From Podarcis filfolensis (Eukaryota), in NCBI GenBank assembly GCA_964270895.1, contig OZ185435.1: a stretch of 64,000 bases of DNA; one strand, 5' to 3'. The translations under genes and the position numbers were made by a program. Shown piece by piece: positions 1 to 64,000 of this stretch (position 1 is its first letter; the number at the start of each line of letters is the position of its first letter). Under the pieces are notes generated by a model. It was not told where the DNA came from, did not search any database, and saw only the letters and a list, made by a program, of their open reading frames with translations.

Positions 1-584
1 CTTGGGTGTGGGGGAGAGTAACCAGTGGTTAGAGCAGGAACCGGGGAGTCTGTTCTCGAGGTCTGGATGAGGAAGAGGGCCGAATCGTGCATGGCTTTGA
101 TGGCTGCAGGACGAAGCAGAGTCCAGGATGGGGACCGCAAGGGATTCTGTCGCACTTCTTGACAGAGGAATAGCTTATATAGCCTGAGCTCAGGGAAAGG
201 ACTTTGCCCTGCCTTGGAATCGGGCTGAGAATTTTTCAGTGTCAACACACAGTCCTGGAAAATGCAAAGGCAATTATAAAGAGTGTAGGGTCTCTGACCA
301 TGCACAGAATATACTTCTCCTTTACATAGACTTAGGCTCTTTAATGTGTTTGGAGGCAAAGAACTTCCACATGGGAGAAGGCCACCAGCTAGGAGAGTCC
401 AGACACCTTTTTGTGGGGTTTTTTCTCTCAGAAATAAAGTCGTTTTGACTGGTAGCTGGTGTTAGGACAGTAGGTTTGGAGATTGAAGGTCCTAGTCAGC
501 AGCTTGTCTAACAGTCTCTGCTTCTCCTCAGCTCCTTGTTTAGAGCAGCCTGTTAATGCTCTGTGAGCATTGCCCCATGGAACC

Positions 585-3500
585 ATGGGCAGGAAACGGC
601 TAATCACAGACTCCTTCCAAGTGGTGAAGAAGAGGAAAAGAGACAGTAAGGAAACAAAGAAGGCTCAGAGCCCGCTGCACAGTGAGTATTGCTAGGAAGG
701 GATGCGTGAATTTCAGCAGCACCTGGTGCGACACAAAAATTCAGCGCCCCTCACCTCTCTCGCTTCATTTTAAATCATACTTTCAGCGTTCCCTGCGGCA
801 CCCCCAAGGCTCCGTGCGCAGTGCAACCGATCTGGTCGTGCTCCCGTAAACCCTTTTTCTTCTTTGGCGATCTCTCGTAGCCGAGTAAGATTGTCTTCCA
901 TGAACACAATCTTAACAGTGAGTCCATAAGTGACTGTGAGGCCAATTCTGGATCCACACATCCTTCCACAGTGGAAACATAGGTTTCTAGGCGGGAGTTG
1001 ATCATGGTGAGGGTTTGCCAAATGTGTCTTCCTCTTATTGTGTTTCTCCCTTTCATCCTGAGTTCAAGCATCTTCAAAGTTCATGACACCTTTGATAAAG
1101 GCTGTTCTCCAATCGGAGCACTCACAGGCCAGTGTTTCCCAATTGTCAGTTTTTATACTACATTTTAAAAAAATTGCCTTGAGGGAGTCTTTAAACCTCT
1201 TTTGTTGACCACCAGCATTACGCTTTCCATTTTAAGTTCGGAATAGAGTAGTTGCTTTGGAAAACAATACAGTGGTACCTCAGGTTAAGTATTTAATTCG
1301 TTCTGGAGGTCCGTACTTAACCTGAATCTGTTCTTAACCTGAAGCACCACTTTAGCTAATGGGGCCTCCTGCTGCTGCCGCGCCGCCAGAGCACGATTTC
1401 TGTTCTCATCCTGAAGCAAAGTTCTTAACCTGAAGCACTATTTCTGGGTTAGTGGAGTCTGTAACCTGAAGCGTATGTAACCTGAAGCGTATGTAACCTG
1501 AGGTACCACTGTAATCAGGCATCCGCACATGACCAGTCCAACGTAGTTGATGCTGAAGAATCATTGCTTCAACACTGGTGATCTTTACTTCTTCCAGTAC
1601 ACCGGCATTAGTTCACCTGTCTTCCCAAGTGATGTGTAAAAATTTTTAGAGACACCGTTACCATTTGCCGATCGCCATGGGAGTTTTATGGGTTTGGGTT
1701 TGGTATGGGTTTTTGGAAGATGCTTGTGCGTGAATTTGTTTCATGTGTGTAGATCAGTGCATGCTGACCAAAGCACAGTCTTTGCAGTAAGGCTCTATCT
1801 TATCTGCTGCAGCCTTCATCCGCCTTCACAGCCGATGTAACTTGCCACTTGTTATCTGCTGCCTGCTCTGTTGTTGAGGACTTCTTGGATCATTCTTTGT
1901 CTAGCTCCTCCCCTTTGACCTTGCCACCTTGGGTGACCCTGTTGGGAGTACAAGACTCCTCACGGCTTCGCTCACAAGGGTCATAGGCATGTGCAAGCCC
2001 ACTCACTACGACAAGGTGATACCTCTGCTACCAATAGGTAGATAATCTGAATGGGGGAAAGGGTGAAAATCCAGGAGCTTTAGGTGGGGAGTAGATGGGT
2101 GCCCATTGGAGTGCCCTTGAGATTTGCAAGATATCAGTTCTTGCAAACTCTTTCCCTGCATGGTCTTGCTTTGGTCGTCTCCTAGGTTGTTTGTTGGATC
2201 TGCACATAACTCAATACCACGGTTATGCAAGTGAGGGTTAATCAGTAATAGGCTTGCCACTTGCTTAGCTAGCAAGTTGCTATAGTACAGTGGTGATGAA
2301 CTGTTGCACAGGATTGCTGTAAAACTGAAGTATTTGAAAAATCATTTAGCAGGAAGTAAAATTATATGAAACATATACTGTACTCCCAAAAGGTGGGGAA
2401 CCCTCCACAGAAGAGGAGCATTCTCAATGAGCAATGGATTAATTATGTTAGTGTTGTTTCCTTCAGTCAGCACATGTTGTGTGTGTTCATATTTACATGA
2501 GATCGAAGTGTGGGTGAAGAGATGCTAAAAAAACACAGGCAGAGTTATACGGGTTGTAGAGCAAGCCAGAGATAACTAATGTAATGGTGTTGGCTAAAGA
2601 ATTATGTTAAGCCTTTCCTGCACACTCATTTCATACAAGGGCTCTCCATAATGCGGTGATAATCATCCATTTCTCTCTGATCAGATGCAGTGACAGTCCA
2701 GGCAGTCCAAGATGCTGTACATCCAGACCAGCTGGAGACACTAAAGCAATTTGACCTCAGCTGGCAGTACGGCCCCTGTACAGGTAAGAAATTCCAATCA
2801 TGCTGCTACTACAACTGAGCCAAAGTACACATCACTACAATGAAAGCATAGGTTTTCCCTGCCTCCCTCCATGCACAATTTTAGATATACCTCCATGGGG
2901 CAGGGACCAGTCTCCCTATGCTCTGTTAAAGTGTTACATTATAATTAGTGGCAGCATACCAGGAAAAGGGGTCTCCTAGTTAATTCTCAAGTTCATCTAG
3001 TGGCAGTAGACTTGCAAGGAAGGTGGTTGAAGATCGCTGGTGTTGAAGAGGCCACTTTGAGAGACCTTTTTTCCCCTGACAGGAATCACCCGTTTGCAGC
3101 GCTGGGAGAGGGCAGAGTTACTGGGTCTCAACCCCCCTGCTATGGTGCGGGAATTGCTAGAGAAGCACAACAAGGACCCTCTCGTTACATACAGGTTAGT
3201 ATAGAAAAGCTGCTCTGTCCTTCTCAGCCACTGGATGGAAGTATCTGTTCTAGGGTAATGAGATCTGGAAGAGGAAGACTATTGAGGTTGGGCTTGGTGG
3301 TGCAAGGCCATGGCAGTGCTAACTAGGTCACATGATAATTTGGCTAAGCTCTGGGCATCTTTTATTCACAACTGTATGAATGAGGAGTAACTGTATCACA
3401 AGAGGTAATACACAAAATGAACTGGGCAAATGGAAGTATGAGCTCAGCAAAGGTCAAGTAAAATCCATAACTCACCTATTGGGGATTATAATAGGAAAGG

Positions 3501-4026
3501 GATCAGTAGCCAAGAACAAGCAATTCTCCTGTATTTGCAGCTTCCGCCAGGGTATTTGGTAGACTGTCCTGGCCATTTCATGGTAGGAAGTCCTAGTGGC
3601 CAAGATTGTCATGAAGCAGAGGCGCTTATGAAGTTGACATTTGGCAGTCAGCTTGCATGATGTGTGAGAACCTTGCCGAAGAATGAGATTTTTGCTTCAC
3701 CTTTGCTGTACTTCCAACCCACAACATTTACTATGACTCCATTTGCTCATTGCTTCAAATGGAGTCGTAGTAAATGCTGTGGGTCGCCACCTTCTCTCTG
3801 GCCAATGACTTCCTAGAATTGAAAGCTGAGAGCTGTGGCCTCCCCACAGATCATTTGCTTATACTGACTGTAAAACATGCACCATTGCTGCTGTTGTGCT
3901 GCCCATGCCTGCTGTTTGGCACAGTAGGTGGAGGAGGCATGTAAGATGCCAAGTCAGGATTCTTTCAGACAGTAACCATGTTCCATATGCTTCCCTTGCA
4001 GCCTGTGGCATGGATATTGCCTCTGA
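585..4026 (+). CDS. POLD4: DNA polymerase delta subunit 4 (p12), 4 coding exons, 110 aa
   Basis: Exons 585-681, 2685-2783, 3083-3194, 4002-4026 (333 nt), all introns GT-AG and in phase. Translation MGRKRLITDSFQVVKKRK...LKQFDLSWQYGPCTGITRLQRWERAELLGLNPP...SLWHGYCL*. The N-terminal PIP-degron-like RKRLITDSF and the QFDLxWQYGPCTGITRLQRW motif are diagnostic of p12. A splice acceptor (ctcctcag, 530-531) implies a non-coding first exon upstream of the window. Confidence 0.96.
870..2260 (-). mobile_element. Degraded RTE-clade LINE remnant in POLD4 intron 1
   Basis: The minus strand has an RTE-like 5' region (accttgtcgtagtgagtgggcttgc...cagggtcacccaaggtggcaaggtc) and an RTE-like C-terminus (CFHCGRMCGSRIGL, ggaagacaatcttactcggctacgag). 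It is interrupted by a MITE at 1270-1511. Family is from recall and boundaries are approximate. Confidence 0.55.
1270..1511. mobile_element. Tc1/mariner-pogo (Tigger-like) MITE
   Basis: Perfect TIR CAGTGGTACCTCAGGTTA / TAACCTGAGGTACCACTG, flanked by TA at 1268-1269 and 1512-1513; internal tandem TGTAACCTGAAGCGTA. Confidence 0.9.
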
Positions 4027-4407
4027 GAGGAAAATGTGATGGTATCTCAGCCTGAGAAGTCCCTGAGTTTTGACGGTATTGGAGAACTCCTTCATTCCTA
4101 TCATGGAGATTCTTTGCTTGGACGTAACAGCCCTAAAAAGATGCCAAGGTCTACTAGCTGGTCTCCACTTATGGGTTCTGGCCCTAATCAAAGCTTCTTA
4201 GGGAGTACTTAGATGGCTGAGGTCAAATGAAGGTGAGGATTGACTTGGATCAATATGCTGTGCTGGGGGAAAGAATCCCAAAAACTAGGTGACTAGTTCT
4301 TGGAAGCCAAGCTTAGTATGGCACTGCATCCTGTTTATTTTACTGTTGTGTGCTCTTTGCAAACTTGCTTGGTTTGTTGAACTGGCTTTCAAGTTAATTG
4401 ACTGAGA

Positions 4408-4413
4408 AATAAA
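4408..4413 (+). terminator. Likely POLD4 polyadenylation signal AATAAA
   Basis: First AATAAA I found downstream of the POLD4 stop codon at 4026. Confidence 0.6.
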
Positions 4414-6879
4414 ACACTTGCACATCCAACAGCTACATGTGTCAATGGGACCACATCTGAATAGTTTGTGTAACATTATTCTCCCCACCCTGCTCAAGGA
4501 AGATGTACAGACTCTTCAACTCCATCACCAACAGAGAGATCTATTGCATACCTCCCTGCCTGCTGCCCAGCTGAGTAGCACTATGAACAACTGAATAGTG
4601 TGCCCTCCCCCCCACAACTGAAGTGCTATTTGGCTATTCCTAGGCCTTAGCAGCTGAGCAGTGGGGATGGCTGGGCAGAAGTTGGTTGTGGGATGGTTTC
4701 TGAATTGCGAAAAAGGAAAACAACACTTAAAGATTACTCAAATGTATTTTAGTGACATACGTGGAACATACAGAAATAGTGCTAAAATTACAAAATGATA
4801 TAGAAACACAAGAAATCTCAAATGGTCCACTGAATATTTTTCAAGATAGAATTCATAATTCATGTGTGCTCTCATTCTTGTTTTAATACACGTTAACTGA
4901 AGAAATCCTACAGGACTGGAGGAAGTAAAGTGCTATCAGTAATTACATCTAGGTGAGCAAGTACTGGAAGTCTCTTCTGCAGTAAACCTCCCATGCTGAA
5001 CAGTGAAAGGGTCAGCTGTATTGTGCATTAACTTCACATAAATGCAGAGTGGTTACCTTCAGCTAATGCAGACTCTTAAAAAGCACCACCATCATTCATG
5101 AGTAAAAGAGGTACAGAAAAGGGACATCCAACATCCCAGACTGAAAGCACACCTGGGCTTGAAGTAGATTTTGTATATTGAGGTCAGTCTTCCATGGGAA
5201 TCAATCTGTTGCCCATTCCTTAGTAAAAGTGGCTGATGGAAAACTGCCATACTATTACTATATTCCTATAGGATAATAGAATAGCTTTTTTGGTTTTGTT
5301 GCTGAAAGTTTTGGGCCTGTAGCAGAATGAAGAAATAATAAATCAGTAAAAAGAAAAGGAAACCATACACACCTAGGTCAGATCTCAACAACGAGCCCCA
5401 TGTTGGGTGAGAGATTCCTGCATTGCAAGGGGTTGGACTAGATGATCCCATGGTCCCTTCCAACTCTTTCTCTCGTGTATTTCTCGACACATAAGTATTA
5501 GAATATCTTGTATGCAAACAGCTAGAACAATTTCCAATCATCAAAGGCTTTCATCTGGTAATGAAAGATAAAGCTATAGAGCTTACCCATCAAGAATGAA
5601 AAGGATCTATGCACCGCCACAGTTCCTGCTAGTTTCAATGGTTGTACCTGTTAACTGGGGGAAGGTGGGGTGGGGGGGATAGAGGTGTGACTTTTGGATT
5701 GTCTGTTATCAGGTGCCAAAATGTCCAGAGCTACTTCAGATATTACTCAAAACTCTGGAAAGGGTAAAAAAGCCTTTTCCCTAGTTTAGTCAGCTAGGCT
5801 CCTGTTCCTGTAGACATTAGCTTTATGACTAACTTGGGAGTTTGGAATGAGGTATTGCCATTTGCAGAAGGTTATGCAATCATACAGTTACAGTAGTGGA
5901 GACAGAACAGGTTGCCTATCAGTGGTTAGGTGGTGTCTTCCCCATCACACAACCTCCTTGTGGTCAGATGTCAAGAGTTGTTGTACATTAGCTGGTAGCC
6001 TAGAACAAAGTTTGGCAAACATAATACAGGATGTGTTATGCATAAATAAACTCCAGATTCCACGCCAAGCTAATATGTAACTTGAGAAAAGAAACATGAG
6101 CATGGGGGATGGAGAATGGCAGGCATAGGCTATGCTGTAGACTGAAGGTGTGATGATACTGTTTGCTCTCAGGATTGTACCATCAAATACTGAGCTGAAG
6201 TCAGATTCCACCCCCTGTAAAAATTCAGCAGATCTACAGAAAATACACAGTCCTACAAAAGGTCTCTGAGCTAAAAAGAAAGATGGGAGAAATTGATCCT
6301 CTACACCCCAGAAAGGGTTCATGGGTATGGTTGCATAGGTAAAATCTGCCATCAACATATACTGCATGGGGGGGGGGGGGGGCGACGACACTTAGCCACA
6401 AACACTCAAATTTAGGGAGGAACAAAGCCATGAATCATACAGAGGAAGTATCTCTCTATGTATTGAGAAGGCCTGCAAGAATCACTTTCACTGCCCTCTG
6501 GTGGGAAAACACAGGAAATGGAGGCCACACTAATTCTTATGCGGCTAATCTTTCACCCCAGTTCTGAAAGAGGCTAAAGCCATGGCTGGCATCCTACATC
6601 TGGCAATTAAATCTGCATTCTGGCTCTGTGTCTTGCCTTATCCCCCACATCCCCCACTCTACTACCTGAAGTTCTGCAAAAAGAGAGAGAGTATTAAGAG
6701 GTGTCCAGCACCAAAATGAATACTCAGAGATTCTCTGCTCTGGCAATCTAAACCCCAATACTGTCTAACTTAAGCTTCTTTGTTGCATGGCAAATGAATT
6801 CCTGAGATAGAGGTCCCTGCTGCTGGCTTTCCTGGTAGTGTGTGAGGATGTCCACATAGCACTGGACCTGGTCTTCATC

Positions 6880-9800
6880 CTAGCTGTTGCTCTTGCAGTG
6901 TGGAGGGCCAGCTACTGCTTGCAGGGCTTGTTCACGCAACTGGGTTGGACGAGTCAGTATGGATGTGATCTTGCTTAGCTGCAGGAGGGAGCCAGAGATA
7001 GCTGTGGGACAAAAAACCAAAACAGTAACAATGAACTCAATGCAGACACTTTTTCCTAATTCCTAGAAAGAGAATCCTTTCAAGTCTTCTGGAAGTATCA
7101 GGAATAGAAGACTTGTGAGAACAGCTGGCATCTCCAGCTAGATTTTTTCCCTAAACACCACAAAGCCAGGTAACTCCTAATGTCACATCTGGGCCTTGCT
7201 TTAAGGCAGTGCCCAATAATCTTGCTTCAGGGCAAGGAAAGGATCATAGTGATGGGCAATTATGTCTAGTAACTTAGCAAGGGAAAAGGGAATTGGGAAT
7301 GTGGAGTATAATTGGTAAGCCATGGTTCTGCGCCACTCTCTTAGTTATGTGTGAACGTAAGAGTACTTCAAGCAGGAGTAGGATGGGTGAATGATACACA
7401 AGCACGTGCTAGATTTCAGAGCAGAAGGTAGGCAAGGATCATTGAAAGCCATGGGGGGGAAAGAGATGGGTCAGTGAAGGGAAAGACATTTCTAGATTTC
7501 CCTGTTGATCCATACCAGGGCGCAAGATGGGCAGGGTGCAGTGCTGCTCCAACCAGCTCAACACTGAGTCGCAGAATTCCTTGATGTTGCCTGTGCTTAC
7601 TGTCCTGGTGTAGCTCTCAAAGAGTGGCTTAATCACCATGCTGAACTGCAGGTTGGAAGAGGTTAAGGAGCCTATGCAGCCAAGTCTCCCTGCTCCCCTT
7701 AAGCACCCAGCAGGCCACTGATGTCATGCCAAATACCTCCCCTTGCTTTCTTTCTTGCACCCTAACCTGTCCCACCCCATCCCACATGCTCACTGGTGGA
7801 TACAAGCCAGAAGCGCCAGTCCTGCAGGGTGCGCTTGCGCACATACTCTTCATAGAGTTGAGAAGCCTGATCCGACTGTGGTGGCAGCACAGGAGCTCCC
7901 GTAGGTGGAAGCTGGCGCTGGAAGTCACTGCAGGGAAGAGAAAACCCACAACTTGTTGACAGGAGTTCCCCTCTCACCTTTCAACTTGTATCCCTGATCC
8001 AATGAAAACCCCTTAAGCCAGCCCCGCAACTCACTCAATGGCAGTGCTCAGCTCTTTGATTTCCCCACGTAGTCTTTCAACTGTCTCCTGAGCTTGTCGG
8101 CGCTCATGCTGCAGTCTTTCCACATGTGCCGCACTTTTCTGCAGGAGCATCGCTTTGCTGAACTGGGGAGGTGAGGGGGTGGAGTAAAGGCGTAAAATGG
8201 ATTGGGAGGGCAAAGACCACAAGAATGGCTCCAGCAGGTTCACAAAGCAAATTGGGAGGACTGGACAAACAGCAGAGAATATGTGCCCTTCCACCCTCTG
8301 GTACAGTGGGGGATGCGTACCTTACTGCTGCTTTGATCAGGTCCTGTCAACACGAGAGTGGCAAGAGTGTTGAAGCCGGAGCTGATGACCCTACGGCGGG
8401 CATAGTCAGCCGAGGTAAGTGTTGATCTGCGACTTCCCTGCAAGAGCCAATCAAGCCATGATTTGAGACACTGCCAGGTGACTACACCTTTGGCTGTCGT
8501 CTTTTCCCACAATGCTCAAGCCAACAAGATGGGGTACAGTGGTGTGGGTATCCTTATTACCTTGGCAGTACAGCATTTGTCCACTTCCTGGGGTTTGCAG
8601 AGAGTGTTGTCCTCAGCTCTCTCCTTGGTTTTGGCGCCTGAAATAATCCCAAAAATACTGGGGTAGCCGAGTTCCTCTTAAGGTGTGTATTCAATTTCTA
8701 CTTTGGCACAGCATATAGACCAATCCAGTGAAAGCGGGTGAGATATCTCTAAGAAGAGAGGCCGAGTGACTTTGCACCCTCCTGAGCCAGCTTACCAGTG
8801 TCAGGGGAAGCAGCAGCAGAGGCAAGTGGAGGAGACTTCACTGTTGCCGAGAATGAGTTCAGCATATTCGCAGGGGGCTTTGGGACGCCACACACCTGTG
8901 GGAGAGGAAAAGCAGGGTTGAGAGAAAGAGAGAGCAGCCAAACAGAAAGATAGAAAAATACGCCGCCTGTCAACTCCAAGGAGGCAAAAAGCAGAACAGA
9001 GATAGAAGGCCTCGCAGAAGGAAGGTGGCAGAGGAGAGCATCCTTACCTGCACAGAGTTCATGACTGGAGTGAGGGGCAGTGGGGCAGGACCTAGAGATG
9101 AAAGAGATGTTCTTATTTTCCCAGCCTCTATGTATTAACCCCCAATGCATGTACAAAACTTGGCTGGCTGAAGCAGCATCACTCACTCCCTGTAACTACA
9201 CAGCTTCAGTTTAGCTGCTCACCAGTAGACCAAGTTTTTGAATGTGGCAGAATTTATTTAATGAAAAGGAGTCTGCTGCTTTATGAAATTCCACCCACCA
9301 CAACTGAAAATACAATTCGGGCCAATGATCTCTACTTAAATGCATGGCACCCTACCCACCAGAGAGGCCAATGAGCATCCTTGCCTCAGGGATCCCTTCC
9401 AAAACATCCCTAGGCCTGGTTTCCCCATAACCATTAGCGTCTCATAAAATTCCTGCATGTACCAGCCAATCTGACACCAACTGTTTGGTACCCACTTTGC
9501 CATCAGACACACGAGGATAGGAATTCTGGACCTTTATGTGTGAGTTTTAAATGGGGTAGAGAGGAAAGTTTCATAGTTACAGATTCTCTCTTCATAATGC
9601 TTGCACATTAGAAGACTCTACAGTTCTTGACAACTTTCCCCGTTCGAAAAAGCTACAAGGCACAAGAGCCTTGTTCTGAATTGGGTCAAGAAAATCTGTG
9701 CTCACTTGTAGATTTAAAAGAAATTAAAATATAACTTTAAAAAGCTAGTAAATATGCATAGTTATGTTAATGAGCTGTCATTTCACTTCTACTAATGAGT

Positions 9801-12800
9801 TGAAAGTTTTATGTTTAACTATGAAGCATTTGGACGGATGTTAACATTTGTAGTTTTGCTTGATTTACCTGGTTCAAACTGCTGGCTGCATCGAAACAAA
9901 AAGCTTAACTACACTCCGGAGAAGCAAGAAGGGGATCAAAGCAGGAATCTGGGCATAGAGGACTTTTTCTTTCCCTTTCCAAACAGCAGCTCCCAGACAT
10001 CTTTACACATATGTATAGTTGCAAGTAAGATTGCCACCTTAAATCCGTCTCCAATACCTGTAGACTAACTGAACCACTTTCCTATTCTACAGACTAGGCA
10101 GTACATAGCTTTGACACACAATTTCTGCAAGGCTAAACCCTAAATCCACTGAAGGAGATGCAGGCACTGTTACGTAATGCCTATCAGCTCAAGTCAGATA
10201 CAGTGGTACCTTGGTTTTTGAACGTCTCCGTTGACAAACATTTCAGTTTTTGAACGCCGGAAACCCAAAAATAAATGCTTTGGTTTTCAAACACGCCTCG
10301 GAAGTTGAACATGCCACGCGGCTTCTGTACTGAGTTTTCCATACTCAGTTCCATACCGAGTTTTCGGTTTTCGAACGTTTCAGAACTCAAACGGTCTTCT
10401 GGAACGGATTACATTCGAAAATCGAGGTACCACTGTATATAATTTTAAAATTCTGCAGTAACACAAAAAACTATCTCCCTGGACCACATATTTTATTTTT
10501 CCAGTACAGAAAAATGCTTTTGCTTCCAATGATTCCCAAGTATGAAGCTAAACTCCAGCTTCAGATAATTATATCAAAATAAACACTAATAATGCATGCA
10601 GTGTTTAAATTAGGTATTCCAAAAGTTGATCCTTGTGAGATTTGCTTGAGAAAACAACAACCAAAAAGAAAGGAGAATTCTGCAGTATGACTTAAAACTC
10701 CAAATGGATCTAGAGAAGCATTGTAGTCTAGGTCAGCGATGCCTCAATTTCCCCTGCAGAGAGCCAGTCCTTGCAGGGACATACCAGTTGCAAGCAGGCA
10801 GGGGAGCGGAGCACCGGGAAGGGCTGGCTGCTGGCTAGAGGAGGGTGCTGGAGCAATCCGCTGGAGGTGTCTGCATTTCCCATCCTTGGGTGGAGGAGCA
10901 GAGACTGGCACAGCAAAAGCGTCCCGAAATACAGACGGAGAATTTGTTTCTGATCCTGTGTGCGTGATGACAGAGAAGACCAAAGTGGTTTGAGGCTGCA
11001 TGCGCAAGATGGGAGAGACAGGCGGCGGGCTGATCCTCAGTGGGGAGGTGGGGAAGAATGGCAGGAAGGTCTGCTGTCCATTCAAAGGTACAGGCGGCTC
11101 CACATCCAGTGAGATGGGAATGGGGTTGAGAGAGTCTCCAGGCGGTGGGAGATCCTTGGTCCCAGGGGCAATGAGAGGTGTATCTGGGTTGCACTGGTTC
11201 AAAGCACTAGCATCCGTTACTGCAGGAGCCTAAGAGGGGGGAGAAGAGAGTGCAAATCAAACACAACTCCTGAGTCCAAGCTGGAGATGGCTGCACTGAA
11301 AATCATTTAAGTGGGAGAACTCCCACTGCTCAGTTTTTTTGCAATGCTGAGAAAAGGCTATTGCCTTTCCAAAATCAAAATTAAGCACAGACCAATATCT
11401 GCAGTAAGCATCAGGGGCTGCAGAAGCCCAAGGAGTTTGTAAGCTATCAGATAAATTTATTCTCCTTACCTGGATCGTGGGCTGAGAACGACAGGAAGTG
11501 ATGAATTCTGTGAAAAGAAAGCAAAGATTTAAAAGGCTGGGAGGAGATAAAGAGCAACTGGTAGAAAATAACTGGCTGGTGTGTCTGAATCAATTAAGCA
11601 AGGAATCATCAGGATTTCACCATACAGGTAGTATGCTGGCTGTTTGGCCTTAATTCATTCATTCACATCCACCATACAAGAAGACATCAATTGGTGGTTT
11701 CGAAGAAAGATGAGACCTAAAATCCAGGATATGTCAACTAAACCATTTGGTAGAGAAACTCAAGTCAAGAACTGGAGCAATATGCAGGTGGGGGCTGCTA
11801 ATTTCAGAGTTATGTGACGGAGTGGCAGGAATGAGACTGAAATAAGCTCAATATGTAGATGCTATACTTGCAAGTAGAAATTTTGAGATGACAAATTCGT
11901 AAGTTTAGGATTTTTCAAATTAAGAATTCATACAAGATTAATTTGCCTACTTTATTCTTCCTGTGAAAAGGGGATATAGAGTGCCTCTGAAGAATTTGTC
12001 CTGGCTGATTCAGAAAATGGGATAGGGGACAAACAATATATAAAGCACAGTATGCATGTGATTATATGGAGAATGAGTCTTCTATTAGAGCATTGGACGC
12101 CCAAAAGAGGATTTTTATGTGCACACTGACTGATTTAAATAATGTCTAGTCTTACCAGGACGTATCATGTTTGCTCAGCAGCATTCTGCTCTGGCCTTGG
12201 GTGAACTAGAATTTCAGCAATGTCAGGTTGGAAATAGTCTCCTCTCACCAGTGATAGCTTTCAGCCCACTTTGGTGACCCAGACTCAGATGTTATTTACT
12301 TTTGAGCTCACAAGTTAATCTTTCAAAACTGGTGATTAACTTGTGGGCTTAAAATAATAATAATACATGTTTCTATTTGATTTTTGGGCCTTGATGACAC
12401 ACTTTTCATATTTTGTTCAGTTTTCTCCCTAACAGTGAATTTAGTAAATATGCAAGCTGCAATTCTGAGGAATCCAAGGGCTCTTTTACAGATAAACACT
12501 GCAGGGAATTGCAGCTGATCAGGAGATCCTGGCAGCATGTACCCAGTAGCATTTATAAACAAACTGAATTCTTTTAAGTGTGTACAGTATGGATACATAA
12601 TTTAAACACAGTCTGAAGTGGTCTTAAGAAGCCATACAAAGTGCTTCAGAGGATGTCCTTCAGCTTTGTGATGCGCCACCTTACCACTAAGTACAGCCAT
12701 ATAAACCTCTGCTATTACCTTGAATGGGGTCCAAGTCCATAAACTCCTCCCCAAAGATGGGGTGCAGTTGGGTCAGGGTGGGCTGGATCATATCCGCATT

Positions 12801-15800
12801 TCCCTGGTGAGCTGAAGACACAAAATGAGAAATAATATCACTCGCTTGCTACTTTGTTCCATAGCAATTGTTCTCTGGTTCACAAGCAAGGGACTGGCTC
12901 TCACATGGAGATACTTCAAAAGCTCTCTCCACCCTTTAGAGGCATCTGTACTAGCCTCTGGGGACAGTGGAGAAAACTTAAAGGGTTTCTTGGTAGAAAG
13001 GGACAGATCCAGAGATAGATGGAATGAGCACAAAGCAAGGCCTCTCACCAAGGCCACGGAGGTTGGGGCCACCATAAGGGTTGCGGCTAGAAATGAAGGT
13101 GTCCAGAAGTGCATCCAGGTCGTGCAAGGGGTCGAGGTCCATGGGGCATGCATCTGTTCCATCCGTTTTCAGCTCTGCCCTTGGAACATCATCAGCTACT
13201 TCCTGTCCAGAATGGGAGAGAAAGAGCTGTGAACTCCAACTTCAGGCTAACTCAAATGAGGGGCTGGAATACTGAATGGCTGCGGACAACCCCCAAGCTT
13301 TTTTAATTCCACCCTCTGCCATGGGGAAAGGGGAATCTGGAGGGTGCAATATAGGAACAAGGCATTAAAATAGCACCTGAGCAGAACCATAGACGGGTTT
13401 ATCCATCTTCTTTGAAGCCTATAACAAAATGTACAGAATGTTTAGGATTAGGCTACTGAAAGTACAATTACAATACTTAGCTAGAGGAAAACCATAGGTG
13501 GCTAAATAAAATCCTACCTGGTTCATTGCTGCCCTGGACACATTTGGGAAGAAGGGCTAGGTATAATGTACTATTATTATTATTATTACTACTACTACTG
13601 CTACAACAACAATGAACACCTGAGGCCTCAGCAAACCATTGCAGGCCACAATAATCACACAGGGATAGCTGGGTGACCAGTGTGTGTCTTTGTGGAAGTG
13701 AGAGAGAGGGCAAGAGAATGAGAGCCTTTGGCAGCTGCGGAAATGAGTCTGTAGGCCAAGGCACCTATCAGAGTAAGATAGAAACGTAGCTTTGCCAGTC
13801 TAGTACCAGATCACCTTATAACCACCAGATCCAGTCTATGATAGCCTGGCAAGAAGCATCTAGAAAATCCACCTCCTTCAATGGAGTTCCAAGGTGCTTC
13901 TGGATTGGCTACCTGATTTCCTTGGTTGACACTAAAAAGGTGGATGCTGGGTGGATGAACTTGGGTGGAACATGTCATCTAGGGGTGAAGGGGAGCTATA
14001 TGAAGTACAACACATCTTGCTGGAGAAGACACTTACCTGGGTATAGGAAAACAACCTCCATTTGTGATATTCCCTGATGACAACCCCAATTTGGCGTTTC
14101 CAGTACTTTCCTTCCATGATGACAGCCTGCCAAATAAAGGTGCAGCCAGGGGTCACTTACAGAAACGCGTAATCTGTCTTCTTCGTACGTTCTTAAGTAA
14201 GAAAGGCCCAAGTAACCTTTGCTCACCTCAGGCTTGCGGTGCACATCTACATCACTGCACTCTAGTGGGGTCACAAAACTGCACACTGGGTTCTGCCGCT
14301 TCTCCACATCTGCATCCAGAATGAAATAAAAGAAAAGGGGCTGTAATCTGCAGTACAGCTTCAAGCAGGACCAAACAGAGAAAATGCTGGCTCGCTGGCT
14401 GGCAGTCGCTCCCATTTCAGCATCCACTAAATAGGGCAGTAGAGCTGAAGAGCTTTAAATCCATAAGCAATTAATATGTGACTTTTGCTAGCATAAAGCT
14501 TTGCAAACTTGCAATACATAATTCTGTGTGAAACAATCTCCATGGTTGAGGAAGTCATGGAAAACACGTGTAGGGATGGAGGAAGAACCCATTTTTTGTG
14601 GATTTATACACAGAATTTGGTGGTTCCCACCTAATCTGCCCATACTGGATCACCTTTTATACGGTTGGTTGGTTTGTTGTTGTTGTTGTTTTTTAAATAC
14701 CTTCTTCCAGGCTACTTACACTGCAGATACCAGGCCCTCCAGATGGCATTATTGAGTCGAATCTTGTCACGCTGTAGCAGTTTCAGCCCTTTGAAGGTTT
14801 TCCATTTGGGAGAGACAAGTTTCTCACTACAAATGAGAAAGCCAAAAAAACCACCTCTTGTAATACCAAGTATATCTGGCTTTCAAGGGGAAACAGGGCC
14901 AGGCAACAACCCAAAGAAGAAGAAGGCAGCTCAAAACACACTGAACAGGAACATCTCTTTAATAAGCTTGACTATTCTATAGCCACAGTTTATTACTAAT
15001 CTGTGCCAATAAAACTAAATTCTGCACTCAAAACTATAAACTGTAAACTACTCAGATGTCTACAAATGTTCACCTTTTGCACAGATTGACCCAATATGCC
15101 TGCTTTATTCTAAACCTCTCACTGGATGTTGATTCCTCCTCAACTTTTTAGAGCAAACTGTGGGAGAAGGAGAAAAATGAACAGGTTAGAAGTAGCATAT
15201 GCTGATAAGTGTAGAACATAATTATAGACCATATATAGAGATAAGAAGCTGTGTTGATTACAGAAGCTTTGCCCACAGAACTACATGGCCCTCTATGTAT
15301 ACTGCCTTCCTGTTTTTCCGATGAAGCTCCTCAACGAAGGACAAAATCCTGCTTTTAAAAAGTATGCTATAGATACCAGCCTTGGGGTGGAATTCCATGT
15401 GGCAATTATGACAGAAGAAAAAATAGCCCTGGCTTTAGGTGGCAGATCTGGAAATACCCCCCACTCCCAGCCTTACTATAAGGGGTCTTCCCCATTCATT
15501 ATTGTTGCAGAACCCCATCTATGAAGTGTCAGTGAGTGCTGGACAACTATTTCCTGGACAGAACCTACGGTAATTCAATTATTCTGAAGAAATGCAGCAT
15601 AATTTAAAACACATCCAGTTAAATGATTTGTGTTTTGCTATTAATAACCAATTTGTTAGTGAGTGTATCTCTTTACAACAGAGAAATATAGTATTGACTT
15701 GAGTAATCCAAATGATTAAAAACATCTTGGAAGGTTAATTCAGTGGTTTATTTCTTCCACTGTTAAAGTAAAACTGTGCCTCACCTGTATGTTCTTACGA

Positions 15801-18800
15801 AGGAGAAGAAATTATAATGAGCCAGCATCTCCTTAGGAATACAGGCAGACACTGGCAGCTTGCATTCCACTCATGCACTCTGTTTAATCAGTAGCAACAC
15901 ACACTCATATTCTGCCCTTCAGAAGTTCACGTGAAGGTGCACAAACATCCCACATGAAAATCCTCACACTAAGCGTATTGGACCACATTCTCAGGCCACC
16001 CTATTGCACTCTGCCCCATTACATTTCAAACCTGGCAGCTGTTTCACTGAACAGTTGTGTAAAAGAAAACAAGATACTGTTCAGAACCCATGCTCCTTTG
16101 CTGTTCTGCCACAACAGCTTCTTATTCAAAATTGCACCTGCTTGAGACAGAATGAATAATGAATAATCCCTGGCAGATAGATCAGTCACAGTTCTAATGC
16201 ATAGCTGTGCAAAGAGTCAATATATGATTCTCTGTTACTATTGAGCAAAATATAATGCCTATTTCACTGGCTGGGGGCAGAGACTTGCACTGCCACTGAA
16301 ACCAGTGGGCTCAGGTATATGGTAAACTGAGCTTTTGACAATGTTAATGTCAAAAAGGACTCTGTTGAGGGGATTTCTTCAGGCATTCAAACTCCTCATA
16401 CTACCTTTGTCCTTTTGCTTAGTCCAAGATGACATCTCATAATGTTGTGGGAGATTAACTAGAAAATACCTAAAGGAGTCAACGTTTGAAATGTCATAAT
16501 GCTGGAAGTCAAAGAACAGACCCAAAAATCCCAGTTCTGAGGATCTATTCCAGTTCACTAGGTTGTTGAAAATGCTGGAACACTTTTTTTCTTGATTTAA
16601 AGCTGCTTCATAGATATATATTTACAAGGGGATGATCTCAATGTAGGAAAAATGCATGCAGTGTTACATAAAAAATGGCAGAAGCAGTAATTTTGCAGCA
16701 AATATATTGGTTGGGAAGCTAGTCTGCAACATACTGCTGTAGCATCCGCTTGAATGTGCAACTCAGGTAAGAATACAATTTTTATATGAAAGGACTACAA
16801 CTATTTAGTTCAAAACTCTATATGCTAACATCAAGGCCAGACATTCCTGGGAACGGGATACTGGTTAAAACAAATGCTGTCTGTTCTAGTGTGGTACTTT
16901 TTATTTTAATTATTTTTAGAACTAGGAGAAATCCCAAAGGTGAAGACCAGTGCAGGATAGGCTGTTTGGCACCAAGAACCAGAAAAGAGAGTTGTTGTTT
17001 TACCATCACATGTCCAAAATGGTCTATGCAATCATGTCAAATGTTACTTTAAAAAAGAAACACTAGAATTTCTAAACTTTTAAGAGGCACACAGCCAGCA
17101 ATCAAGAGTTCTGGGTGCCATATGCAGCGAGCAGACTGCAAGTTTTTGATCCCTAATCTAGTCCAAGTTATGCCCTGAAGCACAGTAATGTAAAACATTC
17201 CAGAGAGTTGCCCACCCAGCCTTTCTTTGAAAGTTTCCAAGGAAGCAAATTTCATTACCTCTCTAAGCAGCTTGTTTCATTGCTCAAGTTTCTCTCCTAC
17301 TTCTCAGAAATGTTGGGGGGAGGGCGACAGCCAATTCAGAAAATTCAGGGCATGTATTAATTTTCAACATAGTACAGCACAGGTAACAATAATTAAAACT
17401 AGACTGTGCAAAACAAGCCAATTAGTTCCTTAACATAAATCATTAAAATTGTGCACAAGAGTTCACATTAAAATTCTATTAGGAAGCTAAAGGGAGCACA
17501 GGAAGAAATACATGTCCTGTGAAAACTTCCTGTTTATATAATTTGCCAAGTTTTTGTGCTTTAGCAACACTACTATCAGAAAGGGGACAAAACAGACCTT
17601 TACCACAATGGATATACTTTCTGATATTTAATCCCACATAACCCAGACAGCTTTTTGATATTATGTCTCTAGCATCTGGCAGGGACAACTTGAGTCATGG
17701 TCCATTTCTCACTTTAATACCCATGATAACTATCTACCCACTACACTCTGTCAAATAAAAATTTCTATTATTTAAGACTTTCTCTCCTTTCCACACATTA
17801 AAGGAGTCTGACCTGAGAGCTGATTAAAGATTAAAGGACTTGACTGCTTAATGAACAAGTCAACTGGATTATGAGATACACTGAAAATGGGGTAGATAAA
17901 AACCAAAGTAATATGTATGGGTCAGAAGCACTGTCTAAGCAGCAAGATGTGCTTTTCTGACATGATTTTCTGGGAAGACTAAAGTTAGTGTCAATTCCCC
18001 TCCTCTATGCTGTGCTTATATGAACATATTCCCATATGCCACTAGAGACGCTATTGGGTAGCTTGCAAATACAGTAAAATAAGTAGCAGTGCAATCCTCT
18101 GCACCTTATCTCAGAAGTAACTCCTACAGAGTTCAATGAGACTTATTCGTTGATTCTAATCCCTTGTGTGTAGAACTGCAACCAGAGTAAGTAAATAAAT
18201 AAATAAATAATACTGTGCCAGAAAGCAAGTGGTAGTAGAATGCTGGAGAACCAGGCACAACTCTATGTCATATCTAGGCCCCCTGCTTTTTTTTTAAACT
18301 ACAAAACTGGATTTGTTGGTTTCAACAGATGTATGCGTTTCTGACTCTAAAATGTCAGTTTCGTTCCTTGACTACTCTGTTCTCACACGTGATGCCTGAG
18401 AACCTCCCTTACCATAAGTGAAAGTTCTTAAAGTGGAAGGAAAGGTTGCAGGGGAGCACTTCTTAACTGGCAGCTACAAATCTAGATTTATACACTCATT
18501 TAGATTTTAACTTGGCATGGCAGACACGAGAAAGGCAAGCTGCGCCTTTGAAATGCCTTCTTGGGTGAAAATGCGCTTTATGTCTGTAGTTACAAGGAAT
18601 CCGAGGCTTTTACTTAACGATGCCAAGTTACCTACAGATGGATTCTCTTAGTAGTATCGTTTACCTGCATGCATAGTAGTATATCTTGCGTATGAATCGC
18701 AGGCTAATTGGTCGTGCTGCAGTTCCCACAGCAGGCACTCTGTAATCCCAAGGCATAATCTGGTTCCCTGAATGCATCCCGAGAGGCAAGGGCCGGAGGC

Positions 18801-19265
18801 AAGAAAGGAAGCCACCGGGCGGGCCCTTCTCTATCCCTTCCTACTGTGTGTCTCCACATTTCCCCCCCCCCCCCAGACACACACGGCCCGCTGTGCCCCG
18901 TTCGCTTGGGGGCTGCCCTGCCCGCCCCGCCCTTACCTGTAGGCGAGCGTCATGCACTCGAAGAGCTTCGTGAGCGAAGGGTCGATGCTGAGGGCTCCGC
19001 TGCTTCGAGGCCCGTAGCGGTAGCACAGGCACGCGGCCTCGTCCACCGTGTCGAAGTCGTAAGCGGCGGAGGCCAGCTGGGCCCCGTCACCAGCTTTCCC
19101 GGCCGCGGCCTTCTGCGCGGAGCCGGCCCTTTTCGCTCGCTCCGCCGCGCTCGGCGGGGCGCCTTGGCCTAGCTGGCTCAGAGCCGCCTCGGGGTCCTGG
19201 TCCGGGTCGGCGTGGGGCTCCGACACCATGAAGTGGCCGCTGTGGATGATCTGCGGACGCGACAT
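6880..19265 (-). CDS. Mondo-family (MLXIP/MondoA, MLXIPL/ChREBP-like) bHLH-ZIP protein, probable third paralog, 17 coding exons, about 740 aa
   Basis: Exons (minus strand): 19265-18937, 14826-14720, 14309-14227, 14126-14037, 13418-13377 (tentative), 13202-13049, 12811-12719, 11507-11470, 11229-10785, 9091-9048, 8895-8796, 8637-8561, 8437-8321, 8162-8035, 7927-7804, 7645-7516, 7001-6880. Total 2223 nt, open frame, all GT-AG. Motifs: QIIHSGHFMVSEPH, SIDPSLTKLFECMTLAYSEKLVSPKWKTFKGL, RDKIRLNNAIWRAWYLQY, EGKYWKR..VVIREYHKWR, GNADMIQP, SKAMLLQKSAAHVERLQHERRQAQETVERLRGEIKELSTAI, RTLQDWRFWLFSMVIKPLFESY. An alternative in-frame ATG lies at 19313. Confidence 0.93.
10201..10435. mobile_element. Tc1/mariner-pogo (Tigger-like) MITE in intron 9 of the Mondo-like gene
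   Basis: TIR CAGTGGTACCT / AGGTACCACTG with TA on both sides. Confidence 0.88.
13572..13612. repeat. Compound (TAT)(TAC)(CAA) microsatellite
   Basis: tattattattattattactactactactgctacaacaacaa. Confidence 0.85.
17130..17300 (-). mobile_element. CR1 LINE 3' end fragment
   Basis: The minus strand encodes SLETFKERLGGQLSG, the CR1 ORF2 terminus. Confidence 0.65.
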
Positions 19266-19620
19266 CCTCCCAGGCGGAGGCCTCGCTGCCTCCCTCGCCG
19301 TCTCCCGGCGCATCTTTAGAACGCGAGAGGCAACGCCAACGCCGCCATAGCAACGAGGGGCCGCCGCCGGCGCAAACCCCAGCCGGGAAAGAGTCGCGAC
19401 AGGTGCCAAAATGCCGCCGTAGCAGCGGAGGAACAAAAGAGAACGCGGATTCTACCTCTTCCCAGCAGCTGCCCTGCCGTAGGCTCCCATAGCAACAAGG
19501 AAAGAGCGTTCTGCGCATGTGTCCGAGTCCCCGCCCCCTTGCCGTGGCCGCAGGTCATGATGGTCACGGTAGTTTTGTTTCAACACCCACCTAGCGGCGA
19601 GAACGAGACAGTTACTCGCT
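18780..19620 (-). promoter_or_regulatory. CpG island / proximal promoter of the Mondo-like gene
   Basis: CpG-dense stretch over exon 1 and upstream. X-box-like CCATAGCAAC at 19345-19354 and 19487-19496; NRF1-like TGCGCATGT near 19512-19520. Confidence 0.8.
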
Positions 19621-20269
19621 AGCTAGCATAGACTTCACTGGCTAGAGTGACATACAGGGATCTACTTCCGGTATTTTAGACTTGCTTTAACATTTAACAG
19701 TGCAGCTCTTCTGCCTACAAGTCAGTAAACACAGGGCTTCTGTGCGCAACTTTTCTGGAGTGCAGCTGATAGGGGCACAATCCAATTAACGTGCCACTCA
19801 TACTGAAACCCGATCACAGACGTCAACCTTTCCCTTTTCTTGCGAGGAATCGTATTCGGAATAAAGGAATTTCCCTTAAAGAAAGGGAAACGTTGACAGC
19901 TATGAACCCGATACATGTTTTATGTGGTGGCCTGGAAATTTAAGGCAGCCTTAGCCCTGTTTCCACCCTTCATTCAGTGACTCTACATTGCAAGGCTGCT
20001 GAAAGCCATGCTCCTCTGTAATATTGGACTGTACTAGCAGTGGCAGGGCACTCATTTCCACGCGAAGTAAGGCCTGAATTAAAGTATCAGCTGCTGTCTC
20101 TCTGAAAACTTTCTAGTTCTGCTTCTCAGTCAACAACTACGCTGAAATCTTGACTCACCGCCAATTACCAAGGGCAGCTCTCGCTTTCAGATTATACATC
20201 CAGCTTCCCCATATCTGACGAGAGACAAGCTACTCTATTAAGTTCCTAGCTCTGTTCTTTTTAGCAGGC

Positions 20270-20560
20270 ATGAGATGGCGGCGACGTAAAATTACGCAAC
20301 GACGCCATGGCGCAAGCAGGAAGCGGACCGAAAGGGGCGCTGGTAACTGTAGTTTCTCCCCACCCTCCGCTAGAGGTTCTGATGTTTACATGTAATGAAA
20401 CCAGGCTCGCCAATTCTCCCTGGGATTCGTCACCGCTCGGAGAAGTTGGGGCGAGTGTGACCATGTGCTTTGCTGTCTGCACACTCTACTGGTCACATGG
20501 TGAGCTGCGCCCTCATTCTGCATAGATAAAACTCAGCTCACCGCATGATTGAGGGGCCCA
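20270..20560. promoter_or_regulatory. Second small CpG island with housekeeping-promoter motifs, between the SSH3 3' end and the Mondo-like gene
   Basis: YY1-like GAGATGGCGGC 20272-20282, TTACGCAA 20292-20299, palindrome CGCCATGGCG 20303-20312, ETS-like CAGGAAGCGG 20317-20326, ZNF143-like ACTACAGTTACCAG on the minus strand near 20340-20353. Confidence 0.6.
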
Positions 20561-20861
20561 CGGAAAACTGATTCTGCAAACAGCCAGATGTTGTGGGATT
20601 CTTTACTGACCCGTTGTTCCACCTAATGCAAATGGCCAGTGGCTAAAATGACCAGCTATTACCATGCGGCCACACTGTCTTTAACAGAGCCCCACAGCTG
20701 TGTGGATACTGAGTAGCCTAGCCAGAGGAAAAACTGTCTCCCGTTTCCCTCCCTCAGGTAGGCGAGTTTGTGGTCACAGATTAGGTCCCAAGCATTAGGA
20801 CACACATTTCAAAGAAAAGGACAAGACCAGAGTTCCAGCAAGTGGAAAGTTAACCAACTCT

Positions 20862-20867
20862 TTTATT
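20862..20867 (-). terminator. Likely SSH3 polyadenylation signal AATAAA
   Basis: TTTATT on + at 20862-20867, about 680 nt past the SSH3 stop codon. Confidence 0.65.
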
Positions 20868-21541
20868 CCCAAGCAGAGTGAAGCTGGCAATGGCACAGTG
20901 GTTGTGTATGTGTGTGCAAAAGTAAACGGGGGCCGTTTCTTCCCCGGTTAGGATCACAGTGAGATACTACTTCCCTGGCCCCACCTCATAAAGCAGGGAT
21001 GTGGGGAGCCCAGAGCCCTCCTCGTGTGCTGGACCACTACTCTCATCATCTCTGACCATTCACCATGCTGGCAGGGCTGGAGATAGTTAAGAGCCCAGCG
21101 ACATCTTGGGAGGCCACAGGGACCCCTGCGGCTTTAACAAGGGGTAGTGTTATCAAAAGTGAGTTGAAGGAAGAAGCAGAAGTGCCCTGCAGTATAAATC
21201 TTGGAGCTGTGCAGTCTTCAAGGCCATTTAGAGGTCTGAAATAAGTGGTTGGACAGAGCCCCACAAGAGCGCTGGTTGCCCCCCAGTGCAGTTCCATAGC
21301 TATGGAAAGAGATGGAGAGCCTGTGAAGCACTATAGTCTCTTAAAGGGATGGTCTCCCTCCTCTTTCCTGCCCTTCTCCCAGGCAGCTTTAAATTGCCAC
21401 TTCCCACACCAGCTGCCAATAGTGCTTCAGGCAGAGGAAAGAAGCCCCCAACAATAGGAAGTGAACCTGTTTGGCCTTCAGGGCTCCATTTATCACTCCA
21501 CTTATGAACAGAAGAAAGGCGGAAATGCCACAGCAAGGGTT

Positions 21542-23933
21542 TCACCCTGAGTTGGGGTCCATGTCTACGCTGGCCTGGCGAACCATCCGCCGGGACCGGG
21601 AGCAGGGCAAGGAAGAACAGAGGGCAGTGCTTTCCTCAGGTTTGGATTCCTGAGGAGAAGGGGACCAGAGCTTGTCTGGTCCTTCGGGATCTGTGTGTCC
21701 CTCAAACTCCTTGGCCCGGCTCACCACCAGGGCAGCATCAGCCAGCTGAGCCACAGAGAGCCGGTGTTGTAAGGCGGGCCTGCGGCCAAATGGGACAGGG
21801 CCCTCCATGCGCTGGACAACTTTGCGCACCCTGCCTGGTGCTGGGTAGTATGAAAGCTGCTTGCAGACATGGCGACGTCCCCGGTGAGCCCTCCGCCCAC
21901 GTCGCCTGGCCCTGCGACCCTGAGCCTCCTCTTCCTCTGGCAGTGGCACCTTTGCTGTAGAGTCTGTTCCTGACCCTGAATTCTCTTCATTTTGGGGAAA
22001 TGGCTCAAAGGTCACAGTCTTCTTCTTTTCATCATGAAGAAATACCTGTTGGAGGAAGAAGAGGTAGATTGAATGAGGGCCAGCAATTACAAAGGATTTT
22101 TCTTCATCCTGCCTCTACCATTCATCTTCGCATTAGCTGAGGTTTCAGATCCACTGATTTATGCTTTGCCATTTTGTTTCCCTTGTATGCCTTGAGGCTC
22201 CATTATAAGTTCCCTTACTCTTTCAACTTGCCTCTCTCTGGAAGCATGCCCTTACATGACCCTCTTACCTCTTCCTCAGCAGCACACTCTGGTACAGAGA
22301 TGTGGCGTTCTGGGCTGTCCATTTCACTGATGCTGCGCATGACAGCATAGAGATTGATGCGTTCCCGCCTGAGCGTGGCTGGCTTCTCTGGCACTCTCAT
22401 CGTAGCCAGGTGTCTTCGCACTTCCTCAGCTCCAGAGTCATCCGATGCCCCAGGTTCTTCTGTGGCCTGAAGACTGAGCCTGGGACTATCAGGAGGGTCC
22501 ACAGGATGGTGAGGTTCTTCAGGAGGTTCCCGCAAAGGACGAAAGCAATACTGGGGGGTTGTCACTGGCTCCTCTGGTTCTTCTTCTGAGCTTAAAGTCT
22601 CGTAGTATGGGCTTCCTGAAGGATCACTGCTGGCATCACTTATATCTGGAGAATCTTCTGAGTGGGCATCTCCTGCCTTTTGTTCCCATAGGCTGCTGTG
22701 TCGGCTGTGTAGTAACATGAGGTGAACAATGTAAGAGATTATTCAGCAAGGAATGCTAAATAAAGAACCAAATAAAGAATGGACTTTGAATTACAGTGAG
22801 AAGCATTAATTACACATATTAAAGATAATCACAATGTCTAATTTTTGCTGCACTATTAGTGTGGGACAATTTTGCTATCAGTGGCTCCCTGTTTAAGATT
22901 AAATATCGTGTGCATAACAATACGAAACAGCCCTTTTTAACTGGAAGAAGTGCTTTGGAGTGGAAGGTGGAAATGGAGCAGATGGCATGGATGCCGGATC
23001 TTTTCCTTGCCACTCTTTGGCACCCCCATCATTTTTTCCCACACGGAATCTTTCCTGTTTGCCTTTGCACACAGGTGCTTAGAATCCCAGGAAGGGGAGA
23101 TCTTCTTTGATCCCAATAGCCCCACTGAAAGTAGATTTTCCAGTCTAAGAGGATCATCATGCTGTTGCATGTAACATGTAGTTTGGCTCTTGGACAATAA
23201 AAACAAAGCCTTCTGCTGTGGTCTGATCAGGCTGGTCAGCTGCAGCTCCTATCAGTCTCCCTCACCCTCCCCACATACATACACAGTGACCAGACCTGCT
23301 CTCCCTCCCCTTGGATTTACCTTGCGTCCAGAATGCCCTGATAAAGCTCCAGCTGTCTCATGAATCCTGGATTGGGGTGGACAATTGGGCGTCGTTCCCG
23401 TACATGGGAAAGGGCCTGCTCAAGTGACCACCCGTACTCCTTCATGGCATATGCAATCACTGTGGAGCCAGAGCGGCTCACGCCCATCTTGCAGTGCACC
23501 AACACCCGAGAGCCTTGCGCCCTGTGGGGAATGAATATTTGCTATAAGCAGGGCTACAGCATCACCCAGGACAGTCATGAAATTCAGCATCCAGTTGCTG
23601 TACCTTCAGCCACGCGTAGGATACCCCAGCTTCTTGGCCTAACTCAACACTTGCCAAGGCATAGATTAGCTAAATTATGCTGAGGCCACTCTGCTGTGAT
23701 CATGATGAATCCAAGCAAGTGACTATCATTGCTGCTTGGAAAACATTATGGTTGTTCAACAGCCAGTGTGGTGTAGTGGTTAGAGTGCTGGGAGGAGATG
23801 GATGAATTCAGCTGCTTGCTCTTCCAAACATGTAACTGGCTGTGTCAAATCTGACAGAGATCAAAAGCTAGGAACTGATGGCATCATACTTCTTAATGAA
23901 GTAGGGGGTGTATTGGGGCAACCCAGTATGATG

Positions 23934-23984
<51 letters not shown>

Positions 23985-26900
23985 AGGGCTGTGCCAAATT
24001 CTCACCTACAAAATATTCTGGGGTGAAAGGAGAGAATGGGTTGACAGTCCTACCTGGTATCACAGGCCCTCTCAAACAACAGCTGACATTTCATTCAGGG
24101 AGGTGGGGGCTTTTTGTGACAAGAGCCCTCCTCTTCTACCTCAGCCCTTAGATTCCTACTGAAAAGCCCATTTCTGTGCCTACAATCCCGTTGACTAGAT
24201 GGGGACCATGTTGGTAAGCCTAGCTTGCAATACATGAGTGCTGCAGCTGAAATCGCAACTACCATCTTGGTGTACACTTCTCACCAGGCAGCCGAAATGA
24301 AGTTGTAGGTTTCCTTCCAGTGTGGCAGTAGCTGTGAGGTTTCCTCATCGTAGAGCCGGACATTCATGTACGTAAAGTGCTCTGGGAAGAAGTTGTCAAT
24401 CTCACGGGTGACATTAAGGATGTGGCTGACCCTGTAAGGCAAGGCAAGGAGTAATCGACAGAGAATGTGAGCAGCTCTTTTTCACCATGTTTTTAGCATG
24501 GCCTCAACTAACTAAACCATGTCCCATTTCCTAAACAGCCCCCACTGCAGTTGCTCAGTAACTCAGAGTCGGGTTGGAATGCATAGTAGAAATCCCTTCT
24601 GACTAGAAGGCAAGTTTACACGGAGAGGTGTGGCAAATGGTCATCTCAGTGTCCATGGAATCCAGGTCAGATGAAGTTCCCGAAGGTACTAGTCTTGCTC
24701 TCTGAGCAGCATCTTTTGGTGACATACCTGTTCCTTTGAAGCTCCTCAAAGTTGGCTGCATTCCATTCAGATCCCTGGGACAAAAAGGAACAACACCATG
24801 CACAGAGCTCAGTCCCAGGCGAGTGCAAATAGTTCACAAACATTCAGCCATCCTGCAATTGCTCATTAAATACTCAAAACCGAATACATTTATCCAAATC
24901 ATGTGGTAGAGTCCCTCCTAGCTTATACCATTGCAGACTGGGCAGGTGAAGGAACTGAGGTTTTGAATATGCACCCAACAGGAAAAATTGCCAGCATGTA
25001 GAAAGATAGCAGAGAGTCATCTTCCTGATGTGCTTGGTTGTGATTTTTATGTGAGGGAGTAACCGTGAACCGCCATGAGACCTACAGGTATAGGGCGGTA
25101 TACTAATTTAATAGCGCCTGTCCAGTTTCTTAGGTCAGCTTCCAAGGCTGTTCTGTATGTTCCACCACCTGTTGAGGCTAGACTGATGGCCACCAAAGAT
25201 GGAGCCTTTTCAGTGCAAACCATCCATTTAGAATTGCAGCCTTAGCTGCTCGCTGTGATCTTCAACTTTGTATGAGGTAAAGAATATAAATCTGCTGCCC
25301 CATGCTATCTCTCAAGAAGGCCCTGTAGGTAGTATAAGGGAGAGGCTTTACAGGGTGCTTTGCTTCCTCTTATGGTGGAAGGGAAGGCAAAGCCTGGAGG
25401 CCTCAAAACAACAGCAAGGCTTCCATCTTCCTGCCATTCCAGGAAAGAATTTTGAGGACTCTTAAGTTGAGAGGAGGGACTGCTATTTTTAGGGGCTTGG
25501 AGCTCCAGTTTGCTGGCATCATGGATCCCTCTCCTGTACTTCCTCACCAAGTAGAGATAGTCAAAAATCCTGGAGGGCCGATCCATCTGAGCCATAATGA
25601 GAAGCATTTCATTGTCAATAAACTCCTTATAGTCGTTCAGGCTCCGACCGGCTCTCCGCTCCAGTTCTGTACGGATCTGCAGGAAGAGAGGGAGGGAGCT
25701 TGTGAGCGCCTGAGGTCGCTTTTGAGCCTGGCTGCTTTTTAATGACATGCCCATTCCCTGTCCCTCACCCATCACTCCAACCCCTATACATACCCCTGCT
25801 TTCCCACATTCCCTTCCCAGTCCCCGTTTTACATAACTTGCTCCCATACCCTCTCTCTCTCTCACACACACACCCTCACACACGTCTCCATTCCCTCACA
25901 TTCTCTCTCCCCGCCCCCTCCTCCCTCACCCCCTTGGCCCAACATCCCACCTCCTTGGAGGTGATGTTCTCCAGGTCAGTGGTGGCCATCACCTCACGCA
26001 GCTTGGCCCGGATCATCCGCTCTGTCATCTCCTGTGCTGTCGGCCTGAGGCACAGAGACGGAGGGTCGGCAAAGCTCTTGGCTCGCCAGACTCTGCCCCA
26101 GACACCATGGCACGCCTAGAGCATCCCTCCCCCATTGGCAGTAGGGTTACAAATCTTGACACCGTGCCAAAGCTTTGCATTTCCCTAGATAGCTTTTACG
26201 CATTTGTAAATGTGCTCGTTCATTTATTGCATGTATCTCCTGAGCTTCCTCTGAGGGCCTTAACGATTACTCCCCCCCCCATCTCAATTTTATCCTCACA
26301 AGTTGCTGTGAGGTAGGTTAGGCTCTGACTGACCCAATATCACCCTGTGAACTCAATGGCTGGGTGAGAATGTTAACCTGGGTCTCTCTCAAGTACTAGT
26401 TTGGCACCCAAACCACTCCACTCCAGTGCACCACAAAAAGTGATGCTACGTGACTTGAACTGGGAGTGGGCTTTTGCTCTGATCTGTGTCTCTGATCAGC
26501 ATCTCCCTCCCTCCCTTATTATTGCAAAAAACAAAAACAAAAACAAGGACCCTTCCCTTTCATGACCTACAGAAGAAGAACTTTCTGCACAGTAGTCCCT
26601 AAAACTGGCTAGCAGGGCCACCTGAAATGTCTTTGCTTTGGACTACTGCATGGTATTGAGTTCCACCTTGGAACCACTGCAGCTCTGCTGACTACATCAT
26701 TCACAGCCTATAACCAGCCCTAGGAGGGGAAGGGCCATCACTGACTGGTCAGAGAAGGCTGCAGGAGAAGTGGGCCGCACAGATTCCAAGTCGGACATGG
26801 CTAGCCATTCATTAATACAGCTCTGCTCCGAGTTCACAGCCTTCTGATACCACTCGGTCCAGCTCAACGCACTGCCTCCTGGGAAATGGTTGTTGCAGAC

Positions 26901-29013
26901 GGCTTCGCTGCATGCCTTGTGCAGCACTTGCAGCGCTGACCTGAGAGCAGAGATGACAATCAGATATCAGAGATGCGCTAAAAAATCCTCTGAAGGCTAC
27001 CACTGCCATCAGAGAAATGCACATCTCTCTTCCCATTTTCCTCCATAATGCCCCTCTCCCAGCCTACCAAAAGCAATAGTGGCAACTATATCCTTGTTCC
27101 CCACATTCATCCTTTCCCACACATGTCCTTGCGCTTTTCACCCTACCTGACAGCCTTGCTTACCACATGGTCTGGACTGAAATGGGCTTAAAGATACGGG
27201 TCTGCCCCCCAGACGTCACACTGAAGCCCCTGGGGAAAGAGAAGGGGAGAGCAGTGTCACAAGTAACTTGGGAGTGCTCCACCTGAGATGCAGATATACG
27301 GAAAGAGACAAATAACAATGCAGTACTTGGCACGGTTGTGAAACTAGTTTGAGATCTTCCACTGTGCCAGGTTCCATTTGTAAGCAAAAAAAAAAGAGAA
27401 TCTGATCCTTTTCTGCTCTTGAGATCTAAAAGTCAGGATGGTGTTGCTTCTTGCCTTGTGCAATGGCAAAAACCTTAATCTACGCATTCTAGAAAGGATG
27501 GCGCCAGCTGAAGTCAATATTTTAGGTACGCTTCTTCTGCACTGCTTAATCCTTCTAAAAATTCTCAGCCTTAGCAAATAAATTATTCTTCCCTCATTCT
27601 AACCATAAAGTTTTCTGCAGGGGACAAGTTAAATATGGAAAATTCTAACAACTCTACTGAGACCAGGCCAGTTGTCAGGCCCCACTGAGTTTAGTCTGTG
27701 ATTACTTTTCCTCAGGAGGGGGCGGGGAGCCAGAAAAGTAAGTTGCAAAGCAGTATCTGTGTAACTCTGGAAGTTAAACAGGCAACTGCATTTTATGTGC
27801 GGTATTACGATGAGGCCTGTATTGTGGGTTTGCCCCTCAGCTGTTGGAATGCTCCTGTGACTTTCCTGACTATGCAGTGTAAACTAGTCTGGAGTTTCAG
27901 GGAGCTATTGATTTCCCTTCTGGACAAGGAAACCTGAAAGTCTGATTGCTTGCAGTTGTGGTTTAGTGACTGGCCAGTGTCCTGTTTGAGGAGTTCTGAT
28001 TTTTTTTTGAAATGGCAAATGCATTGCCTAACAGAACACATGACTGGGGTGCGTGGGGACTGAGACAACAGCATGGGCATAGCCAAGGGGGGCAGCTGCC
28101 CCTCTAGATCAAGTAAAACAATAGAAATACTTAACTGACCAATCATATTGGTTCTGCCCCCCTAACAAAATTCCTGCCCCCCCCCAAAAAAATCCTGGCT
28201 AAACCCATGGGTAACAGCTCTTAGCACTGATAGCTATTCTGTTTGCTCCAGTGAGGTCCTAATTGTGAGAATGGCAATCTACAGCAGTGTTTCCCAAATT
28301 TGAGTTGCCAACTGTTTTTGGACTACAACTCCCATCATTCCTACCTAGCAGGATCAGTGGTCAGAGACGATGGGAACTGTAGTCTAAAAACAGCTGGAGA
28401 CCCAAGTTTGGGAAACACTAACCTAAAGCTTTAACTACAAAGTTGAAGGTTTTCAGTTAAAGCTTAGGTCTGTGTCCCTGGATTGTAGTGCTTATCTCTG
28501 CATCACTGTGGGACAGGCACATTTTGCAAGGAAGGTGTGAGGATAAATACTTTCTAAAACCTTGTTCACCTTAAAATGACCTACAATACAGCCACTAGTG
28601 AAGATGGAAGGACTGGCTGTTGGAAGTCCAGGCTGGCCCTAGTCAAAGGAGTTCTCTTTGAGTTGCCTGCTGAGAAATGCGACCGGTGCATAATATTCAT
28701 GGCAGATTTGATCCCATAACCCTGACTTTAATAAATCCTGGTCTGGGCCAGACACGGTGAATATGAAGTCTATGGGCATGCTCCAGTGCAGAGTTAAGTG
28801 GCTTAAGCTTGCGGTGGGTTGCGAACAGTTGGCCGTACCATTAGCCGGGGCGGTGGATTGCCTCAGGCGGCAGACTTAGATGCCATTGAAGGGTGGCAAA
28901 GTGTCTGCTTTTTATTTATCTATTTTTTCGTTGGAAGGTACAAATTGGATTTATGTAATTTTTTTGCCTGAACCCCCAAAATACATTGGGTTGGCCCTGA
29001 GCCCTAGTTAGCC

Positions 29014-29050
<37 letters not shown>

Positions 29051-32000
29051 TAGTTACAGGCAGGTAGCCGTGTTGATCTGCCATAGTGGAAACAAAATAA
29101 AAACAATTCCTTCCAGTAGCACCTTAGAGACCAACTAAGTTTGTTATTGGTATGAGCTTTCGTGTGCATGCACACTTCTGCAGATACACTCAATGTATCC
29201 GAAGGTGCTACTGGTCTCTAAGGTGCTACTGGTAGGAATTTTTTTATTTTGTTATCATCATCATCATCATCATCCTCATCATCATCCTCATCATTTATTT
29301 ATACCCCGCCCATCCGGCTGGGTTTCCCCAATCTGGGCAGCTCCCATCAGATTAAAAACAGAATAAAACATCAAACATTAAAAACTTCCCTAAACATGGC
29401 CAATTAAGGCCCAGAGGTCCATCTCTTTGCTCTTTTATCCCAAAATATGGCCACTCAAGGCCTTTGTGCCTCAAGCTCAACCACCTTCAACTGCCCGAAG
29501 CTCTCCTGCTAACTCAGATGACTCTGCCTTTTACCCCCTTTTGCCCCTTATGCCTAGAACTGTTCTCCAGGAAACCTGTGTGAAGTAGACCTTCTTGGAT
29601 TTCCTTCAAAACATACCTTTCCTGTGAAAAGTTTGGCATGAACACACATACCCTAGTCCTCTTCCATCATGGAACCAAACACAAGTATGACTCACTGAAA
29701 TAAAGCTGTGCACATTAGTGGCTATTATTAACAACAACCATAAGATGAGACACAGCATGGGGCAGGCTCTCAAGGAGACTTTTTAAGAAAAAGAGACCAT
29801 GCAGAAAAGAATGGTTGGTTTCCACTTCATACAGGAGGAAGAGACAGAAAAAAAACAAAAACCCTCCCGTAGCTATTCAGGACATAAGTGGTTTGTAGTC
29901 TGTGGAGACCATTTTCAAGTCAGATGAGAGAGCAGGCAGTGTTGGTGAAACTGGGCGAGGAGAAAAATAAACACACACCAAAAAAATGGCCTCTCACTAT
30001 CTCAGTCTGTTTTGAGTATCCTAGTATGTTTGCAAAGCACAAAGCTTATATGAGGATTACTATTACATGGAGCATTGTGGGTGCCTGGTGGGGTTAGGTA
30101 TTTCTCTTACCCATCGCCATCAAGGAAGACCTGAGTGTCACTCCAAAGTGGAAGCACCATCCCCAGCGTGCAGGCAGCCGAGCTGGGAGGCAAAGAGAGA
30201 AGAGATTAGGTAGCTACTGAAGGGGTTATTATAGTCCATGGGTAGGCAAACTAAGGCCCGGGGGCTGGATCTGGCCCAATCGCCTTCTCAATCCGGCCAG
30301 CGGATGGTCCAGGAATCAGTGTGTTTTTACATGAGTAGAATGTGTGCTTTTATTTAAAATGCATCTCTGGGTTATTTGTGGGGCATAGGCATTCGTTCAT
30401 CCCCCCCCCAAATATAGTCTGGACCCCCACAAGGTGTGAGGGACAGTGGATTGGCCCCTCGCTGAAAAAGTTTGCTGACCCCTGTTATAGTCCCTGTGCT
30501 TGTCCTACAAACCTTCCCCATTCACCCCATCTGCACTCGCCTCTTAACCTGCTTTTCCAATAGCTTGATCAGCATTGTAAAAATCACTGATAGCAAAGCC
30601 AAGCAAGCATTCCAGAGCTGTGACAGAGGGGCTTGGCGAACTGCACTGCTATCTTCCATTCAGCTCCTTGATTTGGACGTCTTCCTGCGGCATGCTCGAG
30701 TGCCTGTGCCCTTACTGAATACATAAACAAAGGTTCTTCTGGAGCACAGACACTGGGAATGGGGTGGAGAGGAAAGACTGGGTGAAGGGTTGCCAAACCA
30801 GTTCGACCAGGGAGTAAAATACATTAAGGAGTTTAGATACACACACACAGTGAAGGACAGAAAGAAAGCACTCTGAAGCAAAGATGCTTTCGATAAGGGT
30901 TTTGAACAAACATCATGCAGAAAGAAAAGGGGTTGTGTTCTTCCAAGTGCATTTTCTTGGAAGCATGCCCCATTAATTTCAACGGTACTCGCCTTCGGCT
31001 AATGGTAATTTGGAACACAACCTTGGTTATTTGAAGCAGAGAATGTTCCCTGTTCTCTATGCATGCTTGTTCAGAAGTAAGATCCACTGCATTCAATGGG
31101 ACTTACTTTCAAGGAAGTAGCATGCATCAGCCTGTAGTGTAAGAGACTTTCAGCACAATCCTAGTCATGTCTACTCAGAACGGAAGTCCTATATAATTAA
31201 ATGGGGCTTATTCTCAGGCAAGTGGGTCAAGGATAGCAGCCTTATTGGGTATCTCATTTTGGTCCAAGCCTTGACGAAAGACATCATGAAGAGATACAAG
31301 GCAGGACAGTATAGACTGCTGGAAGTTTTCTAGCTTAGAAGTGCCTGGGCCCCACCCCTTCTGTATCTTCGTGCTCCTTCCCTTGTCCTCTCACCCTTCT
31401 TCAGGGAAGTCAACTCCCAGCAGCACCATCTCACTCTTGCTCTCCACCTCTGCTGCTGACACAACCAGCAAGTACCGGATCCGGTGAGCTCGAGCCGACT
31501 CCAGCCTCACAGCCTGGAGGAGGGAAACAAACATACAGTCCTTGCAAGACTGTCCTTGTGTGTGTCACCTCCACACATATGACAGTAAGATTCCACCACA
31601 ACTGTTGGTGGTGCATTTGGCAGATGCAGGGATAGTTCTTTGTTTAGCACCACCAGCAACTTCTGAAAAAAATCCATGATTCCTGAGACCAATGCCATAG
31701 CTAAGTATCATATTGTTACTTGCGTGGAAATAACATAAGATAGCAACTTGGGATAATCCAAGTAGGCCTAAAGAGTGCCCCTTGTTTCTTGTCAGTAGTC
31801 ATTTGTGCACTTTTCAGTACGAGAAAAAAGGTTTTGAGGAGAAACTCCATTTACATTTATCCAGAAATAAGTGCGTCACATTTTCATCTCTGAGCCCAAG
31901 AGCCCTGGCACTGAGGTTCTCAAAGCTATTAAATCATCCACTGAAAATCATATTATACAAGGCTTTTAGCACAAAATCATTAGGAAAATAGAATGGGAGT

Positions 32001-35000
32001 TTCAGAAAAAGGCCCCCCACCCCTAGATTAAGTGAATGCAGTTTGGCATTGTGTGGTAGGATCAGAGGGAAGAGCCTCTGGACCTAAGTGTTATGGGAGT
32101 GTTTTTCATATTTTTCTGCACACTTTCCACACTGGCAAATGCCATAGATCTTCAGTAGTTTTGCCAAGGGGTTTGGGGCATGTTCTAGGAAGACACACAC
32201 AGAGAGGGGGCAGGTAGTGTCATTGTGGACCACTAGACAAGCATATGAGACCTCAGTATTGACTTGCCTGAACTGAGAGTATACTGGACAGATGCACGTT
32301 TATTTATTTAATTCTCCATTTTCCACACTGCAAGGGAAGATCCGCAGCGGGGAGCAAGCTATCTTTTAGGGCAGCTTGTCTGCTGCTACTGAACTTCCGA
32401 ATGAGCCATGTCTGCTAAGCTCCCGAGAACATCAGCAGCTACCAGAAAGCAGCATGAGAACTGCTGCCTTCAGGAACTGCCCCAGGTACTTGGAGGCTGT
32501 TGTGACTCACTCTCTAGAAAAGAAAGAAAACCCAGCACATGCTACTTTGGAAATCTCCCAGCAGAGTCCCCAAAGCCAAAGCCGGGATCAGACTCGGCAG
32601 AGACGCCAGCTCTGGCTGTCTGCCCAAGAGAGCAAAAGCCCCGCAGGCCATAAATGGGGAAGTGGCTGCAGCTCCCGGCTGAATGTCTGCCTGAAAACCA
32701 CATTCCTCAAGGAGAGGAATCCCTTGCCGCCCTGCTCTGAGCCTCCACAAGCATGGACAATGAGGCTCTCAGAAGCCAGGCCTCTCCAGCACAGAGTTTT
32801 GCAGCAGGAAGGCAAAGTGGAATCAGTTTATCACAGGACTCCCAGGCAAGAGGCAACACAGTTTCTAGAATCGCACTAAGAGGAGGAGAAAGGTGAAGAT
32901 CAAGGTCAAGAGGAAGGAGTTAATAGTCGGGTGTCCACTCCACAGACCAGCTGAACTAGCCTGGGAGAAATTTGGGTCACTAAGGCGTTCTCACTGAGGC
33001 AGTAAACTTGTGCCCTTTCAGGCTTCAGGTGCGATCCCACGATGGAAGGATTCAGTCATGTGAATCCCACCCACAGCCTGAAGTGATACTGTCTAGACAC
33101 AGGTTTACTGCCTCTTAGAACTAGGCCGGAGCCTGAGGGCACACACCTCCCTTTTCTGAAATATTGTCTGCAGAAAATAGCCCTCTTTCATTTCAGAACA
33201 GTTGCCTCTTGTGGCACGGCTTGCCTAACCAGGCCTGTAGGACAGCAGCAAGGCACACTGGGTACAGCTGGTGGTTCTGGACAGGAGGGCAGGACAGCAC
33301 TTATGCCATTAAGGAAAGGAATCCCACTAACATACATTTAAAGCACAGCTATACCATCTTAATAGTCACAACTTCCCATGGAAGCTGCAATAAACAAAAC
33401 AAATGCTCTGTGGTGATGAGGATGTTATTGTATTTGTTTGTTACTGTGCTATGTATTTTTTGTGTTTTTATATTGTAAATCACTCTGTGATCCTCGGATG
33501 GGGGGTGGTATAGAAATTTAATAAGTAATACATAGTTTACCAATCACAGACCTATAGTAAACAGCACCAACCAACAGGGCTCTTTGGGTGGGTGAAGCCA
33601 TGTGCTTTAATTGTAATCTGTGGGTGTTACTACAGAAGGTCAACTCTGGTAGATAAGATCATTTGATGAACAGAATGAACCTTAAACTGGCCTGGCTTGG
33701 CAGCAGAAAGCTGGAATATTTTTTGTTCCAATAGTAAGCAATGCTGAGCCAGGCAGAGAAGGGAATTTGCCCTGAGTGTTGGGCCTTGGCAGGGTTGAGT
33801 GGGTGGAAATGGAGACCGTGCTGATTCCAGAACAGGAGGAGGGAAAAGGGCAAAGGCCCTGCCCCAAGCAAACTCTTTTACAAGGCAGTAAAAACACTGA
33901 ACTCCATAACTGCCTGCTCCAGACTCTTTATCCGAAGAGGCACATTTTGTGGTCAGGCCAATTGCTTTCCTGTCTCTTCTCATCCACACTCTGCCGTATC
34001 TCCCTGCCCTCACAGTCTCACCAGCCGGATGCTGTCTTCTGGCCGCATCAACCCCACCATTTGCTGTAAGTGCTGCTCCTGTTGTTCAGCCGCGGCATTC
34101 TCACTCTTAGGCTTGTGGTCCAGGGGGGTGGCTGGGCCTTCCTGCACGGACTCCAGCTTTTCTTCTTCCTGCAGGAGCAAAGCAGCTCCTTTGACCATGA
34201 CGAAGCTGTGGCTGAAAAGGGAAAGAAACGGAGATAGGTAGAAAAACCCTCTTGCTCCAGAAGGAGAGCTTGCCCCATTAAATCCTTCCTCATTCCAAGG
34301 GGAATGTAAGAAGCTGCCTTACCCTGACAATGATCCATTGAATTGAGCCTTTTCTACACTGTTCAGCAGCAGGTCTCTAGAGTTTTAGGCTGGGAATATC
34401 TCCCGGTCCTACCTGGAGACGCCTGGGACTGAACCTGAGACCTTCTGTATAAAAGGAGGTGCTCTTCCACTGAACTACGGCCCTTCCCCATGAACGCTTG
34501 GGAGCATTTGCAATTACAGAACAGTCACAAAATCTGAAGTAGTCCAAGACAGGCAGGCCTAGCCATCAAGGCAAACTAAGTAGGTTGTGCTAGCCCTAAG
34601 GCCTATTAAATGTATACAGAGGTGGCAGAATACTGCAAAATCAGATCAGATTTTAAAATAAAATGTTGAAAAACGTTGACTCTAAGGAATATATAACCAA
34701 TATTAGCTATACTCAGCTGGAATACAAGCAAGCATTTTAGAAATTGCAACCTCTTTTTTTAAAAAAATGTCAACATTGATTTATTACCTACTTTTATATA
34801 AAAAAAGTGTAAGGCATTCCCCCCAAGAGTGCCCTTAGCCTTTTCAAAATATTTTTTTTTAACTATTTGCCAAATCTCTGCTTTTCTCACACTTTTTAAA
34901 CAGAGATGTGTGCTCTAAAAATTACCACCAACCCCTGACAAAATACACAGAAAGGCTATGACACTCCCTACATGCTACACACTAGCATGTTTAACAGTGC

Positions 35001-38000
35001 TCCCATCATTTTTTTAAAAGCAGAGATTATCTAGGGGAAGCCATTTAGAGTGGAGGAGCAGTAGGGGAAGTGGGCAGTAGCCGTTCCCCCAGCCATTATT
35101 CCTCTGTTCACCTCAAACCCCCCCCCCCGCCCCACCTCAGTGCAGAGTTCAAAGGTGTTTGAAAAGATGGCAAGTTCCATTACAGAGGACGAGGGAATTA
35201 GATCCTTCCAGTTCACCAGAATTAGAGATCTTTCCAGTATACTGTACATTTATATTTAATGCACAGTATCCTCCCATGTATTCATTTGGTGCACATTTTC
35301 CATTGCAAGATAATTTATCCTATTCCCCACTCTTCTTTGCAAGGTTTTCCCCCTCTTTTCAGAGCAACAAACATGCAGCTGTTATGCTTTTGCTGCACAC
35401 AATCTTGTCTCAAGATTGCACTTCTCTTGGGAAACTGTAATTCTTCCCTCCAATGCAATTGGGACTGCGGTGTACAATTTGGTTTTGCAAATGTCATGGG
35501 ATATTAATGAGGAACACAACTCTCTCCTCCTCCTCACCGCCAAACACCCACATCAGTTGGTTGCTGTGGCTCAGGCATTGATAATCTTGAGTTTGGATTA
35601 CTGCAGTGTGCTTTATGTGGGGCTGCCCTTAGCTTGCCCTGAAAGCTGCAACTGGTGCAAAATGCAGCAATTAGACAACTCACTGGGGTGCCTTATCACA
35701 TGAATATTACACCACTCCTAAAGGAGCTGCATTAGCTGCCATTTAGCCACTGACCCAGGTTTAAGGTTTTGCTTTTGACCTATATTGCCTTAACAGTTTG
35801 GAACCGATTACCTGAAGGATCCCCTTCTCCTTGCTCATTACAATCAGCTATGGCACACGTTTATTGTGTGTTTGGCAGTAACCAAGAAGAGTCTTCTCTG
35901 TGCAGGCACCCTCTCTCCCTTCAGCTTAAAAAGGCACCAGAATATGCTCCTAAATGTTTGCTGCTTTTTGATTCCAGAGTATGGTATCACGATTTAAATT
36001 TACTCTGGGTCACTGTTGTCTTTTTAACCTGTAGCTTTTTTAATGGTTTAATTTGTTATGATATCTTTTGTAGTACGCCACTTTGGATGCTTCATGAAAA
36101 ACAGGTAAAAATAAATCAACTATTTTTTCCTGTTTGAACTCCTACACTATATTTTTCTAGTGCAGGGGCTCTTGGTGCAGCACTAGTTGTTTTTTTAAAG
36201 TTAGAAGAAGAAGCAATGCTCCACCTTCCTGCACCGCCATTACCCACTGCACTGTTTTGGAATATTTATACTCTCTTCCTTCTGCATTTCTTCACAATGT
36301 AGCTGCAGCACTGGAACCATCTTTTAAAAAATAAGTTGCACAGTGCAACTTCCCCCCACCCTAATGCCTTAAAGGGGGGGGGGGATACTCTGGTGCTGGG
36401 TTCCTGCTACTGGGAGTAACACACTAAATCCAAAACATTTTTTTAATAAATTGTGTGAAAAAGCCCAGAAGCTGGTTTGGGAGGACCCTGGTCTTTTTGT
36501 TTGTATGTGTGAAGGGACAGGATTACAAAGGCTAGCTCCTTACCGTCGCTGCAGCTGTCTCTTCCGAGGAACATCTTCATCCTGCAAGGGAATTCCAGGT
36601 AGATCAGTCACTTCTGATCCAGAGCAAAGAAGAAGAAATCTCCTGCTCCAGATTAAACAATGTTCTAAGTTTCCACACATGTGGCACCAATCTCCTAGAC
36701 ACGGTCATTTCCACCAAGGGCTGTCCCAAGGCATTTTGCTTCCTGAGCCAAAGGGGCAAGATGCTGCTCCCCTTATTCCATATGCAGAAGCCAACCAGGC
36801 AGGCCCTTGAATATCACCTGAACTGTGGAGATGGGACAGCATCCTCCCTTGGACCAGAGGGAAGCAGGCTAGTTTGGGAGCTGCAAGGCAGATCACATGG
36901 CACACTCAGCTTTGTTTGCTCTGCACTCCTCAGCAAATGCTGCCCAAAACAGCCATCTTATTCTGCCTAATGGTAGAAGTGGACCTGCCACCAAGGTCTT
37001 CCAGAGGTAAGCAGGTCCACAGAGAGCAGGGGGCCCTCAGAGGGCTTGTTTTTCAGCCGGAACTCTCCGGAACTCAGTCCCGGCACCTCTCAGGTGGGCA
37101 CCATTGCCATTCAAAGAGAATGAGGGAGGTGTTCATGGAGCGTTCCAGAACCTCTTTTTCTAGAAAAATGGCACTGACTCCTCAGAGGGCTAAGCTGGCT
37201 GGGAAACCCTCCCAGACTTGCACTGTCATGCCTCCTAGCCAACTGGGGACTCCCACCCCAGGCCTCAGACAAGCTCTGCATGGGCCTGGGGATAAAACAG
37301 TTTGACCCAGTTAAATCACTGAGGCTTTTACCTTGGTGGGACTTGGGAGTGATAACAGGCTGCCTTTCTTTCAAGTGATGAATAAGTTTATTTGTCTAGA
37401 CCACAAAGCCATAACATACAGCAATGCACAAACATTGTAAATGCAGGCTGTAAAACCATAAAATATTCTACCATTTATTATTAAAATCATCTACCCTATG
37501 CACAGCTGAAATGTTTTAAGCTCACGCTTGCCAACACAAAAGGCATACAAAGAACGCACTGCTGGCGAGCACAGGTTTAAGGGCTTCTCTACACTTGCCT
37601 TTCCTCTGCTCTTTTCCAGGGACAGTCAGTGCTTCAAAAGTACGTGTCCAAGCAACTTTTTTTTTTTTTGCTCCAGAGCTTTCCCTGCAAAAACCTGCTC
37701 TTTAGTATTCAGTCAGAGCACATGTCAATCTGCAGAAAACCAGAATTGACATTTGCTCTGATTTCAGAGGGAAAGCTCTGTGGCAAATAAGGGGGGGGTG
37801 GAGAAACACACTTGGAGACAGAGCTTTAAAGCACAGACTTGTGCCTGGAAAGAGTGGGGCAAAAGGTAAGTGTGGACAAGGCCCAAGTTCTAGCGGGCTA
37901 CACCCATGGCTGGGGCAGGTGGCTGGCGCCTTCCATAGAAACTTCAGAGCGATTCCTTTATACCAGAAGAACCAAACCACCTCACAATTGCGTTTGCACT

Positions 38001-41000
38001 GTTGGCTCTGCCATGGAAAAACCCAGCATGACATAATGTTCCTGTTCCAAGCTGTCCTTTCTGTGCCACAAGCACAGAACTGTTATGCCACCTCTGATCC
38101 TGAACATCAACAGGACTTCCATACAGGGCTATGTATTTTACAGGACCCAACCGATGGCCTGAGTTTGTGCATTGGTGTTTGTTTTGGATCATTTTTTATT
38201 ATTTCAGAAGAGAGAAGGACCAAGTCTGAGCACTGAAGCCTAAGGTCTTGGAAGCCTTGCTCTGAATTCTGCAATTTCACAAGCAGGTTCCCAATTTATC
38301 TCAGCACCAAAAGGGTTAGAGATGTTCTCTTTTTATGAGGGGGGGGGAAGTAAAAGAAAGAACCCCAAATGTCTCATCATGCAGCTAATCAAATACTAAG
38401 GTTGCATGCTACAATTAGACACAGAATGCAAAGATCATCCCCCTTCACAGAAGCTGGCTTGGTTCTCAACCTTATTTGAAAGAGCTGTTGAAGCAGCTAG
38501 CCTTTCATTAGGGGCCTACAAGTCAGGGCTGGATCTGGGACCTATGGGCAACAAATTCCAGAAGGGTGCCATTTTCCTACCTCCAATTTCTTGTCTTTGT
38601 GTCATTAAAAAAAACACTTCAGAACTGAACAGAAGGTCACCATATTGATTTTCACTTCAGGTGGAAAACCTGGGCTGGCTCTACAGTGAATATGGGATTC
38701 TGCCATAAAAGGGATGCTTTTGTAAACCTGCTGGTTCTTGGCCTATATAAGAAGCTAGAACACTTGCTGAAGACAAAGGTGACCAGTTAATAACAATCAT
38801 AGAATTGTAGAGTCGGAAGGGACCCTGAGGATCATCTAGTCGCCAGTATTATTATCCCTGCACTGTAGATGGTGGGGCTGAGGCCAAAAGAGAGTGGCTT
38901 CTCCAAAGCTACAAAATGAGTTCCCTGCTAAGGCAAGGGTCAAACCAAGGACTTTGCAGCTCAAGCCGTTAGCTACTACACTAATTCTTAGCATTCTGCA
39001 CCAAGCCTGGACATCTTATGTCCCACTAAGCTGAGTGTTCCCTGCGGACCACATCTATGGGCTGAGAGGTGCTCTCCACCATGTTTTTTTGTAGGTCCAT
39101 ATCCCATATAAGCAAGAAACTAGAAGATTGTGTGTGTTTCACAATCTGTGATTGGTGGTCTGTGTTTGCCCTGGTGGATCACAAGCTGTGCAGACCTGCA
39201 CAATGTCACAGTTTCACAGCTGAGGGCTCGTGGGTGGGTGGGAGGGAATCCAGCTTAGAAATACACAGTGTGGTTCCATTTTAGGACACTGCTAGACTCC
39301 CGTCTCCTTGGAATGGTTGCAAATATTTTCCTGGAGCGGCCTTGAATTCAGGCTCTTGCATAACCTTATCTATGTGATTCCCAGTCTGTTGGCAATTTCC
39401 TGTGACATTTTTAAGCATGGAAAAAAACACAAACCTTGTCCCTGCCACTTCCTAATTGCCAGCTCCTTGCACAATATCTAATTACGCTTGAAACGCAATC
39501 AGCCCAGCAAACTGCCAAGCTTGGGGTATGAGAACTCTGGCGCTAGGCACCCCAGTGCAAAGGGACACAGAAGTATCTCAGGGTTGGTGTTCCGGTGTTC
39601 CGGGGTGGGGAAATCTTGCTTTTCTGAGGCTATTATGCAAGGGATATTTTTTGCTGCCTTCCACGGGCCCCTGACGTTGCAATCTGCAAGGAACCGGCAG
39701 GAAGTGGCAAGTTGTGAAACTCCCTGACAAGTCACTTATTAATGCCCAGTTCTCCTACACAGGATCCTGAGCTGTCAAGAGCTGATTAGAGGAAGAAAGG
39801 GGGAAGGAGTAAGGACTGGGGAAAGCAGATCTGTGGGGACCCAAGCAAGGAAAGGCAATTGACCACTGTGGCATGCGTTTGACAGGCTTCCTTACATGGA
39901 GAATTGAGAGAGAGAGTTGATCAGGGAGGGAAGGAATCCCACAAGAAGGCATCCTGTGTGGGGCAGAGAGGCTCAGGCCAAAGGAGATGAAGGGGCGTTT
40001 CACAGCTGGCCCCTGCTCTCTACAGCAGTCGCAATGAGGAGGGACTGTGAAGCTCCAACATTCTGGCTTCACGCAGCCAGATTATTCCACTCTATATGAA
40101 CCCCACATTCCACTCACCCACCCACCCAGGAAGGCTACGAGTTGTGCAAGCACCCAGCCCAAGGAAGATGCTGGTAAAATGCCTCCAGCATACCTTTCTG
40201 GGGATGCCACATACTCAAGATCATGCCTTTGTATGCCTCTCCTGCATACAGGCAACCCAGAACTGTTTACAATAAGGTTACCAGATGTCCCCGTTTCAGA
40301 TTTACAAATCAGTCCCTTGACAAAATCCACTGAATTTGACTGAAGTTGAAACGTGTCCCTGGATTCACTGAAAAAAATCTGGTAACCTTAGTTCTGTAGC
40401 CACAGCTACCAGCACAGAGGTAGTTGCTTCTGCTTGGACATTTTAATACTGCTCCATAAGAGGTGTTAACATAGGAAGCTGCCTTAGACCAAATTAGACC
40501 ATTGGCCCACCTAGTTCAATATTATCTCTACGTGGTCTGGCAGTGCCTCTTCAGGGTGTCAGGCAGGGGACATTCCCAGTCCTGTCTGGAAACTCTGGGA
40601 ATCGAACCTGCAGGCGGAGCAGATGCAGTCTAGAACATAAGAAGAGCCTGCTGGATCAGGCCCAAGGCCCATTTAATCCAGCATCCTGTTCTCAGAGTGG
40701 CCAAACCAGATGCCTGCAGAAAGCCTGCAAACGGGGCACGACAGCAACAGCAGCTGAGGTTTCCAGCAACTGGTGTTCAGAAGGATTGAGGCAGAACATA
40801 GCCATCATGAGGATCTACAGGCCTTCCCCTACAAATGATGGCTTTAAAAAGAAGAAAAAAACCCATCCTTTTGACACTCTGTGACTTACACTGAATGCAA
40901 GTATGACAGAACAGCTAAGTGGGGTTCGTGTTTCAGGTTGAGACTGGCCCACTTTGAGCGGCAAAGGTGGGAAACACGAGTCCCTGATGCAGCAGGTAAA

Positions 41001-41567
41001 GAAATCCTACATATAAGAGTGGAAGACCGTCGTTTTCTTTTCCTATCCCACTCCTGCTACTGCTTCACCCCAGGGAGCTCCCTCTACTGGGAAGAAGAGA
41101 CTAGAGACACGGGGAAATCTGTTGCCTGATCTTTGGCGCTTGGGCCCCCTTCTCTGCGCAATACCGCCCCCCACCCCGCGCAAGCCAGTCCTCCTTCCGA
41201 CAGCGCCCCTGCAGGGAGGTGCGAGAACAAACGGCCAGATCCTTCGGGGCCAAAATGGTGCAAGGTGCAGTCGCTTGCACAGCTCAGCATACGGCTTGCA
41301 ATGGGAGAGAGAGGTGGCGAGAACGGGGCACACGATGGCGCAGCCGTCGAAACAGCACCCCCCGCCAGCCCCAGAAAGGGGATGATGGATCGCAGCCGTG
41401 CCTAAAAGAAGAGCCGCTGCTGTGTGGGTCCCGTCGGGGGATCAGGGTGGGGTTCTCTTGGGGCGGCTTGAGGCTGGGCTAGAAGCGGCGTGCGAGCTCA
41501 CCTTGCTGCCGGTGGGTGTAGAGTGGCCGCTCTCCGACGGGGAGCGACAGACGGTCACCAGCGCCAT
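21542..41567 (-). CDS. SSH3: Slingshot protein phosphatase 3, 14 coding exons, 767 aa
   Basis: Exons: 41567-41502, 36581-36544, 34211-34022, 31513-31395, 30182-30111, 27229-27164, 26940-26746, 26044-25951, 25676-25548, 24774-24728, 24431-24285, 23521-23321, 22704-22269, 22045-21542. Total 2304 nt, open, all GT-AG. Start [37 protein letters not shown]-like region, catalytic [24 protein letters not shown] and terminal VRQASV. The paralog is assigned as SSH3 from the C-terminus and its position next to ANKRD13D. Confidence 0.95.
23935..23980. repeat. (TAT)n microsatellite
   Basis: About 15 perfect TAT units. Confidence 0.95.
26283..26430 (-). mobile_element. MIR/CORE-like squamate SINE
   Basis: ttttatcctcacaag...gtgaggtaggttaggct...atcaccctgtgaactcaatggctg...aacctgggtctc. 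Related fragments near 38840-38990 and 61310-61380. Confidence 0.6.
28076..28208. mobile_element. Probable Harbinger-like MITE
   Basis: Imperfect TIR GGGCATAGCCAAGG / CCTGGCTAAACCC with G- and C-runs inside. Confidence 0.5.
28285..28420. mobile_element. Short hAT-like palindromic MITE
   Basis: TIR CAGTGTTTCCCAAA / TTTGGGAAACACTA; internal GACTACAACTCCCATC / GATGGGAACTGTAGTC. Confidence 0.8.
29015..29050. repeat. (CAT)n microsatellite
   Basis: Perfect CAT run; a second interrupted run at about 29254-29295. Confidence 0.95.
29050..29240. mobile_element. Truncated Penelope-like element end with an inverted repeat
   Basis: TCCTTCCAGTAGCACCTTAGAGACCA (29108-29133) is inverted at 29212-29237 with one mismatch. 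Family assignment is from recall of reptile Penelope termini. Confidence 0.55.
29295..29410 (-). mobile_element. 3' tail fragment of a squamate L2/SINE-type repeat
   Basis: atttataccccgcccatccggctgggtttcccc...aaacattaaaaacttccctaaaca abuts a (CAT)n/TTTA tail. Confidence 0.55.
30237..30484. mobile_element. hAT-family MITE with a perfect 8-bp TSD
   Basis: Imperfect TIR CATGGGTAGGCAAACT / AGTTTGCTGACCCCTG; TTATAGTC duplicated at 30229-30236 and 30485-30492. Confidence 0.92.
31055..31245. repeat. Tandem pair of about 80-bp palindromic squamate repeats
   Basis: Two copies of the tcagaagtaag...ttcaatgggacttact motif; a third copy at about 18075-18185. Confidence 0.6.
34303..34488 (-). mobile_element. 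tRNA-derived squamate SINE (same family as 56980-57192)
   Basis: Shared motifs aagctgcctta...cctacctggagacgcctgggactgaacctgagaccttctg...ccactgaactac. Confidence 0.7.
35545..36100 (+). mobile_element. L2 LINE 3' fragment
   Basis: Degenerate [19 protein letters not shown]...LQLVQNAA...[11 protein letters not shown]...FKVLLLTY, typical of the L2 ORF2 end. Confidence 0.8.
40468..40800. mobile_element. SINE copy followed by a LINE 3' fragment
   Basis: aacataggaagctgcc...ggaatcgaacctgc followed by aacataagaagagcctgctggatcaggcc...ccagcatcctgttctc. Confidence 0.65.
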
Positions 41568-42000
41568 GCGCGGCTTGCTGCGCCCTTCCTCCGCTCGCAG
41601 CGCGTGGGGAGCCGACGGGGAAAGATCGTGCCACTCGGCGCCGCTGCCGCCGCTGCAGACAGCCTCCAGGGGGCGGGCGTGCCCAGCCTTCCGCGCACTC
41701 CCTGGGTCACGCCAGGGTGGGACCTGCCGGCCGTAAACTTTCTTCTCCTGCTCCCGGCCGCCTTAACCAGGAAGCTCAAGGATGCTGCGCGGCGGAATCG
41801 CGCACGTCCTTGGCGGGAGGCTCTTAAAGGAACCAGCCCCAAGACGCGGGAGGGTTTTCCCCAGCCAGGAGCGGAGGTGGGAGGAGCGTCGGGCTGCTCA
41901 GGGCTCGCTTCCCCAAGCCGCAGTGGCACCCTTCCATCACAGGGACCAAGGCTCAGCCCCGGCACCTATTCTGAGTGCTGCTAGGCTTGCGTATGGTGGG
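41100..42000 (-). promoter_or_regulatory. CpG island / SSH3 promoter
   Basis: CpG-dense region spanning SSH3 exon 1, GC box GGGGCGGG near 41669-41677; GC-rich flank continues to about 42700. Confidence 0.8.
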
Positions 42001-42959
42001 AAGCGGGGTAACAAGCGCCTCTGAGCAGAGGTGCCAACTTGAATGAAATATGGGGGGTAAGCCCCGACCCACATAATCGATCACATGGCACGCACAGTAT
42101 TTGAATGGCAAAGCCCATCAACTTCTTTTTTTGGGAGGGGGCCGCTCAAATATTTTATAAAGGGGGGCGGTGAAGGGACCACAGCGGCCCCTAGGAGTTG
42201 GCTCTTATGCTTCTGAGGATGTGCAGAGGTTGCTGCAGCTGCTGTGAGTGTTGGTGCAGCCGTGTGAAACGGAGGAGGCTCTCTTCCCGTTGTGGCCTGA
42301 ACATTAGGGAGGGCGGCGGGCACCGTGTTTGTTCGTTTGTTTTCATGCATGCAGAGTTAAAATCTCAGCTAACACCAGAGTCGGAGCTTAAAATGGAAAC
42401 CTAACGCCTTGCCGCTGCTGCCAGCCCCCCCCCCCCGCATATTACTACAATGACTCAGCAGGTGGTCGAGCGAAAAGCCGAACATCAGAGGCTGGAGAAG
42501 CAGCAAAGCGCCCCCCCCCCATCAGGCACGACGGCCGCATGGAGCCCACTGCCACCCCCGCTGCATATCGGGATCCAAAAAGCAGCCTTCCTAATCCATA
42601 GCACAGCTACCCACAAGCGCCGCCCTGCAAACATCGCCAGCTGCTGATACCGCCGGGCCAGGCTATCGAAGGTAAAAGTAAAATCTGTTCAGAACTCAGC
42701 AGTGCTGAAATTCTAAATGCTTCGGATATTGCGGAAGGCTGCCAGCAGACGACCTAGATAGACACCCAGCTCTTCCCCCTAAAAGCTCAAATTGCTAACC
42801 AGTTCTCATTGGAAGCAGTTTTGATCCAAAGCATTTCAAGCAACTAGCCATTTGTAAGGGGAATGCTTTAAAAAAAATAATCAAGGAAATGATCATATAT
42901 TTTAAAACATTAAAGTGCAAGTTGCATAGTGCACACTAGTTTCCACAGTTAAACCTCCA

Positions 42960-43074
42960 AGAACCATAGAATTGGAAGGGGCCACAAGGGTCATCTAGTC
43001 CAACCCCCTGCAATGCAGGAATCTTCTGCCCACACCCTTGAGATGAAGAGTCTCATGCTCTACCGACTGAGAGA
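42960..43074 (-). mobile_element. Short SINE with a tRNA-Lys-like head and CR1-like tail
   Basis: The minus strand begins ctcagtcggtagagcatgagactcttcatctcaagggtgtggg (tRNA-Lys-like 5' half) and ends gggttggactagatgacc...cccttccaattct. The same tail occurs at about 5395-5466, 38797-38840, 49295-49352 and 63945-64000. Confidence 0.75.
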
Positions 43075-43554
43075 TTTGTTAAGTGTAGAAGACATAGCAG
43101 GAACTGCAGCTAATTCCTGGGGCTTTTTTTTTGTTGATGCTTAATGTAAGCTGCTTCGTGAACATAATGGAATTGTTTGCTTTGCATTTGACCTTTAAAC
43201 ACACAGAACCAATGAAAGGGCGGACAACCACTTCACTTTCCTACCTGCCCAAGGCCCAGCAGGTGGAAAGGAGTGTGGGCAGGTGGGTCAGCGGTGTGAA
43301 AGGCAGCAGCATCTCTTGTTGCTTTGGAGCTTTGGAAAGGAGTAGGCAGGATTTCCAGGTTCACTGCAGGCAGCCTTAATCTCGGCACACTCAGCCTACC
43401 CACCCCCTCGATTCCCCAAGCCAGCCAGCCAGCCAGCCCCAGGCACACAGTTACAATACAGCCTATATGACACAGTGCTGCAGTTTGGACCCAAAATAAC
43501 TGCAGGCCGTTATGAAGCTGTTTTATAGCAAATCGGGCTATTGGCACGTCTAGG

Positions 43555-43708
43555 TCAGTTGTATGGCTTGCACTCTATGGCAGCACCTCCTTAAGGGTTT
43601 CAGATTGGGAAGCCATTTCCCAGCCCCAGCTGGAGACACCAGGGGTTGAACCCGGGATCTTTGGTTGCAGAGCATGTGCTGCACTACCACTGGGTACAGC
43701 TCTTCCCC
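43555..43708 (-). mobile_element. tRNA-derived squamate SINE
   Basis: ggagacaccaggggttgaacccgggatc...ctaccactgggtacagc, the reverse complement of a tRNA-like head. Confidence 0.65.
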
Positions 43709-44062
43709 CAAAATGCAGCTGGTTAAGGCAGAGCAGCTCTCGGGAGCCCCTTGCACACCTTCCGAACTGGCAGGGGAGACTTGGCAACTGAAACCAGCCA
43801 AAGCAATTTTAACAGTACCATTGCCACCTGCTCTGTTTAAGGTCACTGTGCTATCACGTGGCAGCCATGGTTCTTCAGTGTACAATCATCGTGCCTGGCT
43901 TCCTAAATTGCACCATGCAGAAGATTGAGCAAGGTGGGTGCGGGGGAGGGAGAGAGAGAGAGAGATAGAGACAAATTGCAGTTCTATGTATGCACACTAG
44001 ATGGGGATATGCATTGTGTCAGGCAAGGCCAACAGGGATTTATACAAAGCGCAGTGTATGTA

Positions 44063-44321
44063 CCGTATTTTTCGCTCTATAAGACGCACCAGACCACAAG
44101 ACGCACCTAGTTTTTGGAGGAGGAAAACAAGAAAAAAAATATTCTGAATCTCAGAAGCCAGAACAGCAAGAGGGATTGCTGCGCAGTGAAAGCAGTAATC
44201 CCTCTTGCTGTTCTGGCTTCTGGGATAGCTGCGCAGCCTGCATTCGCTCCATAAGACGCACACACATTTCCCCTTACTTTTTAGGAGGGAAAAAGTGAGT
44301 CTTATAGAGCAAAAAATATGG
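44063..44321. mobile_element. Tc1/mariner-type MITE with a long internal hairpin
   Basis: TIR CCGTATTTTTCGCTCTATAAGAC / GTCTTATAGAGCAAAAAATATGG, TA flanks; internal inverted repeat AGAAGCCAGAACAGCAAGAGGGATT / AATCCCTCTTGCTGTTCTGGCTTCT. Confidence 0.9.
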
Positions 44322-44949
44322 TATATATTTGCACTTGGGCAGTCCAAAACTATGATGCTATGTTGGCTGAGCAGACATATAATTTCAGTGGCTCAGAGAA
44401 CAAATCCACTGGTTTCTTTGAGGCAAGATGGAAGCTGCCGGTTTGATTAAAGTTAAGAAAGGACATGTAGGGACAAGGAGTGGCAGAGATGTGTTGACGA
44501 AGAGCAATGGGGAAGAGTATTGGTGCAAAATGATGCACATGGTCTAGATGGTGCAAGGGCTGTGTACTATTGGCAGCAAGGGAGGAAGCAAAGGTGGAGG
44601 GTAGAGGATTGCTAGACTCTGCCAAGGAACTAAGCTAGTTGTTGCTTTACTGTCACTGGGGCATTGGACTAACAGGGCAATGAGGGCAAAGGAAGTGTGT
44701 AGATTTCACTTAATGATTTAAACTGAACACTTTCTGAGTACAGTTGTAAGAAAAAGGATGGTACTACTCTACGACTTCAAGATTGTATTATCCTCCCTCC
44801 CTCTCTCACCCCCCACCTGCCCTCTCTGCTATTGCTTCCACCAAATTGGGAATTAATAGCAATGTAGCCTGTTGAAGAACTTAAAGCAGCTTGTAAACCT
44901 TATCGTTTACCAAAATGGACACAGACTATCACCAACATATGGAGTCCCA

Positions 44950-45470
44950 TTAGTGTATTGAGGGAGCAAAGTTTGCTCATGATACTAAATTGTTCTGGGT
45001 TGTCAAAACAAAAGAAGGGATTGCAAGGAGTTCCAAAAGAATTCCTCCAAACTGGGTGAACTTAAAATAGCAAACACAATTCAAAGTAAGTAAAATAAAT
45101 CCTCATTTGACATATATAGTAATGGGGTCTGAACTGGCAGTGACTGACCAGGGCTGCACACACACTATATACCTTTAAAGGACATTCAAAGCACATTCCC
45201 CCTCAAAAGTATTCTGGGTACTGTAGTTCACCTCTCAGAAGGTTATGGTTCCCAGTCACATTGAACAAACTACAGTGCCCAGAATTCTGGGGACAATATG
45301 TTCTGAACGTGCTTTAAGGGTGCAGTTTGTATGCAGCCTAGGAAAGACCTTGTGGTCATAGTGGATATCTTGGTGAAAATGATGTCAACAGTTCATGTGG
45401 CAGCTGTGAAAAAGGCGAATCCCATGCTAGGGATCATTAGGAATGAAATAATGCTGGTATAATGTTTTTA
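44950..45470 (+). mobile_element. CR1 LINE reverse-transcriptase fragment, interrupted by a nested element
   Basis: Degenerate KFAHDTKLF..VVKT...MGSELAVTDQ | ERDL.VIVD...AAVKKAN.MLGIIR, typical of the CR1 RT C-terminal part. Confidence 0.8.
45152..45338. mobile_element. Foldback MITE nested in the CR1 fragment (Harbinger-like)
   Basis: TIR GGCTGCA / TGCAGCC; 3-bp flanks CAG and TAG; internal ttctgggtactgtagtt / aactacagtgcccagaa. Confidence 0.7.
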
Positions 45471-45664
45471 TGGTTCAAACTATCAGGGTTTTTTGTGAGT
45501 ATACTAATTAGCATGTTTCCTAATTTTCATAAGGAGAGCCGCAGAAATCCTAGCAGGTTCTGGAGCCAAGTTTTATGTTTACTGTATGTCACAGCCATGC
45601 AACCCGAGACCAAGATGGAAGAAAACGGAAGAACGTCACAGCAGAGCGATGCTGGTTTCTTAGT

Positions 45665-45670
45665 TTTATT
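45665..45670 (-). terminator. Likely ANKRD13D polyadenylation signal AATAAA
   Basis: TTTATT on + at 45665-45670, about 800 nt past the stop codon. Confidence 0.6.
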
Positions 45671-46466
45671 TAGTAGTTCCTGCTGCCCAGAGCCCCCTGT
45701 GCCTGGTTCCCAGACGACAGGAGAAAGCCGCTCAGGAGTGGGCACAGCTGTTCCCTTTAGACCCACTGGGTTCAGTTTCTTAAAAAAAAAAAATAACCAC
45801 ATACCTCCCACTCCGCTTCTTGTATATATCTTCAGAGATATAAATAAAATAAATTAAAAATAAGGGGGGCAGGGAGAGCAGCAGCTCGCAATGAGGAGGA
45901 AAATAAATCGCGGGACTGAAAATTATTCACCACACGGCAGCCTGGTTTCAGGTCTCACCGCAAAACATCAGCGCATCAAGCTCCAGGCTTCCCCACCGCC
46001 TTCTATTGCCACTTCCCCAACTTGGTCCCGTCCTCAACAGGCCCAAACCCTTGCAAGGAAAGAGAAAGCAGCACATTCACCACCAGTCTCAGAAAAATCT
46101 CATGCCGAGATGATAAAAATTTCCTCAACGTCTCTCCCCCCCCCCCCCGCCCCACATCCCGTCTCCTTATTTGTTGCTGCTCCTCTTCTCCAACCTGCCT
46201 CTCTGTGCTGTAGAAAACATTTCCTCAGTGAAGGTTGAGGATATAAAGCAAATTTTTAAAAAAATCTTACAGGAAATAATACCAGAGGATGGAACCGAGT
46301 GAGTCCCAGGAAATGCTGAAGGTGCTGTCTTCTCACATCCAGCCTGACCCTCAACTGGGAAGGGGCAAAGCATGAAACCCACCCCACCCCACCCCAGAGG
46401 TTAAAAATACAATGACGGCAAGGACAGCTAGGCTGGGCGGTGTGAGGCTTGAGGGAGGCTGGGACG

Positions 46467-49400
46467 CTACTTCTCCGTCAGAGAGAGCTGGAGGATGCGC
46501 TGCAGCTCCTCGTCCTCCTCGCGGCGTTGGCGCTCCCTCTCCTCCTGCTCCCTCGAAGACAGCTCCATGGCCAAGCGCAGCTGCTCGTCAAAGCTGGGGT
46601 AGGGCGGGGGCAAGGCCGAGGAGCCACCCCCATTGGTGCTGAGAGGTGGGCTGCTCTCGGGAGGAGGAGCGCCTCCGTTGCCACCTCCAGACTCCACTGG
46701 GCTCAGGCCTGGCCCCGCCTGAAGGAACATGCTCTCCTGGATAGCCCTGAGAGGACACAGAACGAGAAGGAGGCATCAGCAAACAGGGCAGCAAGATATG
46801 GCTACTTGGTCATGCTTCTCAGGCCTGGTTCAGGCAAGCTTGCTCAAGCTGCTCTCAGATATGTCCCAACACCCTCAAGCCCAGTCTGGGCTTCCTCCGT
46901 TCCCACACAACTGCCCAGAGCCTGCTGGATGCTAGTAAAAAATAAAGAAATGGGCTGGCCTTTGGCTCAGTCTGGTTCCCAGCGTGCCTGATAGCTTTCT
47001 GGTGCTCTCTGCATCAATACAGTTCACAGGTTAAAAACAGTGCTTTTTGTGTAGTTGTAATACACCTATTTTCACACTGAGGGTGCTTCAAAGCGGCCTG
47101 TTTACTGAACATCCATGCCCATTTGTTAGCCAACCTTGTCTAATCTCCCTGCTGTCTAAAGGTCTGCAAGGAGGCTAGATGATGTTATCTCAAAGCAAGT
47201 GTTATCTCACACTTTCCAGGGCATTTCCACATCATTTTCCATTATCTTACATCAGAGATAACCTGACAGCTGGTTTGCCCAAAATGGCCTGGAAGGCTTA
47301 ATTCATGGCCAAATTCAAAGCCCTGGTGGGCCTAATTAGGCCTTTGGGCCACTGTGGCTTTAGCTGGTGGGGATACTCAACCCTCCAAAGTTGACCTTAC
47401 TTCATGGAAAGGCTCATCTTGTGATTAGGGGACTCTTCAGGCCCCAAGCCCCACACTTCAAATTGCTCTCAGAAATGAACCAGGGGCCAGTACAGTTGTT
47501 TAAATGTTGGTGATACGTTTGAAACACCTGGTCCCATTTCACAGTCTAGTAGTTGTATTTTGCATTAATTACAGTTTCTGGGCAGTTTTCAAAGGTACTC
47601 CCATGTAGAATTTATTTCAGTAACCAAGCCTTGAAGGTACCAGGGAATGGAAACCCAAAGTATAGGCTACCCCCTTGCCCAGGGCAGAGCCACAAGCTGG
47701 TGCACTTGTCTCAAGGTGCTCTGTCCCACTTGGGCCTCTAGTGAGAAAGTGGGGTGTAGAAGCCCCCTAAACCGTATTCTTCAGAGTATAATCCTATGCA
47801 GAACAAACTGAATAGCATTCTCTGGACATAGGCATTACCCATCAACAACTTTTCCATCTTATCTGGATTGGATAAACAGCAGTCATCTAGCCTTTGAAAG
47901 GCTTGTGTTTTTTCTTTCTGTTGTCCCCAGATTGTTGCGTTGCATCACAACTGTGGGTGGGTTCCCTGCTGGGCAGCAACTCAGGAAATGTAGGAGAAAG
48001 GGGGAGAGGCTACTGCTTGTAGTGAAGAAAACGCCTCACTGCCTGCACAGGCCACACCATGACCCAGGGGTTCCCCCCCCTGTTTGTTCCCTGGTTTTCA
48101 CTCCTTGTGCATTTCTATGCCCTACAAGAAGCCTAAAGGATCTCCCGTGATGCAGTCTATGTGTGCTCTTACCTACACTGCTATACTCTACATCTCAGCA
48201 AAGGGCTTGCACCAGTTCTGGATCAGTGCAGGGAATGTTCACACCAATTCTCTCAAAACAGCTGTCGTTTACTGCAGAGATTACTGCCAGGGCAATTTTG
48301 CATGAGTAGTCTGTTTCAGTGATGAGAATAAAGCATCTTGTGGTACTGTAAAGACTGTGGCCATTTTGCATCATGAACTTTTTGAGGGCTAAAGCCCATT
48401 TTGTTAGATGGAGTGGCTGCCAAAGTGGGAACCTACCCACAAAGTAGAGAGTGAACCTTTCTTTCCACAAGGTGAGGCCAACCTCCCCACCACAAGCAAT
48501 ACAAAAGATAGCAGCAGGTTTGCCACAACACTAGCCAGAGCACAAATAAAACTACATTCATTTGATTGTATCTGGTGGACCCACTCAGAGCAGGTGTGAC
48601 TCTCAACAAGGATCTGCTGGGGTGACTAGGCATAGCAAGCTGAATCAGGTAAATAAAGATCAAAAGAAAGACAAATATGTTAGTTAACTAGCCACTCCTG
48701 GTCTTCATCAAGTCCAAGTTTCACTGCAGCAAACTTGGTAATGAATTTCAGCTAATGGCTGAAGTGATCTGAAAGCACCTAAGGCCACCTCTTTGCTGAA
48801 GGTGTGAGCCTGGTCAGTGCCTGGGAGACCGCCTGGGAACCATCTGTATGCTGGAAGAAAGGTGGGATATAAATGTAAGAAAAATTAAATAACACCCCCC
48901 CGGCCCGGTCTCACACAAGAATTGCCATTTGAAACTTTGCAGTCTGCTTGTACTTTTAAGGAGGGGACCTCAAGGTCTGTTTCAATAAGTTCTGGGAGAC
49001 TGAAATGCTCCTCTTGCCTTGGCTTCTGTGACTATTTTCATGTCTGATTTGTGCCTGTTTATTCCTTCATGTCACAACTGAGCAGTCTGACCCATGTAAA
49101 CAACGGCATTGTCAGTAGATGACAGCGTACGTCACATGAGAAGATGCACAGGCCAACGAACCCTTAATAGAATGGCTGATGTTATTTGGTCCTGAGATAG
49201 CGTTTGAGTAGACACAGGGGCTGTCTGCACTGCCTGAATCGTAGTAAACTAAACTGCAGTGTTGACAACACAGAAGAAACAAACTAAATTCCTGCATTGC
49301 AGGGGGTTGGACTAGATGACTCATGTGGTCCCTTCCAACCCCACAATTCTAAAATTCTGTTATCTCAGAAATTCTGTTATTTCTACTGGGAGTAAATTCC

Positions 49401-52400
49401 TGCTGCTTGAGAGCATAGGTGCAAATGTGCCTTGAGTCTTCTCTCAACTGCTGAATTTTAAGGAAGCTCTGTGCTTGTAGAGCAATGGGTGGTTACTCAT
49501 ACTAAAAAACTTCCTTCAGGCTCTCTCAGCCTTCTCAGTTCTGTTGGCATCGTTCTCCAATTGGTGCCGGAAGGCGGGTGGTGCTTGCTTTCCACCCACT
49601 GGCAGACTGCAATTGTTCAAGAGATTTTCAAATTATTATTAGAAATAAGAACTGGCACCGTTGCAAAAACCCACAGAGGAATCTTACAGCTGAATGTGAA
49701 ATATCACAAGCGCCTCCCAAAAAAGCCCCCATCCATGCCCCCAGAAGGATATAAAGCTGTACATCAAGACAGCCTTATTTTCCTCACGCGGAAGAAGATC
49801 CACGTGACACATCAACAATCACACTTCATACTAGGCAGAGTGGCCAAATGCATGAGAGAGTAAGGTGAGAGGAGGTGGTAGGAAAACCAGCTAGGTCCAC
49901 ACAACACCCACAACTAGGAAGGCTGAAGAGGGGAAATTTCTCCAAATACATTTGCATCTGCTTGAGCTGGAGGATTTTTACCCATCTTCAAAGTGTTTAC
50001 AATCTGAACTATGCCAAGCTCAGTTTCTCGTAGCACCTATGCCAATTCCTGGGGATCTCCCAGACAGACGGGTATATCGCTTACAAGCAGGCAAACTCCA
50101 TTCATGGGTGACGCACTGGAAGCTAATTCAAGCACGCCCCAATTCCTTCATTGCCATCATGTTCCCCAAGAGGGCATTCCCATTCTGCTTGGTAAGAAAG
50201 GATGAGAGAAGGGGAATGTGAGGTGACCGAGGAAGATGCCCTGCACCCCGCTTTATAGTGGAATATGAAGGAAAACAGCTGGGGAAGAACACTGCAATCA
50301 GCCAATGGGAGAGGTCCTGTGAGGATATGGAGATCCTGTTCAGTTCTGTCTGCTTTTCCTTAAACCCCACTGAGGCAGTGAAATCCTTGAAACAGTATCT
50401 GGAAGCAGTGAGGGTGTGGATGAGGCCTGGCAAGACTGAAGCTCAATCCAGCTAAGATGGAATTGCTGCTGGTGGGTGAACCAAGTGACCACAAAGTAGG
50501 TTTTAGAAAATAATACACCTTAACGTACAGGTTGCAGAACTGAATCCGTAATACCACCTCTTTCTTCTTGCTACGGAAACACTCACCGTTCCAGCTGTAG
50601 CTCCTCATCATAGGACGGAGGATTGGATCCTGGCCGTGTGTTGGTCAGAGCTTCCCAGATGGTCACCTGGTGTAACACACAAGAATGAATATGCTAAAAC
50701 TGATAGCAAAGAGGCAGAATGGGTGTGTGCTCCTGCTGTAGCAGGTAATAATTTGAGGTTTGGACTTGGAATAATGCTAAAATAATAAGCCATAATGCTT
50801 TAGTTAAGCCATGGACTCTCTGGGAGGTCTGAGGCAAGCCATAATCTGATGGCCTCAGGTTCCACCCCCTCACACAAACACACACACACATGCAAAAAGG
50901 AAATATATAATCACCAGTTCCTACTGGGATGTAAAAGCCTTAATGAGATCAAGGTTTGCAAAGCACTCAGTGCTACATTTATATGTGGCAGCCAAGAATT
51001 ATCTCCACTCTGAGTGCCAACAACTGGGAGTTAGTGTGCTACACCACTCAACCCAACCTCTACTTGGTCCCCGCACAAGCATCCTGGCACCATGTGCCCT
51101 CCCTCCAAGAACCAGTTAGTCATGCCTGCCTGCTATAATGGACCCGTTTTCACCCCAGCGCAGGCAGGTTTCTGCCCTCCCAATCACCTGGTCTGTCTCT
51201 GTGCCAGCATCCAAGAGGCTCTGCTGAATGGCGAACTGGAGCAGGTCATCATCCTCGTCCCGCATGGGCTCTGTACGACCTGCGCCCAACATTGTATAGC
51301 CCTGGGGCACCTCAAAAACTGATGGGTCCACCTCGCAGGGGAAAGGGTACACTGGGGGAGGAAGGGAGAACAATGGTTAGCACGCTGGCCAACGGACTAC
51401 GCAACTTCTGCAATGTCCTGTGTCACCGAAGACCAGTCCCTTCATCTTTGCCTCACTTTCTCCACCCATGAAAAGGGCTCTTAAAAAGGACAAAGGACAT
51501 CTCCCTAGGGCCTAAGGCAAGCAGCAAATGGGCTGGGCCTCTTTAACGAAAAGTCCCTCCTGATGGTCACTACTTTGCAGGAGAGACTCAACACGCACCG
51601 GAAATTTAGGTTTGCGCAACTGAAGTGGATTGAAGGGCTCTGTTGCCCTTGCACAAAAAAATGCTGTTTTAAAAAGAATCCAGCGTTTTTGCAGTTTGGG
51701 AAGGGGTAGGGAAGTGCACTGAAAATTGCAGGGTGAGCAAATGACTAACAGGAAGCCACACCAACAGCCTGCAAGCAAATCAGGATGAATGTGGGACGAA
51801 TGCTTGTTGGGGCATAGCTGGCCCACAAACCAATCAGAATGAATGCTCAATAAAAACCAGATACAATCTAACCTCCGTGTAAGCTTTGCACAAGCAAATC
51901 CGGGTAAAAGTTGAATACACAGGTTGTCTGCATGAGCCTAAAGGTGGCAACAAGCAGGCATAGCTCCCACTTTCTCAGGCACATCAATGGGAAACAAAAG
52001 GAACATGGCTGTGCTAGCATTCTTGAAGCGGAAAGACTTGATGTTTTAAAAAAATGAAGATAAACATATTGAGCCAATATGTCCATTTTTAAAATGTGAT
52101 GGTCAGTAGCGGGATCATGGAGAAGGATGTGTCAGTTCTAGAAAGCATGCTTTCCCTTCCACAGAGGAGTCACCCGTTTTCCAGTCACTCAGACATCTTA
52201 CACTTTCACATCTCCTTCTTAACCCCGTTGTCTCCCAGTTCTGCAATGTGGGCCCACGGCCACTGCACCCTAATGCTGCCTCCCTCCCTCTCCCAGCCTG
52301 CGGGAACATCCTCCACCTCTTCCACTCTTCTCCCCGCTCCAAGGTTTAGATTAGCTGTTGGAAGTCCTGACCCTGGCTCCCACCCCATCCCGCTCCTCCT

Positions 52401-55400
52401 ACCTTTGGTGTTGTTGGCTGCCTCTGCCCCAGCAGTCGGCTCCTCGGTGCTCTCTGGGGTGTGGGTGGGAGTACAGATTCGCACTGAGCTCAGCGGCTCA
52501 TCACAGCCGCACAAGTTACTAAAAGTGATCCGGGCATTCAGCACGTGGAAGAGGGGGATTTCTGGGGAAAAGAAAGAAAATGTAGAAAGGAAGGTTGGGA
52601 GGTTGGTAAACCTCTATTTTCAAGCTTCTCACTTATTTCCCTCATGACCACTCCCCTCTCTAGGACATTATCCCTTTCCCCACAACAAAGGCTGGGGGTT
52701 TCTCCAAATTGGGGACTGCACTATAAAATAGTATGATACAGCTTTAAATTCATGGCTCCCCCCCAAGAATTCTGGGAGCTGTAATTTGTTAAGGGTTCTG
52801 AGAGTTATTAGGAGATCCTTATTCCCTTCACAGACCTGCAATTCCCAGAGTTCCCTGGGAAGAGGGGCTGATTGTTAAACCACTCTGAGAATTTTGGCTT
52901 TGTGAAGAGAAGGGGGAACTCTTTAACAATCCATAGAACCCTCAAACTACAGTTCCCAGGATTCCTGGGGGGGAACAACCCATGCCTGCTCAAAGTGGTA
53001 TGATACTGCTTAAAGTGCAGATGGATCTAGGTTTTTCTTTTCTGTAGGTGTATTCTGCAATAATAGTGCATTGGTGGTGCATTTATAGCAGACATCATTC
53101 TGCTTTATTAGTTGTTCTGAGATGCTTCCCCAAAGTTATTGCATTATTGCCCTCTGGAGGGGCACTCTTGCACTCACCCAAGAACATTTGAGGTATGAAA
53201 CGTTACAGGATTTCACCAATTTGAAATGAAGCAGTATGTCCGCTCTGAAACCTTTGCAGGCACAAATGACATTGAAAGCAAGGTTGTGTATGAACTACCC
53301 CAATACCTTCATGAGCACAAATCATTATGGATGTACAACAGAAAGAATGTCTGGAGAGGCGTAGCCCCACAGCTTCATTCTCTGCCTTCCTTTTTCTCTC
53401 TTCCCCTCTTGATCTGCCTCCCGTCAGCTTGTCTCCATGCCCCCCACCCCACCCTGAGTAGATAATGTCCCCCCCCCAACCAGCCAGGCTTCACACCTCT
53501 CACCGATTTTGACAGGGAAGCCAGGAGGTAACTTGAGGGTGATGAAGTCACGCAGCTTGGCAAAGTGGGCGTTGCTGATAGCCATCAGGTCAATTATGGG
53601 CGTCACCTGCTCCACCAGGGAGAGGGGATGGTCCTCGCAGAGCCACAGAGTGGCCTTGAACCTGTCACACAAGGAGCATGTTAGTCTTCCTGGAGATTCC
53701 TCCAGCTCCCTGCCCCCAACATCTGCCCACGGAGAGACTGGACCTGCAACTCCCCTACACGGGTGAATTATCTGCAGGGACATGCTTTTATTTCCTCCAT
53801 CTTTTGTTTCTTACCTTTCTCTGGAAAAATGAGTACCTTTTGTAAGAGTTAAGTGCCAGCTGTCACGTCCTGACATCTTCTTCCATTTCTGACCCCACCC
53901 CACCAATCCATGCAGTATCCCCCATCCTTCTCACCTCTGCACCTTGTTGGACATCTCAATAGGGCGGCCAATATTGCGGGACTCCAGGTTGAAGTTGGGG
54001 TCAAAGTATTCCTCAGGGGTAATAGACGTTGGGTTGGTTGGACTGGCTGACTGCAGCACAGGAGCCTGCAAAAGTGAGGATCGGGGTCTGGATCTGGGCA
54101 GGAACTAGAACACCAACACTTTGGAGCCACACAATCCCTTCTCTGGCATATCCCCCTTGTGATCTGCTTCCCCACCTCATGTACCCCTAGGCTAAATTTG
54201 TGTGGCTGGACCAGCATCTCCTTTCCCCATATACGGGCAGGATCTGACCTGGTCACTCACCCCATTCTGGGCAGCATGCTGCTGGGCAATTCCCAGGAAG
54301 GACTGGAATGGAGTCTTAGAACCTGGAAGACAAAAGGAGGATGTCTAAGGGAATGAGTCTTCTCCAAAGAACCTACCACCACCTCCACCACTTTAGTGCA
54401 ATTTATTCGTTATCTTATTTTTATTTATCTGAAATGGTTTTAGAGCGCCTTTACCCAGCAATGTTCAAGGCGGCTAGTAACATTAGAACGACAAAATCCA
54501 AGGAAAATGCAGCAAAACAGTCATTGATAAGAGATAAAAGAGGCAGAGGCAGCAGATTAAAAAAGAAAGTGACCTGCCTGGGAGGTTAAGGTCAGCAGCT
54601 CGACAGACCAAATGCCTGCCAAGAAAGGAAGATCTTTGCATTATGGCAAAAGGCCTTCTGGGAGAGGTCAAGGTGGGTCTCTCTCGACAGAGTTGCAGGG
54701 TGTAGGTGGCTACAGAAAAGGTCCTCTCTATTACTACCACAGATACCGATATCCATGAACTGAATGATTTTTACATTATAGGGGAAGATCTACACAAGGA
54801 TTGCCAGATGCATCATGGAACCACCAGCACCATGGAATCACTAGGCTCCTCTACCTGCCATAGCCGCTAAGGCTAGCCCATCTACCGCCTGACATCCTCC
54901 TTCTCAGACTCCTTCTCCATGAAAGTGGGTGCCTTCCATTGGCCTCCATTTACTCTGCATCTCCCACCAGTGGTTTGGAAAGCTGTCTACACAGGACAAC
55001 AGCCAAAATCCATATCTATCCTGTTGCTTCTTAGGCAGCGGAATCAGGGAGGAATGAAGTGGCAGCAATATTTGCTCGGTGCACTTGTGCAATTTTTCAT
55101 TCTTGCTTAGCCATGGTTCAGCTGAGCGTTACATATAGACCAGACCAATATTCAGTATACACTGCTGCCATTTTTGTTCTCTTAACCACCAGGTGAAGCC
55201 TGTAAATGGGAGGAGCACTTCATGACTAATGAGGACAAGTCACTTGTGGTCAAAGGGCAGGCAGCAACTGCCAAACAGCAAGTGCAGCACACAATTAATC
55301 GGAGTTCTGGGAGTTGTAGGGTGAAATAATCCCTGGCAGCATGAAGGGTCATTGGATGAGTCAACACACCGAGTCACAACTGGAGGCGGTTCAACATCTG

Positions 55401-58400
55401 CTTTTACCTTTGTTGCGTGTCTTGTCCTGATCTGACAGGTGCTCAGTACGGGTTTTGGTGACAAGCTCCACGTTGCTGGCACTGTAAACCTGGAAAAAGG
55501 ACAAAGAGACCGTTGATATCACCTGGTCCCATCCAACACAAGCCCTGATTCCTCAAAGCAGTGAAGCTAAGCTAAACTTTGATGAATTTTTCAGATTTAC
55601 ACACACAAGGAACAGGAATGGGGGAAGAGTTGTACCTTGGCTTCATAGCCGCTGATGTTTTCCATCTTCTCAGAGCGCCAGCCCCAGATGCCAGACTTGT
55701 TCCTGGAGAGGAAAGCCCTCTGGTCAAGAGTGATAGAGTTTGCCATTGCAGACCTCAGCTGCCCCCCCCTCAATGCAGCCTAAAGATAACCACTTTCTCA
55801 AACACCACTGCTACAATGGAGCTTCATCTCTTCCAACCCTTTTCAGACTTGGAATGACCTCATACTCTTCAGCCTAAAAGATAACCATCTCATCAAATGT
55901 CACTTTCTCTCACACACACACCTCTACCTTCACCTCTCCCAACCCTGACCTTGAAAGACTTGGACTAGGGAGCTGCGAGTGGAGGTCTCTCCTCTGAGGG
56001 GAGATGGGGCATATGGGATAACAGGGCTGCAGACACCTATGGCAGTAGAAGCTGGGGCCTTGGTCCCCCTCTTTTCTCGCAAAACTAGTTGATGCTCGAG
56101 GGCCTGGGCAGGCTTCATCCTTCCCAGCTTTGGTCTCATGGGCCTCATCCTGTACCATAAAAAGAGCCCTGCAGCTGGATCACATCCATAGTCCCTCTAG
56201 TCTAGCATCCCATTTCCCACAATGACCAATCAGATGCCTCTGGGAAGCCAGCAACCGTGATGCCAATAGCGCTCTCCCGCTACTGTCCCGACAATTCCGG
56301 TGTTCTGAGCAGCATGCGGCTGTCTCTGATCCTGGAGGCAGCATATAGTCATCGGGGTTAACAGCCAGCGACAGCAGCAGCACACGGTTCACACAGACCC
56401 ATACGCTACCCTTCCCCCTGCCCCAGCTCACCGCTCAAAGGCAATGTTCTTGGTATCCAGGTGGGTGGAGACGATGGGCGAAGTGAGCCGGCTGGCCACG
56501 TGCTCCTCGGAAGGCTGCATGGCAGCCAGCATCAGCTCTGGCTCATGCAAGGCTAGAGACAACGTTTCAGTGTACACCACCTGCTTGTCGTGGTCAACCT
56601 CCATCACCACAGCATTCTCATCTGGCCAATGAGGGGAAGGAGAAAAGAGGGTGGGGGAGCAACAGAGAGAAAAGCAGTCAGTATCATAGCCCCCCACACC
56701 TTGCCAAGCACGCACCCATCTCCCCAGAAAAGAGATATTCTGACCTTCGCCTTTAAAGATGTAGCTGCGGCGGCCCCGCTGCCAGGTCATGTGCTCAAAG
56801 CCCAGCAAGGTGGTGTCAACCCGCAAGTTTTCCCCACGCTTCCACACCCGGTACACGTCACTTGGGCATATCTTGGAGACCAGGGGCACTGGTGACGGAG
56901 AGGAAGAGAGGGAGCAGAGGGAGAGGGAACATTGCTTAGCATCATTTACTTGTTTGCCACATTTGTACCTCACCCACAGAAACACAGGGAGCTGCCTTAT
57001 ACTGATCCATCTGGTCCACTGGTTCATCTAATACCGGCCCATCAATTTCTGTGTCGTCTACATCGACTAGCAGCAGCTCTCCAGGGTTTCAGGATTGGAG
57101 GCCTATCCCAGCCCTACATAGAAATGCCTGACTGAACCTGGGATCTTCTGTGTGAAAAGCAGGTGCTCTCCCACTGAGCTACAGCCCTTCAGAGAGGCAC
57201 CATTGCCTCTGTGTGGAAGGCCAAACTGAGAGACAGCAACATGCTCCAAAGTACCCAATGAGTCTCATGGCTGAGAGGTACTTCTTGCCCTCTCTGCCTG
57301 GCATCACCTCATTCCTTCAGAGTGTCACACTTCTAATCTCTGGAGCACGACTAGGACACCACATGTCAATAGCATGGATTCTGCTCCTTGGTGAAGCCAG
57401 GGCACCCACCACAGAGAAAGGAGAATGCTTCCTTCTTCCTCAAAATGTCGTCTATCTTTCTGAGCTCAGGAGGGCTAAGTAGCTAACTCTTCTGCTGCAT
57501 CATTTCCCCAGGCCAAACTGCTCCCTTATTGGATAGCTCTCTCCTATCACCTGCTCGGGCTTTTGTGGACCACTCCCAGAAGTGAAGCACTGACTTACCC
57601 CAGCTGGTAAACTCCCACTTCATCTCCACGTAGAAATCAGGAGCCTGTGGAGATGGAAAACCAAAGTGAGGGGGCAGAGCACTGCAAGTGAGAGAAGGGG
57701 CAGCGAGAACAGCCAATCCCTGTTCTCTAAAGGGACTACATTTTGCTGTGACCATAATCCTATTAAGAGTCACACTTTGCCAATGGGAGTTCAATTAGAT
57801 CTAGCAACTGCTAGCTAGAAAACCCAAGAGTGCTTTTGAGCATCCCAGGGGGTTTAGAGGAGAAGAGGGTTGATGCTTCTGGGATGCAGAGTAACTGCTA
57901 CCATTGTCATCTTGAAACCATGCTGTTCAAATGCTTCATCTTCCAAGCCCCTTCGCAAGGGAATGTGGGAGGGACAAGAGTGTTTCCCTTCTTGAAGTAT
58001 GCACTAGAAGAACATAGGAATGGTTAAATTGCAATGGTTCTGTGCCCACACAAAAGTGAGGGACTTAATGCTGGTGCTCTATGGAAGAAGTATACAGAGA
58101 GAGGATTGTGGCTTTTAATTAACACAAACACAACCAGAGTTTTAGAAAGAAAAGGAGATTCCAATAAGATCCTAAGAGAGGGCAGATTTGGCAAGATTTC
58201 TTTCTCCCTTTGCCAGGGGTCCTGACAAGAGTACAGGTTGGGCACCCTATAATAAAATCTGTAGACACTGATAAATACACAAGGACTGGGAGTTGAAGTT
58301 GAAGTTGACTGGGAGTTGACAGTACATACTCTGCGCAGTTTGTTGAGCAATTCTGGGATGCCGCCTAGGCGCTGTGTGGCCCGCTGGTAATCACGATACT

Positions 58401-61400
58401 GGAGCACCAGCTGCACCATCTCTGGGTCCCCTGTGCTTACTGCCTCCTGCAGGACTAGAGAGGCAGAGGGAAAAAATCAGTATTTGGCTTCTTGGCCCCA
58501 CTCACTGTGCCCATCATCTCTCAAGTCCAAATGAGTTTCTCCTCTATCCTCACTCCCAACCAGGAGCAGACAGCCTATTGATCTGCCAAAAGGACATGTC
58601 TGGCTGCCAAGGGTACAGGTATCATGCCAATCAGTGCTCAGTTCCCAGGGAAACTTCTACCATCCTAGGCAGGGCAAAGCAAGGCTCCAGAAACTTAAGC
58701 CAGAGAAGCAAGGATAGGTGCCTTAAACAAAAGTGCCTGGAAGAGTTCTGCCTTCAAAACACACATATTACCCCAGTACTGGCCTAAGCACTGGGTTCTG
58801 GCTTTCATTCATGTTGCTTACCACTCAAAACCACAGCCCTCATGTCTCAGGTCTTTCATTTCTCAACTGCTGTCTTCCCTTGCTCAGCTTTCACAACAAC
58901 CCTTTTAACACATTCCTTCTATTTCCCCCCTTGCCTAGGATATAAGGAGATGCTTCAATATGAACGACTGTTATTGAGCCCAGTGTTAGGCGGCAGCACT
59001 GCAAGGTCTCAAGCAGAAGGCATTTCACAATTGTGCAGCCTGATGATCCTGATGAACATGTGGCTCTCCAGGTTTTGTTGGACTCCATCTCCCATCAGCC
59101 TACAGCCAGCGTGGGAGTTGTAAGTGCAACAAAAACTGGAGGGCTACAGGTTCCTCACCCCAGCTTTAAGCAGAGGAGACAGAAATTGATACGGACCAAC
59201 ATGGGGCACATCCCCTTGTCCACTTAACCTTCATACCTGTCCAGCCGTTGGCATTCTCCTGGCCCACACTGGCATTGTGTCGCAACAGCACCCGGACGGA
59301 TTCCAGGTTCCCCAGGCACACGGCCAGCTCCAGGGGCGTTCGGCCTCGTGGGTCCAGCATCTCAATATCGTGCTGCAAAAGAGCCACAGGATTAATGAGC
59401 TAGGTGGACATTCCTTTGCAGGAGAACAAGGGGTGAGGCTTTTGTGCTGGGGTTCATTCCTGGAAACAGTTTTCAGTGCTAGGACTCAGCAGGGTTTTAA
59501 TGCCCTTGCACCAGTATCTCTTGCAAAAGAGGAAGATTCACTCAGAGCTCATCCCCAGATAATGCTGTCCCTGACCTACAAGGACATCCAGGATACTAGG
59601 ATAGAATTCACATATCCTATAGAATATCCGACCCAAGGGACCATGACGTATCATATCCACTGGCCAGAATAGAAGAGCCGGCCTTGTTGCTTAATCTAAG
59701 CTTGCACATGCTGATATTCAGATATTCAAAAGCCTTGATGGGACTGCAGAAGTGAAGGGCAGCACATTAGGGCTACAGTCCAGTTGCCCTCCAAGGAAGA
59801 ATATCATGGCAAGGGGACCAACCTGGCCCCAACCACCAGCCAGAGGACCATCAGGCTACATGGAACTCACCTCCCCCCTTCCTACTCAGCTCCAACTCGC
59901 CCCGGGACTGTAGAATCAAAAGGGAGAAGTTTGAAGCGCTTGCCCCACCCATTGGTCAAAGGAGCTGGAGCCAACAATTCCTATTCAAGTGAGAACATCA
60001 GCAAGGGAAGGTTACCTACTCTGGCCTCCACTGAGCATAAATGCCCTCTCTTATAGCTCCCCACTTTGTTCTGGCCTGGAAGGACTGATCTCTCTCCCAC
60101 TCCACTTCCCTTTCCTTGTGTGTCTCGTCTTTTCAGTTTGCAAGCCTGCTGGCAGGGCCTGACTCTGTTTTTGAACCACTTTGGGAGACTCTTGATTGCT
60201 TGAAAAGTGGGGGGAAATCTAAGTATGTATGGAAATCAATTAATGTTGTGTCTTGGCTTCCTGATGAAAGGACCTTCTTTGCAATGGCAAATGCCGCCTT
60301 GTTCCAAGATGCAATTAGAAGGGGCCATTCACCACAAAGGCCTTTGTCCCCACATGATAGAACAGAATAGGGACTAGCCCAGCTATATTGTGAAACAACC
60401 TGTTTTCTTTTTAATTGTAAGAAGAGTGCACTCAAGTGCTACAGAAGGAGAGTACACGGCATATGAATTAAAGAAAAGAAACAAAAAACAAACAAACCCA
60501 CAAGTAAATACGCTTTTGAGGGATGGATAATAAAAATGGATCAGGAGACAGGGCTGTAGTGCTTTGTGCAGATGTCATGGGCACCTTCCTTATGCTGAGG
60601 GTAGTGTAATCGCTTCAAGCACTGGGGCTAAGAATCACATTTTTAAACAGCTGATTACCAGCAATTCACCAACAATGGGAGTGCTTGCTGCAGAGAGGTC
60701 TGGCTGGTTCTATCATAGCTCCAGAATCCTTCTGTGTTACCTGGAATAGCCCAGGGTCTCTTATATTCTACATAAGCTGGGCCTATTTTCACTTCACTTG
60801 CAGACTAGTTGACCACAAGAGTATATTTGAAAACAGTCAGAATGTGATTTCTTCTACCACCAAGTTAAGTCATGTGCAGGGTGGCTGAGCATCCTAAAGC
60901 ATCTGCAAAAAAGATGTCACAGCAGCCGATAACTTCAGAAATTCAGGATGTTACAAATCCGCCCACCCTGCCAAGCCATTTCCTTGCCTAGGCTCCATCC
61001 ACTCAAAGCTCCATCACCCCAAAACCCACTCTGAAAGTCATAATTTGATGGATGCACCACAATATTCAGAAAGAATTTGCCTCTGAATGTCAGCTGCTGG
61101 ATACAAGCAACAGCAGAACACTGTTGACCTCAGGCCTTGCTTGTAAAATTTTCAGATGCATTTGGCTGACAACTGCTGGAAACAGAATGCTGGACTAGAT
61201 GGAGACACCTGACTTTCTCCAAGACTGCAACCTGAGTACAATGCAAAGGTGGAGCATGAGCTCTACACACCAAACCACTTCTTTGACCTCACATTTGATA
61301 CTGCAACATCCATTTTACAGAAGGAGAACTGGTGAGACTGAGAGACAAGTGACCTAGCCAAATTGAACACAAGGCAGAGCCCCAAACCCTCCACACCATT

Positions 61401-63284
61401 TCCTTCCAAATATCTGCCCTGACCCAACTTTTGTTGCAATGCCACTGTATGCCATACTCTGAATCGTTTCTCTCCCACCTTTCCCAGACTGCCCATGATT
61501 TTTTAGAAACAAGATAAAAGCAAATGCAGATACTTTGTCACTCAAGGGGTAATTAACTCATGGAATTCACTGCTGTGAGGTATGTTGATGGCCACTAGCT
61601 TAAGTTAGTTTCAAAAAGGATTTGATAAATTCACAGAGGACAGGTCTGTCAACAGCTACTAGCCTCAGCCACCAAATTAAATAGAACCTCCCTCTTCAAA
61701 GGTAACATACCTCTGAGTATCAGCTGTTAGGGACTGACAACAAGAGAAGGCCATCATCGGAGTGCCCTATGTAATTAGATTCCAGAAACATCCGGCTGAC
61801 CAAACCTCTGCCCCAAATTCCTTTCTTTTTGAGATCCTCCCAAAATTCATCCCCCTAGATCTATAAGTCAGTTCATTCCCCGTTTCCCCCTTCCAAAACA
61901 AGAAATGGGAATCATCATTATCTCAGGTACCATCAGTTATCTCCAGCCCAGTCTTCTTTTAAGCCATGCTCCCTGATCTGCATTTCTCCCAGTTCCAAAT
62001 CAGTTGCCAGGCAGAACTCTTCCTGTCAGTCTTCTCCCATACAGGTATTCTAATGACTCTGTTCTCTTGGTTCTAACTCTAGGTGGGAGAACCAAGAGTT
62101 TTTTAAAGAATAGATGCTCAGCCTAGTCCAGTGCTCAGCTGTGGTCCATAGGGACAAGCAGGAAGGAAACCCTGTGAATTTCCCCTCTCCAATGCAACAG
62201 GGTGCTAGAGCTGGCACTTGCTTGGAGGCTCTAATAATTGAATTGAATTTTTAAAAGAGACCCATACCAGCTGTGCACACGCACATCAATCTTTAAGGAT
62301 TATTTTGCCTTTCTCCCTTTTTCTCTTTTCCAAAATGGTGGCTATCAGTGCACTAAACATGAAGCCACCACAGGAAGGTTGTTTTTGTAAAAAAACAAAA
62401 AACAAAACACTAGGCCTCGATTGCTAGAGGATGTTATGGGACTGAGTATCACGGCACCCTTCAGAACCAACTGAGTGTGCTGATCCCTCGCGTGTCTTGC
62501 CCTCATGTGCCCAAATTACTATGAGGGGCCTAAGACGAAGGAGCAGTGGATTCTGGGATTCCAAACAGATGGCCTCAAATGAGGATTGCTGTTTGCTTCA
62601 AAGCTTCAACTGCCAAGTCTGATGAGGAATTATGAGGTTGGGGATTCCCAGCCCAAAAGAATCATCAAACATCTATACAGTTATTCTGAAACCACCAGTT
62701 CGGCTGGGGTGAGGAGGGAAGAGTTACAATCTAGAGGTACAAAGAGAAGGAATGGAGAGAGGGGTCCAAGAGCATTACAAAGGTGGGGGAAAGGTGATGA
62801 TGCTATCACGACTGGGGGATCAAGAGATGCCCCTTGGGCAGTTTTCCTGCTTGTGTGTGTGGCGTGGCTGGGAAGGGGGGGGGGTTAACTGGATGTGGCA
62901 GGTTTAACAGGATGCAGATGGAACAAACCTTAAGGTTAGCAGCAGTCAGATATACTAGGTGCCAGTATCTGGCCCTTGTTCATTCTCCCTCCCAGTGGGA
63001 TCAGCAGCAGCAGGGCTACCAACGGGTGGGGGGGGAGCGAAGGGCTGGGACCATCTTGGAAGGATCCCACATCACATCCCCCTCCCTGGCTGCCACATCT
63101 CCAACTCCGGCTGGAAGGGGCGACCTGGAATGCGGGGTTAAGGAAGGAAGGAGTCCTAGGAGATTGGGGGGGGTGTTGAGGGGCTCCCCCGTACCTGTCC
63201 CTTGCGCAGCTCGCTGTCCAGCGCCTGGTGCCGGTTGTGCCAGACGAGCAGGTGCAGGGGGAAGGCGTCTGTGATGCGGGCCAT
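46467..63284 (-). CDS. ANKRD13D: Ankyrin repeat domain 13D (ankyrin repeats, GPCR-chaperone-like central domain, four UIMs), 15 coding exons, 637 aa
   Basis: Exons: 63284-63195, 59372-59237, 58454-58330, 57644-57599, 56888-56745, 56621-56432, 55702-55636, 55489-55408, 54322-54261, 54065-53935, 53661-53504, 52561-52403, 51351-51188, 50666-50587, 46746-46467. Total 1914 nt, open, all GT-AG. Motifs [35 protein letters not shown], and UIM-like [54 protein letters not shown]. Confidence 0.96.
50300..50480 (+). mobile_element. L2 LINE RT fragment
   Basis: Degenerate [16 protein letters not shown]...[10 protein letters not shown], the segment that follows YADD in L2 RT. Confidence 0.65.
52712..53026. 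mobile_element. Palindromic (foldback) squamate repeat in ANKRD13D intron 11
   Basis: Imperfect long inverted repeat (aagaattctgggagctgtaatttg...agggttct / agaaccctcaaactacagttcccaggattc). Boundaries approximate. Confidence 0.55.
56980..57192 (-). mobile_element. tRNA-derived squamate SINE with a LINE-like tail
   Basis: The right end is the reverse complement of a tRNA-like head (gtagctcagtgggagagcacctgc...cccaggttcagtc). Homologous copies at about 34303-34488, 40468-40632 and 43555-43708. Confidence 0.75.
61540..61740 (+). mobile_element. CR1/L2-type LINE 3' end fragment
   Basis: ggtaattaactcatggaattcactg...gatggccactagcttaag...tttcaaaaaggatttgataaattc...aacagctactagcc. Confidence 0.55.
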
Positions 63285-63920
63285 CCCGTCACCATGTCCC
63301 CGCGCCCGGCCGGGTCTCTGCTCCGATCCCTCTCTGCCCGAGGCCTTTCCGGGTGGCGGCGGCGGCGGCGCTTTCCCTCCTGCTCGGTTTTGCGCTGGGC
63401 CCCGCTGCGACGGTGGCGGCGGCTGCGCTCCCGGGAGGAGAGGCAGGCAGGCGGAGAGGGAGGGACGGCGGGGCGCACGCGCGGCCTGGCCGGGGTTCGC
63501 TCGCTGCGGCTCCCGGGGCCGACCCAGAGCCAGGGAGCGGCGGGGCTGGGGGAGAAGGGGCGGGCCTGCGGGGCGCAGGGAGGAGACAGCGGCGGCAGGG
63601 GCGCGGAAAGCTGGCCCAGGCACTTTTCCGGCCTCGCTCGCTCGCTCCCCGCTCCAGCCCACGCGAGAGGGCCACGCTCTGGGCGTCGAGGACAGGCAAC
63701 ACCCCTTGCGTCACCACCGGCAGCGGGAGGGAGCGGAGCCGGCCGCCTTGGGCAGCCTGCCTCCCTCGTCAGCCGCCAGGGGAAGCGGGCGGAGGCGAAA
63801 TTGCAGCCCCCGGCAGCAGGAGCCACGGCCTCCTCGGGGTCCGCAGTCCCCAGAAGGGTAGGCGATTGGGCCGGCTTGGCTCCGCTTGCTTGCTGGGGGC
63901 GGACGGGAAGGCTGAGGCTG
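63150..63920 (-). promoter_or_regulatory. CpG island / ANKRD13D promoter and 5' UTR
   Basis: Very GC- and CpG-rich, GGC repeats, overlaps coding exon 1. Confidence 0.85.
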
Positions 63921-64000
63921 CAGTCAGATATCCATTCACCCGAGAGGAACTGGAAGGGATCCCAAGGGTCATCTAGTCCATCCCCCTGCAGTGCAGGAAT

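Follow-up and report, generated by a model that had tools for sequence, protein, structure and literature searches.

A third vertebrate Mondo paralog with a remodelled basic region in Podarcis filfolensis

The gene and its locus

The window, the whole 64,000-nucleotide stretch of Podarcis filfolensis DNA analysed here (assembly GCA_964270895.1, contig OZ185435.1), carries, in order, exons of POLD4, a gene of the Mondo family that we call Mondo3, a slingshot DEK_C exon, and ANKRD13_C and UIM exons. The gene model was obtained by tblastn with the ortholog P0002 and then spliced by hand, with AG acceptors and GT donors at every junction. Its main features are as follows.

6880..19265, minus strand: Mondo3, the third Mondo paralog, whole coding span (17 coding exons, 740 aa, 0 internal stops)
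12719..19265, minus strand: exons 1-7, N-terminal glucose-sensing module (MCR I-V and the GNADMIQP motif)
8321..8437, minus strand: exon 13, basic region, helix 1 and loop (117 nt, phase 0-0)
8035..8162, minus strand: exon 14, helix 2 and leucine zipper
6880..7927, minus strand: exons 15-17, DCD/WMC domain (7804-7927, 7516-7645 and 6880-7001, the last including the stop)

The spliced coding sequence is 2223 nt long and stop-free across its 17 exons, and is 98.1% identical overall to the Podarcis raffonei cluster P0142. Intact coding sequences could be mapped exactly in seven other species, six of them also with 17 coding exons and one a partial record with 11; in the axolotl the gene is 650 kb long. 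Exon 13 is open on the minus strand and encodes 39 residues, GSRRSTLTSADYARRRVISSGFNTLATLVLTGPDQSSSK, between the acceptor ...ttgcag and the donor gtacgc. Given its length and phase, the reading frame is preserved when this exon is skipped. Isoforms that skip it are predicted in snakes and sea turtles, so that Mondo3 may also act without the basic region and helix 1.

A third Mondo paralog

The ancestral Mondo gene has been described as having 17 coding exons (Singh and Irwin 2016, PMC4766361), and two surveys assign just two Mondo paralogs to vertebrates (PMC3177325, PMC4766361). Mondo3 has the features of the family, namely MCR I-V, an HLH with zipper, a DCD/WMC domain and 17 coding exons, all of which it shares with ChREBP (MLXIPL) and MondoA (MLXIP), and it groups with these two within the vertebrate Mondo radiation (PMC4766361). 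Our trees included a MondoA clade that runs from sharks to crocodilians, birds and echidna, and a ChREBP clade that runs from fish to goat and caecilians; apart from both, Mondo3 formed a clade of its own with 100/100 support. A long stem branch (0.4-0.6 substitutions per site) leads to this clade, whose position with respect to MondoA, ChREBP and lamprey Mondo received 81/51 support in one tree and was an open fork in another. The canonical paralogs also coexist with Mondo3: the caecilians Rhinatrema, Microcaecilia and Geotrypetes each have both ChREBP and Mondo3, and MLXIP and Mondo3 both occur among crocodilians, in different genera. The published linkage of the Mondo family is to BCL7, CLIP and VPS37 (PMC3177325). 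Mondo3 does not lie in the locus of MLXIP or MLXIPL but is flanked by POLD4, slingshot and ANKRD13. Trees, coexistence with the canonical paralogs and synteny thus rule out a divergent MLXIP or MLXIPL ortholog. To judge from the paralogy of the flanking genes, Mondo3 may go back to the early vertebrate genome duplications.

Searches for Mondo3 in mammals, frogs and ray-finned fishes did not find it, and a literature search for a named third paralog (MondoC, mlxip2 or similar) returned unrelated papers only. The gene as a whole evolves with an omega of ~0.2-0.3 and, together with the intact coding sequences, this value rules out a pseudogene. These results establish Mondo3 as functional and as a third Mondo paralog of vertebrates, separate from both MLXIP/MondoA and MLXIPL/ChREBP.

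Divergence from the canonical paralogs is uneven along the protein. MCR1-4 are 65-71% identical to those of MondoA and ChREBP, and the N-terminal module contains blocks that are invariant in 10 orthologs (IIHSGHFMVSEPH, LFECM.LAYS, SPKWKTFKGLKLL.RDKIRLNNAIWRAW, REY.KWR and NADMIQP). Helix 2, the zipper and the DCD, which the original prediction called well preserved, do keep their landmarks: the heptads of the leucine zipper align with those of MondoA and ChREBP and retain their leucines, and the DCD/WMC domain aligns over its full length (49-51% identity) with the WRFW, KPLFESY and LEQHCTLP.LRP motifs intact. The description does not hold for identity, which across helix 2, zipper and DCD is just 36-55% to the canonical paralogs, as against 74-79% between MondoA and ChREBP. 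The alignments indicate that divergence covers the entire bHLHZ-DCD module, beyond the basic region alone. Together with the long stem branch, this divergence could mean that the HLH-zipper-DCD has switched partner or function and pairs with itself or with another protein, not with Mlx, in which case the altered basic region would belong to a broader shift in role. We regard such a switch as quite improbable, since the heptad leucines and the DCD motifs are kept, helix 2 with the zipper and the DCD evolve at omega ~0.17 and ~0.22, respectively, and nothing in the data points to an alternative partner.

The basic region and its conservation

The basic region of P. filfolensis Mondo3 reads RRSTLTSADYARR, with these positions of interest.

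8417..8419, minus strand: basic position 5, Leu (CTT); His in canonical Mondo proteins
8405..8407, minus strand: basic position 9, Asp (GAC); Glu in canonical Mondo proteins
8393..8398, minus strand: basic positions 12-13, Arg-Arg kept (R12 CGC, 8398-8396; R13 CGT, 8395-8393)

Codon coordinates and translation agree with the original prediction, which had placed exon 13 at 8321-8437 and had read L5, D9, Y10 and A11 with R12-R13 retained; the canonical H5-I-S-A-E9-Q-K-R12-R13 is therefore not matched, and of the His5/Glu9/Arg13 triad of group B (CACGTG) E-box binders, R13 alone remains in Mondo3. The P. raffonei cluster and Lacerta agilis share this basic region, and that of Zootoca differs once (T6A). 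Unlike ChREBP and MondoA, Mondo3 has a basic region without H5, E9, Q10, K11 and K17, and the net charge over positions 1-17 is +1 to +4 in the Mondo3 clade versus +5 in ChREBP. The Pfam HLH profile scored exon 13 alone at 13.7 bits, below threshold. Full-length orthologs, scanned afterwards, scored 20.0-25.4 bits (Gopherus 25.4, axolotl 20.0, with a gathering score of 20.7), and canonical Mondo proteins 37-52 bits. In P0142, which scored 23.0 bits, the match extended over profile positions 12-53 only and left the basic part unmatched.

We compared Mondo3 orthologs from 41 genera (salamanders, caecilians, squamates, tuatara, turtles, a crocodile and ratites) with 152 canonical Mondo proteins, sampled from invertebrates through to mammals. 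Position 9 is Asp in 40 of the 41 genera and Asn in emu, versus Glu in 152/152 canonical proteins. Position 5 varies (F30, L6, S2, P2, H1), and His, which occupies it in 148/152 canonical proteins, is thus left in a single Mondo3 genus; one crocodilian canonical MondoA also lacks H5 and has N5. R12 and R13 are each present in 41/41 genera, R2 in 36/41 and S7 in 37/41. More broadly, R2, S7, D9, R12, R13, K37 and K40 show little or no variation across the clade, a core of the form S-x-D-x-x-R-R-M-x-I-S is kept, and K40, A41, L43 and L44, encoded by the helix 2/zipper exon, are invariant. Amphibians, the crocodile and ratites have a Pro within positions 3-6. The RRxT motif, which had been put forward as a retained PKA-type site, is present in just 12/41 genera, mainly non-toxicoferan squamates; it is not a feature of the clade, and its reading as a family PKA site is ruled out.

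Independent lacertid assemblies with the same residues, together with fixation across the clade, rule out a sequencing error or substitutions private to this assembly, and incipient decay is excluded by the near-universal D9, as against the E9 of all canonical proteins. Some records would fit an artefact or decay, whether as an assembly error, a pseudogene or a fast-evolving MLXIP or MLXIPL ortholog: Mondo3 is labelled 'MLX-interacting protein(-like)' in public databases, a neognath record (king vulture) is tagged LOW QUALITY, and emu has W2 besides its N9. The 17 intact exons in the window, the exactly mapped coding sequences of seven other species, the low omega, the recurrence of the same residues in independent assemblies, and the separate clade, different synteny and coexistence with canonical paralogs in the same species or order make this exceedingly improbable overall; for squamates and turtles it is refuted by the intact coding sequences, omega, tree and synteny.

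Codon changes point the same way within the basic region. A parsimony count on an 8-taxon tree gave an omega of ~0.33 for this region (p = 4.5e-5), and on the same tree all changes in the two Arg codons are synonymous, 4 in R12 and 2 in R13, with 0 nonsynonymous. The D9 codon shows a single synonymous change (GAC/GAT), in Anolis. Among squamates, pN/pS comes to 0.28 in the basic region, 0.21 in both H1-loop-H2 and the zipper, 0.20 in the DCD and 0.26 in the N-terminal module. The remodelled basic region has been kept by purifying selection from before the amphibian-amniote split.

The transcript P0323, which is sister to the tetrapod Mondo3 clade (100/99), bears on how the remodelled state arose. 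Its basic region, RRSSHVSAEHVRR, has H5 and E9 but lacks Q10-K11 and K17. Since P0323 already carries the Q10-K11 and K17 changes, these are older than the loss of H5 and E9; they are Q10-K11 to (H/Y/C)(A/T/V) and K17 to Ser (Asn in P0323). By this comparison, H5 to Phe/Leu and E9 to Asp arose on the tetrapod Mondo3 stem and represent the derived state, and R2, S7, R12, R13, I16, K37 and K40 stayed fixed while the basic region was remodelled.

Possible modes of DNA recognition

The original prediction had proposed an Id-like decoy or a factor of altered specificity. Of these two possibilities, the evidence leans away from a pure Id-like decoy. We give about an even chance to a model in which DNA recognition by Mondo3 is attenuated or altered and the protein is not such a decoy, because D9 and R12-R13 are conserved, the basic region has a low omega, R12 and R13 have changed only synonymously, and a substitution in Pho4 discussed below provides a precedent. 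In this model, Mondo3 would dimerise through its HLH-zipper-DCD, most probably with Mlx, a partner assumed from family membership, and the conserved sugar-sensing module at its N-terminus would still gate it. The contact of Mondo3 with its half-site, in which Glu canonically reads CA and His the flanking G, would no longer be canonical, and the Asp-x-x-Arg-Arg core and the lysines of the loop and helix 2 would most likely remain on DNA. This would leave the heterodimer with a lower affinity and/or a relaxed or shifted half-site preference, with the partner reading a normal half-site. As an outcome, Mondo3 may modulate or compete at ChoRE-like sites under sugar control, or it may drive a partly different set of targets.

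Two other classes of protein are useful for comparison. Id/Emc HLH proteins sequester a shared bHLH partner and are not known to have any conserved basic region; Mondo3 differs from them in having a conserved basic core under purifying selection. The class I bHLH-PAS proteins (AhR, HIF-alpha and SIM) lack Glu9 and keep the Arg pair, and their sites of binding with ARNT are asymmetric, the canonical GTG half-site being read by the partner. They belong to a different family that dimerises through a PAS module and has no zipper or DCD, so their resemblance to Mondo3 is a lead on mechanism only.

Precedents come from Pho4 and MAX, in which E259D and H255N of Pho4 and E32K of MAX affect the same basic positions, 5 and 9, that are changed in Mondo3. 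In a STAMMP study, Pho4 E259D was deleterious on the cognate E-box but significantly less so on a variant site, and H255 mutants, beside which E259D epistasis was reported, altered specificity and were likewise less deleterious on the variant site (bioRxiv 10.1101/2020.06.22.165571). MAX relies on E32 both to read the CA of the E-box and to distinguish specific from non-specific DNA; the MAX E32K homodimer loses sequence discrimination, whereas the heterodimer with MYC still binds the E-box (bioRxiv 10.64898/2026.04.01.715400), a precedent for a dimer with one defective half-site. These are laboratory or disease changes in group-B bHLH proteins capable of homodimerisation, whereas the Mondo3 state is naturally fixed, and MAX E32K, unlike D9 of Mondo3, is not a substitution to Asp.

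Another possibility is that Mondo3 is a near-normal binder of ChoREs and E-boxes that tolerates D9 and F/L5, activates ChoRE targets in much the way of MondoA and ChREBP, and differs from them chiefly in how it is expressed or regulated. Mondo3 retains R12 and also R13, the reader of the central G; one canonical crocodilian MondoA likewise has no H5 (N5); and natural ChoRE E-boxes are imperfect and bound by cooperative heterotetramers formed via the Mlx loop, which might buffer a weak half-site. The universal E9 of canonical Mondo proteins, the role of MAX E32 in reading CA, the effect of Pho4 E259D on its cognate site and the joint change of four more DNA-facing or backbone positions nevertheless make near-normal binding unlikely.

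A further possibility is that Mondo3 is a natural dominant negative whose HLH-zipper-DCD binds Mlx, or complexes of MondoA or ChREBP, but which does not bind DNA, and titrates Mlx in a sugar-dependent manner. Engineered dominant negatives of this kind are Mondo/Mlx-network proteins in which the basic region is impaired while the dimerisation surfaces are intact: ChREBP R673A/R674G is an effective dominant negative and, like dominant-negative Mlx, blocks the glucose response (Ma et al. 2007, PMC1761440). A decoy role would thus be mechanistically easy, and this counts against altered recognition, as do the combined loss of H5 and E9, the reduced number of basic charges, the Pro at positions 3-6 in several lineages, the marginal Pfam HLH score and the predicted exon-13-skipping isoforms. 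The loss of K11 and K17, the intact N-terminal sensing module and these isoforms, which lack the entire exon, would also suit a dominant negative. However, a decoy blind to DNA has no need of R2, S7, D9, R12 and R13, yet each is present in 36-41 of the 41 genera; R12 and R13 have changed only synonymously in a basic region of low omega; and K37 and K40, lysines of the DNA-backbone type, do not vary. Moreover, ChREBP R673A/R674G works by destroying R12-R13, whereas Mondo3 keeps this pair and replaces H5 and E9 instead. We therefore consider a natural dominant negative less likely than altered recognition. Against altered recognition, too, D9, R12 and R13 could have been conserved for a purpose other than DNA contact, for example helix capping, nuclear import or contact with a partner.

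A more specific form of altered recognition is possible, if tentative: a Mondo3:Mlx dimer with Asp9 and Phe5 may recognise an asymmetric element of its own, different from CACGTG, and thereby govern a nutrient-responsive regulon separate from that of its paralogs, Mondo3 having been remodelled stepwise, first at Q10-K11/K17 and then at H5/E9. If so, this remodelling would offer a natural series for the evolution of bHLH specificity, with the P0323 form, which has H5 and E9, as a natural comparator.

In summary, the Myc/Max/Mlx network, described with exactly two vertebrate Mondo members (PMC3177325, PMC4766361), gains a third in Mondo3. The Glu of the basic region is treated as invariant, and selection has kept the basic region of Mondo3 in a non-E-box state from before the amphibian-amniote split. 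This raises the questions of whether a Mondo:Mlx dimer can work with one non-canonical half-site reader, what Glu to Asp at bHLH position 9 does in a natural heterodimer, and whether sugar sensing in reptiles, turtles and amphibians involves an extra competitor or set of targets. Because mammals lack Mondo3, its biomedical reach is indirect, and its main value lies in the evolution of the network and in comparative metabolism.

A third gnathostome Mondo gene

Full-length relatives of the window's gene were obtained by a phmmer search with exon 1 as query, and tblastn with the best of these (protein P0002) located all exons in the window. The resulting splice model has 17 coding exons on the minus strand (19265-6880), with AG acceptors and GT donors throughout, and its 2223-nt CDS specifies a 740-residue protein and has no stop other than the terminal one; 17 coding exons is the ancestral structure of Mondo genes according to Singh and Irwin (PMC4766361). 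The encoded protein shares 98.1% identity with the Podarcis raffonei cluster and ~96% with Lacerta agilis and Zootoca, which places the window in a lacertid lizard. The gene's name in public records, 'MLX-interacting protein-like', was automatically assigned. Intron 15 (7646-7803, minus strand) combines a GTATCC donor (7803-7798) with a branch-point-like motif, TCCTTAAC, at 7669-7662 that ends 16 nt short of exon 16, the pattern of a putative U12-type GT-AG intron. The window has no runs of N of 5 or more bases. Its GC-rich stretches (0.51-0.59 versus a background of ~0.38-0.49) lie at 18001-22000, which takes in the Mondo gene's first exon and probable promoter, and at 40001-44000 and 62001-64000, which may be CpG-island promoters of neighbouring genes.

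Maximum-likelihood trees recovered three gnathostome Mondo clades, each with 100% support, and left open the branching order of these clades and the lamprey Mondo. The MondoA clade contains sharks, a chimaera, ray-finned fishes, lungfish, crocodilians, a bird and echidna, and the ChREBP clade contains ray-finned fishes, coelacanth, goat and caecilians. The third clade, which includes the window's gene, has an internal topology that agrees with the species tree. ChREBP and the third gene occur together in the caecilians Rhinatrema (P0296 and P0185), Microcaecilia (P0271 and P0319) and Geotrypetes (P0285 and P0321), and crocodilians have both MLXIP (P0230, P0246) and the third gene (P0154), in different genera. 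The window's gene is a third paralog, neither MondoA nor ChREBP, and we refer to it as Mondo3. Its neighbours in the window are as follows.

Neighbouring genes of Mondo3
near 2750 and 3100, plus strand: two exons of a POLD4-like gene, FDLSWQYGPCTG and GITRLQRWERA
25308-25895, minus strand: DEK_C-domain exon of a slingshot-type phosphatase
46470-46775 and 56431-57027, minus strand: ANKRD13_C- and UIM-domain exons of an ANKRD13-type gene

These flanks match the human 11q13 neighbourhood ANKRD13D-SSH3-POLD4, where no Mondo gene is known. The locus differs from that of MondoA and ChREBP, which are linked to BCL7, CLIP and VPS37 paralogs (PMC3177325).

A profile search built on ten third-clade members found no members of the clade outside salamanders, caecilians, lepidosaurs, turtles, a crocodile and ratites; the next matches below 743 bits were MLXIP from mammals, birds and fishes, none scoring above 686 bits. 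The Mondo family has been said to have 'only two paralogs' (PMC3177325), and only two in vertebrates were reported in two surveys (PMC3177325, PMC4766361). Mondo3 is undescribed in the family literature, and is a real, ancient and selected form of a known kind of protein.

The basic region across the clade

Exon 13 (8321-8437, minus strand) has a 39-residue stop-free translation beginning GSRRSTLTSADYARRRVISSGFNTL, with a ttgcag acceptor upstream and a gtacgc donor downstream. Retranslation in the usual bHLH numbering placed the basic-region residues exactly where the original prediction had them.

Basic-region codons of exon 13
8431-8429, minus strand: R1
8419-8417, minus strand: L5 (CTT)
8407-8405, minus strand: D9 (GAC)
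8398-8393, minus strand: R12-R13 (CGC CGT)

That prediction took Leu for His5 and Asp for Glu9 as the telling changes, to be sought in orthologs. Asp9 is present and His5 lost in 40 of 41 genera each, although Leu5 itself occurs in only 6; with Asp9 this widespread, the substitutions are not private to one assembly.

Third-clade residues (one sequence per genus, 41 genera)
Position 2: R36
Position 5: F30, L6, S2, P2, H1
Position 7: S37
Position 9: D40, N1 (emu)
Position 10: H16, Y11, C11
Position 11: A26, T11, V4
Position 12: R41
Position 13: R41
Position 14: M36
Position 16: I41
Position 17: S38
Positions 37 and 40 (loop and helix 2 lysines): K41 each

All 152 canonical Mondo proteins examined, from invertebrates to mammals, have Glu9, and 148 of them have His5. 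These counts together define a clade signature, S-x-D-x-x-R-R-M-x-I-S, in place of the canonical H-I-S-A-E-Q-K-R-R-x-N-I-K. Over positions 1-17 the net charge is +5 in ChREBP and between +1 and +4 in the third clade, of which five lineages have a Pro within positions 3-6. One of the four canonical exceptions at position 5 is the Gavialis MLXIP (P0246), a crocodilian MondoA with Asn for His (RRIKNISAEQKRR) and Glu9 retained.

Gene DNA was recovered for seven orthologs (Lacerta, Python, Anolis, Tiliqua, Heteronotia, Chelonia and emu), to which the annotated proteins map exactly. Among squamates, pN/pS was 0.26 for the N-terminal module, 0.55 for the proline-rich middle, 0.28 for the basic region, 0.21 for both H1-loop-H2 and the zipper, and 0.20 for the DCD. 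Parsimony on the 8-taxon species tree counted 29 synonymous against 25 nonsynonymous changes over 13 basic-region codons (omega ~0.33; one-sided binomial p = 4.5e-5 versus neutrality), with 4 synonymous and 0 nonsynonymous at R12 and 2 and 0 at R13. Six species encode D9 with GAC and Anolis with GAT; emu has AAC (Asn) at this codon. Although such counting methods are crude and the codons few, they suffice to reject neutral drift.

The bird copies, from emu (P0180, locus L006), ostrich (P0179) and king vulture (P0068), are odd. The ratite stem is long (0.33) and skewed in composition, and the emu copy has N9, W2 and a GC3 of 0.80; that copy is constrained overall, and its C-terminal half has an omega of 0.25 versus turtle. 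The king vulture copy, flagged LOW QUALITY, was the only neognath one in the searches run.

Sugar sensing, dimerisation and DNA recognition

The N-terminal sensing module of Mondo3 is 65-71% identical to those of MondoA and ChREBP, which are 68% identical to each other, and with conservation at this level Mondo3 may reasonably be inferred to be glucose-gated. The RRxT site, said to be retained, proved to be limited to 12 of 41 genera; its counterpart is RRAG in turtles and CRSS or something very similar in toxicoferans. Helix 2, the zipper and the DCD had been described as well preserved: they are recognisable and constrained, but share only 36-55% identity with the canonical paralogs, which share 74-79% with each other. 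The Pfam HLH profile scores only marginally, with a match that begins past the basic region. A switch of dimerisation partner would suit this divergence more than the constraint, and is a rather improbable reading. In snakes and sea turtles, predicted isoforms (P0175, P0176, P0178, P0181, P0182, P0184) omit precisely the 117-nt, phase 0-0 equivalent of exon 13 (in Crotalus tigris, X2 has 708 aa versus 747 aa for X1); the predicted product lacks the basic region, helix 1 and loop and keeps helix 2, the zipper and the DCD.

In MAX, the E-box CA donates hydrogen bonds to E32, while G is read by R36 and phosphate contacted by R35; MAX E32K homodimers do not distinguish specific from non-specific DNA, and MYC/MAX-E32K heterodimers are still found on the E-box (bioRxiv 10.64898/2026.04.01.715400). 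Mondo3 has lost both base-reading residues, and near-normal binding by it is quite improbable. Pho4 E259D, the same Glu-to-Asp change as at position 9 of Mondo3, was significantly less harmful at a variant site than at the cognate one, and H255 mutants reported with it shifted specificity (bioRxiv 10.1101/2020.06.22.165571).

A serious rival, though on balance an unlikely one, is that Mondo3 is a DNA-blind, sugar-gated sink for Mlx. Loss of the base readers would fit such a role, and the basic-region double mutant R673A/R674G of ChREBP is dominant negative for the glucose response (PMC1761440); Mondo3, however, keeps under selection the very Arg pair whose destruction creates that engineered decoy. 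Because this pair, a conserved Asp9 and the loop and helix 2 lysines are kept though the base readers are lost, we favour, at about an even chance, a model in which Mondo3 would still bind DNA as a heterodimer, with the reading of its own half-site weakened or shifted.

An outgroup and the order of changes

The profile search also returned P0323, a protein of 876 residues encoded by transcript contigs that lack introns and come from runs SRR6291289 and SRR6291290 (loci L008:943-3573 and L009:760-3390). It is sister to the entire tetrapod third clade (support 100/99), whose members are joined by a 0.40 branch (support 100/100). Its basic region, RRSSHVSAEHVRRCNIN, has His5 and Glu9 intact, H10-V11 for Q-K and Asn for K17, and its helix 1, TLASLVLP, is the majority form in the tetrapod clade. 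Since P0323 lacks Q10, K11 and K17 yet has His5 and Glu9, the former were lost first; His5 and Glu9 were replaced later, on the tetrapod stem, in a derived and stepwise change. P0323 represents a natural intermediate, readily usable as a comparator for tetrapod Mondo3.
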